Shown one piece after another: positions 1 through 64,000 of a stretch of 64,000 bases of DNA. Position 1 is the stretch's first letter; each line of letters starts with the position of its first letter. The notes below the pieces were generated by a model that was not told the origin of the DNA, ran no database searches, and was given only the letters and a program-made list of their open reading frames with translations. Made by a program: the position numbers and the translations under genes. The stretch lies in assembly GCA_964451495.1 (NCBI GenBank), contig CAYVHS010000005.1, positions 8,926-72,925 of the forward strand, written 5' to 3'. Source of the stretch: an uncultured Bdellovibrionales bacterium. GTDB taxonomy: Bacteria; Patescibacteriota; Minisyncoccia; Moranbacterales; UBA1568.

Positions 1-127
1 ATATTTTCTCAAGGACAAAACCTTCTGCCGCCTGATGAAGTATGTCCCGAAGGAGATAGCCGATATTTGCCTCCTCGTTATAAGCAGGGATTCCTACGGA
101 GAGTGTTTTTGAGTGAGCGGTATGCAT
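1..127 (-). CDS. Glycosyltransferase family 2, N-terminal fragment (gene continues beyond the left edge)
   Basis: ATG at 127 on the minus strand; translation MHTAHSKTLSVGIPAYNEEANIGYLLRDILHQAAEGFVLEKI matches the typical start of a GT2 Rossmann fold (IP-YNEE). Only 42 codons are visible. Confidence 0.45.
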   Translation of the reverse strand, partial: MHTAHSKTLSVGIPAYNEEANIGYLLRDILHQAAEGFVLEKI

Positions 128-136
128 GACAAAAAG

Positions 137-3100
137 TTACTCAGCCTGATTAATCACATGCAAAAATTCTTTGCTACTTTTATCCCAACTAAAGTTTTCA
201 GCCCAAATGCGCGCCTCCTTACTCAGCTCTTCGCGTAAACTCCTATCACGGATAATGAGCGATATTTTTTCCGCAAATCCTTTCGTATCGCCATATTCTA
301 CGAGGTAGCCCGTATCAGCATCTTTCACCGAATCACGCAGTCCTGGGATGTCAGACGCGACTACCGGTGTACCACAAGCATTTGCCTCAATAACAACAAT
401 CCCCCAACCTTCCATAAATGATGGGTTCGCGAGCACCCAAGCGCTTTGGAGAAGTCGGAGTTTCTCCGCTTCATCCACTTTACCAAGAAAGTGGATTTTG
501 TCCGAGTTGAAGCCCAGATCACGAGCAAGGCGTTTGAGATAGTTTTCTTCATCCCCGCCTCCGGCAATCAGCAGTCTGGCGTCTGGACGTTCTTTCACGA
601 CCAAGTGGAATGCTCGGATCAACACATCGACTGATTTATATGCTTTGAGTCGACCGAGATATAGCACCGTTGGCGTTATACTCTTTTCACCACGCACCAG
701 CTCATGGAGGTGTACTCCTGGATGAACTATTTCGATGCCGGCCGATCCGATACCAAGGGCTTTCATCTCTAGCTCGCTTGAACGAGAAACCGTAATAAAC
801 TTTACGCGCTTGTAAATAATTGGCATCAGCCCCTTTTCGAGAAAGCCTGCGAGGAGCGCTAGTGGTTTGATGAGAGAATGACGAAATACCTCCTGGTGAA
901 CATGGTGCATCAGGCAGTATACCGGTTCCTTGACATACAAAGGCGCAAAAAATGGAATACCATTTTCACAATCAATAACCAAATCGTACCGCCCACGGAA
1001 ACGAACCATATAGTACAAGAAAGCCCAAACATAAACCAAATAAAATCCGCCCCGTCGTATAATATTGATACCGTCAATGGTTTCATACCGCTTCTGTAGA
1101 CCATCATTCCCACAAAAGATTGTCACCTGGTTACCATCGGCGACCCATGTCTTGGCAATCTCGTGTACATAAAGCTCCGCTCCGCCCGCGTAGAGGTGTT
1201 TCAGATCACGCCAGTTAAAAATAAGAATGCGTTTACCGGTTGTGAGTGGCGCCGTGGTGTTCGGAAAACCATTATAAAAAATCCCTATGAAATCACGAAA
1301 TCCTCGCTCAAGAAAAGGGAATTGACGTTCCAAGAAGTGCAACACCGCAAAGGAGAGAAAAATACCCAGGCTCACGAAAAAGACAACATTCACAACAGTA
1401 CCCAGAGAGTCATGATGCATCCAAACACTCCAAATAAGTGCCAGCGAACCAAATATAGATACGAGAGAAAAAAGATATCGTCGCTTGGCTAAGTGATAAA
1501 GAGCAATGACATTTCCTAGTGTAAACAAGGCAATACCAGAGGTATAGAGGAGAAGCCATGGAGTAACTGCCCTTGCTTTTTCACCCAAAAGAATTGGGGT
1601 TACATAATGTCCCAATACACCAAGGAGAGTAACGCCGATACTGACGAGTACAAAAACACTGACAAAGATAGAATCGAAGATTTTCTGTGAACTCTGACGC
1701 AAACCTTCCTTTTGACTCACCAGCGTAATCATAAATACCGTTGGGAGCGATCCGAGGAAATAAATCATTTTCCCAATCAAAGAAAGGAGCGCGTACTGAC
1801 CAGCGGTTGTCTCATCAAAAAAGTGTTTAACGAGGAGTATATCAGCACTCAAAAAAACAACAGCTGAGATACTTGTCAAAATAGCAGAAAAGAAAAACTT
1901 ACCAGGAAAAGCCACTCCAGTTCCCGCCTGTTTGGACCCCCCTATCAAAGCGGCTCGTTTTGGAACAAACACCCAGCCAATACTAGCAGAAACGAGCAGA
2001 GAAAGTGGAATAACCGCGTACATCCACTCAGACCATTGGAAGAAAAAGAAGACCACTGCCAAGCCCATCTTTGCCAGAGTTTCGGTCATATTAATCATGG
2101 CTACAGCAGCGAAGCGCAGATTTCCGAGAAGGTATCCCTGATAACTTGATGTCATCAATCCAAAGACGAGCGCTCCGGTAAAAATGAGAAATACTAGATT
2201 ATCATTGACCCGGAAAAACTTCTCCAGAAATGGGGCTGCTACCACCCAACCCATAGACAAGAATAAGACCGTAAGAATTCCATTCTGAAAAGCAAAAACG
2301 AAAAATCTATTGGCGACATGCTGCCCTTTACGAGCGCTCAAAAAAACCGTCTGATGATTGACTGTTGATCCAAAAGCTCCAAAGAAGATACCCGCAATGT
2401 ACCAAAGCGTATTTATGAGAGTCACCAATGCCAACTGAGAGAAGGAAAGGACGTAACCAAGAAAGGCATTAAAGAGAAAATTAACAAAATTTGATAGCAC
2501 AAAAACAATCATCAACACTCCTTTTCCTGAAAAGATAAAATCTATCCACAGAACGGGAAATACTTTCTGCAGCGTTTCTTTGAGAGCAAAGATTTGACTT
2601 TCTGCAAGTAGCTTTTTATTCGCCGCTACTGTTTCTTCATTCTTTTTTGGAATAGCCTTTTTCACATGAAGCCCATGGAGAGTCTTTTCCCAGTAGTGTG
2701 GATTTCTAATGAGCTGGTAGAGTCCGATGAAGGCTGCCCAACTGACGAGGAACCAATAAAACGGCACCAGGAAAACGTACTTCACCACCTGGAAATGTTC
2801 GCGCTTGGCCGTCCCAATCATGTAGTAATAGAGATAGAGGAAGTTGCCGAAAATGAGTGAAAGGGCAGCAAAGTAAAAAACCAGTGGTGGGAAAAGCGCC
2901 TCGAGAGTCGGTCCGACAATGATATAGAGTGTAAAGTACGAAAGCGTGGCCAACCAGAGAAATGGATTGATAAACATGAACCCGATCTTGCCACCGACCA
3001 CCAGCTGGAAAATAAGCGCATGCCATCCGTTCTCACGCACAAAAGTGACCGGGTGACGCATGTGCACGAGATATGTCTGCATGTAGCCCTTGATCCAGCG

Positions 3101-4819
3101 CGAGCGTTGACGAATCCAATTCTTCACATCACTGTTTGCTTCTTCGAGCGTCACCGAATCGATAATAGCCGTCCGGAATCCACGCTTGAAGATACGAGCG
3201 CCGAGATCGCAATCCTCCGTCACATTAAATGGATCCCAGCCTTCTAGCTCCAAAAGATCACGGGTGCGGAAATGATTACTCGTACCACCGAGCGGAATCG
3301 AGGTATTGATGGACTGGAGTCCAGGCAAAATGACATCAAACCAGAGCGAGTACTCGGCTGTAAAAAGCCGTGTGAGTAAATTCTGGTGGGGATTGAAATA
3401 GTTGAGCTTGGCCTGCAGACAACGAACCGAGGGATGCGAATTTTGAAATCCCAAATACGCCTTTTTCAACTGGGACGGCTCCGGGATATCTTCGGCATCA
3501 TAAATGACGACATACTCCCCGCTCGCAAAAGAGAGTCCGTAGTTACAGGCTTTCGGTTTAGTCTTGGGCATGGAGTGGGGCACCACGAGGATTCGGAAAT
3601 AGCCGGGTAGATCCATAGCTCGAGCAGCAGCAATCGTTTCAGGATCATTTTCCTCGAGCAGCAGCAGGACGTCGAGCTTGGTCTTTGGCCAGTCGAGTGC
3701 CTGCATGGCGGCTACGAAAGTAGGGAGCATATGTGCTTCCTTGTAAAGTGGGCAGAGTACAGAATAGACCGGCAGTAGTTGTTCATCGATGGCCACTAAC
3801 TCTTCGTCAGTACTCGAGAGTTCTGGCGGTGTCTTCAAACTCTTCATCACGAGAAAGAGATTGAAGAGAGCGTCGATGAAATAGATAGCCGTGAGGATAG
3901 CCACAATCAAGATGCCAGTATGAAGTGGGCTGACTATGAGTCCTATCAGAATGAAGAAAAATACTCCCCAAATGAGGTTGCGTTGCCAGGGAGCAAACGT
4001 ACGAAGAGCCGAGATGTGGTGATGGAGCGTTGTGTGTGTCACAAAGCGCTGTCTATTGTGGGCGATACCAGCCCCTACCATCGAGTCACCATGTTCCGGT
4101 TTGATAACAAATGGAGTGTGGCCTTGCCACTTGAGTCGCAGCGCACTCCACCCTATTTCAAACAGGGCGCGAAATGGGTTTAGCTTGGAGACACCAGCCT
4201 GACGTTCGGCAAACGTGATGTCTACCGAGTCGATGACGTAACCATAGTTACGAGCAGATAAGAGGAACTCCATGTCAAAAGTCCACGGTGTCGGGTGAAG
4301 AGTTACCTCACGAAGAATTTTTTTGCGGAACACCTTGAGACCAGACTGGCTGTCACAGTGGAGGTCATGGAGCAAACGAGTAAAAACGAGGGTAAATGTT
4401 TTGCTCAAAAGCCTGCGGAGCCAGTTGGTATCGTGTTCTCTGCGATTAGCCACTACAATGTCTGCTCCCTGTGCAAGACGGTCGAGCATCCCAGGGAGTG
4501 CTTCGGGCGGATACTGGAGATCGGCATCAATCATGGCCACCACGTCAAACCGCGCCAACGCAAATCCTTTGATAAGTGATTGGGCTTTGCCCCGATTTCC
4601 ATCCTTCAGATGACAAATGATGCGAAACGTATCGGCGTACTCGATCGCGAGCGAAGCAATCCGTTCCCGCGTCGCATCAGTAGAATGATCATCAATGAAA
4701 AGGAGCTCTCCTGTAAGTGAGCGCTCTCTGAACACGCGCGCGAGGCGCTTTACCAAAGACTCAACATTCCCCTCTTCGTTGAGTGTCGGGATGACAATAG
4801 AAACTTGATTTTCTGACAT
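137..4819 (-). CDS. Giant multi-domain polysaccharide synthase. In order: GT2 (DPM1-like, aa ~6-240), a second GT2 of processive/cellulose-synthase type with DAED and QRSRW motifs (aa ~350-650), a ~12-14-helix polytopic membrane module resembling a Wzx/MOP flippase (aa ~650-1190), and a C-terminal GT4/GT-B domain with the EX7E motif (aa ~1195-1560)
   Basis: Uninterrupted 1560-aa ORF. Motifs read directly from the translation: VSIVIPTLNEEGNV...DDHSTD...DADLQ (GT2); YDAEDIP...QRSRWIKG (processive GT2); a long hydrophobic multi-helix block; EGWGIVVIEANACGTPVVASD (GT4). Confidence 0.8.
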   Translation of the reverse strand: MSENQVSIVIPTLNEEGNVESLVKRLARVFRERSLTGELLFIDDHSTDATRERIASLAIEYADTFRIICHLKDGNRGKAQSLIKGFALARFDVVAMIDADLQYPPEALPGMLDRLAQGADIVVANRREHDTNWLRRLLSKTFTLVFTRLLHDLHCDSQSGLKVFRKKILREVTLHPTPWTFDMEFLLSARNYGYVIDSVDITFAERQAGVSKLNPFRALFEIGWSALRLKWQGHTPFVIKPEHGDSMVGAGIAHNRQRFVTHTTLHHHISALRTFAPWQRNLIWGVFFFILIGLIVSPLHTGILIVAILTAIYFIDALFNLFLVMKSLKTPPELSSTDEELVAIDEQLLPVYSVLCPLYKEAHMLPTFVAAMQALDWPKTKLDVLLLLEENDPETIAAARAMDLPGYFRILVVPHSMPKTKPKACNYGLSFASGEYVVIYDAEDIPEPSQLKKAYLGFQNSHPSVRCLQAKLNYFNPHQNLLTRLFTAEYSLWFDVILPGLQSINTSIPLGGTSNHFRTRDLLELEGWDPFNVTEDCDLGARIFKRGFRTAIIDSVTLEEANSDVKNWIRQRSRWIKGYMQTYLVHMRHPVTFVRENGWHALIFQLVVGGKIGFMFINPFLWLATLSYFTLYIIVGPTLEALFPPLVFYFAALSLIFGNFLYLYYYMIGTAKREHFQVVKYVFLVPFYWFLVSWAAFIGLYQLIRNPHYWEKTLHGLHVKKAIPKKNEETVAANKKLLAESQIFALKETLQKVFPVLWIDFIFSGKGVLMIVFVLSNFVNFLFNAFLGYVLSFSQLALVTLINTLWYIAGIFFGAFGSTVNHQTVFLSARKGQHVANRFFVFAFQNGILTVLFLSMGWVVAAPFLEKFFRVNDNLVFLIFTGALVFGLMTSSYQGYLLGNLRFAAVAMINMTETLAKMGLAVVFFFFQWSEWMYAVIPLSLLVSASIGWVFVPKRAALIGGSKQAGTGVAFPGKFFFSAILTSISAVVFLSADILLVKHFFDETTAGQYALLSLIGKMIYFLGSLPTVFMITLVSQKEGLRQSSQKIFDSIFVSVFVLVSIGVTLLGVLGHYVTPILLGEKARAVTPWLLLYTSGIALFTLGNVIALYHLAKRRYLFSLVSIFGSLALIWSVWMHHDSLGTVVNVVFFVSLGIFLSFAVLHFLERQFPFLERGFRDFIGIFYNGFPNTTAPLTTGKRILIFNWRDLKHLYAGGAELYVHEIAKTWVADGNQVTIFCGNDGLQKRYETIDGINIIRRGGFYLVYVWAFLYYMVRFRGRYDLVIDCENGIPFFAPLYVKEPVYCLMHHVHQEVFRHSLIKPLALLAGFLEKGLMPIIYKRVKFITVSRSSELEMKALGIGSAGIEIVHPGVHLHELVRGEKSITPTVLYLGRLKAYKSVDVLIRAFHLVVKERPDARLLIAGGGDEENYLKRLARDLGFNSDKIHFLGKVDEAEKLRLLQSAWVLANPSFMEGWGIVVIEANACGTPVVASDIPGLRDSVKDADTGYLVEYGDTKGFAEKISLIIRDRSLREELSKEARIWAENFSWDKSSKEFLHVINQAE

Positions 4820-5059
4820 AACAACCAGCGTGCCATACTTATGTTAATCCACCCTCCGGAAACCAAGATGTTTCACCCGAAAGACAAGAATTTACCGTAC
4901 CGAAAAATGGCACAATTGTCAAGCATTTGTTGTCTCGACAGAAGAATAACTCTGTATAGGTCCCTTAGATACCAAACGTACCCTTGCGAAAGCATTCGTA
5001 GGGCCTTTTTGGCTCAAAATGGAAATAGGAAGTACGTACTACAAGCAGAAGTACGATGG

Positions 5060-5923
5060 CTATTTCTCCAAGAATTCCCCCAGCGCCTCTGTATAGGGAC
5101 GCAGGGCGATGCATTTGGTATTGATGAGTGCCGACGAGTGCGGACGCTTGGCTTTACGAGGAAACGTATCAGCCGAGACGGGTTTCACAATGGCCTCTCT
5201 CTCTGCGAGCCTGAACAGCTCTTGTGCGGCCCCGTACCATGTCGCAACACCTTCATTGGGTAGATGATAGATACCGTATTCTCTCCCCTCTTGCTCGAGC
5301 ACCTTGGTTGCCAATGCGAGATCTGGTGCATACGTGAAACAGCTTTTTTCATCATCGACGACGGTCACTTCTTTTTTATCCTCTGCCACTTCGAGCATCT
5401 TCTCGAAAAAGCTCTTTTTACCCAGAGCCGATGTCGCTGACTTCCCAAACAATTTCGAGAGGCGAATGACATAGTATTTCCCATCGACTGCTATCACTCG
5501 CTTTTCCCCTTCCCATTTGCTCATGCCATACCGAGACAGTGGGCGCGGCTCGGCATCTTCGGTATAACCACTCTCGCTTGCTCCATCAAACACATAGTCA
5601 GTGGAGTAGTGCACCAGTGTCGCATCCATCTCTTTGGCGAGTTGTGCGAGAAATCCTGGTACTTCGGTATTGAGCATCTTGGCTTTGGCATATTCATCCT
5701 CGCTTTCCTCGCACTGATCGACAGCATTGTACGCCACGGCATTCACGATGAGCGCCGGAGCACACTCGCGGATCTTCTTTTCAGCCGCTACGAAATCCGT
5801 CACATCGATATCCTCGAAGTCCCAACCTGTCACTTCATATTCATCGTCCTCGCTATAGACGCGCACGAGCTCCTGTCCGAGCATGCCCCGAGCTCCGAGT
5901 ATCAGCACTTTCTTTTTCTCCAT
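5060..5923 (-). CDS. rfbD: dTDP-4-dehydrorhamnose reductase
   Basis: 287 aa; MEKKKVLILGARGMLGQEL Rossmann N-terminus; RmlD-like length and motifs. Confidence 0.85.
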   Translation of the reverse strand: MEKKKVLILGARGMLGQELVRVYSEDDEYEVTGWDFEDIDVTDFVAAEKKIRECAPALIVNAVAYNAVDQCEESEDEYAKAKMLNTEVPGFLAQLAKEMDATLVHYSTDYVFDGASESGYTEDAEPRPLSRYGMSKWEGEKRVIAVDGKYYVIRLSKLFGKSATSALGKKSFFEKMLEVAEDKKEVTVVDDEKSCFTYAPDLALATKVLEQEGREYGIYHLPNEGVATWYGAAQELFRLAEREAIVKPVSADTFPRKAKRPHSSALINTKCIALRPYTEALGEFLEK

Positions 5924-6057
5924 AGATATTCTCTTAGATAGTACATTCTCAATATATCAGATATGAGCAAACACAACGAGAACATGTAAAAAAATCAGCC
6001 CTATCGCAAAGCGACCGGGCTGAAAAATGATTCTCGAGAAGGAGAGGGCCTGGAATT

Positions 6058-6945
6058 TTAGTCCAGATTCACCTCGACTCTTCCCTGTTGAAAAGCGCAC
6101 AGCATATACTGACGCCACTTGGGATCAAGCACTGCAAATGCAGCGAAAAAATGTTGCAGGCTCTGGCGAGTACGTCGATACTGTGCACCGAGCGACAAAG
6201 GATTGCCATAGCCAAAGCTGATTTCTCTATCGAGGAATACGCGTCCGTCTCTCTTCATCCCCTCATTATCAACGAAAGAGAATTTGATATGCGCCGTATA
6301 GGGATGCCCAGCTGGTTCAGGCAAATGAGAATGGGTGATACTTTGTCTCGGTAGCAATGCGGGCAATACCGCTACATCACCTGGTGAACGTACATCCATG
6401 GTATTCGATACCTGGGTCTTTCTCCTCCTGGAAAAACCAAACAAAACACCGAGTGTCGAAACACAAGCCAACGAGCCCGTAGAGCCCGCCACCAATACGA
6501 GATAACCAATCATTTCTTCTTTGGCTGCGAGTTCGCGAGCCATGATATCGTAGCGCTCATTATGAGCCTTCGCACTGTCCTGCGCAGCTACGATCGCTAC
6601 TGATACCTGGCCGATACGATCAGTCACTTGGTCGATACCGATCGCTATTTCATCTTTGGCGACTGGCGGCGGTACCGATGGTGCATCGGCTATATCGAGC
6701 AACAATGGCCCAACCGGTAATAGACGGGCATCACTAATACCGTTTCTAGCAAGAATGCGCTCGCGTATCGACCGCAACGTAACCGGTTCAGCATAATACC
6801 GCTCATGAATTTTCCAGGCCGTATCTCCTGGTTTCACGGTATACACAATGGTCTCCGCCCGTACGGGCGATGACAGCAGATATGCCGCCACAATGAACAG
6901 CAGTATACCGCAAAGCAGGGTCTCGAAACGATGTACAGAGGTCAT
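6058..6945 (-). CDS. LysM-domain membrane protein (signal anchor, LysM, coiled coil, a second TM, C-terminal domain of unknown function)
   Basis: TIVYTVKPGDTAWKIHERYY is LysM-like; two hydrophobic helices; strong RBS AAGGAG 7 nt upstream of ATG 6945. Confidence 0.6.
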   Translation of the reverse strand: MTSVHRFETLLCGILLFIVAAYLLSSPVRAETIVYTVKPGDTAWKIHERYYAEPVTLRSIRERILARNGISDARLLPVGPLLLDIADAPSVPPPVAKDEIAIGIDQVTDRIGQVSVAIVAAQDSAKAHNERYDIMARELAAKEEMIGYLVLVAGSTGSLACVSTLGVLFGFSRRRKTQVSNTMDVRSPGDVAVLPALLPRQSITHSHLPEPAGHPYTAHIKFSFVDNEGMKRDGRVFLDREISFGYGNPLSLGAQYRRTRQSLQHFFAAFAVLDPKWRQYMLCAFQQGRVEVNLD

Positions 6946-7291
6946 GATACTCTCCTTCTAGAGATAGATGTTTTAACGAACAAAAGATGTGTCTTTTCAG
7001 ACTCCCGAGAATACACTATTTTCTCAAGACTAGCAAGCCCCCCTCTTAGATAATTTCTGGATGAATCGATTCCAGAGCGGATGAGTCGCCCCTGCATATA
7101 CACATCGGGTGTGGTTGCTGCCCCAAAAGAAGTTTGGAGAATAGAAAGCGAGGTATATGAAGAGCTCCTGTCCGAGCATCCCCTTTGCCCTAAGAATCAA
7201 TACTTTTCTCTTGTCTATACTAACGAAATCTCATAGCTAGTATCCGCTTTGTACGGTATAGCAAAACCGCCCCATCCTGACACTTTCAATA

Positions 7292-7329
7292 TGCACACTA
7301 TAATATCCGGTCGGATATTATAGTGTGCA
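7292..7329 (-). promoter_or_regulatory. Second, homologous 36-bp perfect palindrome (TTGCAC, 17 nt, GATATTATAGT on the minus strand) at the 3' side of the PaaX-like gene and about 340 nt upstream of the LysM gene
   Basis: GCACACTATAATATCCG-GT-CGGATATTATAGTGTGC: 17-nt arms and a 2-nt centre, perfect. Aligns base for base with the 7998-8033 element (~75% identity, same -35 to -10 geometry). Confidence 0.5.
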
Positions 7330-7339
7330 ACAAAAAAAA

Positions 7340-7963
7340 TCACTTGATTCCAAACTTTTTCTTTAAGACCTCATCTCCATCGAGATGTTCAGTCACGATA
7401 TAGAGCATTTCCTTTCCAATCTTATACTGCGCCTTAAGAAGTTCTACTACTTTGTCACATTCATACGGATACACCCACACACTATCTTGCAGTCTGAGGA
7501 ATCCAAAAGAAAGCATATCACCCCTTGCGCGGTCGCGAGCGAATCTGCGCTTTTCTTCGATGTCAAAAATAAGCAATCGCCATTTACCATCCCATCGCCA
7601 CTTCTTCAGACGCTTCTCTTTCAATTGATAACGGAGAAGTTCTCGCTGACCCTTCTCGGTAAGCCGGACAACTTCCTCATCATTCTGCTCAAAGACATAT
7701 ACTAATCCCTGACGATGCAGCTTTTGTATTGTCTTGCTAACATAGGCTGGCGTTCTATATCGCCTATCGTTCTTCTTGAAGACACGAAGTATCTGCACCA
7801 CATTGGGAGCTGCTACTGCCAAAGCTATTAGCCCAGCCGCGCCCACAATCCCAAGTATCGCCATACTCACAGCGCCACGATCCAATCGTACTGATTTCTT
7901 TTTTGGCTTTCGCTCAGATGCCTCTTGTTTTTGAGTTTTTTTCTTCTGAACTTCCTCACTCAT
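7340..7963 (-). CDS. Membrane-anchored PaaX-like winged-helix transcriptional regulator
   Basis: Lys-rich N-terminus, one TM helix, a winged-helix-like segment, then KKWRWDGKWRLLIFDIEEKRRFARDRARGDMLSFGFLRLQDSVWVYPYE, which matches the PaaX C-terminal (Cas2-like fold) signature W-DG-W-LV-FDIPE. Confidence 0.5.
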   Translation of the reverse strand: MSEEVQKKKTQKQEASERKPKKKSVRLDRGAVSMAILGIVGAAGLIALAVAAPNVVQILRVFKKNDRRYRTPAYVSKTIQKLHRQGLVYVFEQNDEEVVRLTEKGQRELLRYQLKEKRLKKWRWDGKWRLLIFDIEEKRRFARDRARGDMLSFGFLRLQDSVWVYPYECDKVVELLKAQYKIGKEMLYIVTEHLDGDEVLKKKFGIK

Positions 7964-7997
7964 ACTGTTTTTTTTGTTTTCTATCTAATTTTTACAT

Positions 7998-8033
7998 GCG
8001 CATTATAACATACGGTCGTATCTTATAATGCGC
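7998..8033 (-). promoter_or_regulatory. 36-bp palindromic promoter-operator immediately upstream of the PaaX-like gene. On the minus strand: TTGCGC, 17 nt, TATGTTATAAT (extended -10, TGnTATAAT)
   Basis: GCGCATTATAAcATACG-GT-CGTATcTTATAATGCGC reads as a near-perfect palindrome centred on GT at 8015-8016. Minus-strand -10 TATAAT at 8002-8007, preceded by TGT. Confidence 0.55.
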
Positions 8034-8080
8034 AATTCATGGATATAAAAACTAGCCATGACGCTAGAATTTTATGATTA

Positions 8081-8744
8081 TCATTTTTTCTGTTTCTCTA
8101 ATTTCAAAAAATCACCCTCGCTGATGACTTCAATTTCTCCATCGATTATCTTGAGAGCCGATGAATCATCCAGCGCATATACTGCGTGAGGAAACTTCTC
8201 GGCAAGCGATCGAATAAGTGGTGTCCTAAGATGAGCGAAATAATCAGAGTTGAGGTGCGGAAGAATAGAGAAATCAAAAATACCGAGACCTTTCTCATTC
8301 CCTTCAAATACTTCTTCAGGAATAAGGTCCTTCATCGAGTCCTGAGAAAGCAGCTTCCCGACAACCATGCTCCCGGCACTGATACCCATAAACTCGCGTC
8401 TTGAGAAGTTCCGGCAATACACTCATGACACCACTCTCCCGCATCGTCTTAGCTAAATATTGTTCATCACCACCGCCGAAACAAAGAAGCTCTGCGGTTT
8501 CAAATCGTTTAAACCAATTCTCATTCGGCACCGCAGCAATATCGACAATATCAACCGACTTAAAACCACGATCCAGAAAATCATTCAAGTTATCTACAAG
8601 CCAGCCTTTGTCGCCAGCAATACAACTAGCCGCAGTCGGAACAAAAGCAACCGATATTTCATTTGTTGGTTTTCCAATCAATGCCAACAGCGCTTTTTCA
8701 ATAGACGCATTTCGTACGCCAGCTGAAGTGAGAAGAAATTTCAT
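8081..8744 (-). pseudogene. Peptidase E (S51, dipeptidase E family) interrupted by a +1/-1 frameshift near 8385-8397
   Basis: Upstream frame gives MKFLLTSAGVRN...ELLKTRVY and then runs into a stop. The downstream frame continues with ...MGISAGSMVVGKLL, the catalytic GxSAG nucleophile elbow, through to the C-terminus. The two ORFs, 8316..8822 and 8081..8422, overlap. Confidence 0.6.
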
Positions 8745-8755
8745 AAAAAGAATAA

Positions 8756-9760
8756 TTATCGTTTCTCGTACTGTTTCTCGTAATATTTCTGGTACGCGCC
8801 AGACTTCACGTTTTTCCACCACGTCTCATTTTTCTGGTACCACGCCACGGTCTGAGCCAGCCCCTCTAACAAAGAAACTGATGGCTGCCAACCGAGCTCG
8901 TTTTTGATCTTGGAATAGTCGATAGCATAACGACGGTCATGTCCCGCACGATCTTTCACATACTCGATAGCGCTTTCATCCTTGCCGAGGAGCACGAGGA
9001 GTTGCTTGACGATCCAAATATTCTCTCGTTCGCCGTCTCCTCCGACACAGTAGGTCTCGCCGATCCTGCCCCGATGGATGATTGCATCGATAGCACTACA
9101 GTGATCCTTCACATGGAGCCAATCACGCACCTGAGCACCATCGCCATAGACCGGTACCGATTTGCCCTCAAGGATATTGGTGATAGCGAGCGGGATGAGC
9201 TTTTCCGGAAAATGATAAGGCCCGTAGTTATTGGAGCAATTGGAAAGAGTGACAGGGAGTCCGTAGGTATGGAAATACGCCCGTACCAAATGATCCGAGC
9301 TCGCCTTGGATGCGCTGTACGGGCTCCGCGGGTCATACGGAGTATGCTCGTCAAACGGAGCATCATCCGGTGCCAATGCACCAAACACTTCGTCCGTCGA
9401 TACATGATGGAAACGCCGACCATACTTGCGAGCTGCTTCGAGGAGCACATGTGTCCCACGGACATTGGTCTCGAGGAAAATGCCTGGGTCCATGATAGAG
9501 CGATCCACATGAGACTCGGCCGCAAAATGCACCACAATATCGCACTCATCTACGAGTGGCTCGACTACTCCTATATCAGTAATACTCCCCCGGACGAAAC
9601 GATACCGAGGATCATCTTGCCACTGTGCCAGATTTTCCAAATTTCCCGCATACGTCAAAGCATCCAGATTGACTACCTCATACCCTGGATATGCCTTCAA
9701 GATGTGACGGATGAAATTGGATCCGATAAACCCCGCTCCGCCCGTGACTAAGAGTTTCAT
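8756..9760 (-). CDS. rfbB: dTDP-glucose 4,6-dehydratase
   Basis: 334 aa; MKLLVTGGAGFIGSNFIRH; canonical RmlB. Confidence 0.9.
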   Translation of the reverse strand: MKLLVTGGAGFIGSNFIRHILKAYPGYEVVNLDALTYAGNLENLAQWQDDPRYRFVRGSITDIGVVEPLVDECDIVVHFAAESHVDRSIMDPGIFLETNVRGTHVLLEAARKYGRRFHHVSTDEVFGALAPDDAPFDEHTPYDPRSPYSASKASSDHLVRAYFHTYGLPVTLSNCSNNYGPYHFPEKLIPLAITNILEGKSVPVYGDGAQVRDWLHVKDHCSAIDAIIHRGRIGETYCVGGDGERENIWIVKQLLVLLGKDESAIEYVKDRAGHDRRYAIDYSKIKNELGWQPSVSLLEGLAQTVAWYQKNETWWKNVKSGAYQKYYEKQYEKR

Positions 9761-9769
9761 AGAAAGTAT

Positions 9770-10321
9770 TTAATAGTAAAATTCTTGGGGAATGTCTTGG
9801 AGGAGCGGCTGTGCAGCATCCTTTTCTGACACCATCGGCTCTGCCATACCCCAATCGATACCCACATGAGGATCATCAAATCGGATTCCTCTCTCATGCT
9901 CTTTGGAATACACGTTGGTGCACTTATACGAAAAAAGAGTATCGTCTTCGAGAGCGATAAACCCATGAGCAAATCCAACGGGGATGAAAAACTGTTTCTT
10001 GTTTTCTCCCGAAAGTTCGACCGCTACATGCTGACCGAAAGTAGGTGACCCCGAGCGGATGTCGACGGCAACATCGATAACCCTGCCCCGCACAACCTGC
10101 ACCAATTTCCCTTGGGCAAATGGCGGAGCCTGATAATGGAGTCCGCGCACGACTCCTTTTTTGGAGCAAGATATATTGTCCTGAACAAAACATATATCAC
10201 TTCCGAGTAACTCTTGATACCGCTTCTCTTGAAATGTTTCCATGAAAAACCCTCGCTCATCTGCGAAAACATCCGGAGAGATGATAACCACGCCTTCCAG
10301 AAGCGTCTTTTCAATATGCAT
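9770..10321 (-). CDS. rfbC: dTDP-4-dehydrorhamnose 3,5-epimerase
   Basis: MHIEKTLLEGVVIISPDVFADERGFFMETF is the RmlC cupin. The start is placed at the ATG at 10321; the ORF track extends upstream to 10420. Confidence 0.85.
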   Translation of the reverse strand: MHIEKTLLEGVVIISPDVFADERGFFMETFQEKRYQELLGSDICFVQDNISCSKKGVVRGLHYQAPPFAQGKLVQVVRGRVIDVAVDIRSGSPTFGQHVAVELSGENKKQFFIPVGFAHGFIALEDDTLFSYKCTNVYSKEHERGIRFDDPHVGIDWGMAEPMVSEKDAAQPLLQDIPQEFYY

Positions 10322-10376
10322 AATTTCTTTTTTAATCGACGATATTCCAAAGGTGAATACTTCTATTTTAAAATAT

Positions 10377-10417
10377 CGCAGCCGTAAAAGCAAAAGCCGC
10401 CCCTTTTCGGGACGGCT
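10377..10417. terminator. Rho-independent terminator (bidirectional hairpin GCCGCCCC-TTTTC-GGGACGGC flanked by A/T runs) downstream of the KH-domain gene
   Basis: 8-bp GC-rich stem, 5-nt loop, T-run on the minus strand (plus AAAAGCAAAA) and a TTTTT on the plus side. Confidence 0.55.
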
Positions 10418-10432
10418 CAAAATTTTTCAGGA

Positions 10433-10834
10433 CTAAATCTGGATGTCGTTCATCACGTCATCGAGCGTCTTCTTTTCCTCAGGAGCACGCTCTGCATGTT
10501 CTATGCGCTCTGCTTCACGGAGAGGAGCAGATGTCTCACGAGGCTCACGTGGTGGGCGCTCAGAACCCTCTGGTTCATTGATTTTCAGATTGACACGGGC
10601 GTTGTTGCGAGCACCGATGACACGAAGCAACGTGCGGAGCGCCTTGGCAGTCATACCTTCGCGTCCGATTACCATACCCATGTCTTTGGGATTGACATCA
10701 AGCGTAATCAATACTCCCATCTCATCAATCTTTCTCTCAACCTTCACATCCTCAGGATTATCTACGAGCATCTTTACGACGTACTCGATAAATTCCTTAT
10801 CTTTTACATTGTCTGTCATAGACATACACGTCAC
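10433..10834 (-). CDS. KH-domain RNA-binding protein (KhpA/YlqC-like) with an acidic/basic C-terminal tail
   Basis: LVDNPEDVKVE...GVLITLDVNPKDMGMVIGREGMTAKALRTLL is a KH type II fold with a GxxG-like loop. The start could be 10834, 10825 or 10819. Confidence 0.7.
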   Translation of the reverse strand: MTCMSMTDNVKDKEFIEYVVKMLVDNPEDVKVERKIDEMGVLITLDVNPKDMGMVIGREGMTAKALRTLLRVIGARNNARVNLKINEPEGSERPPREPRETSAPLREAERIEHAERAPEEKKTLDDVMNDIQI

Positions 10835-10938
10835 AGATTACCGGTTTACTAGAAGAATACCTTCCACCAATATGATAACTCTTTTTATATAACCGCGCAA
10901 GAAGAATTTGCACACTCGTCAAGAGCACTAGGACTCTT

Positions 10939-12297
10939 CTATTCCACCCATTCAGCTGGCTCGGAAAATGATTTGGCGCGCCACTCCGGAGACTGACAGC
11001 ACAACACCGCTGCTGCCTCTTCCGGATTGATCAAAAGCATTTCGGTGATCTTTTCCATGCGCATACTGCGAGATCCTTTGATGAGGATCAAATCGTCCGA
11101 CCGGATGATAGTCGACAGTGCTTCCATAGCCGAAAGAGGGTCTGGTATCCACATGAGTTGTTTACGAGCATAACCACTTTCGAGCAATGCCTCATGGAGC
11201 GCGCGCATATGTTTACCCACAGTCACGACGATATGCGCCCCGGACTCGATGACGGCCGGTGCGAGCCGCGCATGCTCCTCAACTGATTCGAGACCGATCT
11301 CGAGCATATCACCCAATACTACAATTTTCCGCGGAGCCATCAATTCTCTCACGACCTCGAGCGCTGCTCGCGTCGAAGCAGGTGAAGCATTGTAGGTATC
11401 ATCGAGAAGCGCCGTATCGCTGCGGCCAGCGAGCAAACGCAGTCTCCCTGGCAATGGCTCAAAAGCCTCCAGAGATTCAGCAATCTCTACTAGATTCATC
11501 CGAAGTGCCAGTCCCACACTCGCCGCAGCTAGGGCAGCAGGGATATGATGTTTCGCCACGATCTTTGGCAGACGCACGGGGATACTCTTGCCATCAACAT
11601 TGAGCTTGAAACTAAATCCTTCGATACGTTTCACATCACGATGAAAAATCAGATTATCCGCTCGAACCATGGCACTTTCATCGAATCCATACGTGAACAC
11701 TTTTGCCTTGGTCTTTTCTTGCATCTTCTTGGTCCGCTTGTCATCGGCATTCAGGATAGCAAAACCATCCTCTGAAAGAGCTGAAATGAGTTTCCCTTTT
11801 TCTTTGGCGATATTGGTAATCGAACCGAAATACGCCAGATGACTCCCTGATACCTGCGTCGCGATACCGATCTTGAGAGAAACAAATTGGAGGAGATACT
11901 CCATATCGCCCGGACGGTCTATGCCCATTTCTAGGATGAGCACCTCTGGATATTTCACGGGGAACAGCATCATACCGAGCCACTTGAAACATATCATCCC
12001 CCAATGAAAAAATGACCCACCCCCACTATGGACACCCAAGATAGTAAGTGGTACGCCGACTTCATTATTATAATTCCCCTCTGCTTTGCGCACCGAATAC
12101 GCCCGAGCGATAACCAGAGCGGTTGCCTCTTTGGCCGAACTCTTTCCGACCGATCCTGTGATTCCCACAACCATCGGCTGATATTTACGGAGCACTGCCC
12201 GCGCCATAAATCGGAGCATGTGTTCCAGAATTTTTCTTTTATTCACTGACATACCAATAGTATTATTGAGAAGAAACACTCCTTCAGTATCACTCAT
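10939..12297 (-). CDS. murF: UDP-N-acetylmuramoyl-tripeptide--D-alanyl-D-alanine ligase
   Basis: 452 aa; GITGSVGKSS P-loop of the Mur ligase family; MurF-like domain order. Confidence 0.85.
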   Translation of the reverse strand: MSDTEGVFLLNNTIGMSVNKRKILEHMLRFMARAVLRKYQPMVVGITGSVGKSSAKEATALVIARAYSVRKAEGNYNNEVGVPLTILGVHSGGGSFFHWGMICFKWLGMMLFPVKYPEVLILEMGIDRPGDMEYLLQFVSLKIGIATQVSGSHLAYFGSITNIAKEKGKLISALSEDGFAILNADDKRTKKMQEKTKAKVFTYGFDESAMVRADNLIFHRDVKRIEGFSFKLNVDGKSIPVRLPKIVAKHHIPAALAAASVGLALRMNLVEIAESLEAFEPLPGRLRLLAGRSDTALLDDTYNASPASTRAALEVVRELMAPRKIVVLGDMLEIGLESVEEHARLAPAVIESGAHIVVTVGKHMRALHEALLESGYARKQLMWIPDPLSAMEALSTIIRSDDLILIKGSRSMRMEKITEMLLINPEEAAAVLCCQSPEWRAKSFSEPAEWVE

Positions 12298-14090
12298 TTT
12301 CGAGCCGGCACTTCTTCGGTGGGTTTTATCTTGGCGTACTCTAGCAGAAATTTCATGATCTTGCCAAACGTTGGGGCAGCACTAGATTCGGCCCATTCTA
12401 CATTTTTCGGATTATCAAGCTTCACCAAAACAACAAAACGTGGATCATTGATCGGGGCATATCCGGCAAATGAACCAATATTTAAACCTTCTTCATAGCC
12501 CGCTCCGTCACTTTTGGCCACCTGCGCTGTACCCGTCTTGCCACCGACCAGATACCCAGGTACATCAGCTCTTTTTCCATGACCATTCACCACCACCTCT
12601 CTTAACATACTCCCCATAGTACGACTGGTTTGTTCCGAAAGCACCTGGCGGATCGGCTCTGGAGCCACCTCTTCTTTGCTACCATCACCATGAATGATCT
12701 GATTGATGATGTGCGGTCGCATGAGCCAACCTCCGTTTGCCAGAGTCGCATAGGCATTGACGATCTGAAGCGGCGTCACGGTGATGCCCTGCCCAAAAGA
12801 AGCTGTGAAGTACTGAATATCCGAACGTACATTGGCGAGATTGCGTATATTGCCCGGGAGTTCCGCCGGCAAGGATACACCCGTCCGCTCGCCAAATCCA
12901 AATCGCTTCACATAGTCGCCAAATATTTTATTGCCTACCTGTTTCTCTACAAAGATGACTCCTGTGTTGATAGAATTATTGAGCACACTCGTCATGTTGC
13001 TCCTCCCGTATACCTTGTCCTCTGAATTGCGAATCGCATACCCCCCTATACTTACCACTCCGGTGTCTACATATTCTGTCGTCGGAGATACCTTGCCTTC
13101 TTCGATCCCGATAGCCATAGTAATCGGTTTCATGATCGACCCCGGCTCATACGCCATACTCACGGCAGGATTCATAAACAACGCATAATCCTCGACATCC
13201 GAATATGCATTGGGATCAAACTGAGGAAACGATGCCATGGACAAGATACTCCCTGTTTTCGGATCCATCACGATAGCTGTCGCACGGTCGGCCTGGAATT
13301 CTTCTGTCGCATCCTTGAGAATCTTTTCTGTTTCATACTGGATAACACGATCGAGAGAGAGGACAATACCATCACCATTCTTGGCAGAGACGATATCCCG
13401 ATCCGTGAGCGGTATCCATCGCCCGCCGGCATCTTTCTCCTGAGAAAGCTCACCACCAATACCTCGCAATCGGTTATCCTGCGAAGCTTCGATGCCATAG
13501 CCGCCAGCCCCGCCGCCCGCACCGAGACTCGCAAACCCGATCACCTGCGAGGCGAGTTCTCCTGCAGGATAATACCGAAATTTTTCTGGCAATAATGCTA
13601 CTCCTTTGAAAGAAAGATCCTTCACGCGCGATACTTCTTCATCACTCAGACGATGCTTGATGATCTCAAATGGATCATTCGGCATGTTGAGCTTTTCGCG
13701 AATTGGACCAATGTCCATATTCAATATCTGCGAAAGCTCTATCGCTACCCGGTCTTTCTCGACGACATCTTTGGGCACGACATACACGAGTCTATATTCC
13801 CGATTCACCGCCAAAGGGTACAGGTTCTCACCATCATGCATGAAAATCTCCCCGCGATCCGCCGAGAGCGTCTCGGAAGTACTGTGCTGATCTTCAGCAA
13901 GTGCTACCCACTTTCCATGCGAAAAGACCTGTATAAAATAGAGGCGCGACACGAGCGTCAATCCGACCAACAAAACTACCAGCCCCAAAATGCGCACTCT
14001 CGGTATTCTCTCCGAAGGCGACGCTCGCTTCTTGTTTTTCACCAGAGGTGTCCGAATCTTTCCAGGACTTCGCATAGGCGTATTCTTCAT
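12294..14090 (-). CDS. ftsI: Penicillin-binding protein 2 / FtsI-type transpeptidase
   Basis: 598 aa; N-terminal membrane anchor; SIMKP (SxxK), SxN and KTGTAQ motifs; 4-nt overlap with murF. Confidence 0.85.
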   Translation of the reverse strand: MKNTPMRSPGKIRTPLVKNKKRASPSERIPRVRILGLVVLLVGLTLVSRLYFIQVFSHGKWVALAEDQHSTSETLSADRGEIFMHDGENLYPLAVNREYRLVYVVPKDVVEKDRVAIELSQILNMDIGPIREKLNMPNDPFEIIKHRLSDEEVSRVKDLSFKGVALLPEKFRYYPAGELASQVIGFASLGAGGGAGGYGIEASQDNRLRGIGGELSQEKDAGGRWIPLTDRDIVSAKNGDGIVLSLDRVIQYETEKILKDATEEFQADRATAIVMDPKTGSILSMASFPQFDPNAYSDVEDYALFMNPAVSMAYEPGSIMKPITMAIGIEEGKVSPTTEYVDTGVVSIGGYAIRNSEDKVYGRSNMTSVLNNSINTGVIFVEKQVGNKIFGDYVKRFGFGERTGVSLPAELPGNIRNLANVRSDIQYFTASFGQGITVTPLQIVNAYATLANGGWLMRPHIINQIIHGDGSKEEVAPEPIRQVLSEQTSRTMGSMLREVVVNGHGKRADVPGYLVGGKTGTAQVAKSDGAGYEEGLNIGSFAGYAPINDPRFVVLVKLDNPKNVEWAESSAAPTFGKIMKFLLEYAKIKPTEEVPARK

Positions 14091-14124
14091 GATAGAAAGA
14101 AAAAAAGCGCATCGCGCTTCTTCC

Positions 14125-14478
14125 CTACCTCAAAGCAACTGGGCCACGCTTCTCTAGATATTTGACGTTATCCAATTTATGCATCTGGAGCTCCTCCCCA
14201 GAGGCTTCGATGCGATACAGTGATCTGAGATCAGCTTCGGTAATTTTCAATTCTACGTTCTCTTCTTTGAGTTTGCTTATTTCATTTTCAATCGTGCGCA
14301 TATGGTATCCCTGTACCGCACTCCGATTGACCGAATACAAATACCCACCACCGATAGCAAACAAAAGCATCAGTATACCGAGCACAAACAGGTGCACCGA
14401 ACCCGAAAGATCCGCTTGCGCGGTTTCCCTTCTAGGTGGGCTCGCTGCCACTAACGCTCGACGTTTGGTAATTCGCAT
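14125..14478 (-). CDS. ftsL: FtsL-like cell-division protein (bitopic, coiled-coil)
   Basis: 117 aa; a single TM followed by a leucine-zipper-like ISKLKEENVELKITEADL; sits between rsmH and ftsI. Confidence 0.5.
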   Translation of the reverse strand: MRITKRRALVAASPPRRETAQADLSGSVHLFVLGILMLLFAIGGGYLYSVNRSAVQGYHMRTIENEISKLKEENVELKITEADLRSLYRIEASGEELQMHKLDNVKYLEKRGPVALR

Positions 14479-14536
14479 ACGTTTTATTTTTATTTATCTG
14501 CCAGCAGACGATGCTTTTTGTACACGCATCGATTGT

Positions 14537-15514
14537 TTACGAGAGCTTCTCTATGATACGAAGCTTGGCACTTCTGGCACGTGGGTTTGTGTGTCTTTCC
14601 TGCTCACTCGGAACAATCGGTTTTCTCGTAATCAGCCTGATAGTAGGAGTCTGCTCACAACGACACACGGGGAAATTGGGCGGGCAAATACATCCTTGCG
14701 ATGCATCACGGAAGAACTGTTTCACGATACGATCCTCTCCCGAGTGAAACGTGATAACCGCCAACCGGCCACCGACATTCAAACATTTCACTGCCTGAGA
14801 AAGAAACGTCACCAGATGCTCTCCTTCCTGATTGACAGCGATACGAAGAGCTTGGAATGTCTTGGTCGCAGGATGGATCTTCAATCGATAACGCTTGCCT
14901 CTGGGATACACCCGCTCGATCAGCGCTGCCAAATCGTGAGTAGTCCGGAAAGGCTTGTTCTCTCGCTCAGTGACAATCGCTTCCGCGATACGCCTCGCTT
15001 CTGATTCTTCTCCATATTTGTAGAGGAACTGCTCAATCTCTTTCTCGGTACATGTATTCACTATCTTTTCTGCTGTCAGGTCGGTAGTTTGATCAAGACG
15101 CATATCGAGTGGTCCGTCTTTCTGAAAACTGAACCCTCGCTCTCCATCTTCGATCTGATCCGAAGAAAATCCGAGATCAGCGAGGATAGCATCGACATGC
15201 TCACTACCAGCATCTCCGAGCATTTCGACTATTGCTGAATAATTACCATGTACGAGAGCCAAAGATGTATCTGTAAGCGCTTGCTTGAGAAAGACATCTG
15301 ACTGTGCACGGATTTCAAACCGATTGAGAGCTTGCGTATCGGCATCGATAGCCACGAGCTTGCCTCCTGGCAAAATATGCTCGAGCAGAGCTCGTGTATG
15401 CCCCCCACCCCCAAGGGTCGCATCCACGACTACCATGCCTGGACGAAGCGAGAGCCCTTCCACTACTTCTTTCAAAAGAACTGATGCATGTTTCGTCTCT
15501 GTCATAATCTTCAT
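14537..15514 (-). CDS. rsmH: 16S rRNA (cytosine1402-N4)-methyltransferase
   Basis: 325 aa; VVVDATLGGGGHTRALLE SAM motif; canonical MraW. Confidence 0.9.
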   Translation of the reverse strand: MKIMTETKHASVLLKEVVEGLSLRPGMVVVDATLGGGGHTRALLEHILPGGKLVAIDADTQALNRFEIRAQSDVFLKQALTDTSLALVHGNYSAIVEMLGDAGSEHVDAILADLGFSSDQIEDGERGFSFQKDGPLDMRLDQTTDLTAEKIVNTCTEKEIEQFLYKYGEESEARRIAEAIVTERENKPFRTTHDLAALIERVYPRGKRYRLKIHPATKTFQALRIAVNQEGEHLVTFLSQAVKCLNVGGRLAVITFHSGEDRIVKQFFRDASQGCICPPNFPVCRCEQTPTIRLITRKPIVPSEQERHTNPRARSAKLRIIEKLS

Positions 15515-15630
15515 TCAACCCTCAAGAATAAAAACGCTTTCAAAAAATATTTTCATTTTTATTTTTGAGATCTGAATCTCCTCTCCCTCGAAAACCTGAT
15601 GAACTGTATTCGCTTTACGAACTTGATAAA

Positions 15631-16062
15631 CTAATAGATTCCTAACTTGCCGAGCTCTTCAGCGATTTTGCCAGTATTTTTTTCTGCTTGCTGTTTGTAC
15701 CGATTCCACTTCGCAGTATCCCAAATTTCCAAACGATTGAAGAGTCCTACGATAGTGACTTCTTTGTTGAGTCCCCCGTCATGCTTCAGATATTCCGGAA
15801 GTAGCACCCGTCCCTGACTATCGAGCTCGACATCAGTCGCACCGGCGAGCATGACGCGGATGAAGCTGCGTGTCGCTGCCTCACCAACCGGTAATGTCCC
15901 GAGTTTCGAGGCGAGTTCTTCCCATACTTTCATCGGATACACAAAGAGACAACTATCGAGTCCTCGCGTCACGATCACTTTGCTCCCTAGCTCACCGCGA
16001 AATTTCGAAGGTAGCGCGAGGCGCTTTTTGGGATCGATCGTGTGATTGTATTCTCCGATAAA
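15631..16062 (-). CDS. mraZ: Transcriptional regulator MraZ
   Basis: MFIGEYNHTIDPKKRLALPSKFRGEL matches the MraZ N-terminus, with two DxxxR repeats. The start is taken at MFIG (16062), not the upstream in-frame ATG at 16101. Confidence 0.85.
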   Translation of the reverse strand, partial: FIGEYNHTIDPKKRLALPSKFRGELGSKVIVTRGLDSCLFVYPMKVWEELASKLGTLPVGEAATRSFIRVMLAGATDVELDSQGRVLLPEYLKHDGGLNKEVTIVGLFNRLEIWDTAKWNRYKQQAEKNTGKIAEELGKLGIY

Positions 16063-16094
16063 CATAGGACGCAAAATGACATGTCGTGAAATTC

Positions 16095-16130
16095 CCCACA
16101 TTTCACCACACTAGCTATACATGTCCCCAT
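16095..16130 (-). promoter_or_regulatory. MraZ-box-like direct repeats (TGGGG ... GTGGT-N5-GTGGG, 10-bp phasing) between the promoter and the mraZ start
   Basis: On the minus strand: tagaaTGGGGacatgtatagctagtGTGGTgaaatGTGGGgaa. MraZ proteins are known to bind GTGG[GT] pentamer repeats spaced 10 bp apart at their own promoter. Confidence 0.45.
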
Positions 16131-16157
16131 TCTACGCCACGTGACCACAAGCGTCAA
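16129..16157 (-). promoter_or_regulatory. Sigma-70-type promoter of the mraZ operon: TTGACG, 17 nt, TAGAAT
   Basis: Minus strand: -35 TTGACG at 16152-16157, a 17-nt spacer, -10 TAGAAT at 16129-16134. Confidence 0.65.
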
Positions 16158-16336
16158 CACGCGAGTTATGCACCAAAAAAACGGCTATTTAAAGCCGTTT
16201 TTTATCATACTTATACACCTAAAATCCAAAATTACAGTCTACAATGGCACAAGAGAGTTCTTTTCGAGAAAAACTCTGGACCCAAGATTTCAAAAAAGAG
16301 TGCGGATTCCTAAAATGCAAACATACGAGAAAGAAA

Positions 16337-17734
16337 TCAGAATCTCTCCAAGACTTTCACAAGTAGTCGTACCGGAGCACCGGCAGCGCCTTTGGCGAGG
16401 AATTCATCCGGGAGTGCCGTCATGCGTGGCGCCATATCGAGATGGACCCATGGATACGCGTGATCCACAAATTGCCGCAGAAACGCAGCCGCGGTGATCG
16501 CTCCACCATAGCGCGTTTTGCCGAGATTAGATACATCACCGAAGGTTCCTTTGATTTCTTCATCATATTCTTCCCAGAGAGGCAGCGGCCAGACATAATC
16601 CCCGCTTACTTCACCCAGCTCCCTAAATGTTTTTTCTAATTGTTCATCTTCTGTAAACAGTGCCGTCGCTCGCTCACCGAGCGCGACCACGGCTGCGCCC
16701 GTCAGCGTCGCCACATCCACCACAAGAGTCGGTTTGTACCGCTTTGCGTAATGTAGAGCATCAGCGAGAATGATCCGTCCTTCGGCGTCAGTATTCAGCA
16801 CTTCGATTGTTTTCCCTGACATCGACCGAATCACATCTCCAGGACGATAGCTCGAACCCGAAGGCATATTCTCTACAGCAGGAATGAGCGCCACAATATT
16901 TTTCTTCATCTTGAGACGCGCTGCACACGCGATAGCATGGATGACCGCTGCACCACCCGACATATCCATATTCATTCCAAGGATCGATCCTTCTGGTTTG
17001 AGATTGATACCACCCGTATCAAACGTCACGCCCTTGCCGACCAAAATTACTGGCTTCGCTTTCTTATTGATTGCTCCGAAATATTCCAGAACGATAAAAC
17101 ACGGTTTGGCCTCTGACCCCTTGCCGACACCGAGGACACCACCCATCTTAAGACGCTTCATCGATGCTTCATCAAGTGCGGAATATTTGATCGGCAAGCC
17201 CTTCACCGACTGCCTAGCATGCCGCGCCAAAATTTCCGGCGTCATTTCCCCTCCAGGCATATTGGCAATATGTCGCGCACGGTTGGTCTCTTCACCGATT
17301 ATCACACCAGTATTGATACCCTGCCTGATCTCTGGACTCGATGCATGGGTAAACACAATAGTGTCTACCTCCGGCCAACCCTCCTGGGGTACCGAGAGAA
17401 ACTCACGGAACGTAAAACCAGCCATAACAAAATTCATCGCGAGCAACTCGGCTCGTTCGTACAGGGAACCAATACCACTAGAGAAAGAAAACTGATCAAA
17501 ATCAAGCACGATAGTCGTATATTTTTTCGCCAGAGCCTCGCGGACGATACGTCGAGCCAAAAGAATGAATTTACGACGAGTTATCTTTTCTGGATCAGAA
17601 AGAACAAAGGTCAGTGTATGTTCTTCTCCCCGTACACTCACCATACCGTCCCTACCCTCCTTTTCGAAACGGACGGCCAGTGCTCCTTTCTTTTGCCAGT
17701 ATTTCGTGTTTTCCCGTGAAATCTGTATCTGCAT
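16337..17734 (-). CDS. pepA: Leucyl aminopeptidase (M17)
   Basis: 465 aa; NTDAEGRIILADAL and the other M17 metal-ligand motifs. Confidence 0.85.
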   Translation of the reverse strand: MQIQISRENTKYWQKKGALAVRFEKEGRDGMVSVRGEEHTLTFVLSDPEKITRRKFILLARRIVREALAKKYTTIVLDFDQFSFSSGIGSLYERAELLAMNFVMAGFTFREFLSVPQEGWPEVDTIVFTHASSPEIRQGINTGVIIGEETNRARHIANMPGGEMTPEILARHARQSVKGLPIKYSALDEASMKRLKMGGVLGVGKGSEAKPCFIVLEYFGAINKKAKPVILVGKGVTFDTGGINLKPEGSILGMNMDMSGGAAVIHAIACAARLKMKKNIVALIPAVENMPSGSSYRPGDVIRSMSGKTIEVLNTDAEGRIILADALHYAKRYKPTLVVDVATLTGAAVVALGERATALFTEDEQLEKTFRELGEVSGDYVWPLPLWEEYDEEIKGTFGDVSNLGKTRYGGAITAAAFLRQFVDHAYPWVHLDMAPRMTALPDEFLAKGAAGAPVRLLVKVLERF

Positions 17735-17867
17735 ATGACATTCATTACACTGATTATCTCCCTCCTATAATAGAAGAGTCTATTCTAGCAATGAATGTCC
17801 AAAAAAACAAAAAGGCTCGGGACTAATGAAAGTCCGCGAGCCTCATGATGCGATGCATCAGGCGATG

Positions 17868-18308
17868 TTACGCCACTAACTGCACACGAATACAGCGACG
17901 GGATACCTCGAGATGTTGTGGTCCAACCGATTGAGGCGCGACCATTTCCACTATACCGGGGCCATGCTCTGGAGCGTTGGTCAGGATAAGCCGCAGAGTG
18001 CGACACATCATAGCAACACCCAGAGTCCTGACTTCGAGCGTCTGGTCTTTCAGATATTCCAGATATCCCCTGAGACTGATGGCAAAAACGGTCGTCACAT
18101 GTTTTTTCGCCCTCTCTGCCCGAGCTTCCAGAAATCTTAACCCCGTATACGCTGGAGCAGTATTTCCACTCACGAGGAATTCGGCGACCCTTTCAAGCTC
18201 TCCTTTCACTTCTTCCATTTCATGGAAAGCGACGATGCCCTGTCGAATGATTCGAACAGACCAAAGGCCTGATTCTGTTTTGGGATTTATGTAATCATCA
18301 TAATTCAT
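17868..18308 (-). CDS. Hypothetical protein
   Basis: 146-aa ORF in the main coding strand context; no recognisable motif. Confidence 0.45.
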   Translation of the reverse strand: MNYDDYINPKTESGLWSVRIIRQGIVAFHEMEEVKGELERVAEFLVSGNTAPAYTGLRFLEARAERAKKHVTTVFAISLRGYLEYLKDQTLEVRTLGVAMMCRTLRLILTNAPEHGPGIVEMVAPQSVGPQHLEVSRRCIRVQLVA

Positions 18309-18468
18309 CCAAATACTCCCTCTGTTGTCAAAACAATTGTTAATGAACGCTAAAAAAACAAAACGGCCTCTCCAAAAAAAATGGCGGTCGTTCTTAATAA
18401 AAGAAAAAGATACTCTCTATTCCTTACTCGCAGGATAGCTCACAATACTTGTTTGGTCAAACAAATAC

Positions 18469-19716
18469 TTACTTCATAGAAAAATCAATATACTTTCGAC
18501 CCCTGAGGCGTTCGGGGAAATATTCTTGCAAAGCCTCTTCTTTTGTTTTGAAATCAGGCGTATATTTATAACCCCTCCCATACCCAATCTCTTTCATGAG
18601 TTTTGTCGGGGCGTTCCGGAGATGGATCGGCACGGACTCATTGGGAAAAGTGACCACATCTTGTTTGGCTTTCCCGTATCCGACATAGAGAGCATTGCTT
18701 TTCTTGGATTGGGCAAGATAGACAACGGCCTGAGCCAGGTGTACTTCACATTCGGGCATACCGAGCATCTGACATGCCTGAAAAGCAGCTACTGCCTGGG
18801 GTAATGCGAACGAATTGGCGATACCGACATCCTCCGAAGCAAACCGGACCAAACGCCTAGCAACATAGAGAGGGTCCTCGCCGGCTTCGAGCATCCGTGC
18901 GAGCCAATAGAGCGCCGCATTCGCATCACTCCCGCGCAAGGATTTATGAAGCGCTGAAATAATATTATGATGTTCTTCGCCTCCCTTGTCATAGAGAATA
19001 TGTGACCGCTTGACGACATTCTCCACGACAGCGCTGTCGATATGTGCGGAGTAGAGCGCGCAGGCTTCGACGGTATTGAGTGCTGTCCGCGCGTCACCAC
19101 CAGAAACAGCCGCGATAAATGCGACCGCCGTATCATCGATAGAGATTTTTTTTCCGAAATACATCTCGGTATCCGCAAAAGCTCGCTGCATGAGCGCCAC
19201 CAACGCTGCTTCGGAATGCTTTTCCAACACGAGAACCCGCGTCCGCGATAAAAGAGCAGCGTTGACTTCAAAACTCGGGTTTTCTGTTGTAGCGCCGATG
19301 AGAATCACGGTCCCGTGCTCCACGTGGGGCAACAGAGCATCTTGCTGGGCCTTATTCCAGCGATGAATCTCATCGATAAACAGTATAGTCTTTTTTCCGG
19401 CAGCTTTATTCGTTTCTGCTTTTTCGATAACAGCCCGCAATTCTTTCACTCCACTCCCTACTGCCGACAACTGGTAAAATTCCGACTTGGTTTCCTCTGC
19501 GATGAGAAGTGCTAGTGTGGTCTTGCCACTCCCAGGTGGTCCCCAAAATATGAGCGAGGGTATTCTGTCTGCGACAATGGCTTCACGCAAAAAAGCACCT
19601 TCCCCCAAGATCTTTTCCTGTCCGAGAAAGCCCTCTATCGATTTCGGCCGCATGCGTTCGGCAAGCGGCACTTGATTGCTTGCGACCTGCTGCTTCATAT
19701 ATTCCGTAACCCACAC
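18469..19716 (-). CDS. rarA: Replication-associated recombination protein A (AAA+ ATPase)
   Basis: FWGPPGSGKTTLA Walker A, FIDEIHR Walker B, MgsA C-terminal domains. The codon at 19714-16 is GTG; an ATG (MKQQV) lies 6 codons downstream. Confidence 0.85.
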   Translation of the reverse strand: MWVTEYMKQQVASNQVPLAERMRPKSIEGFLGQEKILGEGAFLREAIVADRIPSLIFWGPPGSGKTTLALLIAEETKSEFYQLSAVGSGVKELRAVIEKAETNKAAGKKTILFIDEIHRWNKAQQDALLPHVEHGTVILIGATTENPSFEVNAALLSRTRVLVLEKHSEAALVALMQRAFADTEMYFGKKISIDDTAVAFIAAVSGGDARTALNTVEACALYSAHIDSAVVENVVKRSHILYDKGGEEHHNIISALHKSLRGSDANAALYWLARMLEAGEDPLYVARRLVRFASEDVGIANSFALPQAVAAFQACQMLGMPECEVHLAQAVVYLAQSKKSNALYVGYGKAKQDVVTFPNESVPIHLRNAPTKLMKEIGYGRGYKYTPDFKTKEEALQEYFPERLRGRKYIDFSMK

Positions 19717-19908
19717 TTAGTAACTATTCAGTATCTCACCGCCATAATACAAAGAAAAACAGTGCTTGTCTGATAAAACACTCAGATTTCGGCTGAAAAC
19801 CTTTCAAGACTCATCAGGTTACGATAGTAGCCTTCCTCGTCTCTTCAACGTTTTCATCTCAAAATCCGAACATTTTCTCGAGACATGAGATACTGAACAG
19901 TTACTAAG
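19716..19908. repeat. MITE-like element: 23-bp terminal inverted repeats (22/23 identical) bracketing the whole rarA-acyP intergenic region
   Basis: Left arm CTTAGTAACTATTCAGTATCTCA at 19716-19738; right arm TGAGATACTGAACAGTTACTAAG at 19886-19908. The ~147-bp core has no ORF. Confidence 0.5.
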
Positions 19909-20173
19909 AAATTATCACAAATCCATTTTCTTCCAGAACAGGCGCTATGTATTCCACTGTCACCTTTTTTACTTCTGCTAGCTGTGGCCCCTCAAGACAA
20001 AACGTCACAAATTGCTCGACAAGTACCTGTTCTCCCTGCGCCTCACATACAACATCCGTATCGACATTCTTGACCCAACCAGAAAGATTGAGTGTACCCG
20101 CAATTTTTTGCGCCGTGTGACGGAAAAACACATTTTGGACCCGGCCGCTGATTGTGATGTGCATGCGAATCAT
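19904..20173 (-). CDS. acyP: Acylphosphatase
   Basis: 89 aa; ISGRVQNVFFR and GWVKNVDTDVV signatures. Confidence 0.8.
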   Translation of the reverse strand: MIRMHITISGRVQNVFFRHTAQKIAGTLNLSGWVKNVDTDVVCEAQGEQVLVEQFVTFCLEGPQLAEVKKVTVEYIAPVLEENGFVIIS

Positions 20174-20194
20174 AAAATACAGATAGGGACTGTG

Positions 20195-21022
20195 TTAATC
20201 AATAGCCCGTGGAGAGAAAGTGATGCCTACGGGACAGTGATCCGACCCCATAATATCCGGCAAAATGAACGCCTCTGTCACCTGATCCTTGAGGGCTCCA
20301 CTCACGAGCACATAATCGATACGCCACCCGCTGTTATTGGCCCGCGCATTACCGAAATGCGACCACCAACTATACTGTCCATTCCCTTGGTGAAACATCC
20401 TAAACGTATCCACGAACCCAGCATCGATAAAACGCTGAAATCCTTCCCGCTCTTCTACTGTAAATCCATGTTTTCCTTCGTTTTGTTTCGGATGAGCCAA
20501 GTCATCTGGTGTATGAGCGACATTCAAATCCCCGCAAAAAATAACGGGCTTTTTCTTTTCCAATTCCTGACAATGTGCGAGGAAAGCTGGGTCCCATTTT
20601 TCATGACGCAAAGGAATCCGACTCAGATCTTGTTTGGCATTGGGCGTATAGACCGTGACCACGAAAAAATCTGCGAATTCTGCCGTGATGACACGTCCCT
20701 CGTGCTGCGGATCACCATAACCGTCGGACTCGAAATGAAATGTCTCAATGATATGCTCCGGAAAACCGTTAGTGACTGAGAGGGGTTTTGATTTTGTAAA
20801 AAGAGCCGTTCCAGAATACCCTTTGCGCTGTGCCGAGTGCCAGTATTCAGTATATTCCGGCAGGTCTACCTCGGATTGTTCTTGCTGCGCTTTGGTCTCT
20901 TGCAGACACAAAATATCCGGCTGATATTTTTCCACAAACGGAACCAGTAAGCCCTTCCGGTGCACCGCGCGGATGCCATTCACATTCCAAGAGATAAGCG
21001 TGATCGGTTTATTCGCTTCCAT
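20195..21022 (-). CDS. xth: Exodeoxyribonuclease III
   Basis: MEANKPITLISWNVNGIRA...; ExoIII/APE1 family motifs throughout. Start placed at the ATG at 21022. Confidence 0.85.
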   Translation of the reverse strand: MEANKPITLISWNVNGIRAVHRKGLLVPFVEKYQPDILCLQETKAQQEQSEVDLPEYTEYWHSAQRKGYSGTALFTKSKPLSVTNGFPEHIIETFHFESDGYGDPQHEGRVITAEFADFFVVTVYTPNAKQDLSRIPLRHEKWDPAFLAHCQELEKKKPVIFCGDLNVAHTPDDLAHPKQNEGKHGFTVEEREGFQRFIDAGFVDTFRMFHQGNGQYSWWSHFGNARANNSGWRIDYVLVSGALKDQVTEAFILPDIMGSDHCPVGITFSPRAID

Positions 21023-21350
21023 AGTGTGTATAATTTGCGTACTCATACTACCATTTTCATCGCTATCACCACAAGAGAGCATCATCCTACTCCCATTCAA
21101 AACTTGCCATATCACCCAAAGAATCCCGACCCATCAAAGCAATTTTTCAGCTCTGCTCCAGACTCACCGAGGCTTTCGATTATCGAAAAAAATCACCTCA
21201 CTCTACGGCGGGACACAGCTCTTTTTTCGAATCGAAAGCCTCGTCTCAAACAAGTGGAGCAACCACTGAAAAACTCTTTGAGGGTCAGACATGTTCGACG
21301 GCGGCCCCGAGAAGAAAAAGAAATGCTGAGGAGAAATTTTACAGAATAAA

Positions 21351-21395
21351 AAGAAAAATCGCCCTGGCCTAGAATTCTAGACAGGGCAATTTTTT
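21351..21395. terminator. Hairpin terminator (GCCCTG-[CTAGAATTCTAG]-CAGGGC followed by AATTTTTT), plus an adjacent GGCGGTA-TCAC-TACCGCC hairpin
   Basis: GC stem with a palindromic loop and T-runs on both strands; lies 3' of the 21407..21664 gene. Confidence 0.45.
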
Positions 21396-21406
21396 GGGCG
21401 GTATCA

Positions 21407-21664
21407 CTACCGCCGCCACAGACGACGATGACTCGTCATAATGGCTTGTTTGTACATCAGCCTGACAATGGGAGCAAAAACATCGATTACCCACAAGCAG
21501 CCGAACAAAATAACCAGGCCGGAGACAATTTCAAGTAACGAAAAGGCCCACAAAAGGATGCTCAACAGAAGCGGGGGCAAAACAGTACATCCAACCATCG
21601 ACCAGCGCTCCTTGTTCGTGAGCGACATCACTTCACAACCATCACAATCGTACATCTTCTTCAT
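21407..21664 (-). CDS. Small Cys-rich membrane protein, hypothetical
   Basis: 85 aa; CDGCEV motif followed by two hydrophobic helices. Confidence 0.4.
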   Translation of the reverse strand: MKKMYDCDGCEVMSLTNKERWSMVGCTVLPPLLLSILLWAFSLLEIVSGLVILFGCLWVIDVFAPIVRLMYKQAIMTSHRRLWRR

Positions 21665-21731
21665 TGTCCAATCTCCTCTGCTGTGCTGCGGTTATACAAC
21701 AAAAAAATTTAAATAACTAAATTTCATTATA

Positions 21732-22913
21732 CTACAAAATATCATTCCTGTCAATATTAGTGCCGTTTTTTCCCTTAAACGCGATAGAATCGAGCTCTGT
21801 GAATCGGCGATGCTTTTCCTCGATGGAAACATCGTCCACCATCCCCTTGGCAGCAGCCGTCCCGGGACGAGGTGAATACCAGGCGATAAATGTCTTGGCA
21901 AAATCAACCTGTTTCACGAGATCAATCGTTTCGTGAAATTGCGCCAGGGTTTCACCTGGAAAACCAACGATAATATCGGTCGTAAGTACAATATCCGGTA
22001 TCTGCTCGCGTATCCTCTCAATAAGCGCTAGATATTCCCCCACCGTATACCAGCGATTCATACGCTTCAAAACTTCATCCGACCCCGACTGAATCGGCAG
22101 ATGCAGCGTCCGATCGATATTTTCATATCGTGCCATCACGGCAATCAATTCGTCTGAAAAATCCCATGGATTCGAAGAGAGGAACGAAATATGTTTCAAC
22201 CCTGGTATACGAGCCACGTGTTCCAAAAGATGTGGGAAAAGTGTCGGAATGCGATGACGCCCCAAGTGCTTGACCATCACTGGCCGAACAGTCGTCCCAT
22301 CAGGTAGACCATATGACTCTTCTCCTTTCATTGTTTCCATGAGCAAATCAGCACCGTAAGAATTCACATTCTGACCCAGAAGCACGACCTCATCATAGCC
22401 TGCGCTGACTGCGTTTTGTACTTCTTCGATGATATCCTGAAACGGACGCGATTGTTCTTTGCCCCGAGAAAACGGCACGATGCAGTAGGCACAGTAATTA
22501 TTGCAACCATTGGAAATGACGACCGAGGCCCGCCTACCCTTGGCCCGCTTGGGTATATATTCAAATCCGACTTCTTCCATGGGCAAAAATTCTACATCGG
22601 GCAAACGCGACGTCAGCCGCTTCATCATTTTACCACCAGGCACGCGCGCTGCGGCGCCGACGAGACAACCTGTCACCACGATACGCGGAGACTTACCAGC
22701 CAGACGTTCACGGACACTTTTGATCATACCGTAGACTTTCTCTTCGGCTCGGTCTCGTATGACGCAGGTATTCAAAATCAGTACATCTGCTTCTTCGAGA
22801 TTTGCGGCGTGACGAAAACCGCGCGACGCATACAGACTCGCGATGCGCTCGGAATCAGCCACATTCTGCTGACACCCAAATGTTTTTATATAAAACGTTT
22901 CTTGCATACCCAA
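21732..22913 (-). CDS. Radical-SAM methylthiotransferase (MiaB/RimO family) apparently lacking the C-terminal TRAM domain
   Basis: FGCQQNVADSE (UPF0004 domain), CNNYCAYC (radical SAM), SPRPGT; only ~40 aa follow the radical-SAM core. Confidence 0.8.
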   Translation of the reverse strand: MGMQETFYIKTFGCQQNVADSERIASLYASRGFRHAANLEEADVLILNTCVIRDRAEEKVYGMIKSVRERLAGKSPRIVVTGCLVGAAARVPGGKMMKRLTSRLPDVEFLPMEEVGFEYIPKRAKGRRASVVISNGCNNYCAYCIVPFSRGKEQSRPFQDIIEEVQNAVSAGYDEVVLLGQNVNSYGADLLMETMKGEESYGLPDGTTVRPVMVKHLGRHRIPTLFPHLLEHVARIPGLKHISFLSSNPWDFSDELIAVMARYENIDRTLHLPIQSGSDEVLKRMNRWYTVGEYLALIERIREQIPDIVLTTDIIVGFPGETLAQFHETIDLVKQVDFAKTFIAWYSPRPGTAAAKGMVDDVSIEEKHRRFTELDSIAFKGKNGTNIDRNDIL

Positions 22914-23028
22914 TAGTAGAACTTCGACAATATTCTCGTGAAATCACATCTTTATAAAATGTATTCTCATGCTCGGTCGAAGTTTCATTACCGAACAGAG
23001 ACATTGGCGCATTGTATCTGAAAAAACA

Positions 23029-24033
23029 TTACCGAGCAAGCCGTGTCTGCCCATTAACATCGAGAACGAGAGGAATATCGCGAAAGGATAATTCTTTGGT
23101 TTTCGGATCAAGTGTCATTTCCACCAAGAGCCCTCGCTTCGTATCCTCGCTGAAATACTGGTCAAAGATGAAATTGCCCAAAGAATAATAGATCGTCTTT
23201 CCATGATACTCTTCCTTCTCCTGTACAATATGTGGGTGCGAACCAATGATGGCATCTACCCCCAGATCGATGAACCGATGCGCTAGTTCACGTACCGATG
23301 ACTGAACGGGTTTGTATTCTACTCCCCAGTGCGCATACACGATAACAACATCGGCCTGCTCCCGAGCATCCGCAATATCAGCGAACGCCTTTTCTTTCCC
23401 CTGATAGACGAACTGATTATAATTCACGAAAGCGACTTTTATACCATCAACATCCTCGATATATATTCGCTTCTCTTCCGGAAGCGGAGAGCCGAAAAAT
23501 CCCACTCCTGCCACTTCAAGCAATCGCTCTGTATCTCGCACACCCGTCGTTTGAAAATTCAAGATATGATTATTACCGATATTCACAATATCGATATGAT
23601 TCTTTTTGAGCATAGCGGCTGTATCTGTAGGAAAAGTGAACACGTAATTTTTCGCTTCACCGATGATACTCGCCTCACTCACCGACTGACTCTCTGTGAT
23701 CGGTCCTTCGAGATTGGCCACGACAACGTCCGCGTTGCCTAGTACCTCTGTCACTCCACCCAAAACAAATTCATCGCCATGACGCGCTATAATTGTCCGG
23801 ATATACCGGTCAAACATCATATCTCCGCCAAAAATAATCTTGATCGCTGGTTTCTCTCGCGATACAATAGGCACCTCGTTTATTAGGTTCTCTGTAGTGG
23901 CAACCGATACTTTCTTTCCCAGCACCGACACAGCTGCTCCTGACTTGCCATAACGCATCACGACAAAAAAAATACCGAGCAGAAGTATCGCCAAAGAAAA
24001 AACAACAACGAAAAAATTTTTCAAAGAAAACAT
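23029..24033 (-). CDS. CapA/PgsA-family metallophosphatase (poly-gamma-glutamate synthesis-like)
   Basis: Signal anchor, IFGGDMMFDR, VVIVYAHWGVEY. Start at the ATG at 24033, just after the rlmN stop. Confidence 0.7.
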   Translation of the reverse strand: MFSLKNFFVVVFSLAILLLGIFFVVMRYGKSGAAVSVLGKKVSVATTENLINEVPIVSREKPAIKIIFGGDMMFDRYIRTIIARHGDEFVLGGVTEVLGNADVVVANLEGPITESQSVSEASIIGEAKNYVFTFPTDTAAMLKKNHIDIVNIGNNHILNFQTTGVRDTERLLEVAGVGFFGSPLPEEKRIYIEDVDGIKVAFVNYNQFVYQGKEKAFADIADAREQADVVIVYAHWGVEYKPVQSSVRELAHRFIDLGVDAIIGSHPHIVQEKEEYHGKTIYYSLGNFIFDQYFSEDTKRGLLVEMTLDPKTKELSFRDIPLVLDVNGQTRLAR

Positions 24034-24043
24034 ACTGTGTTTC

Positions 24044-25090
24044 TCAAACAGAATTCTTTTCGACAACGAGCTGTCCGCAGGCAGCCGCAATATCATCCCC
24101 CATGGTACGACGTCGAGTGACATCGACTCCCGCATCGCAGAGCTCTTTCTCAAAACGAGCGAAATCTCCAGGGAGACTATCTCGATACACGCTACCGGTA
24201 AAGTTATAGGGAATAAGATTAATACGCACCTTACCAACACGCCGAGCGAAACGGATGAGGGCGGCTGCATGCTTTTCAGTATCGTTCATCCGGGAAAGCA
24301 TGACATACTCGAACGTCAGATGTCGTCGTCTACTATCAAATTTTTGAAAATACTCTTTCGTCCAAACAACAAGGTCTTCGAGGAATCCATCAAATGAACT
24401 CGGCATCATATTTTTGCGCGTCACGGCATCGGCACTATGGAGAGAAACAGCGAGGCGGACCGGCGGCCACTCTGGATCTATAAGTATTTTCCGAAGCATG
24501 GGCAAAAGACCAACCGTAGACACGGTGATCCGTGTCGGACCCAGATCAGTATAAGTGAGGAGTATACGGAGCGCCTCTTTAACATGTTCATAATTTGCGA
24601 GCGGCTCACCCATGCCCATAAAAACGATATTGCTGATATGCTGGGGAAGCGTGGGTCGCTCAGTCAGAAATATTTTCCAAAAACGATACTGATCCACGAT
24701 TTCATCCGCTGTCAGATTGCGCGTAAACCCCATAGTCCCAGTCGCACAAAATGTGCATGCCATAGCACAGCCCACCTGTGAAGAAACACAGACAGTGAAA
24801 TGCCCCCTCGCATTCTGCATGAGCACTGTCTCGACGCGCTTACCATCTTGTGTTTCTACTACAGCCTTATACGTATCTTTTTTGATGCTTTCGAAAACGC
24901 GGATCTCACTCACTGCAAGAAACCGCACGTTTGCATGAAGCGTTTCTCGCATGATTTTTGATAGACTCGAGACATCGAGAAAATTTTTAAAAGCAGGAAA
25001 AAATAACGCCTCTTCCATTTGCTTGAAACGAAATGACGGGGCCTCCGGAAAAAGTGCTCTAAATTGTTCTCGACGTAAGGAAATTATCAT
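24044..25090 (-). CDS. rlmN: 23S rRNA/tRNA m2A methyltransferase (radical SAM)
   Basis: 348 aa; CAMACTFCATG CxxxCxxC cluster and the RlmN/Cfr-family C-terminal Cys. Confidence 0.85.
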   Translation of the reverse strand: MIISLRREQFRALFPEAPSFRFKQMEEALFFPAFKNFLDVSSLSKIMRETLHANVRFLAVSEIRVFESIKKDTYKAVVETQDGKRVETVLMQNARGHFTVCVSSQVGCAMACTFCATGTMGFTRNLTADEIVDQYRFWKIFLTERPTLPQHISNIVFMGMGEPLANYEHVKEALRILLTYTDLGPTRITVSTVGLLPMLRKILIDPEWPPVRLAVSLHSADAVTRKNMMPSSFDGFLEDLVVWTKEYFQKFDSRRRHLTFEYVMLSRMNDTEKHAAALIRFARRVGKVRINLIPYNFTGSVYRDSLPGDFARFEKELCDAGVDVTRRRTMGDDIAAACGQLVVEKNSV

Positions 25091-25224
25091 AACTGAGTAC
25101 TGTACCAGTATCTGAGCATCTGGTCAATTCCGTCCAGCGCCAAGATACGTCCATTGCTACCAAAAAAATACTGGCTATAGACGTATCCACAGCCACTCTC
25201 TATGCCATGAAAACATGCCATCTC

Positions 25225-25566
25225 CTACTGCAGATTTTCCCCTGAAAAGATATCTCGTTTTATATCTATGCGCTCTGTATGACTTTCGGCCATACGCTTC
25301 ACGCGATCGACTGTTTCGCGAAATTTTGCTTCCTTAAAATTGGTTTCCTTCACATAAGAATCCAAAAAGGCCTTTTTCTGTTCATCGCTCCAGCTGTATT
25401 GATGCAAGCTCCGGTACCACGCCACACTACTTAATCCTAGTACGACACAAAAACAAAAGAAAAAAAGCGCCTTATAGTGCCGATACCACGAAAACATCAG
25501 CTGTTTGGGTACATGCGCAAAACTGATTTTCCATTTTTTCAAAAAAGAGGGTGATGCCATATACAA
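25225..25566 (-). CDS. Hypothetical membrane protein (last gene of the pilus block)
   Basis: 113 aa; one TM helix, then charged helices. Confidence 0.35.
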   Translation of the reverse strand: MYMASPSFLKKWKISFAHVPKQLMFSWYRHYKALFFFCFCVVLGLSSVAWYRSLHQYSWSDEQKKAFLDSYVKETNFKEAKFRETVDRVKRMAESHTERIDIKRDIFSGENLQ

Positions 25567-25570
25567 AATA

Positions 25571-26338
25571 CTACTTTTTATCTACATAAACAATTGTATC
25601 GAAAACAGCTTCCAGCGTATTCTTTTCTTCTGGAACAATAACGGGAGTCTCTAAGGGCGGGGTACTAGCGGTACTTTCTGATGTAGCCACAAATGGATTA
25701 ATACCACTCCCTGAAGTAACCGGCAAAGAAGATGATGGACTCTCCTCATTCTCTTTCTGATGCATCTCCATTCCGACGACATCTAGAGCAAATGGGAGTG
25801 TCTCCATTTTATGGAGAAAATTGATAATATCAGCATACTCCCCAACCACAGAGACACCAAGATGTAAATACCGATCAAACGGAAGGGTATCAAAAATACC
25901 GGTTGCCTTTTTCTTCTCCGAAACAGCCGGCGTAGGAGCATCCGCATCGGCTGAACTCTTGGTCTGGGGCTTACCTACGACTACCTTTTTTTCAATGATC
26001 GAATTGCCTTCTTTCGACGCGATAGAAATCTCGGTGTTTGTCTCACGAGCGAGGCCTTCGAGAGTCTTGACAAAATCAACGATGTGATCTTCTTTGAGAA
26101 GAATATTCAAATGCTCCTCATCTGCCTGGATAACCCCAAACTGCTGCTCGAGCTCTGATAACTTACTGATCTGACGATCGCGATTTTCTCGACTCGTATA
26201 AAATTTCTGAATATCGTCCATTTTTTGAGAAATAGACTGTTTGATTGGCAAGATGGCAAACCACACAACGAGACCCATAGCCACAAACAAGATGAGCATA
26301 GTAGCAAAGGGGATGTGTTGTTTCTTGGAAAAATTCAT
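25571..26338 (-). CDS. PilO-like type IV pilus assembly protein
   Basis: N-terminal TM, coiled coil, periplasmic domain; position after pilM/pilN. Confidence 0.5.
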   Translation of the reverse strand: MNFSKKQHIPFATMLILFVAMGLVVWFAILPIKQSISQKMDDIQKFYTSRENRDRQISKLSELEQQFGVIQADEEHLNILLKEDHIVDFVKTLEGLARETNTEISIASKEGNSIIEKKVVVGKPQTKSSADADAPTPAVSEKKKATGIFDTLPFDRYLHLGVSVVGEYADIINFLHKMETLPFALDVVGMEMHQKENEESPSSSLPVTSGSGINPFVATSESTASTPPLETPVIVPEEKNTLEAVFDTIVYVDKK

Positions 26339-26341
26339 AGG

Positions 26342-26908
26342 CTAGTTTTTACGGAGGCATTCTATCTTTATCGAAAAATCTAATTGAAATTCCACATTTT
26401 CTTCAGAAAAAAGATTCGAAATAGGGACGTTGACATCGCTAATACAATTGGATGCTTTGAGCCGATCTCCCAGTAAAAGCAAATCATCACGCTTGGCTGC
26501 TTTTCCGGTAAGCAATATCGTATATTCCTTGGTAGCCAACTGAGTAATCGTGATGCCCTCGGGCAATAACTCCCCCAAAAGCACAAATACGCCGGTAAAA
26601 TAGAGATGCCCATACTCCATCTTCCCGATAATATCAGCAGTTTCATTGGTACTACGGAATTTCTCTTCGTACTCACTTAATTTCTTGTCCTGTGAAAAAG
26701 CGGGGCTCGTAATTTCTGTTGCGGTCGTCTGATAATTTTTCAATTGAAAATCCAATATAAAATAAATCCCTAAAAGAACTCCTAAATAGAAACATTCGAG
26801 ACAAAAAATGAGGAGGAGTTGCCACAAGAAAAAACGAAAACGTAGACCGCTCTGAATCGCGGCCTTTTTTTCTTCCGGCAAAAGATTAAGCAAAGTCTTC
26901 ATATTCAT
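26342..26908 (-). CDS. PilN-like type IV pilus assembly protein
   Basis: MKTLLNLLPEEKK N-terminus followed by a TM; typical PilN architecture. Confidence 0.55.
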   Translation of the reverse strand: MNMKTLLNLLPEEKKAAIQSGLRFRFFLWQLLLIFCLECFYLGVLLGIYFILDFQLKNYQTTATEITSPAFSQDKKLSEYEEKFRSTNETADIIGKMEYGHLYFTGVFVLLGELLPEGITITQLATKEYTILLTGKAAKRDDLLLLGDRLKASNCISDVNVPISNLFSEENVEFQLDFSIKIECLRKN

Positions 26909-27980
26909 CCAAACCTCTTAAAGCCAACCCTATAGCTGTCGAATACTGTACCGAATGACCACGATCGATAAGCGGTATCTCCCGACCCAACCTGACATTG
27001 ACCCAAGGATTTCCTGATTCCACCAAACGGCCGAGTCTGCGAGACATATAGGGTAGCAATCCATGCATATTTGATCCACCACCACAGAGAACAATCGAAT
27101 CGATCTTGTCGGAGTATCGTAAGTGATTGAGATAAAAATCAATAGATTTTTCGATTTCGACGGCCATATTTTCAAGTACCGGTTGCGCGGCCTTGAGTAC
27201 CGGACTCTTCAGTGCGAGCGACCCCAGACCATGTTTGATTTTGATACTCTCGGCCTCATCAAAAGAGATATGCATCGATTTCGATATCGCATCCGTTACC
27301 ATCTGAGAAGAAAGCGGTACGCTCGATGTGAAGCATGGCGTACTCCCGATAGCAACGAGAAAACTCGTCCGGCGATCACCAATATCAACGATAAGTGTCG
27401 TACTCTTTTCATTTTTTTCTGGGAGAAGACTCCTGGCTTGAGCGATAGATTCGGTTTCCAATCCAATAACTTCCAGGCCAGCGCTTTCGAGTACTGCCTG
27501 AAACTGATCGACGACGCTTCGAGCCACCGCCACAACCAACACATTCATTTTACCCTTCTCTTGAACGAGATTGAGATCAAGAATCTCCCAATCATAATAC
27601 ACTTGGTCGAGTGTCAGAGGGATATTTGCCTCAATTTCCCATTTAATCGCTTCTTTTACTTCGTCTTTTTCCATTTTCGGCAAAGAAAGTACACGCAAAA
27701 AAGCTTTCGTTTCTGGAAGAGAACAAATGACTTTGCGCGTCTTAATTTTTTTCGGACCGGATTTTTCCAAAAGCTGTGTGACGGCCGATCGCACCGCATC
27801 GGCATCCATGATTTCGCCATCGATCACACTCCCAACGGGAAGTGGTACCGATCCAAAACTCGCTATCGAATCACGCTGCCCCGCACGATCAAGCCAGACT
27901 GATTTGATAGAAAGGTCACTCAAATCTAGCCCGAAAGAACTCGGAAAAAGATCAAAAATTTTCTTCTGGAAAATACTCAT
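26886..27980 (-). CDS. pilM: Type IV pilus assembly protein PilM (actin-like ATPase fold)
   Basis: 364 aa; GLDLSDLSIKSV N-terminus, LCGGGS phosphate-2-like motif. Confidence 0.8.
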   Translation of the reverse strand: MSIFQKKIFDLFPSSFGLDLSDLSIKSVWLDRAGQRDSIASFGSVPLPVGSVIDGEIMDADAVRSAVTQLLEKSGPKKIKTRKVICSLPETKAFLRVLSLPKMEKDEVKEAIKWEIEANIPLTLDQVYYDWEILDLNLVQEKGKMNVLVVAVARSVVDQFQAVLESAGLEVIGLETESIAQARSLLPEKNEKSTTLIVDIGDRRTSFLVAIGSTPCFTSSVPLSSQMVTDAISKSMHISFDEAESIKIKHGLGSLALKSPVLKAAQPVLENMAVEIEKSIDFYLNHLRYSDKIDSIVLCGGGSNMHGLLPYMSRRLGRLVESGNPWVNVRLGREIPLIDRGHSVQYSTAIGLALRGLDEYEDFA

Positions 27981-28045
27981 TTATTGTTCTATTTGTTTGT
28001 TTCTATCATACCATAGACTGAAACTTTTCAGCTACGAGAAAATCT

Positions 28046-29551
28046 TTATTCTTCTTCCCATAAATCCATCTCATACTGTGTCCCTGTTGGAAAATACGGT
28101 GGCGGGAAATAGAGCAAGCTATTGTCATAATACAAATTGCGCGTCGCATACCCCCAATCTTGACTGCCATTGGTCCAGGCAAATCCATACCGCTGATTCG
28201 TCGCGATGGCTCCATACACAGTAATAGACGTTTTATGGTCAGATGTTCCATAGTCTGACCGTCCCACTTTGCCTTGCTGAGCCAAAAGCGCCCCATCGAT
28301 ACGGAGATTCGTATCACTACTTTTTGGTATATCAATATTTTGTTGTCCGATGACACCGATAATATCGTTACCAGTGTATGTCGTGTAGAGCAAATCATTC
28401 GGGATATACACCGATGGCGACGCTCCGCTCAAAAGATTCGCAGCTACAATAGTGACTTTTTTATTATTGATTTGTCCTTCGAGCCAGAGATTATCTTCGA
28501 CGAAAATGACTCCATTACTGGGAATGGTATAATTGGCCAAACACTGTCCGCTACACGATGAGCACGTACTACCTCCAGATGTCCTTCTATATCCATTATT
28601 CGTACTGATATCATAGGTTGCGGGACTACCCGTCATGCTGGCCGCTGCCACCTTGCACATATCAAACGTCCCATTGGTCTTGAGAATAATACGCCGACCA
28701 ACATCATTCGAATCATTGGCAAAATACCGACTATTGCCCGTACCAGCCTGTGCCACCGTTTTCATATTTCCCAAATCACCCAAAACACCATTGAAATCTA
28801 CGGTTGGATTGGGAAATACTCTGCCCGCCTCAAAAACATCTGCTCTACTTGCCATAACACTCGGCGGCGTTTCCAGGGGACGAGCACTATCATTAACACC
28901 GCTACTCGGTGGCACGTTGACGTGCGTATGGACACCAAACTCACTACTCCCCGTATGATCGGGATCATTGTATGTCGAGACGGCACTCGATATGACATTA
29001 TGAGCCAATCCATCGAAACGAATGCCCTGATTAGAATGGACTTTACCAAATATCTCGGTCCCCTCGCCAAAACGCATAAAGTCATTGGCCAATACGGCAT
29101 TCTCACTCCATGACGGGCGTCGAAACCGAACAACTACCTTTCGTGTATCACTCGGATTTTTATACGTCCAACCAATCGATGTCACCGTGACAATCGTCGA
29201 CCCAGCCACCGGAGGGACAACCGTGATACTATATCTCCCCACGGCACCACCCAACGGGTCAGTATATTCGACTTCATACGCTGTCGTTTTCCCAAAAGGA
29301 GCCGATGAATTCCAAAATGCCTCTACTTGGGCGGCTGTCCGTCCGTCAACGACATGCGCCAAATACCACCGATAAAAATGAATGCCCGACTCGGCAATCT
29401 GAAAGGCCTGTTCACGACTATTGACTTGCATCGAATACTTCATTTGACCAACAACAAACGCGATGATAGAGGAAAGGAGGATCGAAACTACCGTCATAAT
29501 AATGATGCCGAACACGAGCGCAGACCCCTTGAGATATATTCGATTATTCAT
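28046..29551 (-). CDS. Large PilX-like minor pilin/pilus-tip protein (501 aa)
   Basis: N-terminal hydrophobic segment GSALVFGIIIMTVVSIL (PilX_N-like), then a large Thr/Ser/Gly-rich extracellular region. Confidence 0.55.
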   Translation of the reverse strand: MNNRIYLKGSALVFGIIIMTVVSILLSSIIAFVVGQMKYSMQVNSREQAFQIAESGIHFYRWYLAHVVDGRTAAQVEAFWNSSAPFGKTTAYEVEYTDPLGGAVGRYSITVVPPVAGSTIVTVTSIGWTYKNPSDTRKVVVRFRRPSWSENAVLANDFMRFGEGTEIFGKVHSNQGIRFDGLAHNVISSAVSTYNDPDHTGSSEFGVHTHVNVPPSSGVNDSARPLETPPSVMASRADVFEAGRVFPNPTVDFNGVLGDLGNMKTVAQAGTGNSRYFANDSNDVGRRIILKTNGTFDMCKVAAASMTGSPATYDISTNNGYRRTSGGSTCSSCSGQCLANYTIPSNGVIFVEDNLWLEGQINNKKVTIVAANLLSGASPSVYIPNDLLYTTYTGNDIIGVIGQQNIDIPKSSDTNLRIDGALLAQQGKVGRSDYGTSDHKTSITVYGAIATNQRYGFAWTNGSQDWGYATRNLYYDNSLLYFPPPYFPTGTQYEMDLWEEE

Positions 29552-30176
29552 AGACTTCGAGATTTCTTAAATCAGCGAATGATTCAACATTAATATTGTT
29601 TGGAGCATGTATCGGATCGATATTCACCATAAAGTGCACCCGAACTAGCCTCACATTCCCAGTCGCCACTGGCGTCACGATAGGATTGTTCACCGTATCA
29701 CCAGGATAATTCTGATTATAATAATAAAATATCGGATCAGTAGCCGTATTGGTTATATACTGCGCAAGTGTGATAACCGTATCATCAGCTGCCGGGTAAC
29801 TAACGGGGGTTGTACCCCGCGGATTCGTAACGCCTATCTTGAACAAATCATTCGGTTGATCAAGAAAATAATGTACTCGTTCTGTCGCTCCGTCGCCATC
29901 GATATCTATATACACCTTCAAGTCAAAGTCAGATCCCGAAACTATTGGGTAGGAACCATTGTCCGACTGACGGACTTTCCTCAATTCTCGGACTGTTTTG
30001 TTCACTACATGCGAGGCAGTCGCTGAAGCGATTCCTTCTTCTAAGATGAATTTATTCGTATCCAGACTCTTCGACAAAAGAAAGGTGAACCCCTGTGTCG
30101 TTATCAGCATAATAGCGATAGCAACAAGCATTTCGACTAGCGTCATGGCCCTCAATGTTTTGTGTACCATATGCAC
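29544..30176 (-). CDS. Prepilin-type (pseudo)pilin
   Basis: RAMTLVEMLVAIAIM prepilin N-terminal methylation motif (Ala at -1). Confidence 0.65.
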   Translation of the reverse strand: MHMVHKTLRAMTLVEMLVAIAIMLITTQGFTFLLSKSLDTNKFILEEGIASATASHVVNKTVRELRKVRQSDNGSYPIVSGSDFDLKVYIDIDGDGATERVHYFLDQPNDLFKIGVTNPRGTTPVSYPAADDTVITLAQYITNTATDPIFYYYNQNYPGDTVNNPIVTPVATGNVRLVRVHFMVNIDPIHAPNNINVESFADLRNLEVYE

Positions 30177-31567
30177 TAAGGATTGAGAGAAATAATTTTC
30201 TTTACAAGCGCCCCCGCTATCGTCACCGTCGAAGTATCATTACTGAAGCCCGATGCACTCACTTCCACATCATACACTCCATCCACAAGCGCCGGGAGTG
30301 ATGTCGGGAAGTAGGCAAACCCGTATTGATCAGTAGTGATGGTCGCATCATAGCCGAGCGTCGTATTCGAAAGATGCACGGTTGCGCCCGGTAGTACCGA
30401 AGCATCAGTGTTGTCCTTGACGGTTATTTTCACTGACCCAATATTTTCACTGAGAAACCGTCCCACGATCTCTTTTGTCGTTCCGGGGCTTACCACAAAA
30501 TCGTCTATCGGGACGCCTTCGGGATCGAGCTTATAAAATTCATACTGGGCAGGATCGGTAAATGTCAGCGTATACGGGCCATAACTCTGATCATTCAACG
30601 TTATTTCTCCAGAAGCATCCGTTGCGTCGTCCTGTACCAATCCATACACTGTTTGCAAGGTTGGGTTAACCCCCATGATGCGTCCGCCCTCAATATGAAA
30701 ATCTACATTTGGGATATCTACTCCAAAGGCGTCTTTCGTCCGGAGGTGAATATCAGAAGACTGATCCATCACTATCGTTTTTTGATTGAGCACACCATTG
30801 ACCACGGAAGCATGTACATCAGTCGGACTATAAGCCGTCGTTGGATAAGGAGAAAGGGTGGTCGCGCCATAATAGCCACTCTTGGAAACCGTCAAATGAT
30901 ATACTTCTGTACCTGCTGGCGTTCCGACCAAGGTGATATTGCCATCAGAGCTCGTCGCAGTCGTCAAATTTACACCAGCAGCTGAATTTTCTACATGAAC
31001 CGTCGCTCCAGAAACGCCACCCCCTATCGAATCAAGAATATTTATAGAAAAAATACCTCCTCCGGCGGATGTCTCGATGCCCTTGGGTGAAAAATGTGCA
31101 TACGATGCCACGGATTGATCTGCTCCGCCACTACCCCACGATACGGTCAGTCGCACCTTTTTATAATCATTTGGTATCGCATCATTGGGACTACCACCCA
31201 ATGTCCCGTCAAATGTGTCATCGACATATTGAACAAAGGTATGGACATGATACAAAGTAGTATTGACTGAAATATCTTCGTCCTCCAAAATATCTCCCGG
31301 TGGAATACCATAAACCCAGGCGCTTCCATTCCAATGCTTTGTCCCAATAGTGCTGTACGCCACGCTCCTGATAACTTCCATTTTTTGATTAACAAGAGCT
31401 GTCGCACCCAGACGATTTTTGGACTCAATAATCATCCTCGTCCCTACGGTGTATGTCTGGAGAAAAACAACGGAAATCAAAGCAAAAATAAAAAGGACTA
31501 CCAAGGATTCAATCAAGGTAAATCCCTGCATCTGCTGGTGTTTTATTTTTTTCAATACAAACATTTT
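30176..31567 (-). CDS. Large type IV pilin (463 aa) with tandem carboxypeptidase-regulatory-like Ig domains
   Basis: Leader MFVLKKIKHQQMQG|FTLIESLVVLFIF is a canonical prepilin cleavage/methylation site; two beta-sandwich repeats (..GATVHVEN..DGNITL.., ..GATVHLSN..DQYGFAYF..). Confidence 0.7.
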   Translation of the reverse strand, partial: KMFVLKKIKHQQMQGFTLIESLVVLFIFALISVVFLQTYTVGTRMIIESKNRLGATALVNQKMEVIRSVAYSTIGTKHWNGSAWVYGIPPGDILEDEDISVNTTLYHVHTFVQYVDDTFDGTLGGSPNDAIPNDYKKVRLTVSWGSGGADQSVASYAHFSPKGIETSAGGGIFSINILDSIGGGVSGATVHVENSAAGVNLTTATSSDGNITLVGTPAGTEVYHLTVSKSGYYGATTLSPYPTTAYSPTDVHASVVNGVLNQKTIVMDQSSDIHLRTKDAFGVDIPNVDFHIEGGRIMGVNPTLQTVYGLVQDDATDASGEITLNDQSYGPYTLTFTDPAQYEFYKLDPEGVPIDDFVVSPGTTKEIVGRFLSENIGSVKITVKDNTDASVLPGATVHLSNTTLGYDATITTDQYGFAYFPTSLPALVDGVYDVEVSASGFSNDTSTVTIAGALVKKIISLNP

Positions 31568-32786
31568 ATTTGATATTCTCGAGTACGCTATACATCGGCT
31601 GGAGCATGGCCACCGCAAAAAACCCTACACCACCACCGATAAGCAACATAAGAATCGGTTCGATGATAGAAGACATGTTCTTGGTAATCTGCGAGACTTC
31701 TTCTTCATAAAACTCGGCGAGGCGTCGCAACATAAGCTCGGTCTTGCCCGTCTCCTCTCCTACCTCAATGATTTGCGGCAGCAAAATAGGAAAAATCGCT
31801 GGATATTTGGCAATCACCTTACTCAAATCAATGCCCTTCTGAATCTCTACAACAGCCTCGTTGAGAGCATCTTTGTAATAAACATTCGACAATGTTTTGG
31901 AAACAATCGTGAGAGCAGTCACTACAGGGATACCACTTTTCAGGAGCGAACTGTAGATACGAGCGAAACGGGCGCAGTTTACTTTGATGACAATATTTCC
32001 CACAATCGGCAAGTGGACAAACACAAGACTGAAAAATCTCTTACCCAGTGGTGTGCTAGCAAAAATTTTCACCCCGAGCGTCGAACCAACAGCAATAACA
32101 AGACTCAAAATCCAATGTGTAGATAAAAAGTTACTCATCGCCATAATCGCCTTTGTCGTGGCAGGCAATTCCACATCCATATCCTGAAAAGTACTCATCA
32201 TCTTTGGGAGGATATACGTGAGCATGAAAACAGCGATACCGACCATAGCCACGACAATAACCGCCGGATAAATCAGCGCTCCACGCACTTTGGAAAGAAG
32301 ATCGTTTTCCTTTTCGAGTTGAAGAGCCAGAATATCGAGCACCTCTTCGAGATTACCGCTGACCTCGCCGACGTATACCATATTCACAAAGAGCTCGTTG
32401 AAAACCACCGGGAACTTGGCTAGTCCCTCCGAAAGAGTCTTGCCACCCTGGAGATCATCGTACACACTTTCCAAAATGCCTTTAAATGTCTTATTGCGGG
32501 TCTGAAGACTCAGGTTATGGACCGCTCGTGAAACAGTCAAACCCGAAGAAACCATCACGGAGAGGTTGCGCATGAACGACATTTTCTCCTTGAGCGACAC
32601 CGTTTTGAATCGATCAAAAAACTTGACGTGCAAAGCCGATACCTCTTTCACTTCCTGGTGCGAAGTCAAAAGAGCACCCTCTGAACGGAGCTGCTGTGCC
32701 AATGATTTCTCATCCTTGGCTTCCATTTCGCCGCCAGAAGTCTCACCACTCGTGATATCTTTGGCGGTATATATGAATTTTGGCAT
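31566..32786 (-). CDS. pilC: Type IV pilus/T2SS platform protein (GspF/PilC family)
   Basis: 406 aa; two GspF repeats, three TM helices. Confidence 0.85.
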   Translation of the reverse strand: MPKFIYTAKDITSGETSGGEMEAKDEKSLAQQLRSEGALLTSHQEVKEVSALHVKFFDRFKTVSLKEKMSFMRNLSVMVSSGLTVSRAVHNLSLQTRNKTFKGILESVYDDLQGGKTLSEGLAKFPVVFNELFVNMVYVGEVSGNLEEVLDILALQLEKENDLLSKVRGALIYPAVIVVAMVGIAVFMLTYILPKMMSTFQDMDVELPATTKAIMAMSNFLSTHWILSLVIAVGSTLGVKIFASTPLGKRFFSLVFVHLPIVGNIVIKVNCARFARIYSSLLKSGIPVVTALTIVSKTLSNVYYKDALNEAVVEIQKGIDLSKVIAKYPAIFPILLPQIIEVGEETGKTELMLRRLAEFYEEEVSQITKNMSSIIEPILMLLIGGGVGFFAVAMLQPMYSVLENIK

Positions 32787-32797
32787 ACCTGATTAGT

Positions 32798-32917
32798 AGT
32801 TTTTTGACATGTTTCTTTTTCTGATGTCGAAAACTACCAAAATTTTATTCTTTCTGTTTATATTTGGCTACTCGTCTTACTTCGGATGTATTTTCATTTT
32901 CTGTAGTTATTATACCA
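32798..32917 (-). promoter_or_regulatory. pilC upstream region: extended -10 promoter (TGGTATAAT on the minus strand at 32909-32917) and a ~16-bp imperfect hairpin in the 5' UTR (32798-32845)
   Basis: TGnTATAAT read on the minus strand; stem GTAGTTTTTTGACATG / ATGTCGAAAACTAC. Confidence 0.4.
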
Positions 32918-32958
32918 CATTTTTTCTCTATGATTGTGCTCCTCTTCACAAATAAATC

Positions 32959-33909
32959 TTACACACCGAGACGCTCTTTGAATTTCTGAAATACACGTGG
33001 CCCTTGCGGACGAGGGAGGAATATAAGAGCTCGATCGTGAGCCTCTATCAGGCTTCCTTCTAGAGAACTTTTTGGATTGTGTCTGATCTTTTCTTTCTGC
33101 CAAGATGCGAGCCACTTCTCCAAATCAAACAGATTAAAAAAAGCTTCCAGACTCTCTCTGCTAAAACGGATCAAAGAATTTTCTGAGATTTCCCACAAAC
33201 TCGACATGAGTGTCACAGAAAAATTTGGCTTATAATCACGTATCCAAGCATTTTTCACTTCAAAGACCTGGAAAAGCTTGAAATTAAAAAGCGGGATAAG
33301 AAACCGATACTCATGCGCGGAGAAGAGGTCTTTTGTCCCAATTCTCAGATTATCATCCGTGATGAAATAATTAAGACAAGCACGATCCTCTACCTTGCTC
33401 CCGTGCCGCCGTTTGCCGATGAGATGGAGAAATCCCGTGATGAGCGTACGTCCGAGCCAGATTTTACCAGAACGCAATACAACAAACATATCCCAATCAC
33501 TTCCCTTGTCACCATGCTTCATCGCCAGGCTACCAGTTGCTCCCAACATGTGCACATAGGGCAAACAGGCCATCAATTTTGCGAGAGAACGCATCCGCCT
33601 TAACTTCCTCACGGAAAGTTTTTCTGCCTGTATCCGACTAGCAATCAGCGATTCTCGTCCCCGCAAAAAATAAAAGCCGTCTTTCTTGTCTATCTTTGGG
33701 GAGAAATGCTCTGATACGAGTAATCGCACCACATCTCCCAAACGAGAAGTCTGGCTCGATATATTTTCCTGATCACGATTATGCACAATCAAATGTTTCC
33801 ATATCTCAAAAGAGGTGAGTGGATAATTCAAAACATCATAGTATGTAACAGTAGCAAGAATGTTTTTCCCCAGTTGATAGGACATACGGGACAATGTATA
33901 AATTTTCAA
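32959..33909 (-). CDS. Hypothetical protein with a Pol-beta-like nucleotidyltransferase motif
   Basis: GATGSLAMKHGDKGSDWDMFVV matches GS-x9-DxD of the nucleotidyltransferase superfamily. Confidence 0.5.
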   Translation of the reverse strand: MKIYTLSRMSYQLGKNILATVTYYDVLNYPLTSFEIWKHLIVHNRDQENISSQTSRLGDVVRLLVSEHFSPKIDKKDGFYFLRGRESLIASRIQAEKLSVRKLRRMRSLAKLMACLPYVHMLGATGSLAMKHGDKGSDWDMFVVLRSGKIWLGRTLITGFLHLIGKRRHGSKVEDRACLNYFITDDNLRIGTKDLFSAHEYRFLIPLFNFKLFQVFEVKNAWIRDYKPNFSVTLMSSLWEISENSLIRFSRESLEAFFNLFDLEKWLASWQKEKIRHNPKSSLEGSLIEAHDRALIFLPRPQGPRVFQKFKERLGV

Positions 33910-33914
33910 TTTCT

Positions 33915-34005
33915 AATTTCTAAACAATTTCTAACGGTCAAATTCTAAAATTTTCAAATTGAGAAATTACATCATTGTTTGAAAATTGAGAACTAAAAAT
34001 TGAGA
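33915..34005. repeat. AT-rich block of short direct repeats (AATTGAGAA x3, ATTTCTAA x3-4) between uvrA and the upstream gene
   Basis: ...atttctaatttctaaacaatttctaa...caaattgagaaattac...gaaaattgagaactaaaaattgagaattc... Confidence 0.5.
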
Positions 34006-34008
34006 ATT

Positions 34009-36804
34009 CTACAAATATTTCGCGGTAAAACTTTTCTTGCAAGATTTGAGTTTTTCAGGTGTTCCAGAAAAAACGAGTTCACCACCCTTTTCGCCACCAT
34101 CCGGTCCCAGTTCAATCACCCAATCTGCTGAAGCAATAACATCCACATTGTGTTCAACGACCAGTACAGTGTTACCTTTATCTACCAACGCCTCAAGTAC
34201 CTCGAGCAAGCGACGGACATCTTCGAAATGAAGCCCTATCGTCGGCTCGTCCAGAATATAGAGCGTCTTGCCAGTCGATTTGCGAGCGAGCTCTGTAGCG
34301 AGTTTGATACGCTGTGCTTCGCCACCCGAGAGATTGGTCGCACTTTGCCCCAATACGAGATAGCCAAGACCTACCTCCTCAAGCACTCGGAGTTTCTCTT
34401 CAATTATCGGCTGATCGAGGAAAAAATGTCGTGCCTCGGTCACTGTCATACGGAGCACTTGTGCGATATTTGTCCCGCGATATTCGATTGAGAGAGTCTT
34501 AGCATTATAGCGTGTTCCCTGACAAACTTCACATGGTACATACACATCCGGCAAAAGATACATCTCTATCTTTTTCAGACCACCGCCCTGACAAGCTTCA
34601 CAACGACCACCACGCATATTGAAACTGAAGTGACTAGCTGAGAACTTCTCGCGTTTGGCCTCGGCTGTTTCTGCAAATAAATCCCGGATCATACTAAATA
34701 CTCCGGTATACGTCGCCGCATTAGAGCGAGGGGTGCGGCCGATAGGATCCTGATTGACAGAAATAACCTTGTCGATATTGCCCAATCCGTCTATTTTCTT
34801 GTGTCTGCCCGGCTCAGCCTTGGCATGATAAAAATATTTCGAAAGAGCTCGTGCCAAAATATCGTGCACCAAACTCGATTTCCCAGAACCGGATACTCCC
34901 GCTACCGCGACGAGCATGCCGAGAGGAATCTCTACATCGACATTTTTCAAATTGTGCTCTGTCGCCCCATGAATCGTGATGGCGTCTCCGGATCCTTTGC
35001 GACGCTTTGTTTTTTCAGATACCTCACGTTTACCCGAGAGGTACTGTCCTGTCAAAAGTTTCGAACGCATGAGTTTGTCTGGTGTGCCAGCAAAAATCAC
35101 TTCGCCGCCCTCGCTGCCCGCTCCTGGACCCATGTCTATGATATAGTCAGCTCGTCGCATAATCGCGACATCATGCTCTACGATAACCAACGAATTATTG
35201 GCTGTGCGCAAATCTTCTAGTGCATGGATGAGACGTTCAGTATCCCGATTATGCAGTCCTACGGATGGCTCATCGAGCACATAGATGATTCCAGAAAGCC
35301 CGGATTTCATCTGGACCGAGAGACGAATACGTTGTGCTTCGCCACCAGAAAGTGTGTCCGCGCTCCGGCACAACTCGAGATAGCCCAATCCGACTTTTTC
35401 TACGGCGCGCATGCGTGTTTCCATCTCACTAAAAAGCGGGGAAATGACACTTTTCTCTGCTGATTTTAACAGCTTGCCACAGAGTGGCTCAAGCACCTCC
35501 AAAAATTTTTCCACACTCAGCTCCACGAGCTCATGTATCGAATACTCTCCTACTTTTACCGCAAGCGATTCCGACTTCAGACGCTTTCCCTGGCAAAGAG
35601 GGCAAACACGCGTCAGCATATACGCCTCGATCTCCGCGCGCAAATGATCAGATTTCGTCTCTCGATATTTCCGCTCAAGCAAATGTATCACCCCTGGGAA
35701 AGCGTCTTCTTTACCCTCCTCACCAAATAAAACAATAGAAAGTTGTTTGCTAGAAAATTTCTTGACCGGGGTATCGAGAGAAAACTTGAGACGTTTCGCA
35801 AGATTACGCAGCATAACCATCGGCCCCTGCCCTGCCTGTCGGTCACCGTTCATCTTGCTCCACGGGCGGATCGCGCCTTCGGAAAGAGAGAGGTTCTTAT
35901 TTGGTATGACCAATTCCGGATCAAATTCGAGCGCTACACCCAGACCAGAACATTTCACACAGGCACCATCAGGATTATTGAAAGAGAAGTGGCTCGGAGT
36001 GAACGCTGGTAAAAAAACATCACACGCTTCACAACGATATTCTTCATTATAAATTTTTGTTTCACCGCTGCCATTAACACGAAGCAAGAGCGTCCCATGC
36101 CCTACATGAAATGCTGTTTGCAAAGAATCCAAGATACGCTCTTTATCCGGACGTGCGCGAGAAAGTACGAGTCGATCAATAACCACGAGCATATCCGAAT
36201 GTTCTGTGGCAGATGCTTCTGCTATCGCTTCGGCAACAGAAACTACTTCTCCTCGAAAACAAACGCGTACATACCCCCAAGCGCTTATGAGAGCAAGGGC
36301 CTCTTTTTCCGTTTTCAAGGCAAGCACAGAGCTCTCGGCGAGAAACACAAGTGGCGTCTCGTCAGGTAACTCGAGAATTTCATCTAAAATCTGCCGCACA
36401 CTTTTACGAGAAAGGACTTTGCCACACTGCGGGCAATGCGGTACGCCCAATTTGGCAAAAAGGACTCGCAGATAATCATACACTTCTGTCATGGTCCCCA
36501 CGGTCGATCGTGGACTGCGCGACACACTCTTCTGGTCGATAGAGATGGCCGGCGAGAGATTGCGGATAGCATCGACATCTGGTTTGTCGAAACCATCGAG
36601 GAAATTGCGTGCATACGAAGAAAGCGACTCAACATAACGCCGATTCGCTTCCGCAAAAAGAGTATCGAAAGCCAAGGATGATTTCCCTGATCCAGATAAC
36701 CCGGTAATGACCACAAGGGCATCACGCGGAATATCAACACTCACGTTCTTCAAATTATTGACTCGGGCACCTCGGATTTCAATCACTGAATTTTTCGCTG
36801 GCAT
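34009..36804 (-). CDS. uvrA: Excinuclease ABC subunit A (full-length, with UvrB-binding and insertion domains)
   Basis: Two ABC modules (GLSGSGKSS / [14 protein letters not shown] signatures); Zn modules CPQC...CEAC and CVKC...(~125 aa)...CPLC. Start at the ATG at 36804. Confidence 0.9.
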
Positions 36805-37013
36805 AGAGCGTATGGCTGAGAGCAAAAAATGATACAATTGTTTCTCAGTATACTCGCTTTTCGCGCGACTGTAAAGACTGTGGATAAAGTCAAAATCCAA
36901 ATTTCAAATGCCAAATGAATCTCGCCTCCGCCAGTTGGCGGATGGCGGACTAAGCGCTAAGCCCTAAAAATCCGTTTTGGACATTTTTCACTTTTGATTT
37001 GACTTGATATTCG

Positions 37014-38315
37014 TCATTTGGTTTTTGGGCTTCTCCCGAGAAATTCTTTGCCACGGCGTTTGCGATGAAAGGTGACAGCGAAACGATGGGCCTCGCTATT
37101 GGCCAAAAGAATATTAGCGCGTACATGAGCGAACCCCGGTGGAAGATTGATGATGTCTTTGGGCTGATGACGAGCATCTTTCACGACACCCACCAGGAGA
37201 GGCTGTACTGTTTCTGTTTCTGCAAAAAGCCTTTCTGCTACGCCGAGCTGGAGAAACGATCCGTCCACGATGATAATATCAGGATTCCCCCACTCAGGAT
37301 GTTTCATTCGTCGCTGCATAATCTCTTCGAGCGCAGACAAATCGTTGCCGCCATGCTCGCCACGCAAGATGAATTTCTTGTATGATTCTTTTTCTGGCCT
37401 GCCATCTTGCATCACCACCATCACGCCGACACTCGCCCCGCCACCCAAGTGAGCGACGTCATACGCCTCCATCCGGATACCCTCTACGGCATGATTCCTT
37501 TCTCGCACGTCCTCTTTGATGAGTGCCATGTCCTGAATATGTTGCAAACCAAACAGCGTTCTTTTGATTTCTCCGGCTCGCTCAAACTCGAGCGCATGAG
37601 CAGCCGCTTTCATTTCATTCGTCAGCTGTTTTACCAAAACGCTTTTGCGTCCCTCGAAAAACAAACGGATATGATTGATCATGCGACCATACTCTCGTGC
37701 AGTCACTGCCCCCGTACACACCCCCGGACAGAGACCAATCTGCGCCGAGAAACAAGGCTTGGTCTTTAGCTGGCGCGCCTCGGGCACTGTCTCATACGGC
37801 ATACACGTATCACGAAACGGAAACAACTTGCGCACGATCTTTATCGCCTCACGCAGTCCTGAACCTGATGGGAACGGCCCAAATATATATTTCGTCGGTT
37901 CGATGAATTTTCCTTGTGCGATATCGCGACCGCGCACGATGAGTACTCGTGGAAATGTTTCTTGTGTAATAACAACATGATTGTAGCTCTTGTCATCTTT
38001 CTCATCGGTATTGTAATACGGCTGGTGTTCTTTGATGAGTTTCGATTCGAGGATGAGTGCTTCGAGCACCGAGTCCGTTTTCCGATGCGCGACGAAACAT
38101 ACCTTTTCGAGCATGAGAACAATTTTCGGGCCACGCGTCACAGAAATATCCTGGGCGAAATAGCTCTTCACCCGATCGCGGAGTGACGTCGCTTTACCGA
38201 TATAAAGTAACTTCTTTTCTTGATCCAAGAAGAAATATACTCCCGGGGTTTCCGGCAATACATTCTTTTTCTGAAACATCTTCAGAGGAATAACTTTTTC
38301 CCAGAGTTTCGACAT
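37014..38315 (-). CDS. uvrC: Compact UvrC-like excinuclease (GIY-YIG plus UvrC core; C-terminal HhH region absent)
   Basis: PGVYFFLDQEKKLLYIGKATSLRDRVKSYF (GIY-YIG), PDIIIVDGSFLQLG, AHRFAVTFHRKRR; 433 aa against ~600 aa for canonical UvrC. Confidence 0.7.
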   Translation of the reverse strand: MSKLWEKVIPLKMFQKKNVLPETPGVYFFLDQEKKLLYIGKATSLRDRVKSYFAQDISVTRGPKIVLMLEKVCFVAHRKTDSVLEALILESKLIKEHQPYYNTDEKDDKSYNHVVITQETFPRVLIVRGRDIAQGKFIEPTKYIFGPFPSGSGLREAIKIVRKLFPFRDTCMPYETVPEARQLKTKPCFSAQIGLCPGVCTGAVTAREYGRMINHIRLFFEGRKSVLVKQLTNEMKAAAHALEFERAGEIKRTLFGLQHIQDMALIKEDVRERNHAVEGIRMEAYDVAHLGGGASVGVMVVMQDGRPEKESYKKFILRGEHGGNDLSALEEIMQRRMKHPEWGNPDIIIVDGSFLQLGVAERLFAETETVQPLLVGVVKDARHQPKDIINLPPGFAHVRANILLANSEAHRFAVTFHRKRRGKEFLGRSPKTK

Positions 38316-38492
38316 ACCCAGTCAGTAAAGATTCGACAATGTAATAAGAATTGCGGTTTTAATAAAATTTTGCTCTTTCATGCCCAGTCAAGGCTTCACC
38401 ACCGGACATAAATTTCTTTCTTTCCTTTATTCAAGCACGTATCGGCTTCCTCTGGCAATACATTCGTTGCTATTGACTTTTTTGTATTTTAG

Positions 38493-38852
38493 GTGTATAA
38501 TATTAGAAAGTTAATTTTACAATCTACCACCAGGGAGGCACTCATGCCGGATGATTTTTTGAGTATTATGACAAAAGAAGTTGTCAAAAAAATGCGAGAG
38601 GCCAATGTTCCATTCCGTACGGCCTTTATGAACACAGCACACAAGCGGAATATATATCATCACAAAAATGCCAACCAATACAATTACTTCTTCGCTCAAA
38701 TTATCAAACGAGTGAAGCGAATTGCTGGCTTTGATCCGAAAAACCAGACATTGCCGCTCAAAGAAACAGCTTCACGCAAAATGATTGCGGAAAATGTCCC
38801 GCGAGCGATCGTTGACTATAAGCAGCTCGCTGCTCATGATCTCTTCAATTGA
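38493..38852 (+). CDS. Hypothetical protein (one of four plus-strand genes)
   Basis: 119-aa ORF, divergent from uvrC; basic; no recognised motif. Confidence 0.4.
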   Translation: MYNIRKLILQSTTREALMPDDFLSIMTKEVVKKMREANVPFRTAFMNTAHKRNIYHHKNANQYNYFFAQIIKRVKRIAGFDPKNQTLPLKETASRKMIAENVPRAIVDYKQLAAHDLFN

Positions 38853-38931
38853 TGGTCGCCCCCTCCGAAAAAACTGGTTTCCCCTGAAACCGCCCCGATG
38901 CCAACGCACAACCGTGCCTGGCATTTTTTTT

Positions 38932-38967
38932 AAAAAAAGAAGGCTTTGCGGAAATCTCCACAAAGCC
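38932..38967 (-). terminator. Rho-independent terminator of phoH2 (GGCTTTG-N12-CAAAGCC followed by T9 on the minus strand)
   Basis: 7-bp stem and a U-run immediately 3' of phoH2. Confidence 0.55.
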
Positions 38968-38989
38968 TCAGGGATTAAAACCCAAACAA

Positions 38990-40423
38990 CTACAGCACCT
39001 CAGCCGCAAAATCAGCCAGCCGTGAACGTTCACCACGCTGGAGCGTCACGTGTCCGCTGTGTGGCCAGCCCTTGAAACGATCGACAACATACGTCAACCC
39101 AGAACTGCCTTCAGTCAGATACGGCGTATCAATTTGCGCGATGTTACCCATACAGACCACTTTGGTACCGGGACCGGCACGAGTGATCAGCGTTTTCATC
39201 TGCTTGGATGTCAGATTCTGGGCTTCATCGATGATGAGAAACTTGTTGAGGAACGTCCGGCCACGCAGGAAATTGAGCGATTTGATCTTGATCCGATTGC
39301 GGATCAAATCATGCGTTGCTGCACGACCCCATTCACCGGCATCGACATCGGTCTTGTTGAGTACCTCGAGATTGTCTTCGAGGGCACCCATCCACGGCCC
39401 CATCTTTTCTTCTTCCGTACCCGGCAAAAAACCGATATCTTCCCCTACCGGCACCGTGACCCGAGTCATGATGATTTCAGAGTACCGCTTCAATTCAAGC
39501 ACTTGTGTCAAAGCAGCCGCCAACGTAAGAAGTGTCTTGCCCGTACCGGCCTGGCCGAGCAAACTGACAAAATCAATTTCCGGGTCCATGAGCAAATTGA
39601 GAGCGAAATTCTGCTCCCGATTACGCGCCAGAATACCCCACACTCCATGCTTCGAGTGCGTGTAATCAATCAATGTCTCGAACTGCACGGTCTTTCCATT
39701 TACTTCACGAACGATGGCATAGAGTGGCTGTTCCCCTTCCTGATAAATGAACTCGTTGACCAGCATCTTGGGACAGAGCGGGCCATGGACACGATAGAGC
39801 GTTTGGGCTTCGCGCTTCCAAGACTCCATACCTTCGCCATGTTTATCCCAGAAGTTTTCAGGCAATTCCATCGAACCAGTGTACAAAAGATCAGTGTCCT
39901 CCATCACCTTATCGTTGAAATAGTCTTGTGCTTCCAGTCCGAGAGCTCGGGCCTTGATACGCATATTGATATCCTTGGAGACCAATATAACGGCCCGTTT
40001 CGGAAACTGTCTCTGCAAATGTATGACAACGGCCAGGATCTGGTTGTCAGCTTTGGCCGTAGGCAAACTAACCGGTAGTTCACCCGGGATGGATTCCGTC
40101 TGAATGAACAACCGACCACGCGCTTGCTTGCGAGAAGGTCCATAAAGCGGAATACCACTTACGAGATCAGTATGACCATTGACGATTTCATCCAGAATCC
40201 GTGTCACTTGTCGTGCATTACGGGCTACCTCTGATAAGCCCGTCTTGTGATTATCGAGCTCTTCGAGTGTCATGATGGGGAGATAAACATCATGCTCCTC
40301 AAAACGATACGGGCTCGATGGGTCATGCAACAAGACATTGGTATCCAGGACAAACCACTTCTTTACCTTTGCTACTGGCTTTGCTTTGGTTGGGACTTTA
40401 GCAGCCACGATGTTCTCCTTCAC
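38990..40423 (-). CDS. PhoH-like ATPase with an N-terminal PIN domain (PhoH2/YlaK type)
   Basis: FVLDTNVLLHDP (PIN), GQAGTGKT (Walker A). The first codon is GTG; a second GTG at 40408 lies 6 nt after AAGGAG and is the more likely start. Confidence 0.8.
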   Translation of the reverse strand: MKENIVAAKVPTKAKPVAKVKKWFVLDTNVLLHDPSSPYRFEEHDVYLPIMTLEELDNHKTGLSEVARNARQVTRILDEIVNGHTDLVSGIPLYGPSRKQARGRLFIQTESIPGELPVSLPTAKADNQILAVVIHLQRQFPKRAVILVSKDINMRIKARALGLEAQDYFNDKVMEDTDLLYTGSMELPENFWDKHGEGMESWKREAQTLYRVHGPLCPKMLVNEFIYQEGEQPLYAIVREVNGKTVQFETLIDYTHSKHGVWGILARNREQNFALNLLMDPEIDFVSLLGQAGTGKTLLTLAAALTQVLELKRYSEIIMTRVTVPVGEDIGFLPGTEEEKMGPWMGALEDNLEVLNKTDVDAGEWGRAATHDLIRNRIKIKSLNFLRGRTFLNKFLIIDEAQNLTSKQMKTLITRAGPGTKVVCMGNIAQIDTPYLTEGSSGLTYVVDRFKGWPHSGHVTLQRGERSRLADFAAEVL

Positions 40424-40605
40424 GTTGAACTACAGAATGATTCAATTGTTAAAAGGACCGATTTTACGACGGCCCCACCTGCCCTTCTTATACTCCCTAC
40501 CAGGAGAAATGGCAAGAGTAAGCAATTATCCAGCAAAAATAGAGTCTCACTCCGTGGCCGAGAAACGAGGACGCTAAAATACGGCAATACACTCATGATA
40601 CTACG

Positions 40606-41841
40606 CTATACCCTCCCGCGATCCGCCATGGCCTGTGCCACTCTTTTGAGGGCCAATGCATAAGCACCCATACGCATAATGGTGTTGTAGTGCTCCTTCT
40701 CTGACCAGACCGCATCAAACGCCGTCTCCATTTTTTCTTTGAGCTTGGCATTGACATCTGCTTCGGTCCAATAATAATTGGCTGCATTCTGTACCTGTTC
40801 GAAATACGAAACAGCTACGCCTCCGGCATTGGCCAAAATATCCGGCACCACGGTAACATCTCTTTTGATAAGTATATCTTCTGCTTCTGGTGTGATCGGA
40901 CCATTGGCAATCTCTACAATGAGCCGCGCCTTCACATCATGCGCGTTCCCCTTATGGATAGCATTTTCGAGAGCGGCTGGCACCAGAATATCCGCCGGGA
41001 CAGAAAGCACGGCTTCACTCGAAAGTTTTTCACATCCTATACATGTTTCTAGATCACCCGTGACACGCTTGTGCTCATCAATCTCTTTCACATTCAGTCC
41101 GCTACTGTGGTACACGGTCGATTTCGAATCCGCTATCGCTACTACGGTATAGCCAGCTTCTTCTAGCATCCGAGCGATATGTCCACCGCCATTACCAAAC
41201 CCCTGGATAGCCACCGTCGCGTTTTTCCTGAGATGCAGTTTGGCTGCTGCGCGCTCGAGCACATACAATGCCCCCTGAGCTGTCGCATACCCACGACCGA
41301 GCGACCCTCCGATAGAAAGCGGCTTGCCCGTGATCATACCTGGTGCCAACTGGCCGATGAGCATCTCATACTCATCGAGCATCCAACCCATGATACGCGG
41401 ATCTGTCGAAACATCCGGTGCAGGAATATCGAGATTCTTTCCGACGATGAAATGAATGGCTCGCATATACCCACGCGAAAGAGCTTCGAGTTCCCGATCA
41501 GAAAGAGTCTTGGGATCAACGACCACACCACCCTTGGCTCCTCCGAGAGGAATATCGATAACAGCGGTCTTCCATGTCATCCAGGCCGAAAGAGCCTTCA
41601 CTTCAAATCCTGTCACAGCGGGATGGAAACGAATACCTCCTTTGTAGGGCCCACGTGCCGCATTCCACTGCGAACGATACCCAACGAAAACCTTTGTTGT
41701 ACCATCATCCATTTTGACTGGTATGGACACTTCAATCACCCTCTCTGGAGAGAGGAGTCGCTCGAAGATATTGGGGTCGATTTTGAGAAACGTCTGCACC
41801 TCGTAAAGCTGCTGTCTCACTGACTCGAGAGGATTATTCAT
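40606..41841 (-). CDS. gdhA: Glutamate dehydrogenase (Glu/Leu/Phe/Val dehydrogenase family)
   Basis: 411 aa; IPLGGAKGGV and the GxGxVG dinucleotide fold. Confidence 0.9.
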   Translation of the reverse strand: MNNPLESVRQQLYEVQTFLKIDPNIFERLLSPERVIEVSIPVKMDDGTTKVFVGYRSQWNAARGPYKGGIRFHPAVTGFEVKALSAWMTWKTAVIDIPLGGAKGGVVVDPKTLSDRELEALSRGYMRAIHFIVGKNLDIPAPDVSTDPRIMGWMLDEYEMLIGQLAPGMITGKPLSIGGSLGRGYATAQGALYVLERAAAKLHLRKNATVAIQGFGNGGGHIARMLEEAGYTVVAIADSKSTVYHSSGLNVKEIDEHKRVTGDLETCIGCEKLSSEAVLSVPADILVPAALENAIHKGNAHDVKARLIVEIANGPITPEAEDILIKRDVTVVPDILANAGGVAVSYFEQVQNAANYYWTEADVNAKLKEKMETAFDAVWSEKEHYNTIMRMGAYALALKRVAQAMADRGRV

Positions 41842-41944
41842 ATGATTTTTTTATACGTTCAAGCGTCATAGCAACACTTGTTTTTTTATACCATATATAC
41901 CCTACCTGGGTATAGTATATACGGAAGACTCTTCTGTCAAGAGA

Positions 41945-41975
41945 ACAAAAAACCGCTTAAAAAAGCGGCTAGTGG
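41945..41975 (-). terminator. Small rho-independent terminator after the response-regulator gene
   Basis: Minus strand: CCGCTT-TTTT-AAGCGG followed by TTTTTTG. Confidence 0.45.
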
Positions 41976-42146
41976 CAAAGAGTCTCTTTTGGTGATATAT
42001 TAGATACGAAAAGCCTTCAGAATGGAAAGCGAAAAATTGAGACCCACCTGGATTATCAGGGAAAAATGAAATTTTTTCCGTTACTCTTTTTCAAGGGACT
42101 CAGTCGCCCTCCTGCATTGAAGGCTTTTTGATTTTCCCAAGTCCAC

Positions 42147-42533
42147 CTACAGTACTTCACGGACATAGTCCACTGTTTTCTGAGGATCAGTCAGTGATTT
42201 GATGAGATAAAACCGAGTTTCGAATTTCCCAACTTCTCGAAACATCTCCTCGTTATCAATATTACTCAAGACAACCACCGGGATTGTAGAGAGACTTTTG
42301 TCATTGCTCAGTTCTTCTAGGACTTCGACACCGTTTTTCACGGGCATCTGGAGATCAAGCAGGATAATATCTGGTCGCTTCTCGCGGATCATTCGCATCC
42401 CTTCCTCGCCATCCCTCGCGCCCACGGCATCAAATCCCTCCAGACCAAACTTCATGATATATATTTCCCGAATATCATTATCATCATCGATGATACAGAC
42501 TCTTTTTTTTACCAAAACTTCTTCATTGCTCAT
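42147..42533 (-). CDS. Stand-alone response-regulator receiver domain (CheY-like)
   Basis: 128 aa; CIIDDDNDIREIY...ILLDLQMP..G (receiver Asp pocket); no output domain. Confidence 0.8.
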   Translation of the reverse strand: MSNEEVLVKKRVCIIDDDNDIREIYIMKFGLEGFDAVGARDGEEGMRMIREKRPDIILLDLQMPVKNGVEVLEELSNDKSLSTIPVVVLSNIDNEEMFREVGKFETRFYLIKSLTDPQKTVDYVREVL

Positions 42534-42610
42534 AGGGCAAAGATTGTCTTATTACTGTGTCACTATTGTAGCACGTCTCCATCCCGGTACCTCTCCAAGA
42601 CAACAATCCT

Positions 42611-43159
42611 TTATTCCCCATCAGTCTTGCGGATAGAATACCGGCACCCACAATACGTCTGCCGATATATCCCTCGCTGTTTCACCATCTGACGCGATTT
42701 CTCTTCACGACCTTTTTTCTTCCAGTCCTCTACATAATATACTCGGTCATACTGCTTGGCTGCTTCCTCGCCGAGCGGCGTGACAAATGCTGCTGGTTTG
42801 CGTCGCCCCATAGTGAGCGTCGTACTAAAAAGATTGATACCGAGACCCTTGGCAACCTCGGCCGTATAGGAAAGCCGCATGCCAATACACTGCTTGCAGC
42901 GCAGCCCGCCCTCGGGTTCATCTTCAAGCCCACGGGTTTTGTCTTCCCATTCCTTTGGATCATAATCCTGATCAAGCATCGGAATCTTCCATTCCTCACA
43001 CACGCGAATCACTTCCTGTTTGCGTTTCAGATATTCTTCCTCTGGAAAAATATTCGGATTATAGAACAAAACGGAGAGCGCATACTCGCTTTTCAGCTCA
43101 TCAATGACCGCGATACTGCACGGAGCGCAGCAAACGTGGAGGAGGAATTTTTCAGGCAT
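42611..43159 (-). CDS. queH: Epoxyqueuosine reductase QueH (DUF208)
   Basis: LLHVCCAPCS and the C-terminal CGC motif. Confidence 0.75.
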   Translation of the reverse strand: MPEKFLLHVCCAPCSIAVIDELKSEYALSVLFYNPNIFPEEEYLKRKQEVIRVCEEWKIPMLDQDYDPKEWEDKTRGLEDEPEGGLRCKQCIGMRLSYTAEVAKGLGINLFSTTLTMGRRKPAAFVTPLGEEAAKQYDRVYYVEDWKKKGREEKSRQMVKQRGIYRQTYCGCRYSIRKTDGE

Positions 43160-43868
43160 GGTATTTCTTTTCCAGAAAATATTTCTTGTCTTCCGCGCTC
43201 ATTCGCTCGATAGCATACCGGAGCGCGGTTCGAGGCATCGTCGCCGCGTATCGCTCGAGAAATTCTTTCTCGCGCTCGATTGAACAACGCTTGCCGACCT
43301 CACGGAGCATCCAGCCGACAGCTTTGTGTATCAAATCGTGTGAATCATACACGAGTTTTTCCGCTACCGCGAGAGCTGGGTCAGGATTCCCCTTATATAT
43401 AGCATGAAAGGTCGCGATCATCGCGATCCGACGCTCCCATACTACTTCTGATTTTGCTAATCGAAAAAGAACAACGAAACCTTTTCCCTCCAGATGAGCG
43501 CCGACAATACGCTGGGCCGAAAGATCCACGAGATCCCAATTATTGATAGCACTTATATGCTCCAAATAGACCCGATATATTTTTTCTTTCTCCTGCTTGG
43601 TCCCCGTCCGATACCGCTCCGCCAAGATGAGCAAAGCCAACAGTCGCTCTTCGTGAAACGGAGAGTGAAGAATTTTAAGAACTATTTCAAGAGCAAGATT
43701 TTTATACTGCCTTGCGATAGCCCGAGTCTGCGGCACACTCACCCCAAGGAAGCGATCTCCCTCGGCATATTCGCCCCGCCCCGTTTTAAAAAAACGCGAG
43801 AGTACCTCTGCTTTCTCTGGACTCGCCACCCCACGCAATGCTTTTCGTATCTCAGGTATCGTTTCCAT
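43152..43868 (-). CDS. DNA alkylation repair protein (AlkC/AlkD-like HEAT-repeat glycosylase family)
   Basis: 238 aa; RKALRGVASPEKAEVLSRFFKTGRGEYAEGDRFLGVSVPQTRAIA is the typical AlkD N-terminus. Confidence 0.7.
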   Translation of the reverse strand: METIPEIRKALRGVASPEKAEVLSRFFKTGRGEYAEGDRFLGVSVPQTRAIARQYKNLALEIVLKILHSPFHEERLLALLILAERYRTGTKQEKEKIYRVYLEHISAINNWDLVDLSAQRIVGAHLEGKGFVVLFRLAKSEVVWERRIAMIATFHAIYKGNPDPALAVAEKLVYDSHDLIHKAVGWMLREVGKRCSIEREKEFLERYAATMPRTALRYAIERMSAEDKKYFLEKKYHA

Positions 43869-43905
43869 ACCACAATAATCACAAAAAGGAATTATTCACA
43901 ACGGA

Positions 43906-44346
43906 TTATCCTTGAAAATCACGATCATGTTCGAAGCGTGCCCGCCATGCGAAAAAATTCACAAAAATATATAGGATAACGGAAACAAAAAAGAGTGCTC
44001 GGCTCTGTTCTTGGCCCATCAGCCTGATATCAATGACCGCAAATACGGCAGTGAAAGCAATAAGTGGCAAAAGAACGTCTACCCAGGCATTGCCTGGCGC
44101 CTCACTCAAACGGAAATACTTCTCGAGCAACTCCCAGAGCATGGCAAGTACAAAAGTGATAAAAAACGAAAGCATTACCGGCAAAGAAAACACGATAACA
44201 GCGAGAGCAGCCACAATACCGGACAGAAAATGTGGCACCGACCACGGATCGATGAGCTTATCAAGATTGATCAATTTTTTCCCTTTCTTGCTTCGGATAG
44301 TTCTCATAGACTGAACATGCGTACGGATTGTGATGATGTATTCCAA
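43906..44346 (-). CDS. Hypothetical polytopic membrane protein
   Basis: Four predicted TM helices. Confidence 0.4.
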   Translation of the reverse strand: MEYIITIRTHVQSMRTIRSKKGKKLINLDKLIDPWSVPHFLSGIVAALAVIVFSLPVMLSFFITFVLAMLWELLEKYFRLSEAPGNAWVDVLLPLIAFTAVFAVIDIRLMGQEQSRALFFVSVILYIFVNFFAWRARFEHDRDFQG

Positions 44347-44382
44347 CCTGTCTAGTATACACTATAACCCAGAAAGACTCTG

Positions 44383-44649
44383 CTATTTTCGGAGGACCCT
44401 TTTCTTCCACCAGCTCGGATATTCACCATAGCGGAAACAGAACAAATCAAACACTGTCATGAGCGCTATCGCCCAGGGAGCAAAGCCGATGATCGTATCA
44501 GAAACCGAATGCGACCGGCTATCAATAAAGGAAAACAACAGTCCGCCAATACCGAGAAGTACGAACGTTACAGCCCAGCCTCTTCGAGAAGCTGGATAAT
44601 AAAAAGCGAAACATCTCCAAAACTTTTTCGGTCTGAACCAGTATTTCAC
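44383..44649 (-). CDS. Small membrane protein, hypothetical
   Basis: 88 aa; two TM helices. Confidence 0.35.
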   Translation of the reverse strand: MKYWFRPKKFWRCFAFYYPASRRGWAVTFVLLGIGGLLFSFIDSRSHSVSDTIIGFAPWAIALMTVFDLFCFRYGEYPSWWKKRVLRK

Positions 44650-45293
44650 AATGAAAATCTAATAGGAATAAGTATCTTAGCATCGTTCTCGGGCAATCCG
44701 GAAGGATTATCTCGAGAAAGAATAATCGATCCCGACAAAACCGGCGACTCAGAAATATTAATTGTAGCCTCAAACGGTACGAAATCATCCGTCATCCAAT
44801 CCCCCGTGGCCTGCGCCACGCCACTCCCAAGTATCATTCCATTATCACCGACGATAGTGATAGGAAAGCTCGCTTCAAAGAACCATCTACCCCTCGCCTC
44901 ACCAGTAATCATCACGGGATTTTTGATGACTGCCTCAGGAAGAGGCGATGTCACACGAATATCTTCATTCATCTGAGCGATATCCGGACAGGCCGAAAAC
45001 TCACACCGAGGGCCACTCCGTCCTACAGTCGAACCATCCGGACATAATTTTGCCTCCATCGTACACCCCACTTCTTGCGGCCAATTCACTCCTGGTATCC
45101 TATCGCCACCATTCGTAAAATTGAATCGATACACTCCCGCCAGAAGAACCAAGACTGTCACGGCGCCAATCACAGCGAGAATCCCGATGATGATATTTTT
45201 CATACTTTTTTCCGCTTCATCTTTATACAGAAAGTATACTCTCCTTTGCCTCAAAAAACACCCTAGGGACAACACCTTGACAATAAACTCCAC
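44646..45293 (-). CDS. Secreted/anchored protein with a Gmad2-like immunoglobulin-type domain
   Basis: ITGEARGRWFFEASFPITIVGDNG...GDWMTDDFVPFEATINIS...SRDNPSGLPEN resembles the Gmad2 Ig-like domain. The true start is probably MKNIIIG (45206). Confidence 0.5.
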   Translation of the reverse strand: MEFIVKVLSLGCFLRQRRVYFLYKDEAEKSMKNIIIGILAVIGAVTVLVLLAGVYRFNFTNGGDRIPGVNWPQEVGCTMEAKLCPDGSTVGRSGPRCEFSACPDIAQMNEDIRVTSPLPEAVIKNPVMITGEARGRWFFEASFPITIVGDNGMILGSGVAQATGDWMTDDFVPFEATINISESPVLSGSIILSRDNPSGLPENDAKILIPIRFSL

Positions 45294-45363
45294 TGCGCTA
45301 CAATGCCTTCTGTCTTAATTTAGACAGGAATTTCTTTGACAATACAAAAGAGAGGAAAAAATC

Positions 45364-45762
45364 ATGAAATGCGCATCTAAAGTAACGCCCCGCAAGCCCA
45401 TTTTCAAGGCGGATGACATGAACGGCAACATCGCTCGCTTACTGGTGTATCTTGGCTTCGAAGAGGAATCAGATGTGCCTGTCAGACAATTCATCGTTAC
45501 ATGCGATGGCGGATTACCAGAAGCAACCCGCGTACAACAAGGGAAATACAGATCCGCTCTGTTACTGTATTACTTGGCCAGCATGACTGCCTATGAAGAC
45601 GATAATCCGATGTTTACGCTCACCTCAAAAATGCGGAAGGTAATCGAAAACTTTTTTGGTCATGAGTTATGCCGACAAGCCATGACTGATCCCGATACCA
45701 TCCATCAGACCATCAAAAAACTCCTCCTCGGCAAAAAAGTAACAGTACGACTCCTCGCATAA
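45364..45762 (+). CDS. Hypothetical protein (plus strand, with its own RBS and terminator)
   Basis: GAGAGG 8-9 nt upstream of the ATG; followed by the terminator at 45840-45878. Confidence 0.5.
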   Translation: MKCASKVTPRKPIFKADDMNGNIARLLVYLGFEEESDVPVRQFIVTCDGGLPEATRVQQGKYRSALLLYYLASMTAYEDDNPMFTLTSKMRKVIENFFGHELCRQAMTDPDTIHQTIKKLLLGKKVTVRLLA

Positions 45763-45839
45763 CAAAGGATGACGCCTCAAGTTATCCTTGTACGAAATAA
45801 GACATACATTCTGTGTCATCAAGAAAAATTGCCCAGCCT

Positions 45840-45878
45840 GTCAATGACGCGCTGGGCTTTCTTTTTTTCTATTCCAAC
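45840..45878 (+). terminator. Rho-independent terminator (GCCCAGC-N13-GCTGGGC + TTTCTTTTTTT)
   Basis: 7-bp GC stem followed by a U-run on the plus strand. Confidence 0.7.
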
Positions 45879-45957
45879 TACGCATCTTCTTCGTCCCAAA
45901 CCACTTATTCCCGAACTAGCCACTAAGCAATCAAAATAAGGCTTTATAGAAGGATAG

Positions 45958-45986
45958 TTGACTTTACTGGTTTTTCATGCTACAAT
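45958..45986 (+). promoter_or_regulatory. Promoter of cspA: TTGACT, 17 nt, TACAAT, giving a ~60-nt 5' UTR
   Basis: -35 at 45958-45963, -10 at 45981-45986. Confidence 0.65.
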
Positions 45987-46052
45987 CAGCCTTGCAACTA
46001 ATGCAAGAAGAAGTGTAGTCGGACTTTCTCCAAAACCCCAAGAAGCAAAACT

Positions 46053-46250
46053 ATGACCGGAACAATCAAGACGCTCACGGATCGCGGATTTGGATTCATC
46101 TCTCGCGATGGCGAAGAGAAGGATCTTTTTTTCCACTCCAAAGAGCTCTCTGGCGTTACCTTCGATGAGCTCAAAGTTGGCGATGTCGTCACCTTTGAAG
46201 TAACCGATGGCCAGAAGGGTCCTGCAGCAACCAACGTATCTCGCGCATAA
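46053..46250 (+). CDS. cspA: Cold-shock protein (CSD, S1-like fold)
   Basis: MTGTIKTLTDRGFGFISRDGEEKDLFFH carries the RNP1 and RNP2 motifs. Confidence 0.9.
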   Translation: MTGTIKTLTDRGFGFISRDGEEKDLFFHSKELSGVTFDELKVGDVVTFEVTDGQKGPAATNVSRA

Positions 46251-46270
46251 TTGCACAGTTACGCTGATCA

Positions 46271-46298
46271 AAAAACCACCTCTCGAGGTGGTTTTTTG
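46271..46298. terminator. Bidirectional rho-independent terminator (AAAAACCACCT-CTCG-AGGTGGTTTTTT)
   Basis: Stem flanked by A5 and T6; lies directly after the cspA stop. Confidence 0.8.
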
Positions 46299-46308
46299 TT
46301 GTATGAAT

Positions 46309-46348
46309 AAAAAAAGCCTCGTGTGCATATGCGAATGCAAACGAGGGT
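46309..46348 (-). terminator. Terminator of gene 46375..46926 (branched hairpin + T7 on the minus strand)
   Basis: CCTCGT...ACGAGG stem enclosing a TGCAT-ATGCGA-ATGCA sub-hairpin, then TTTTTTT. Confidence 0.5.
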
Positions 46349-46374
46349 TTCAAAAAATAACCCTACATCACCAA

Positions 46375-46926
46375 TCATATCCATGAAATGATTCCTTTTT
46401 CATCAATGGAAAACTTCTTGGCGCTCTTAATCAATTCAACAAGAGAATCAGGGTAAAATCCTTCATCCGTAGAAATTTCTTGCTGAAGTCGCGACTGGAG
46501 ATCAGAATCACTCTTCCACCCTTCCGGCAGGCAAATGACATTGATGAGCTGCACGTCAGCATTGCCAGCCTTGGCGATTTCCGAGAGATGACGCTCCATC
46601 AATTCGAAAACTGAAAGAGCCTTTTTGGTACGAATGACTTTTGGCGGAACGGGATCATAGAAAGAATCAGCTTCATCGGTCTTCCTGGCGAACCAATGAA
46701 TTTTTTTCTTTGTCTGTTCTTCTTCGTCAAACTGATTGTTATACGCGATACAGGCTTGGCGAAAACGCTCATACTGCGAAGGCTCCACTTCTACAACAAA
46801 GCCAAGCTCATCGCCATATCCATGCAACGTGATTTTGCCAAAAATATATGTCTCCGCGCCAGAACAGAGAGTCTTCAGGCGCTCGGCACATTTCATTGCT
46901 TGATCCAAAGTACAAATATTGGTCAT
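46375..46926 (-). CDS. Hypothetical protein
   Basis: 183 aa, acidic; no motif recognised. Confidence 0.45.
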   Translation of the reverse strand: MTNICTLDQAMKCAERLKTLCSGAETYIFGKITLHGYGDELGFVVEVEPSQYERFRQACIAYNNQFDEEEQTKKKIHWFARKTDEADSFYDPVPPKVIRTKKALSVFELMERHLSEIAKAGNADVQLINVICLPEGWKSDSDLQSRLQQEISTDEGFYPDSLVELIKSAKKFSIDEKGIISWI

Positions 46927-47047
46927 GATTACACACTCCTTGTTTTGTTAAACGACAGATAAGATTCCATATCGAATCTCGCGAGAAAGCACCCTCAGTA
47001 TACAAAATACCCCATAAAAAACAAGGGGTAATGCATCGACCCCTCTA

Positions 47048-48847
47048 TCACTCCTCTCTGTCATCATCCAAAAGTACATCCCCAAACGATGATGTCTGAC
47101 GAGTCCAGAAGCCCGCGTAGATTCCCTCCTGATCAATCAATTCGGCATGCGTCCCCTCTTCGGCTAGTTGCCCATCCTCGAGTACGACGATACGGTCCAT
47201 CTCGCGTACCGTACTCAATCGATGCGCGATAACGATAGTGGTCCGCCCCTGCATCAATTCATGAAGTGCTTCTTGAATATGATGTTCGCTCGTCGTATCG
47301 AGAGCGCTGGTCGCTTCGTCGAGGACGAGGATGGGCGCATCTTTGAGTATCGCCCGAGCGATAGCCACGCGCTGCCGCTCGCCACCTGAGAGCTTCACTC
47401 CCCGCTCTCCTACGAGCGTTTCGTATCCATGTGGAAGACTCATGATGAAATCATGAGCGTGCGCTTTCTTGGCAGCCTCCTCTATAGCCTCGAGTGAACT
47501 CTCTGGCCGGCCATACGCAATGTTTTCAGCGATAGTCCGATGAAAAAGAGCGGTATCTTGGGGCACATATGCGATGAGGCGACGGAGTTCTTGGGGTGCA
47601 AGCTGCATGATATCCTGCCCGGCTACTGAGACTATCCCCTGATTCGGCACAACAAATCGAAGCAGAAGCTTGGTGAGTGTACTCTTGCCCGAACCAGAAA
47701 CTCCGACGAGACCAACTTTTTCACCCGCCTTGATATGGAGAGAAAAATCATCAAACACACGGCTACTCTGAGGGTACCGAAAAGTAATGTGATCAAACAA
47801 AACTGCGCCGCCAACTGGCTTGGTGTCTGCCGAAGGAAGAGTCATGTCCAATATCTCTCCATCAGTGCGTTCGAGAGTCTCTATCATTTCCGAAGCATCG
47901 GCGACACTTTTCATCAACCGACCAAACGCTCGCCCGAGACCAAATAGCTCGCTAAATATTGATCCGATATAGACCTGCACAAGGACGACCGTCCCCGTAC
48001 TCACGCTCCCTGCAATCCACAAACGAATCACAACGTACATAGCCACAATCTCGAGTACACCAAACATAATCGTCTGGATGGCGATGAGAATATTATTGAA
48101 ACGCCAGGTTTGCCATCTCGCCTGCTCATCCCTCTCAGCCACGAGAGAAAAAGATTCGATCTCACGCTGCTCGGATGCAAATGTCTTGACCGAAAAAATA
48201 TTCGAGAGTGTATCGGAAAGGCTCGCTGTGATAGCAGAATCTTGTGTAGCACTCTCTTTGTCATAAGGAAGCTTCTTCTTGGTAATCCAAATAGCGATAC
48301 TGATGTAGAGAGGAATCCAGACAAGAAAAATGACAGCGAGCATCGGCTTGATCCAGAGCAGTGATCCGATCACGCCAGCCAGATGGATGAACGGCATCCA
48401 AAAATTAAAAACAAGGCTATCGATGATATCTTCGAGTGTCCGTGTATACCTCCTCGCCTGCGCTACGAGACTGCCCGAAAAACGATCTATAAAAAAGCCA
48501 TGCCCTTGCCGCATGAATGCCCGAAAGGAACGATTATTCAAGTCCTCCATCGTCTTGCTCTCGGCGTACCCGATACAAACATCCCCCGTTCGATACATCG
48601 ACTGATACGCAACAATAACAGCTACTAACATCCAAAGACTGTGAAACAAATCACCGGCCAACACTGCCCGATCCGTCGCACCAGAAATCGTATCGATAAT
48701 ATGCCGATAGACGAGTGGTGACAGTATGCCACTCGTAAACGAAGCTAGTCCGTATGCTAGCAGCATACCCAAATACACCCACCGAAAGCGACGGATGGAT
48801 ACGCTGTATGATTTCAAAACCTGAAAAATAGATGATTGTTTGGGCAT
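47048..48847 (-). CDS. ABC exporter, fused permease/ATPase (MsbA/LmrA-like)
   Basis: Six TM helices followed by a Walker A, LSGGERQRVAIARAIL, and Walker B ILVLDEATSALD. Confidence 0.85.
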   Translation of the reverse strand: MPKQSSIFQVLKSYSVSIRRFRWVYLGMLLAYGLASFTSGILSPLVYRHIIDTISGATDRAVLAGDLFHSLWMLVAVIVAYQSMYRTGDVCIGYAESKTMEDLNNRSFRAFMRQGHGFFIDRFSGSLVAQARRYTRTLEDIIDSLVFNFWMPFIHLAGVIGSLLWIKPMLAVIFLVWIPLYISIAIWITKKKLPYDKESATQDSAITASLSDTLSNIFSVKTFASEQREIESFSLVAERDEQARWQTWRFNNILIAIQTIMFGVLEIVAMYVVIRLWIAGSVSTGTVVLVQVYIGSIFSELFGLGRAFGRLMKSVADASEMIETLERTDGEILDMTLPSADTKPVGGAVLFDHITFRYPQSSRVFDDFSLHIKAGEKVGLVGVSGSGKSTLTKLLLRFVVPNQGIVSVAGQDIMQLAPQELRRLIAYVPQDTALFHRTIAENIAYGRPESSLEAIEEAAKKAHAHDFIMSLPHGYETLVGERGVKLSGGERQRVAIARAILKDAPILVLDEATSALDTTSEHHIQEALHELMQGRTTIVIAHRLSTVREMDRIVVLEDGQLAEEGTHAELIDQEGIYAGFWTRQTSSFGDVLLDDDREE

Positions 48848-48891
48848 ATTCCTGAGTCAAAGGCCATATCAGGATACCAGAAGTGGCGTAT

Positions 48892-49617
48892 TCACGCCAT
48901 AGGCACATCCAACAGGAGCACCTCTGTTCCAGCCAATACCTCTATCAAAACCTCATCAGTACCCCAGATACCACACCCATCACGCAAGCCGAGAGTCTCA
49001 CCCGCGACGCTCACCTGTCCCAAGATGACAAAAATATACAATCCATTGCCTCTGCGCTTCATGGTATATGCGACCTTTTCATTGCGTTCAAACACCCCGA
49101 GCGAAAGCCAGGCATCTTGATGGATCCACAGTGCGTTTGTGGGGTGAGGCGAAACGATTTCTTGGAGAATATTTTTGTGCTCGCGCCAATGAAGCGTCAC
49201 CTGATCATACCGCGGTGCCACGCCCTGCTCGCGTGGTCCTATCCAAATCTGGAGAAACTGCCCTGCTTCCGTCTCGCTCGCGTTGTATTCACTGTGGAGC
49301 ACACCCGTTCCCGCGCTCATCACCTGGACATCGCCCGCCCCTATGATAGCCACATGCCCCATATCGTCCTCGTGCTGTATCGCACCGACAAGGGGTATAC
49401 TCACGATTTCCATATTCTGATGTGGGTGCATCCCAAACCCCGACCCACCGGCAATGATATCATCATTTATGACACGCAAAACACCAAAACCCATACGCTC
49501 AGGGTCATAATACTCAGCGAAACTGAACGAAAAACGCGACTTGAGCCAACCATGATCAGCATAGCCTCGTGTATCCGCTCGATGTACTACTGTTTTTGGA
49601 TGTGCTACTGATTCCAT
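48892..49617 (-). CDS. Pirin-family cupin protein
   Basis: HPHQNMEIVSIPLVG and the bicupin layout. Confidence 0.75.
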   Translation of the reverse strand: MESVAHPKTVVHRADTRGYADHGWLKSRFSFSFAEYYDPERMGFGVLRVINDDIIAGGSGFGMHPHQNMEIVSIPLVGAIQHEDDMGHVAIIGAGDVQVMSAGTGVLHSEYNASETEAGQFLQIWIGPREQGVAPRYDQVTLHWREHKNILQEIVSPHPTNALWIHQDAWLSLGVFERNEKVAYTMKRRGNGLYIFVILGQVSVAGETLGLRDGCGIWGTDEVLIEVLAGTEVLLLDVPMA

Positions 49618-49629
49618 ACTAGGAGCACG

Positions 49630-50031
49630 CTATTCGGTCGTCTCGCCATCAAATTCTTCCTCACTCGCTTGCGCCTCACCACGAGTCTTGTGAACAACAC
49701 CATCCTTGTGGTGCGGCGGAGCATAGAGAGTATAGAGTTTGAGTGATTCAGTATCTGACGTATTGATGACGTTGTGCCTCGATCCCATAGGCACGATGAC
49801 CGCGTCGCCGTCCCCGACACTATATTCCGTCTCATCGATGATGACTTTGCCCTCGCCGCTTTCGAAACGGAAAAATTGGTCTCCTCCATCGTGTACTTCG
49901 AGGCCGATTTCCTCGCCCGGCAAAAGCGACATGAGCACCAACTGACAATCAGCGGCTGTATAAAGCACCTGACGAAAATTCGCATTCTCGATCGTCAACT
50001 TCTCGATGTTCCCCTTGTAGCCTTTTTTCAT
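49630..50031 (-). CDS. Small cupin-domain protein
   Basis: 133 aa; GEEIGLEVHDGGDQFF...VIVPMGSRHNVIN cupin motifs. Confidence 0.6.
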   Translation of the reverse strand: MKKGYKGNIEKLTIENANFRQVLYTAADCQLVLMSLLPGEEIGLEVHDGGDQFFRFESGEGKVIIDETEYSVGDGDAVIVPMGSRHNVINTSDTESLKLYTLYAPPHHKDGVVHKTRGEAQASEEEFDGETTE

Positions 50032-50108
50032 AGCAGTATACCGCTTAATGGATTACTTCTGCTTATACCCTGCATGTAGTACATACGAAAGCGTAAAAGC
50101 ATACATAC

Positions 50109-50873
50109 TCAGAAAAGCGAAGCGTCCTTTTTCGGATTGAGGTAGTAATCGAGCGTATAAATCCAGTTCTCATCATCCTCGCCACCCTGCTCCCTCGTCA
50201 TGATTTTCTGATTGAAAAGCCAGGTCAGATAGTCAGCATCTTCATCGGCTACCTTCTTCACATCCATGCCGATGTATTTCCCAAAATTAAATTTCCTCAT
50301 GAGAATGGGTCGAGCAGAAATCTCTATCATCTTCTGAAGTGTCGCCTCCTGGTCGCCGGAAGACTGTGCGAGCATCTGCTCGAAATGAAAATCGAAAAGT
50401 TTCTCAAGCACTCGAACATCCCCTAGGGCATCATGCGCCACCGCTTCGCCCACTTCGAGATGATGATAGTAGCGCAAATACTGCAGGCTATGTTTGGGGA
50501 TCGCCGACATCTCATCGAGAAAATGCGAGAGTTTAAACGTATCGATACTCGCCTTGACCGTGATGCCCTCACGATGGAGCATCTCGGCATCAAAGGGAGC
50601 ATTGTGGGCCACCAGGATACCGCCAGACGCAAAAATCTTTTCGAGGTCCTGATACATCTGCGAACCCCTAAACGGCTCGCAGCTCTCGACTGTCTTGTCC
50701 GTGATATGTGTGACCACCATCGCGTCTATCGTCATCGCAAGCGGCGGCTTGAACAAACCCTTCGCTTCCTGACCTTGGTAGACATAGGCCACCTGGCACA
50801 GCCGGTCTTCGGGTCCTACTCCCGTCGTTTCGGTATCGAGAAATATCAGATCAGTTTTCTGCATAGTATACAT
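50109..50873 (-). CDS. DEDDh 3'-5' exonuclease (DnaQ-like) with a C-terminal DUF3820-like domain
   Basis: LIFLDTETTGV (Exo I), HNAPFD (Exo II), HDALGD (Exo III); C-terminal FNFGKYIGMDVKKVADEDADYLTWL. Start at the ATG at 50873 or 50864. Confidence 0.75.
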   Translation of the reverse strand: MYTMQKTDLIFLDTETTGVGPEDRLCQVAYVYQGQEAKGLFKPPLAMTIDAMVVTHITDKTVESCEPFRGSQMYQDLEKIFASGGILVAHNAPFDAEMLHREGITVKASIDTFKLSHFLDEMSAIPKHSLQYLRYYHHLEVGEAVAHDALGDVRVLEKLFDFHFEQMLAQSSGDQEATLQKMIEISARPILMRKFNFGKYIGMDVKKVADEDADYLTWLFNQKIMTREQGGEDDENWIYTLDYYLNPKKDASLF

Positions 50874-50964
50874 ATATTTATGAGATGACCTCTCTATTCT
50901 ACACCATAAAAAAAGAGCGGGGTAATCGATGATCACACCCGCCTTTTTGTGACTACTTGCGCAG

Positions 50965-51351
50965 CTATTTCTCTCCAGCTGCTGCCGCCATTGCTCTAGC
51001 CCGCCTCTTCCTGAGATTTTTCCTAGCTTCCAAAAGGAAAACGCTCTGGCGCCGCTGTTCGATGAAACCAGCCGGAGAAATAGGCCCCGAAGTACCATTA
51101 CGCTTGAAAAAGCGAAAAGTGTAGCGGGCATCGCTTTGTTTGGCTGCCCGGAGCTTGGCTACAAAATGCCCCGGAATCTCCCAGACATCACGTCTTTTAC
51201 CATCGCTACACAGCATGTCGGGATGTTTGACCCCTTCGGCCTCACCAATCCCAATCTCGGCCAGCGCTGCTGCGAGACTCTCGTTTGGAATCTGATTATT
51301 GCCGCACCCGATGAACCACTGCACATTCGCCTTCTTTTTCTCTGTTGCCAT
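50965..51351 (-). CDS. Hypothetical protein with a canonical promoter and RBS
   Basis: AAAGGAG 7 nt before ATG 51351 (MATEKKK...); promoter at 51409-51437. Confidence 0.55.
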   Translation of the reverse strand: MATEKKKANVQWFIGCGNNQIPNESLAAALAEIGIGEAEGVKHPDMLCSDGKRRDVWEIPGHFVAKLRAAKQSDARYTFRFFKRNGTSGPISPAGFIEQRRQSVFLLEARKNLRKRRARAMAAAAGEK

Positions 51352-51408
51352 CGCACTGCTCCTTTGCAAGATTGTTGTTCAAGAACTACTCCACTTTTAT
51401 AACTGATA

Positions 51409-51437
51409 ATACTATCGAAAAAATCACATTATGTCAA
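51409..51437 (-). promoter_or_regulatory. Promoter TTGACA, 17 nt, TAGTAT for gene 50965..51351
   Basis: Minus strand: -35 at 51432-51437, -10 at 51409-51414. Confidence 0.6.
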
Positions 51438-51463
51438 TCCAAACCCCGACCCGCTACGCTCTG

Positions 51464-51541
51464 TGTTACGTAATTTACCCTATGAAATTGCTCGTTTTGA
51501 GCACCTGCGGAGCAGGATTTCACAGGGCGAATTACGTAATT
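51464..51541. repeat. 78-nt structured inverted-repeat element: 23-nt arms (20/23) each carrying a TTACGTAA core (AATTACGTAATT is a perfect 12-mer palindrome at 51530-51541), enclosing two small hairpins
   Basis: Arms TTACGTAATTTACCCTATGAAAT and ATTTCACAGGGCGAATTACGTAA; inner TGCTC-GTTTT-GAGCA and CCTGC-GGA-GCAGG. Confidence 0.5.
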
Positions 51542-51821
51542 ATACATACTGAGAACAGAGATAGAGGAGCGCGAGATTTTCAGTCATGAGCATAGGAATA
51601 CCGATGATGAAATACCATTTGTTCGTCTTGTGCCGGAAAGCAAACATGCCGAGATACACCCCGACACTCCCGAACATCGTCGCCATGAAAAAGAGTAGGC
51701 CCTCGGAGATTCGCTCCGCCCCCAGCCGCTTCGAGCGCATCTTGTCCCAGAGCATCATGAGAAACGCCGCTGTATTAAGAGCAATATAAAGGGCTGTCAA
51801 AAAAGAGATACTATCAGTCAT
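51540..51821 (-). CDS. DUF1294 membrane protein
   Basis: LMMLWDKMRSKRLGAERISEGLLFFMATMFGSVGVYLGMFAFRHKTNKWYF matches the DUF1294 signature. Confidence 0.65.
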   Translation of the reverse strand: MTDSISFLTALYIALNTAAFLMMLWDKMRSKRLGAERISEGLLFFMATMFGSVGVYLGMFAFRHKTNKWYFIIGIPMLMTENLALLYLCSQYV

Positions 51822-52171
51822 CTTGATTTTGTTTTACGCTTTGGAACAGGCAGATGTTTCGCCGTGATACGGATAAGTTCGCAGAGCCACTCATGATCTT
51901 CGATTCGGTCCTCATCGATACGTATCGACGGTTTGGCTCCGGGATAGGCATTGCCCTCCTCGTATCCTGCACCGACGAATATCTTTCCTTCCTCGGTGAT
52001 CTTCACAAAAAGTTGATCATCACAAACGAGCGCCACAACTTTGTCGCCACAATAAAGAGCATATTCACCGAACATCTTGCGCGAATGAATCTCTGACACA
52101 TCCGCCAGCTGATCCTCAATATATTCGATAGTCGATTGCTTCGTCGCCATACTCAAATCATCATTCTTCAC
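51818..52171 (-). CDS. TfoX N-terminal-domain protein
   Basis: RKMFGEYALYCGDKVVALVCDDQLFVK resembles the TfoX_N fold. Confidence 0.55.
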   Translation of the reverse strand: MKNDDLSMATKQSTIEYIEDQLADVSEIHSRKMFGEYALYCGDKVVALVCDDQLFVKITEEGKIFVGAGYEEGNAYPGAKPSIRIDEDRIEDHEWLCELIRITAKHLPVPKRKTKSR

Positions 52172-52201
52172 CTTTCAATTATACACCACAGCGAAAGACA
52201 T

Positions 52202-52239
52202 AAAAAAACCAGGAGGCACAAAAATCTGTACCCTCCTGG
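52202..52239 (-). terminator. Rho-independent terminator (CCAGGAGG-N15-CCTCCTGG + T7 on the minus strand)
   Basis: 8-bp GC stem and a U-run directly 3' of the HIT gene. Confidence 0.7.
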
Positions 52240-52344
52240 TAAAGCGGATCACTGATTCACAGGGCCCTCTGAAACTCGACGAGCGACCAGCCTGTCAAAG
52301 ATTCAAAGGCTCGATGGTATGCTCCTATACCGGCCTTTATCCTT

Positions 52345-52809
52345 TTAGGACCTAAGTGCTTCATCGATCAATCTCTGAGTCTCATTGGGAGCAATCGTCA
52401 CGATATGTAGATCCGCAAAAGTATTCATGACAGTGACATTCTGAAATTTTCTCGGCACGACCTGCCAATGGAGGTGCGCAATCGACGCCCCGGATTCCGG
52501 ACCAGTATTGAGCCCGACATTGAACGACTGTGTCTTGAATATCCTGCCCAATACTTCCTGCGTCCGTACTAATACCACACCAAATTCCTGCCATTCCTCC
52601 ACGCTCATATCGCCAATCTTTTCGATATGCCTCATAGGAATAAGCATAACATTGCCATCCATATACGGGAAACGATTGACTACCACGCGCCAATACTTTC
52701 CAGTCAATCCCGGGCACTCCAAAACCTCGTCCCTCTCACAAAAAACACATACAGCGTCATCTGAAAATTTTCGCTTGTAACCTGCCCTGCCTGTATCGAG
52801 TATTCGCAT
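52345..52809 (-). CDS. HIT-superfamily protein of the HxHxQ (GalT/Ap4A-phosphorylase-like) branch
   Basis: IAHLHWQVVP shows the H-x-H-x-Q variant of the histidine triad. Start at the ATG at 52809. Confidence 0.65.
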   Translation of the reverse strand: MRILDTGRAGYKRKFSDDAVCVFCERDEVLECPGLTGKYWRVVVNRFPYMDGNVMLIPMRHIEKIGDMSVEEWQEFGVVLVRTQEVLGRIFKTQSFNVGLNTGPESGASIAHLHWQVVPRKFQNVTVMNTFADLHIVTIAPNETQRLIDEALRS

Positions 52810-52850
52810 AAAAAGAAATGGGCCGCTTTGAGAAACGGCCACAAATTAAT

Positions 52851-53336
52851 TCATTGATTGGTGAATCGCCTGATGATATCAGTAGTCGACTCATTCTTTG
52901 TCGCACCAAGCTCGATAATCCGAGTGCCGATGCTTGTGAGCAATGCGAAACGTCGTCTATCGTCACACACGCGAACGTGCGAAGTCGACGAGGCCACATA
53001 GATATCGGGTTTGACCGCTGTGATTAATTCGTCATCAGAATCAAAAACAACAACCCAATCTACCGGTGAAAATCCAGCCAAAGTAAAGGCTCGATCATCC
53101 TGGCCACGCACTGGTCGACTCGCACCTTTGAGTGCTCTGACTGATACATCGCTATTAATACCTACTACGAGAGTAGGCCCAAATTCTGACGCATCACAGA
53201 TATATTCGAGATGCCCGCCGTGCAAAAGATCAAAACATCCGCTCGTCAGAACAATGCTCTCGCCAGCATGTTTACCCGTCTGGCAAATCTGGGATAATTG
53301 TTCCAGTGTCGCGACTATCTTGTTTCTCGGATGCAT
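52851..53336 (-). CDS. Cytidylyl/adenylyl-transferase of the RfaE-domain-II / TagD family
   Basis: IVLTSGCFDLLHGGHLEYI carries the (H/T)xGH nucleotidyltransferase motif. Confidence 0.75.
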   Translation of the reverse strand: MHPRNKIVATLEQLSQICQTGKHAGESIVLTSGCFDLLHGGHLEYICDASEFGPTLVVGINSDVSVRALKGASRPVRGQDDRAFTLAGFSPVDWVVVFDSDDELITAVKPDIYVASSTSHVRVCDDRRRFALLTSIGTRIIELGATKNESTTDIIRRFTNQ

Positions 53337-53485
53337 GATACGTCCTCCCTATCGAAATGTACTGCTCATAAAGTACACCAAAAAATCACTAAGCGCAAGA
53401 CGGACATCCTCCGCGCCGACACCTGATGCGATACAACTGTTTCGTGATAAGAGGAGCCCTATCAAAGGATACTTCTCACGTGGCG

Positions 53486-54376
53486 TCACTGTGACTTTTT
53501 GCCTCCGAAATGTTCTAAGGCACGTAAGACTTCGATTGGCGTCACAAAAATGAGTGTATTGGACTGATCAGACGAAACATCATTGATCGTATTGAGCGTA
53601 CGCAGATGGAGCGCTCCATCGGCTGATGTGAGGATAGTCGCTGCTTTGGCCAGGTTTTCTGCCGCAATCACTTCACCCTCGGCTTTGATGATGACGGAAC
53701 GCTTCTCTCTTTCGGCTTCTGCTTGCTTGCCGATGACGCGCTTCATCTCTTCTGGTAGCGTCACGTCTTTGAGCTCGACTGAGTTGACCTTGACTCCCCA
53801 GACATCCGTGGCCGCATCCACGATAGTCCGGATGCGTTCGGCGATAGCATCACGCTTGGAAAGGAGTTCATCGAGATCGACTTCTCCGACGACATTGCGC
53901 ATTGTCGTCTGCGCCAGCTGTGACACCGCGTAGTAGACATCCTCTACTTCCAAGATAGCCTTTTCTGCTTCGGAAATCTTGTAGTAGATGACGGCGTTCA
54001 CGGTGACGGAAATATTGTCCTTGGTGATAGCTTCTTGATTCGGCACGTCTACCGCACGCACGCGCATATCGATTTTCTGATACGACTGAAATACTGGGAT
54101 AACGAGCCTCCAGCCAGGAGCCATGAGTCCGGTGAATTTTCCGATGGTAAATTTCACCCCGCGCTCATACTGATTGATCTGTTTGATAGAGAGCAACAGA
54201 ATAACGACGAGGATGATGAGCAATATAAGAGGCATATTGAATTCAAAAATATTTAAAAGCGTCATAATCGGTCCAGAAAACACAATGGCTCCAAACACGA
54301 GAAAAAACGGAAGTTTGTATTTCTCGAGAGACCGGGCGAGTTTTTCCGGGTCGATCTGACTCATGTCTTGCTTCAT
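53486..54376 (-). CDS. SPFH/band-7 (stomatin/HflKC-like) membrane protein
   Basis: N-terminal TM, SPFH core, coiled-coil C-terminus. Confidence 0.8.
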   Translation of the reverse strand: MKQDMSQIDPEKLARSLEKYKLPFFLVFGAIVFSGPIMTLLNIFEFNMPLILLIILVVILLLSIKQINQYERGVKFTIGKFTGLMAPGWRLVIPVFQSYQKIDMRVRAVDVPNQEAITKDNISVTVNAVIYYKISEAEKAILEVEDVYYAVSQLAQTTMRNVVGEVDLDELLSKRDAIAERIRTIVDAATDVWGVKVNSVELKDVTLPEEMKRVIGKQAEAEREKRSVIIKAEGEVIAAENLAKAATILTSADGALHLRTLNTINDVSSDQSNTLIFVTPIEVLRALEHFGGKKSQ

Positions 54377-54505
54377 AGATTAATTATTTAATACATAACA
54401 CACTCTCAGTATATCACTTCTCAACCACCCTTGTATCACCCCTACATCCTTCGAGTTCCCGAAAAAACGACCGCTCCCGTGCGGTAAAATACTCTACATC
54501 ACTAA

Positions 54506-54686
54506 ATATCTCGATTTACCGAGGCGGCAGAAACGGGGCAAAAGTAATCCCTAGATAATACGGCCAGATGACAGCTGCCAGCACCCCCTGCCAGAATGTC
54601 AGATGCAAGAAGCCAATAGTGAATATCCAAGCCGCTATCCACAGCCCACCCGAAAAGACATGATTTTCAATCTTGATTTTTTCCAT
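54506..54686 (-). CDS. Possible 59-aa two-helix membrane peptide (below the ORF-track cutoff)
   Basis: MEKIKIENHVFSGGLWIAAWIFTIGFLHLTFWQGVLAAVIWPYYLGITFAPFLPPR read from ATG 54686 on the minus strand. Confidence 0.3.
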
Positions 54687-54696
54687 ATGAGTATGA

Positions 54697-54918
54697 TTAT
54701 CCCTGTGCCGATGGTGTCTCTGCCTTTGCTACCGGTCGCACTGGCATGACAAAAACAGCGAAAATATAGGCGATGACGCCAGGTACAAATCCAGTAAAGA
54801 CCGTGAGTAAAACCCAAAGGAGCCGGAGAACCACCGGATCAATATCCCAATATTCCCCCAAACCGCCACACACCCCCGCCAACGTCTTATTCGTATTACT
54901 CCGATAGAGATGCTTCAT
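54697..54918 (-). CDS. PspC-domain protein
   Basis: RSNTNKTLAGVCGGLGEYWDIDPVVLRLLWVLL matches the PspC signature. Confidence 0.65.
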   Translation of the reverse strand: MKHLYRSNTNKTLAGVCGGLGEYWDIDPVVLRLLWVLLTVFTGFVPGVIAYIFAVFVMPVRPVAKAETPSAQG

Positions 54919-55007
54919 AGGTATTCGTCTTTATGGATTACATATGTAATAGTATCTTCGGCTTTGTTTTCTTTCACGAGTGCAGACCAAGTCACTCAAA
55001 GGCTGTT

Positions 55008-55604
55008 TTACTTGGGTTTGCGAACCACAAAGAAAAACAGTGTCGCCGCGATAGCCCCGAGGGTATCTGCGAGCATGTCCTTTTGCGCATCCCAGATATC
55101 ACCCTGGCTGCCCAAATAGGCCATAGCATCGGCAGCATTGGACTGTGCAGCATAGATCCACTCGACCAATTCATAACTCATGGCGATAGTCGCGATGACA
55201 AAAACAGGATACGTGAACAGCAGAAATCTATTGGCTACCAATTTTTTGCTCCAGAGCCACTCTGCGATAGCGAAGGCATAAAACCCGACCGAAAAATGTG
55301 CCATCCGATCGAAATGATTGCGAGAGAATCCGAAAAAATCAGTCACCCAATCAAACGGCACGAGCGCGAACGTATAGTGGCCTCCGATAGTATGCAAATA
55401 GATGAGCACAAACATGAGCGCATACGCGAGCCTCGAAAAGCACACCCCTCCCCAGTACAGGCCGCAGATGACCGCGAGAATAATCCAGACCGTCACATTC
55501 TCGGCAAACCAGGTCGTCCGGTCTATCGGATTGATAGCCAAAGCAGTAAAGAGTACGACATAGATCGCTAGCAAACCTCCCAAAAATTTTGATGAATTCT
55601 CCAT
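55008..55604 (-). CDS. DUF2238 (YjdF-like) membrane protein
   Basis: Multiple TM helices; HTIGGHYTF...RNHFDRMAHFS motifs. Confidence 0.6.
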   Translation of the reverse strand: MENSSKFLGGLLAIYVVLFTALAINPIDRTTWFAENVTVWIILAVICGLYWGGVCFSRLAYALMFVLIYLHTIGGHYTFALVPFDWVTDFFGFSRNHFDRMAHFSVGFYAFAIAEWLWSKKLVANRFLLFTYPVFVIATIAMSYELVEWIYAAQSNAADAMAYLGSQGDIWDAQKDMLADTLGAIAATLFFFVVRKPK

Positions 55605-55920
55605 ATTCTCATGCGTTATTTGTTTCCTCTATTATATCATCTCGCCAGCACCCATCCCAATCTAAAGACTAGGAATTTATATCAAAAAGGTACTTGACCC
55701 CTTTTCTTCTCGACGGCCCATTTCGACTCGAATCGAGGCGAGCACGGCGGGCGGCCGTCAGGTGAGGTAACATTTTAAAATTTGAACGAGAGGAATTGAA
55801 TATAGTTGGAAAAAAGACAACTAGAAAATAACCGATTGATCTTGACCACCACCCTACCCCCGATGAATGTCTTCGCCAGCTACAAAGATTTCGATGTATT
55901 CGCAATCATACAGGTGACTC

Positions 55921-55941
55921 ATTACGTAACTGGTTACGTAT
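55921..55941. promoter_or_regulatory. Tandem TTACGTAA-type palindromic sites (ATTACGTAAC-TG-GTTACGTAT), 12 bp centre to centre
   Basis: Same 8-mer palindrome core as in the 51464-51541 element; about 320 nt upstream of the DUF2238 gene. Confidence 0.4.
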
Positions 55942-56019
55942 ATTCTATCACCAAAAAACCCTGTCTAAAAACGAGTTTTCCCAGGAGAAATGCCTGGTGA
56001 GCGTAGTAATGTTGTAAAA

Positions 56020-56050
56020 AAAGAAGCCTATTCCCCGTTTGGGAAATAGG
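56020..56050 (-). terminator. Terminator of gene 56064..56621 (hairpin CCTATTCCC-CGTTT-GGGAAATAGG + T-run on the minus strand)
   Basis: 9-bp stem with a 1-nt bulge, followed by TTCTTTTTTT on the minus strand. Confidence 0.5.
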
Positions 56051-56063
56051 CCCTGGGCGCTGT

Positions 56064-56621
56064 TCATGGCAACGCTGAGGCGCAGATGGCCTCGCACATG
56101 ATATCAGTCAGTTTATCTGTGTTGTAGCCAAACAGTACTGGCGGACGTCCACCTGCCTCGATAGAGACTATTTGTCTCCAATCACAAGGAAGGCAAATGA
56201 TCTCGCACTGCGTATCAAGCGAAAGGCCATTGGCATAGAAGAGGTCGTCTATGGTCGTCATGTCTATACCAATGGCTCTGACGACAGAAGGAATCCTCCT
56301 CATACGACCGAAATCACTCTTCTCCCACGGAACATACTGACAATCATGCGCATGGAGATGAAACCAACCAGATACTCTCTTTGCGACATAACACTCCCCC
56401 AGGTACCGATCGTACTGATCGAGGGTTACTTCAAAAAGCAAATGCACGTACATCTCTTCCTGGGCGACATCATCCGAAACAGCATTACCGAAAAGATACA
56501 CGATAATATGCTGTTGCCGCAACAGAGCCTCCAACTCGTGAGCAAGGCGAATTGCCTGTTCTCTCGTCACATTTTCCACGGAACACTCCTCATAATAAAA
56601 AACTACCCTCCAGTATAGCAC
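56064..56621 (-). CDS. Hypothetical protein
   Basis: 185 aa; Cys/His-rich; no confident motif. Confidence 0.45.
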   Translation of the reverse strand: MLYWRVVFYYEECSVENVTREQAIRLAHELEALLRQQHIIVYLFGNAVSDDVAQEEMYVHLLFEVTLDQYDRYLGECYVAKRVSGWFHLHAHDCQYVPWEKSDFGRMRRIPSVVRAIGIDMTTIDDLFYANGLSLDTQCEIICLPCDWRQIVSIEAGGRPPVLFGYNTDKLTDIMCEAICASALP

Positions 56622-56695
56622 AAAACAGACGCTACGAATATCCTGGGCATCTGCAGCGAATTCAGACCATAAAATCCTCTTACACTGTTTTCACT

Positions 56696-56914
56696 TCAAA
56701 GCTTGCCGAGTTCTTTCAGGTCTTTGTCAGGAAGATATAAAATGAGAAGTCCCACGATAATGCCCCCCACCGAGGTATAGACCAGATTGCCACCCAGCAA
56801 TTCGATATCGATGATATCGAGGAGATGCCAGATACCGCGCCAGACGAACACTACACCGACGACAACAGCGATGTTATGTGTAAAATACCGAATGATATGA
56901 TGCCGGGTGAACAT
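56696..56914 (-). CDS. Small two-helix membrane protein
   Basis: 72-aa hydrophobic ORF. Confidence 0.35.
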   Translation of the reverse strand: MFTRHHIIRYFTHNIAVVVGVVFVWRGIWHLLDIIDIELLGGNLVYTSVGGIIVGLLILYLPDKDLKELGKL

Positions 56915-57039
56915 AAAGTATCGATTAGCAGGTTACTATGGAAGTATATCATAGACAATGGTATACGTACTCTGCATAATCTCTCATGCGTCACGAGGGG
57001 TCCTGTCTTTCATCACATACGAACTTGTCCAGGTAGCCC

Positions 57040-57612
57040 GTGCCCACGAAGAGGAGTATACTAGAAAGTGTCGTATCATTCATCTGCACGCCTATGGAAC
57101 ACAATCAACCCACCGAACAGGAAATTCCCCGTCTCCAAGCCCTGGCTCTGGCTGCTCCAGAATACCTGGGATCACCGACTTCCCTCATCATCCATACGGT
57201 ATTTTTTGTCGGGATTTTTGTGCTACAACTTTTCGGCTTCTCGTTCGACCAGGTCATGCTCATCCTGACCACGCTCGTCTCACTCGAAGCTATCTATCTT
57301 TCGCTCTTCATCCAGATCACTGTCAATCAGCATGCCAGACAGATCGAGGAAGTCAGCGAAGACGTGGAAGAGCTCGGCGAGGATGTCGAGGAGATTTCCA
57401 AGGACATCGATATCATCCAAGAAGACGTCAAAGAGATTGGTGAGGATGTCGAGGATATTTCCGAGGATGTGGAAGAGCTCGGCGAAGAAATCGAACAAGA
57501 TGACCATGAAGACGCTATCGAACGCACCGAGGATCAGAAACGTATCGATCGCATCGAATCTGCCATCGAAATTCTCCTCAAAGAAATTCAGGCTATCAAA
57601 AAAGAAAAGTAG
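57040..57612 (+). CDS. Membrane protein with an acidic tandem-repeat tail (E-D-V-E-E-[LI]-[GS] x7) and a C-terminal coiled coil
   Basis: Two TM helices, then VSEDVEELGEDVEEISKDIDIIQEDVKEIGEDVEDISEDVEELGEEIEQDD. The likely start is MEHNQ at 57094. Confidence 0.55.
   Translation: MPTKRSILESVVSFICTPMEHNQPTEQEIPRLQALALAAPEYLGSPTSLIIHTVFFVGIFVLQLFGFSFDQVMLILTTLVSLEAIYLSLFIQITVNQHARQIEEVSEDVEELGEDVEEISKDIDIIQEDVKEIGEDVEDISEDVEELGEEIEQDDHEDAIERTEDQKRIDRIESAIEILLKEIQAIKKEK
57340..57500 (+). repeat. Degenerate ~21-24-nt tandem repeats (GAAGAYGTSGARGAGMTYKSC...) encoding the acidic repeat of gene 57040..57612
   Basis: About seven imperfect in-frame copies. They also create spurious antisense ORFs (57280..57507, 57327..57527). 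Confidence 0.6.
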
Positions 57613-57678
57613 TTGTTCTGCAGACTACTCATTCATGCGCCCGGCACATCGCCGGGCTTTTCGTTTCTACAAGAAGAC

Positions 57679-58182
57679 TCATATCTTGCGACTGTCGTAG
57701 GCCCAGTGGAGCAATGCCTGACGCTGACGTGGTCGACAGAAGATATCACCCCTCCGGCAATGACGTGCGAGCTGAGCAATATGCCTCTGTATGGCTCGCC
57801 ATCGTTTGACCTGCCTTTCATCCTCGCCCGGAATGCGCCGGCCCATATAGTAGCGACAATACCACTGAAACCATCCCCGAGGATCATCGGGAAATATCCA
57901 TCCTTTGGCTCGCCAGACTGCGAGGGATTGGCTCGCATCAACATTGAAGCAATTGAGGCTTGGGTTTCGTTTCTCTGGGGAAAGTTTGGCATGAGAAAAC
58001 CAGTTTCCAGGAAATTCTTCTCGACAATCCGTCATATATTTACCACCAAAAACACCCAAAGAAAGCATCTGCTCGGGTGTCAGATCTGGCTTGAAATCAG
58101 GATGAAAATGCTTGCCTATCGGCTCGGAAAGCTCATACTGATATCCATCCTGCATCGTATCGTGCACCACGACTCGTTTCAT
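57679..58182 (-). CDS. Conserved hypothetical protein (W/R-rich; KGWIFPDDPRGWFQWYCRYYMGRR motif)
   Basis: 167-aa ORF; the motif looks like a conserved domain, but the family cannot be named from memory. Confidence 0.5.
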   Translation of the reverse strand: MKRVVVHDTMQDGYQYELSEPIGKHFHPDFKPDLTPEQMLSLGVFGGKYMTDCREEFPGNWFSHAKLSPEKRNPSLNCFNVDASQSLAVWRAKGWIFPDDPRGWFQWYCRYYMGRRIPGEDERQVKRWRAIQRHIAQLARHCRRGDIFCRPRQRQALLHWAYDSRKI

Positions 58183-58193
58183 AGGAGAAGGGT

Positions 58194-58673
58194 TTAGGAT
58201 TTTTTCAATGCTTTCACATCAGCGAGGATTTTTTCAGCGTGATCATCAGGTTTTACATTGCTATAGATCTGAGCGATCTTGCCGGTCGGTGCGATGAGAA
58301 ATGTCGTCCGGAACACACCCATATATTCACGACCCATGAATTTCTTTTTGCCCCAAACGCTATAGAGTGTCACGACTTTCTTTTCTTCATCAGAGAGGAG
58401 CGTGAATGGCAACGAAAATTTCTCGATAAATTTACGGTGTTTGAGTGCTGAGTCAGGGGAAACACCGAGTACCACGACACCGGCGCGTTTGAACTTGGCA
58501 TACCCATCACGAAACCCGCACGCCTCCATCGTACAGCCAGGAGTATTGTCTTTGGGATAAAAATACAGAACAACCCATTTGCCTTCGTACTGCTTGAGCG
58601 TGTGGATGACATCATTCTGATCAGGCAAGCTCATCGCTGGTGCTTTCTGACCTATTCTCGGTGGCATGTGCAT
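58194..58673 (-). CDS. bcp: Thiol peroxidase / peroxiredoxin Bcp
   Basis: VVLYFYPKDNTPGCTMEACGFRD carries the peroxidatic and resolving Cys. Confidence 0.85.
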   Translation of the reverse strand: MHMPPRIGQKAPAMSLPDQNDVIHTLKQYEGKWVVLYFYPKDNTPGCTMEACGFRDGYAKFKRAGVVVLGVSPDSALKHRKFIEKFSLPFTLLSDEEKKVVTLYSVWGKKKFMGREYMGVFRTTFLIAPTGKIAQIYSNVKPDDHAEKILADVKALKKS

Positions 58674-58722
58674 AGGATTGAATTCATAAATAATAAAAGG
58701 ATTGGTAACTACTACATCTGCG

Positions 58723-58977
58723 TCATAGAGCTCCTTCTCTCTTAAGCAATCGGGCTTTGACTAGTGTACCGCCACGATTATACTGCCCGAGCGTCCCATC
58801 ACTACGGATGACCCGATGGCATGGAATGGCTGGATTGAGATTCTTGCGCATAATAGAGCCGACCGCACGAGCTGCTCCCGGATTGCCAGCCTGAGCGGCT
58901 ACTTCAGCATACGAGAGCGTCTCTCCTCTAGGGATAGTGGCTACGATACCCAAAACTTTTTCGGTGAATGTCTTCAT
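58723..58977 (-). CDS. ogt: Single-domain methylated-DNA-protein-cysteine methyltransferase (C-terminal MGMT domain only, active-site Cys retained)
   Basis: 84 aa; IPRGETLSYAEVA...NPAIPCHRVI carries the PCHR active site. No N-terminal domain. Confidence 0.75.
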   Translation of the reverse strand: MKTFTEKVLGIVATIPRGETLSYAEVAAQAGNPGAARAVGSIMRKNLNPAIPCHRVIRSDGTLGQYNRGGTLVKARLLKREGAL

Positions 58978-58985
58978 GTGTTTTA

Positions 58986-60566
58986 CTACACTGTTACCAG
59001 TCCGAGCTTCCGCAGACGCGATCGGATAGCACCAGGATTACGTCCGAGCTTCTCACTCATCTCTTTCATCTGCTTACCTCGAGAGAATAATCGTTTGAGC
59101 TCCTTCTCTTCTTCCGGATTCCAGGCACGATAGGCATTGGTATGTTTTTCACGAATCTTTTCGAGGGAATAGGATTTTTCTTCCTCTCCTTTTTTCTGAG
59201 ATTCTTTTTTTGGCTTTTTCTCTTTTGTTTTTTTGTGCGAACCTATTTTGCCACCACAAACGATGATGAAATTATGTTCTAACTCATGGATTTTCTCTTT
59301 CGAATATGCACTGAAAGTCTCACGAGCTTCACGAGAGGCCTCGCGGAATATACAGTCCTGCTCGAGCACGGTCGGATGGACTTGGAACGCTCGCTCATTC
59401 AGGCCAATCAAATGGACCCCCGACAAACGCCTGACGCGAGAAAGAGCCACATACCCCTGGCCAAATTCGAATGTCTGCGAAAGATCCATGACAGCCGCGT
59501 CGAGACTGACTCCCTGGCTTTTATGGATCGTCATGGCCCACGCGAGACGGAGCGGCAGCTGGATGACTTTGGCCAGTGCTTCCTCGCCCTCGGCGATGAC
59601 CCATTCCATGGGTTCGACCAAGATACGACGGCCATCATGTGTCTCGACGAGCGGATAACGAGTTGTACTATCAAAACCAATCACCGTACCAAGTGTCCCA
59701 TTGGCAAATCCTTCATTCGGATTGTTCTTGGTGAACATCACTACGGCACCATCTTTGAGCTCGAGGCGCTCTGGCGAGAGACACCCGCGTTTGAGTGCAT
59801 CGGTCAGCCCGGCCGGCCCACGATCAGCCATGGTAAATCCGTACGTCTTGCCAGGCAGTTTCATGAGCTCGAGTGCGTTGATCTTGTCCACATCGACATT
59901 ATGAGAAAAAAGCCTCGTCGTGTTTTCGGGTAATTCCTCGGTAGCCAGCATCCGCATTTCGACGCGTTCTCGATGTATCGACAAACAGGCGTTACTGCGA
60001 ATAGCCGTCAGTACTTCGAGGAAAGCATCGTCCTCCTGACGATGCTGTTCTGTGAGATAGCATGTCCGGAACCCCATCATCTGCCAAGCGTCAGACTGGA
60101 AAGCGAATTGCATCTTCTCGCCGCCTTTCGCCACCGGCGGCAACTGGAAAAAATCCCCTACGACGATGACCTGAAGCCCGCCAAAGGGCAAATGGCCCTT
60201 GCGCACACGACGACACACGGCTTCGACCAAAGCAAAGACATTGCCATCGAGCATGGATATTTCATCGATGATGAGGACCTTGGCTTTCTTGATACGCTTA
60301 GCAGTACGGCCATTCCCGGCGATGTCTCGAATCAAATCTTTATCAACCACGCGTGCAATACCGATACCGCTCCACGAATGAATAGTCATGCCATGGATAT
60401 GCGTCGCAGCGATACCCGTCGAAGCCGTGACGGCGTAATCGATCTCATGCTCGCGCAAATATTCCGTATACCTGTTGATGGTATGCGTCTTGCCTGAACC
60501 CGCCTCACCAGTCAGAAAAACACTGGCGCCGGTCTTGAGTATCGTGAGCGCTTCTTCTTGGGTCAT
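58986..60566 (-). CDS. Pif1-family SF1B DNA helicase with a C-terminal basic linker and HTH-like tail
   Basis: FLTGEAGSGKTH, ASTGIAA, TIHSW, IIDEISM, VGDFFQLPPV, EQHRQ, TIHKSQG, YVALSR; C-terminal K/E-rich linker followed by GRNPGAIRSRLRKLGL. Confidence 0.8.
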   Translation of the reverse strand: MTQEEALTILKTGASVFLTGEAGSGKTHTINRYTEYLREHEIDYAVTASTGIAATHIHGMTIHSWSGIGIARVVDKDLIRDIAGNGRTAKRIKKAKVLIIDEISMLDGNVFALVEAVCRRVRKGHLPFGGLQVIVVGDFFQLPPVAKGGEKMQFAFQSDAWQMMGFRTCYLTEQHRQEDDAFLEVLTAIRSNACLSIHRERVEMRMLATEELPENTTRLFSHNVDVDKINALELMKLPGKTYGFTMADRGPAGLTDALKRGCLSPERLELKDGAVVMFTKNNPNEGFANGTLGTVIGFDSTTRYPLVETHDGRRILVEPMEWVIAEGEEALAKVIQLPLRLAWAMTIHKSQGVSLDAAVMDLSQTFEFGQGYVALSRVRRLSGVHLIGLNERAFQVHPTVLEQDCIFREASREARETFSAYSKEKIHELEHNFIIVCGGKIGSHKKTKEKKPKKESQKKGEEEKSYSLEKIREKHTNAYRAWNPEEEKELKRLFSRGKQMKEMSEKLGRNPGAIRSRLRKLGLVTV

Positions 60567-60687
60567 AAAAAATTATTCATCTTGTACTGTACTATCATAC
60601 GTGATAGACCAGGCTCTGGCAAAGCAAAGAAAAAGAGCGGGCGTGTACATGTACATATCCGCTCCTCGGCTGATTCCCAGCCATACT

Positions 60688-61044
60688 TCACTGACCAATG
60701 AAACGACGCGTACTCGTATACAGCCGTCCATTCAAACCCCCTTTGGCGCAACGCACGAAATGGAACACTTGGCGCCATTTGCCTCTCCCGAGTCGGTAGA
60801 TGATCTCGATAGCATCATCACCATGATAGGGGCGTCCCTCGTGATTGATAGAAAAATGCTCGACAGCCATATTGGTCGATGAGCATTCGGGAAGCATACC
60901 GTGATGATGCTCTAGAATGAGCGCGGCAACCTTTTTCTGCATCAGAGCTGAGAAACGCTCTTTCAAAAAACAGGTATTCTCAAATAATTGCCCCATCTCT
61001 TCGGGAGAAAAAACCACAGCGACACCACACATTTGGCCTTGCAT
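60688..61044 (-). CDS. Hypothetical protein with an His-rich EHHHG..P.CSSTN motif (possibly a degenerate JAB/MPN-like metal site)
   Basis: 118 aa; the motif resembles, but does not match, HxHx7Sx2D. Confidence 0.4.
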   Translation of the reverse strand: MQGQMCGVAVVFSPEEMGQLFENTCFLKERFSALMQKKVAALILEHHHGMLPECSSTNMAVEHFSINHEGRPYHGDDAIEIIYRLGRGKWRQVFHFVRCAKGGLNGRLYTSTRRFIGQ

Positions 61045-61169
61045 ATTATCCTCCTTTCACTTGGCTAGACTTCGATTGAAAAAGGTACAGCACATGCACC
61101 TCTAGCATAGTACAAATGGCACAAAATAGCATCTCTCTACAAAACAAGATTCAATAAAAGAAAAAGCAA

Positions 61170-63755
61170 TTATTGTTTCAAAATCTTTCTGAGATATTCA
61201 CCGGTATATGAACCCTTTTTCACGACCACTTGTTCGGGTGTGCCGCAAGCGACTACTTGTCCACCCGCTGCTCCACCCTCGGGGCCAATATCGATGATAT
61301 AGTCGGCACTCTTGATGAGGTCCATGTTGTGTTCGATGACGAGAACAGTATTGCCCTTGACCACGAGACGATCGAGAATCTCGATGAGCTTTCTCACGTC
61401 TTCATAATGCAGTCCGATAGTCGGTTCATCGAGGAGATAGATCGTACGTTCGACATGTTGACGATACAGTTCGGAAGAAATCTTCACACGTTGAGCTTCG
61501 CCACCAGAGAGTGTCGTAGCTGACTGTCCTACCTTCAAATAGCCGAGACCGACTTCATTGAGGGTTTTGAGACGATCGGCGATAGCGGGAATATCATAAA
61601 AAAACGCGTAGGCCTCTTCGACGGTCATTTCGAGTACTTCATAGATATTCTTATGCTTGTATCTCACTTCAAGCGTTTCCTTGGTGAAGCGCTTGCCGTC
61701 ACAAACATCGCACTGTACATACACGGTCGGCAAAAAATGCATTTCAACTGCGATGAAACCGTTGCCTTCACAGGTTTCACAGCGCCCCCCAGGACGATTG
61801 AAAGAAAAACGACCCGCCTTCCACCCGCGTACCCTGGCTTCTTCACTCGCCGCAAACAAATCACGGACATGCGTCCAGGCACCAGTGTACGTCGCTGGGT
61901 TGGAACGTGGCGTCCGACCAATCGGACTCTGATCGATAAGCACAGTACGAGAGAGATATTCCGTCCCGGTAAATGTCTGGCAATTGAAAACCTTGTTAGA
62001 TTTGTACCGGCGATCGAAACGGGCTTCGAGATTCTTATGAAGGATCTCATACATGAGAGTCGATTTGCCCGATCCAGAAACACCCGTAATCACACTGAAA
62101 CGACCGAGTGGAATATCGACATTCATGTTCTTGATATTGAACAGATTGCCACCGCGAATCTTGATGGTACCCTTATCCTTCTCCCGTCGCTTGGTTGGGA
62201 TAGCAATCTTTTCTTCACCGCGCAGGTATGCGAGCGTGAGTGATCCAGAAGTATTCTTTTTCGCCGTGAGGAGATCATGAAGATATCCTGAGACCACGAC
62301 CTCACCGCCATGGACACCAGCACCTGGACCGATATCGATAATGTAGTCCGAAGCAAATATCGTATCCTCGTCATGCTCGACAACGATGATAGTATTGCCC
62401 AAATCACGGAGAGATTTAAGCGTGCTAATAAGACGATCGTTATCACGCTGGTGAAGTCCGATGGTCGGTTCATCGAGGACGTAGAGTGCTCCGACCAATT
62501 TGGACCCGAGCTGTGAAGCGAGACGGATACGCTGTGCCTCGCCACCCGAGAGTGTGTTGGCCCGACGATCGAGCGAGAGATAATTGAGCCCAACATCGAG
62601 GAGGAACTGGACCCGTCCGCCAACTTCGCGTAATACCACCGCGGCGATTTGACGCTCACGCTCTGAAAGTTCGAGCGTATCGAAAAAATGTTTGACATCT
62701 GCGGTCATCATGGCCGTCACCTGGACGATATTTTTCCCGCCAATTTTCACATGCAGTGCTTCTTCGCGAAGGCGTGAGCCGTGACAGACTTCGCACGGCT
62801 CATCACCAAAGAAATGCTTGGTTCCGAGACCATTGCAGGCCTCACAGGCACCGTACGGCGAATTGAAAGAAAAAAGGCGTGGCTCTACTTCGGGATAAGA
62901 AAAACCATCATAGGGACAGGAAAATTTGGAAGAAAGAACAAAGTTTTCTTTCCCAATATGAATATTCACCAAACCATCGCTCTCTTCAATCGCCCGCTGT
63001 ACTGCCTCGGAAAGTCGCTCGTTTGATGTCTCGGGAAATTTCTCAAATTCAATAAGTGGCATTTCATCGACCACGAGGTCAATATCATGCTTCTTGTTTT
63101 TCGAAAGAAGAATCTGTTCACGGAGACTGAAACGATTCCCATCAAGAAAAATTTCACTGAAACCCTTGCTCAAAGAATTATAGAGCAACTGGTAGTACTC
63201 GCCCTTGCGACCACGTACGACGGGAGCCGTAATCGTGAGGACTTGCTTGCCTTTTTTCCCCAGAGCCAATGCCTGCTGTACCCGCTCTGATACGATCTCG
63301 AGCATCTCCTCGGGTGAAAGCTTTTGAATCTCACGATCACACACGAGACAGTGTGGCCGGCCGAGCCTCGCATACAAAACGCGCAAATAATCATAGATCT
63401 CAGTAATAGTCGCAACGGTCGAGCGCGGATTGCGACTCGCTGATTTCTGATCGATAGAGATAGCCGGTGAAAGTCCCAGAATCTCATCGACATCTGGTTT
63501 CTGCATGGTATTCAGAAACTGCCGCGCATAGGCGGAAAGTGATTCGACATAGCGACGCTGGCCCTCGGCAAAAATCGTATCGAACGCGAGAGACGATTTA
63601 CCAGACCCAGAAAGTCCCGTACACACAACCATCGCATTGCGAGGCATGTCGACCGAAATATTCTTCAAATTGTGTGTGCGGGCGCCACGGACCGAAATCC
63701 ATTCTGACGGCCCAGACGACGCATCAGCACTCTGATGCCCATGCTTCTTGGCCAT
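61170..63755 (-). CDS. uvrA2: UvrA paralog lacking the insertion domain (Zn-module-2 CxxC pairs only 14 aa apart); UvrB-binding-like domain retained
   Basis: 861 aa. Two ABC modules. [16 protein letters not shown]...[11 protein letters not shown] (UvrB-binding-domain-like). [23 protein letters not shown], against a ~125-aa spacing in the uvrA at 34009..36804. Confidence 0.85.
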
Positions 63756-64000
63756 AGTACGTATTCATTTACACGAAAACTCAGTATAGCTCTTTTTGGC
63801 GAGACTATCAAGGGACCAAAAGAAGACACCGAAGCGAGAGGAGCTAGAAGCAATCAAGAAGAATGCGGTACTCCTCTTCACGTTCCGGATGAACAACTAG
63901 TTCGATATGTTCCTCATTATCAAGCGCGGAAACAAAAGCAGGAAAATCAACCAGCCAATCCAAATTGACGAGAAAACGCGAAGTCGTCAGTTTCATGCTC

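Follow-up and report, generated by a model that had tools for sequence, protein, structure and literature searches.

The DNA-damage genes near the end of the 64 kb window (the whole stretch of DNA analysed here) probably constitute a vertically inherited, lineage-specific cluster on the chromosome of the host, a member of Candidatus Moranbacteria (Patescibacteria), and not one machine. The old core of the cluster would be uvrB and, after it, an additional UvrA copy from which the insertion domain alone has been lost (hereafter, UvrA(dID)). In one sub-clade, a minimal alkyltransferase, ydjC, an orf118-family gene, orf167, a VOC/glyoxalase gene and Pif1 appear to have gathered round this core, which dinB with an S24 peptidase may occasionally have joined.

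The initial annotation had described five consecutive, co-oriented genes with short gaps, and the five open reading frames were recovered as such, all on the minus strand, with intergenic gaps of 49, 8, 121 and 125 nt along bcp, mgmt, pif1, orf118 and uvrA(dID). Sharing a strand carries no information here, since of the 21 genes in the window with a family match, 20 are encoded on the minus strand. The rest of the window contains housekeeping genes. The genes and domains considered here are as follows.

34009..36900, minus strand: second, full-domain UvrA, 963 aa (PF17755 at 2.7e-24, PF17760 at 3e-14)
37014..38315, minus strand: short UvrC, 433 aa (GIY-YIG, UVR and UvrC RNase H domains)
57679..58182, minus strand: orf167, conserved protein of unknown function, 11 nt after bcp
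58194..58673, minus strand: Bcp/PrxQ peroxiredoxin, 159 aa (PF00578, 5e-40; NF006960, 173.5 bits against a cut-off of 140)
58723..58977, minus strand: MGMT, O6-alkylguanine-DNA alkyltransferase, 84 aa (PF01035, 1.4e-28)
58986..60566, minus strand: Pif1-family SF1B helicase, 526 aa (PF05970, 9e-36; 2B domain PF21530)
58989..59159, minus strand: Myb/HTH-like C-terminal tail of Pif1, residues ~470-526 (conserved motif)
60688..61044, minus strand: orf118, 118 aa (no family match; found only directly 3' of uvrA(dID))
61170..63755, minus strand: uvrA(dID), 861 aa (NF001503, 1239.5 bits against a cut-off of 1147)
63844..64000, minus strand: ydjC, 3' part only, as the gene runs past the window edge (PF04794, 2.4e-24 in L001)

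Locus L001 covers the same DNA and continues beyond the end of the window. In it, YdjC is at locus positions 2015-2716 and the C-terminus of UvrB (PF12344, UVR) at 2-589. Upstream of ydjC come two unknown genes, of 116 and 291 aa, and uvrB.

A UvrA without its insertion domain

The 861-aa UvrA, which passes the NCBIfam UvrA equivalog cut-off (NF001503), is a class-I-like protein and a true paralog without the insertion domain. It has Walker A motifs at residues 47 (GLSGSGKS) and 558 (GVSGSGKS), ABC signatures (LSGGE) at 402 and 749, and Walker B motifs (LDEP) at 427 and 775. The UvrB-binding domain was matched over residues 169-267 (PF17760, 2.5e-19), a domain-level match, and the insertion domain PF17755 gave no match in the Pfam search. 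In the alignment to the B. stearothermophilus UvrA chain (2R6F), residues 1-313 correspond to 8-303 and residues 314-860 to 417-957, leaving ~113 residues of the 2R6F chain without a counterpart. Nine residues stand in for the insertion domain and join the two halves of zinc module 2, and this arrangement was found in 119 of 120 homologs, which are 77-86% identical across Moranbacteria. The deletion is real, clean and fixed in the lineage. All four cysteines are present in zinc modules 2 and 3. Zinc module 1 reads CxxC...CPYD (C136xxC139 ... C280xxD283), with Asp and not Cys at the fourth ligand position in 110 of the 120 homologs.

The description of this protein as a UvrA-delta-ID paralog is upheld by the 963-aa UvrA in the same window, in which the insertion domain and the UvrB-binding domain are both present. 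The full-domain protein scored 1227.8 bits against NF001503 and is 44-48% identical to the 861-aa UvrA. Directly upstream of its gene is uvrC (TIGR00194, 294.5 bits against a cut-off of 285.45), and the full-domain UvrA presumably performs ordinary global excision repair.

UvrA(dID) shares with the class I UvrA of E. coli and Geobacillus stearothermophilus the two ABC modules, the UvrB-binding domain, zinc modules 2 and 3 and the genomic link to uvrB, but differs in having nine residues in place of the insertion domain and in coexisting with a full-domain UvrA. Class II UvrA-like proteins have neither the UvrB-binding domain nor zinc module 1, and their DNA binding depends on the insertion domain (PMC10192343). 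Although class II members (Deinococcus UvrA2, DrrC, Ecm16) are likewise second UvrA-family ATPases beside a canonical UvrA, UvrA(dID) has the reverse domain set, keeping the UvrB-binding domain without the insertion domain, and this opposite architecture rules out a class II identity. The natural deletion corresponds almost residue for residue to an engineered E. coli UvrA lacking residues 290-400, which lost damage discrimination and still supported Mfd-directed repair; experiments identify the insertion domain as needed to discriminate damaged from undamaged DNA in global repair, whereas it matters less in transcription-coupled repair (PMC3025350). Text searches of a library of papers found no description of a natural UvrA without the insertion domain. 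Since both ATPase modules, zinc modules 2 and 3 and the UvrB-binding domain are kept, UvrA(dID) most likely still dimerises and binds DNA, and by the same reasoning would load UvrB.

The companion genes

The orf118 gene encodes a small, fast-evolving protein. Compared with L003, 42 of 61 nucleotide differences fall at third codon positions and the changed codons are 29 synonymous versus 17 non-synonymous, a dominance of third-position and synonymous changes that marks orf118 as a real gene. Its family comprised ~15 cluster representatives among 1.84 billion proteins and was found only directly downstream of uvrA(dID), including where orf118 has diverged to ~30% identity while the neighbouring UvrA stays ~85% identical. 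An AlphaFold model built from a 17-sequence profile-search alignment (pLDDT 88, pTM 0.82) predicts a helix packed against an antiparallel sheet; an earlier run with four close homologs only (pLDDT 45.6) was discarded. Foldseek searches of the model against PDB and BFVD gave no match at E ≤0.001, and the best matches (TM ~0.4) were NTF2-like and cystatin-like rolls. The CaMKII association domain gave a weak sequence match (E 0.18), which is a lead only. The initial annotation read the protein as degenerate JAB-like. It does fall outside known families (no Pfam match), but a JAB/MPN identity was rejected: across 17 family members H48 alone of three consecutive histidines is nearly invariant, the HxH...S..D motif is not conserved, and Foldseek matched no MPN fold.

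MGMT consists of the C-terminal domain only, its match covering PF01035 positions 2-81 and residues 89-169 of the 171-aa Ogt model; the N-terminal domain of the two-domain AGT architecture is absent from the 84-aa protein. The active site, IPCHRVI, is intact relative to the AGT motif I/V-PCHR-V/I-V/I (PMC10779285), and PCHR was kept in 12/12 homologous ORFs from the loci. Alkyltransferase-like (ATL) proteins pass alkyl lesions on to UvrA. They bind UvrA directly (PMC10779285) and resemble MGMT in being C-domain-only with the AGT fold, and in relatives mgmt is encoded between uvrB and uvrA. ATL proteins differ in that the active-site Cys is replaced (PWHR or PAHR), whereas MGMT keeps the catalytic Cys in every homolog. 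The conserved PCHR cysteine rules out an ATL identity, and by the criterion of this residue MGMT is, as predicted from its sequence, a minimal true alkyltransferase.

Bcp contains a two-cysteine motif, GCTMEAC (peroxidatic and resolving Cys), and is of the thioredoxin-dependent type. Searches with the orf167 protein, both alone and in profile form, gave no match in Pfam, NCBIfam, PHROGs, PADLOC or PDB. Its homologs, 60-75% identical, adjoin pif1 in L084 and occupy the slot between uvrA and pif1 in L090, L095 and L174.

Pif1 scored above the Pfam thresholds (PF05970, 123.9 bits against 25.9; PF21530, 28.5 against 23.9), and among solved structures human and yeast PIF1 match it best (2e-72). The helicase core and 2B domain are shared with human PIF1 (6HPT), yeast Pif1 (5O6B) and Bacteroides Pif1 (5FHD), and the LPFGGLQVIVVGDFFQLPPV stretch fits the Pif1 signature motif. 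What sets the protein apart from these known Pif1s is a Lys-rich linker (~40 aa) and a C-terminal Myb/HTH-like domain (~50 aa), conserved across the Patescibacteria branch and spanned as well by matches to Acinetobacter relatives. The HTH-like tail noticed in the initial annotation is Myb/HTH-like: the motif AYxxWxxEEExxLxxLFxxGxxxKEIAxxLGRxxGAIRSRLKKLGL was present in 15/15 aligned homologs, the match to Myb_DNA-binding had an E value of 3.6e-4 (below Pfam's threshold), and residues 470-522 matched phrog_323 'transcriptional regulator' at 8e-8. Pif1 had also been called sporadic in bacteria, which does not hold in Patescibacteria, where Pif1 with the Myb-like tail is widespread; there are >8000 homologs, and the best 120 clusters listed are 53-100% identical at 99-100% coverage. 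From family membership we infer 5'-3' unwinding and G-quadruplex resolution, and Pif1 probably unwinds G-quadruplexes or other replication obstacles while tethered to DNA by its tail.

Conservation and transcription of the neighbourhood

The deeply conserved partner of UvrA(dID) is uvrB. Of the 41 UvrA(dID) loci having ≥4.5 kb of upstream sequence, 35 carry uvrB upstream in the same orientation, with a median gap of 0.9 kb in the distant group, and the linkage holds down to 66% identity. The order, uvrB then uvrA, is that of the Bacillus subtilis uvrBA operon.

The other genes are associated with uvrA(dID) mainly among close loci (n=11). In a Moranbacteria sub-clade with UvrA ≥83% identical the gene order is uvrB, two unknown genes, mgmt, ydjC, uvrA(dID), a variable slot and pif1. 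Genes of the orf118 and orf167 families and VOC/glyoxalase genes occupy the slot, joined in one case by a cassette of dinB with an S24 peptidase. Co-occurrence as neighbours, which the initial annotation had proposed as a check, is partial: pif1 is downstream of uvrA(dID) in 7 of 11 close loci and the orf118 family is always 3' of uvrA(dID), but pif1 is absent at all 41 distant loci with 5 kb of downstream sequence. Likewise, mgmt was detected at 6/11 close versus 1/73 distant UvrA(dID) loci. In a sample of 80 Pif1 loci from other genomes, which did not include the source genome, uvrA(dID), bcp and orf118 were never beside pif1 (0/80); one (L071) has an mgmt-like gene just upstream of pif1 and in another (L073) a UvrA-like gene lies on the opposite strand at a distance of 4 kb. 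An orf118-family gene was present at 4 of 11 loci sampled without reference to orf118 (L001 and L090-L099).

Part of this pattern is what streamlined Patescibacteria genomes, keeping gene order among close relatives, would give without any functional theme. The linkage fades with divergence, only L084 and the window lineage have bcp alongside, and pif1 is elsewhere in L086 and L088 though Pif1 there is 64-67% identical. The same stretch has also kept the unrelated genes DUF948, DUF2238 and ydjM and one for a small membrane protein, as general synteny would give. We nevertheless consider synteny alone rather unlikely: the uvrB linkage persists in distant relatives, the slot repeatedly gains damage-related genes (VOC/glyoxalase, the dinB and S24 cassette), and mgmt, bcp, orf167 and pif1 remain together in the window and in L084 despite a different order. 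It counts against the favored vertically inherited cluster, too, that uvrB, mgmt, uvrA, VOC, dinB/S24 and pif1 recur within one 10-kb stretch in ≥6 lineages, as does the retained grouping of mgmt, bcp, orf167 and pif1. This recurrence exceeds what simple inheritance would give and hints at co-regulation or selection for proximity.

Three putative transcription signals were found between the genes.

60594..60622, minus strand: promoter-like site before pif1 (TTGCCA, 17 nt, TATGAT; consensus match)
60625..60668, minus strand: terminator-like hairpin after orf118 (GAGCGG...CCGCUC plus U-run; -15.3 kcal/mol, z -1.8)
63783..63811, minus strand: promoter-like site in the 88-nt gap before uvrA(dID) (TTGATA, 17 nt, TATACT; 10/12 consensus matches)

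The hairpin is inverted repeat I12; L002 and L003 share its stem and T-run but differ in the loop. Ahead of pif1, L004, L095, L096 and L174 have TTGATA, ~17 nt and then TGGTAGGAT, and a T-run precedes this pattern in L004, L095 and L174. Based on the gaps, the promoter-like sites and the hairpin, the genes appear to form three putative transcription units, namely uvrA(dID), orf118 and pif1-mgmt-bcp-orf167, with orf167 probably the last gene of the third; the promoter- and terminator-like elements are matches to a consensus and occur in the region no more often than in shuffled sequence. No shared LexA-type palindrome was evident by eye upstream of pif1, uvrA and uvrB; the one pattern in common was the promoter-like arrangement ahead of pif1.

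Functional interpretation

In the vertically inherited cluster that we favor, each enzyme probably works in its own pathway: UvrA and UvrB in excision repair, MGMT in direct alkyl transfer and Bcp in peroxide removal. The proposal of an accessory repair island survives in part, as the same repair neighbourhood, richer than first noted, recurs in a Moranbacteria sub-clade. A mobile island was rejected, there being no tRNA, no flanking repeats and a flat GC profile.

A closer integration, in which UvrA(dID), orf118 and Pif1, possibly with MGMT, act on one lesion or structure class and orf118 or MGMT supplies the lost target recognition, seems improbable. The strict position of the orf118 family 3' of uvrA(dID), even at ~30% identity, would fit it. 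A partner-directed UvrA is mechanistically plausible given that the E. coli 290-400 deletion still supports Mfd-directed repair (PMC3025350), and UvrA is a direct binding partner of alkyltransferase-like proteins (PMC10779285). On the other hand, MGMT retains its catalytic cysteine and so is not such a protein, orf118-family genes occur at a minority of the loci sampled without reference to them, and the genes are set apart by promoter-like and terminator-like sites. The Pif1/UvrA2 surveillance module suggested in the initial annotation is not supported, with pif1 missing from every distant UvrA(dID) locus, no uvrA(dID) at the sampled Pif1 loci, a uvrA(dID)-pif1 spacing that varies from 0.6 to 5.2 kb and a promoter-like site of pif1's own.

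A defence system against phages, or a mobile island for xenobiotic resistance, with a UvrA-like ATPase and a helicase at its base is close to refuted. In its favor, the C-terminal ATPase of UvrA is matched by the PADLOC models mad3 (5.6e-92) and mad8 (2e-37) and the helicase core by RecD-like defence models (~1e-20), and UvrA-like Ecm16 and DrrC confer drug resistance (PMC10192343). These PADLOC matches, however, are generic ABC and SF1 cores with no other system component, bcp, mgmt, orf118 and orf167 have no PADLOC match, UvrA(dID) is a core-like gene with an architecture opposite to Ecm16 and UvrA2, which need the insertion domain, and within the 64 kb window no integrase, tRNA, flanking repeat or GC shift was found at the cluster, whose flanks are housekeeping genes. 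The PADLOC run agrees with the earlier view that no named defence system could be assigned.

Known repair families make up the lineage-specific cluster, and no new system has to be invoked; its points of interest are the domain-deleted UvrA and its small orf118 neighbour. Because UvrA(dID) adjoins uvrB and coexists with a full UvrA, it is a natural experiment on uncoupling damage search from UvrB loading, and orf118 represents a tiny new protein family tied to uvrA(dID). We tentatively raise the possibility that Patescibacteria have two sub-functionalised class-I UvrAs, a full-domain copy (here next to uvrC) for genome-wide search and a uvrB-linked, partner-directed copy that has lost intrinsic discrimination, the partner being Mfd where RNA polymerase has stalled, a role suggested by the engineered E. 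coli protein, or the orf118-family protein. If true, this would add to bacterial excision repair a natural, partner-directed branch with an accessory protein not seen before.

Identity and layout of the cluster

The initial annotation had grouped Bcp, MGMT, Pif1, a 118-aa protein and UvrA as a DNA-damage cluster, and the positions of its five ORFs were borne out, with intergenic gaps of 49, 8, 121 and 125 nt between bcp, mgmt, pif1, orf118 (the 118-aa ORF) and uvrA(dID) (the UvrA copy without insertion domain). All five lie on the minus strand as described; this co-orientation is uninformative, since the minus strand carries 20 of the 21 genes in the window for which a family was matched. Judged from how its homologs are named, the window belongs to Candidatus Moranbacteria (Patescibacteria).

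Genes of the cluster and the second UvrA region
57679-58182 (-), orf167, a sixth gene, 11 nt after bcp
58194-58673 (-), Bcp/PrxQ peroxiredoxin; PF00578 5e-40; NF006960 173.5 bits against a cut-off of 140
58723-58977 (-), MGMT, 84 aa; PF01035 1.4e-28; match to O6-alkylguanine alkyltransferases confined to their C-terminal domain
58986-60566 (-), Pif1-family helicase, 526 aa; PF05970 9e-36 plus 2B domain
60688-61044 (-), orf118, 118 aa; real gene without family matches
61170-63755 (-), uvrA(dID), 861 aa; NCBIfam UvrA equivalog passed, 1239.5 bits against 1147
34009-36900 (-), full-domain UvrA, 963 aa; insertion domain PF17755 and UvrB-binding domain PF17760
37014-38315 (-), short uvrC, 433 aa; GIY-YIG, UVR and RNase H-like domains; TIGR00194 294.5 bits against 285.45

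The arrangement argues for three putative transcription units: uvrA(dID), orf118 and pif1-mgmt-bcp-orf167. Promoter-like sites occur in the 88-nt gap before uvrA(dID) and between the orf118 hairpin and pif1; these sites and the hairpin are consensus matches of a kind no more frequent here than after shuffling. The hairpin, followed by a U-run, lies 3' of orf118 (-15.3 kcal/mol), and its stem is retained with a different loop in L002 and L003 (L numbers denote homolog loci compared with the window). Before pif1, relatives carry TTGATA, about 17 nt and TGGTAGGAT, preceded by a T-run in three of four cases. The four genes of the last unit are tightly packed (gaps of 8, 49 and 11 nt).

A second UvrA lacking the insertion domain

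The window encodes two UvrAs, which are 44-48% identical. That one of them is atypical in lacking the insertion domain was confirmed by alignment to Geobacillus stearothermophilus UvrA (2R6F) and by 119 of 120 homologs. Residues 1-313 of the uvrA(dID) product correspond to 8-303 of the 2R6F chain and residues 314-860 to 417-957, and the approximately 113 residues of the insertion domain are cleanly absent. The product keeps the Walker A motif, ABC signature and Walker B motif of both ATPase modules, the UvrB-binding domain, Zn module 3 and the CxxC pairs of Zn module 2 that flank the deletion. In Zn module 1 (CxxC...CPYD), the fourth ligand position (CPYD, residues 280-283) holds Asp rather than Cys, as in 110 of the 120 homologs. 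The best 120 homolog clusters are 77-86% identical (one query-identical cluster excepted) with a median length of 861 aa, and exactly nine residues separate the Zn module 2 halves in 119 of them, which rules out an assembly accident as the cause of the deletion. UvrA relatives from 80 further metagenome loci (66-85% identical; -5 to +66 extra residues relative to the query) all lack the domain.

The full-domain uvrA is directly downstream of the short uvrC, in which only the GIY-YIG, UVR and RNase H-like domains were matched and which clears the TIGR00194 cut-off narrowly. A PIN-PhoH fusion protein is encoded upstream of uvrC (38990-40423, -), and PIN-PhoH genes are also found directly upstream of, or near, pif1 in L086 (6232-7635) and L088 (15218-16657).

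Neighbors of uvrA(dID) and pif1 in other genomes

To the homolog loci we added 80 from a metagenome scan with UvrA and counted the genes next to uvrA(dID).

Neighbors of uvrA(dID) in close and distant loci (distant, UvrA <79% identical; uvrB counted where the locus extends 4.5 kb or more upstream, distant pif1 where it extends 5 kb or more downstream)
uvrB, upstream, same strand: close 4/4; distant 31/37, median gap 0.9 kb
pif1, downstream: close 7/11, at 0.6-5.2 kb; distant 0/41
mgmt: close 6/11; distant 1/73
ydjC: close 8/11; distant 0/73
VOC/glyoxalase: close 5/11; distant 0/73

Overall, uvrB is upstream of uvrA(dID) in 35 of 41 informative loci, and UvrA is at least 83% identical in all seven pif1-positive loci. 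The close and distant counts therefore show that uvrB and uvrA(dID) form an old, robust linkage and that Pif1, MGMT and the other neighbors are additions restricted to one sub-clade. Among close loci bcp adjoins only in the window copy; outside that set it is also in the L084 neighborhood. When the window's own DNA is extended past its right end (L001), ydjC, the same two uncharacterized genes as in L090-L092 and the end of uvrB appear just upstream of uvrA(dID). These two genes (L001 678-1884; about 110 and 290 aa, overlapping by 20 nt, without Pfam match) form a conserved pair that separates uvrB from mgmt/ydjC within the close clade (L090, L091, L092, L093, L098 and L174).

Gene order varies among the relatives. 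In L090, L091 and L092 it is uvrB, two uncharacterized genes, mgmt, ydjC (not in L092), uvrA(dID), a variable slot and pif1; in L084 (Pif1 69% identical) uvrA(dID) and several unrelated genes precede mgmt, an M23 peptidase gene, bcp, a small ORF, orf167 and pif1, in that order; in L086 and L088 Pif1 has unrelated surroundings. The slot of L174 holds, on the opposite strand, an IMS/DinB Y-family polymerase and an S24 peptidase (LexA/UmuD-like) with a methyltransferase (8328-10040). Unrelated genes (DUF948, DUF2238, ydjM and a small membrane protein) are also conserved in the neighborhood, as general synteny predicts. In L084, L090 and L096 pif1 is followed by ydjM, which LexA regulates in E. 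coli. The DUF948-like membrane and coiled-coil protein is encoded by the sole plus-strand gene of its stretch (57040-57612), which contains five copies of a 21-nt repeat (7 aa, EDVEELG-like; 57344-57494), and its homologs accompany the neighborhood in L086, L173 and L176.

The repair-island reading of the initial annotation is partly supported: repair genes have accrued around uvrB and uvrA(dID) in a lineage-specific manner, with pif1 and mgmt in one sub-clade only. Its other suggestion, a Pif1/UvrA surveillance module, is not supported: pif1 is absent from all 41 distant uvrA(dID) loci that extend 5 kb or more downstream, and uvrA(dID), bcp and orf118 were beside Pif1 in none of the 80 loci listed in a scan with one genome per species (32-65% identity). 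Those 80 loci span many Patescibacteria classes plus Acinetobacter, Psychrobacter, Bifidobacterium and Bacteroidales; in one of them an mgmt-like gene immediately precedes pif1, and in another a UvrA-like gene lies on the opposite strand at a distance of 4 kb. A defence or mobile island was rejected, as PADLOC matches were confined to generic ABC and SF1 cores, no tRNA or flanking repeats were found in the window and its GC content is flat. Elsewhere in the window are genes for a Mur ligase, a penicillin-binding protein, type IV pilus parts, MgsA, an M17 peptidase, transporters and glycosyltransferases, including a 1560-aa single ORF (137-4819, -) with two GT2 domains and one GT4/GT1 domain.

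Pif1 itself has more than 8000 homologs, of which the best 120 are 53-100% identical over 99-100% coverage, the named clusters among them being mostly labelled Moranbacteria. Its C-terminal motif is kept in 15/15 aligned sequences. The proposed HTH-like tail matches Myb_DNA-binding (E 3.6e-4, which does not reach the Pfam threshold) and, among phage families, one annotated 'transcriptional regulator' (8e-8), and is likely an HTH-type DNA-binding tail. Close Patescibacteria-type Pif1 proteins (45-65% identical) also occur on public MAG contigs labelled Bdellovibrionales, Alphaproteobacteria or Gammaproteobacteria (L004-L006, L015, L025 and L026); these labels are probably binning or labelling errors.

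MGMT retains the IPCHRVI site, and PCHR is present in 12/12 recovered homologous ORFs. By the motif that defines alkyltransferases against alkyltransferase-like proteins (PMC10779285), the predicted protein is a minimal true alkyltransferase; an alkyltransferase-like protein recruiting UvrA was rejected because PCHR is conserved. The orf167 product is 60-75% identical across relatives; its gene recurs beside pif1 or within the slot between uvrA and pif1. Searches of Pfam, NCBIfam, PHROGs, PADLOC and PDB gave no match for the protein, in which GWFQWYCRYYxGRR and several Cys and Trp residues are invariant. Homologs are found in L084 (7481-7984), L090 (6170-6679), L095, L174 (6482-6982), L014, L037, L141 and L157, and in other Patescibacteria also far from both pif1 and the slot.

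The orf118 family and a possible role for uvrA(dID)

By its codon pattern, orf118 is a real gene: third positions hold 42 of the 61 nucleotide differences from L003, and 29 of the changed codons are synonymous versus 17 non-synonymous. Pfam, NCBIfam, PADLOC and PHROGs returned no match. A word-indexed search found three relatives; searching 1.84 billion cluster representatives with a profile gave 17 matches, about 15 of them full-length (117-158 aa). Across the 17 aligned sequences, the His triplet retains only H48 as a near-invariant residue, the HxH...S..D motif is not conserved, and the best-conserved stretch is the C-terminal WRQVFHFVR...GGLxGxLYTxxRR. AlphaFold on this alignment (pLDDT 88, pTM 0.82) predicted a long helix packed against an antiparallel sheet, for which Foldseek found nothing at E ≤0.001 in PDB and BFVD; the top matches were loose NTF2-like or cystatin-like rolls (TM ~0.4) with no MPN fold among them. 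The earlier description of the protein as degenerate JAB-like was therefore dropped on both motif and fold.

An orf118 HMM run over every ORF of the 177 loci matched only ORFs just downstream of uvrA(dID) (L001, L090, L095, L096, L173, L174/L175 and L176/L177), plus L002 and L003, whose short sequence does not extend to the upstream genes. Of the 11 close loci sampled independently of orf118, 4 carry a family member. In L173, UvrA is 86% and Pif1 80% identical, with the orf118-family protein only 37% identical. The family is fast-evolving at a fixed position.

E. coli UvrA without residues 290-400 no longer discriminates damaged from undamaged DNA, and its global repair of plasmid templates is impaired, while short-substrate incision is kept and the bias to Mfd-dependent template-strand repair is enhanced (PMC3025350). 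The uvrA(dID) product is a natural match to this engineered deletion that retains the UvrB-binding domain. Its architecture is the reverse of class II UvrA-like proteins such as Ecm16, whose DNA binding requires the insertion domain (PMC10192343). A text search of a paper library on natural insertion-domain-less UvrA, UvrA in Patescibacteria or Pif1 in Candidate Phyla Radiation found nothing relevant. Because the engineered deletion is copied, the UvrB-binding domain is kept and uvrB adjoins, the best-supported view is that the uvrA(dID) product would still load UvrB, with less reliance on its own damage discrimination. With uvrA(dID) near uvrB and the 963-aa uvrA near uvrC, each UvrA is genomically linked to a different NER partner. 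In a putative division of labor, the full-domain UvrA would perform the global search. The features worth following are the fixed, uvrB-linked UvrA paralog without insertion domain and the small orf118 family tied to it.
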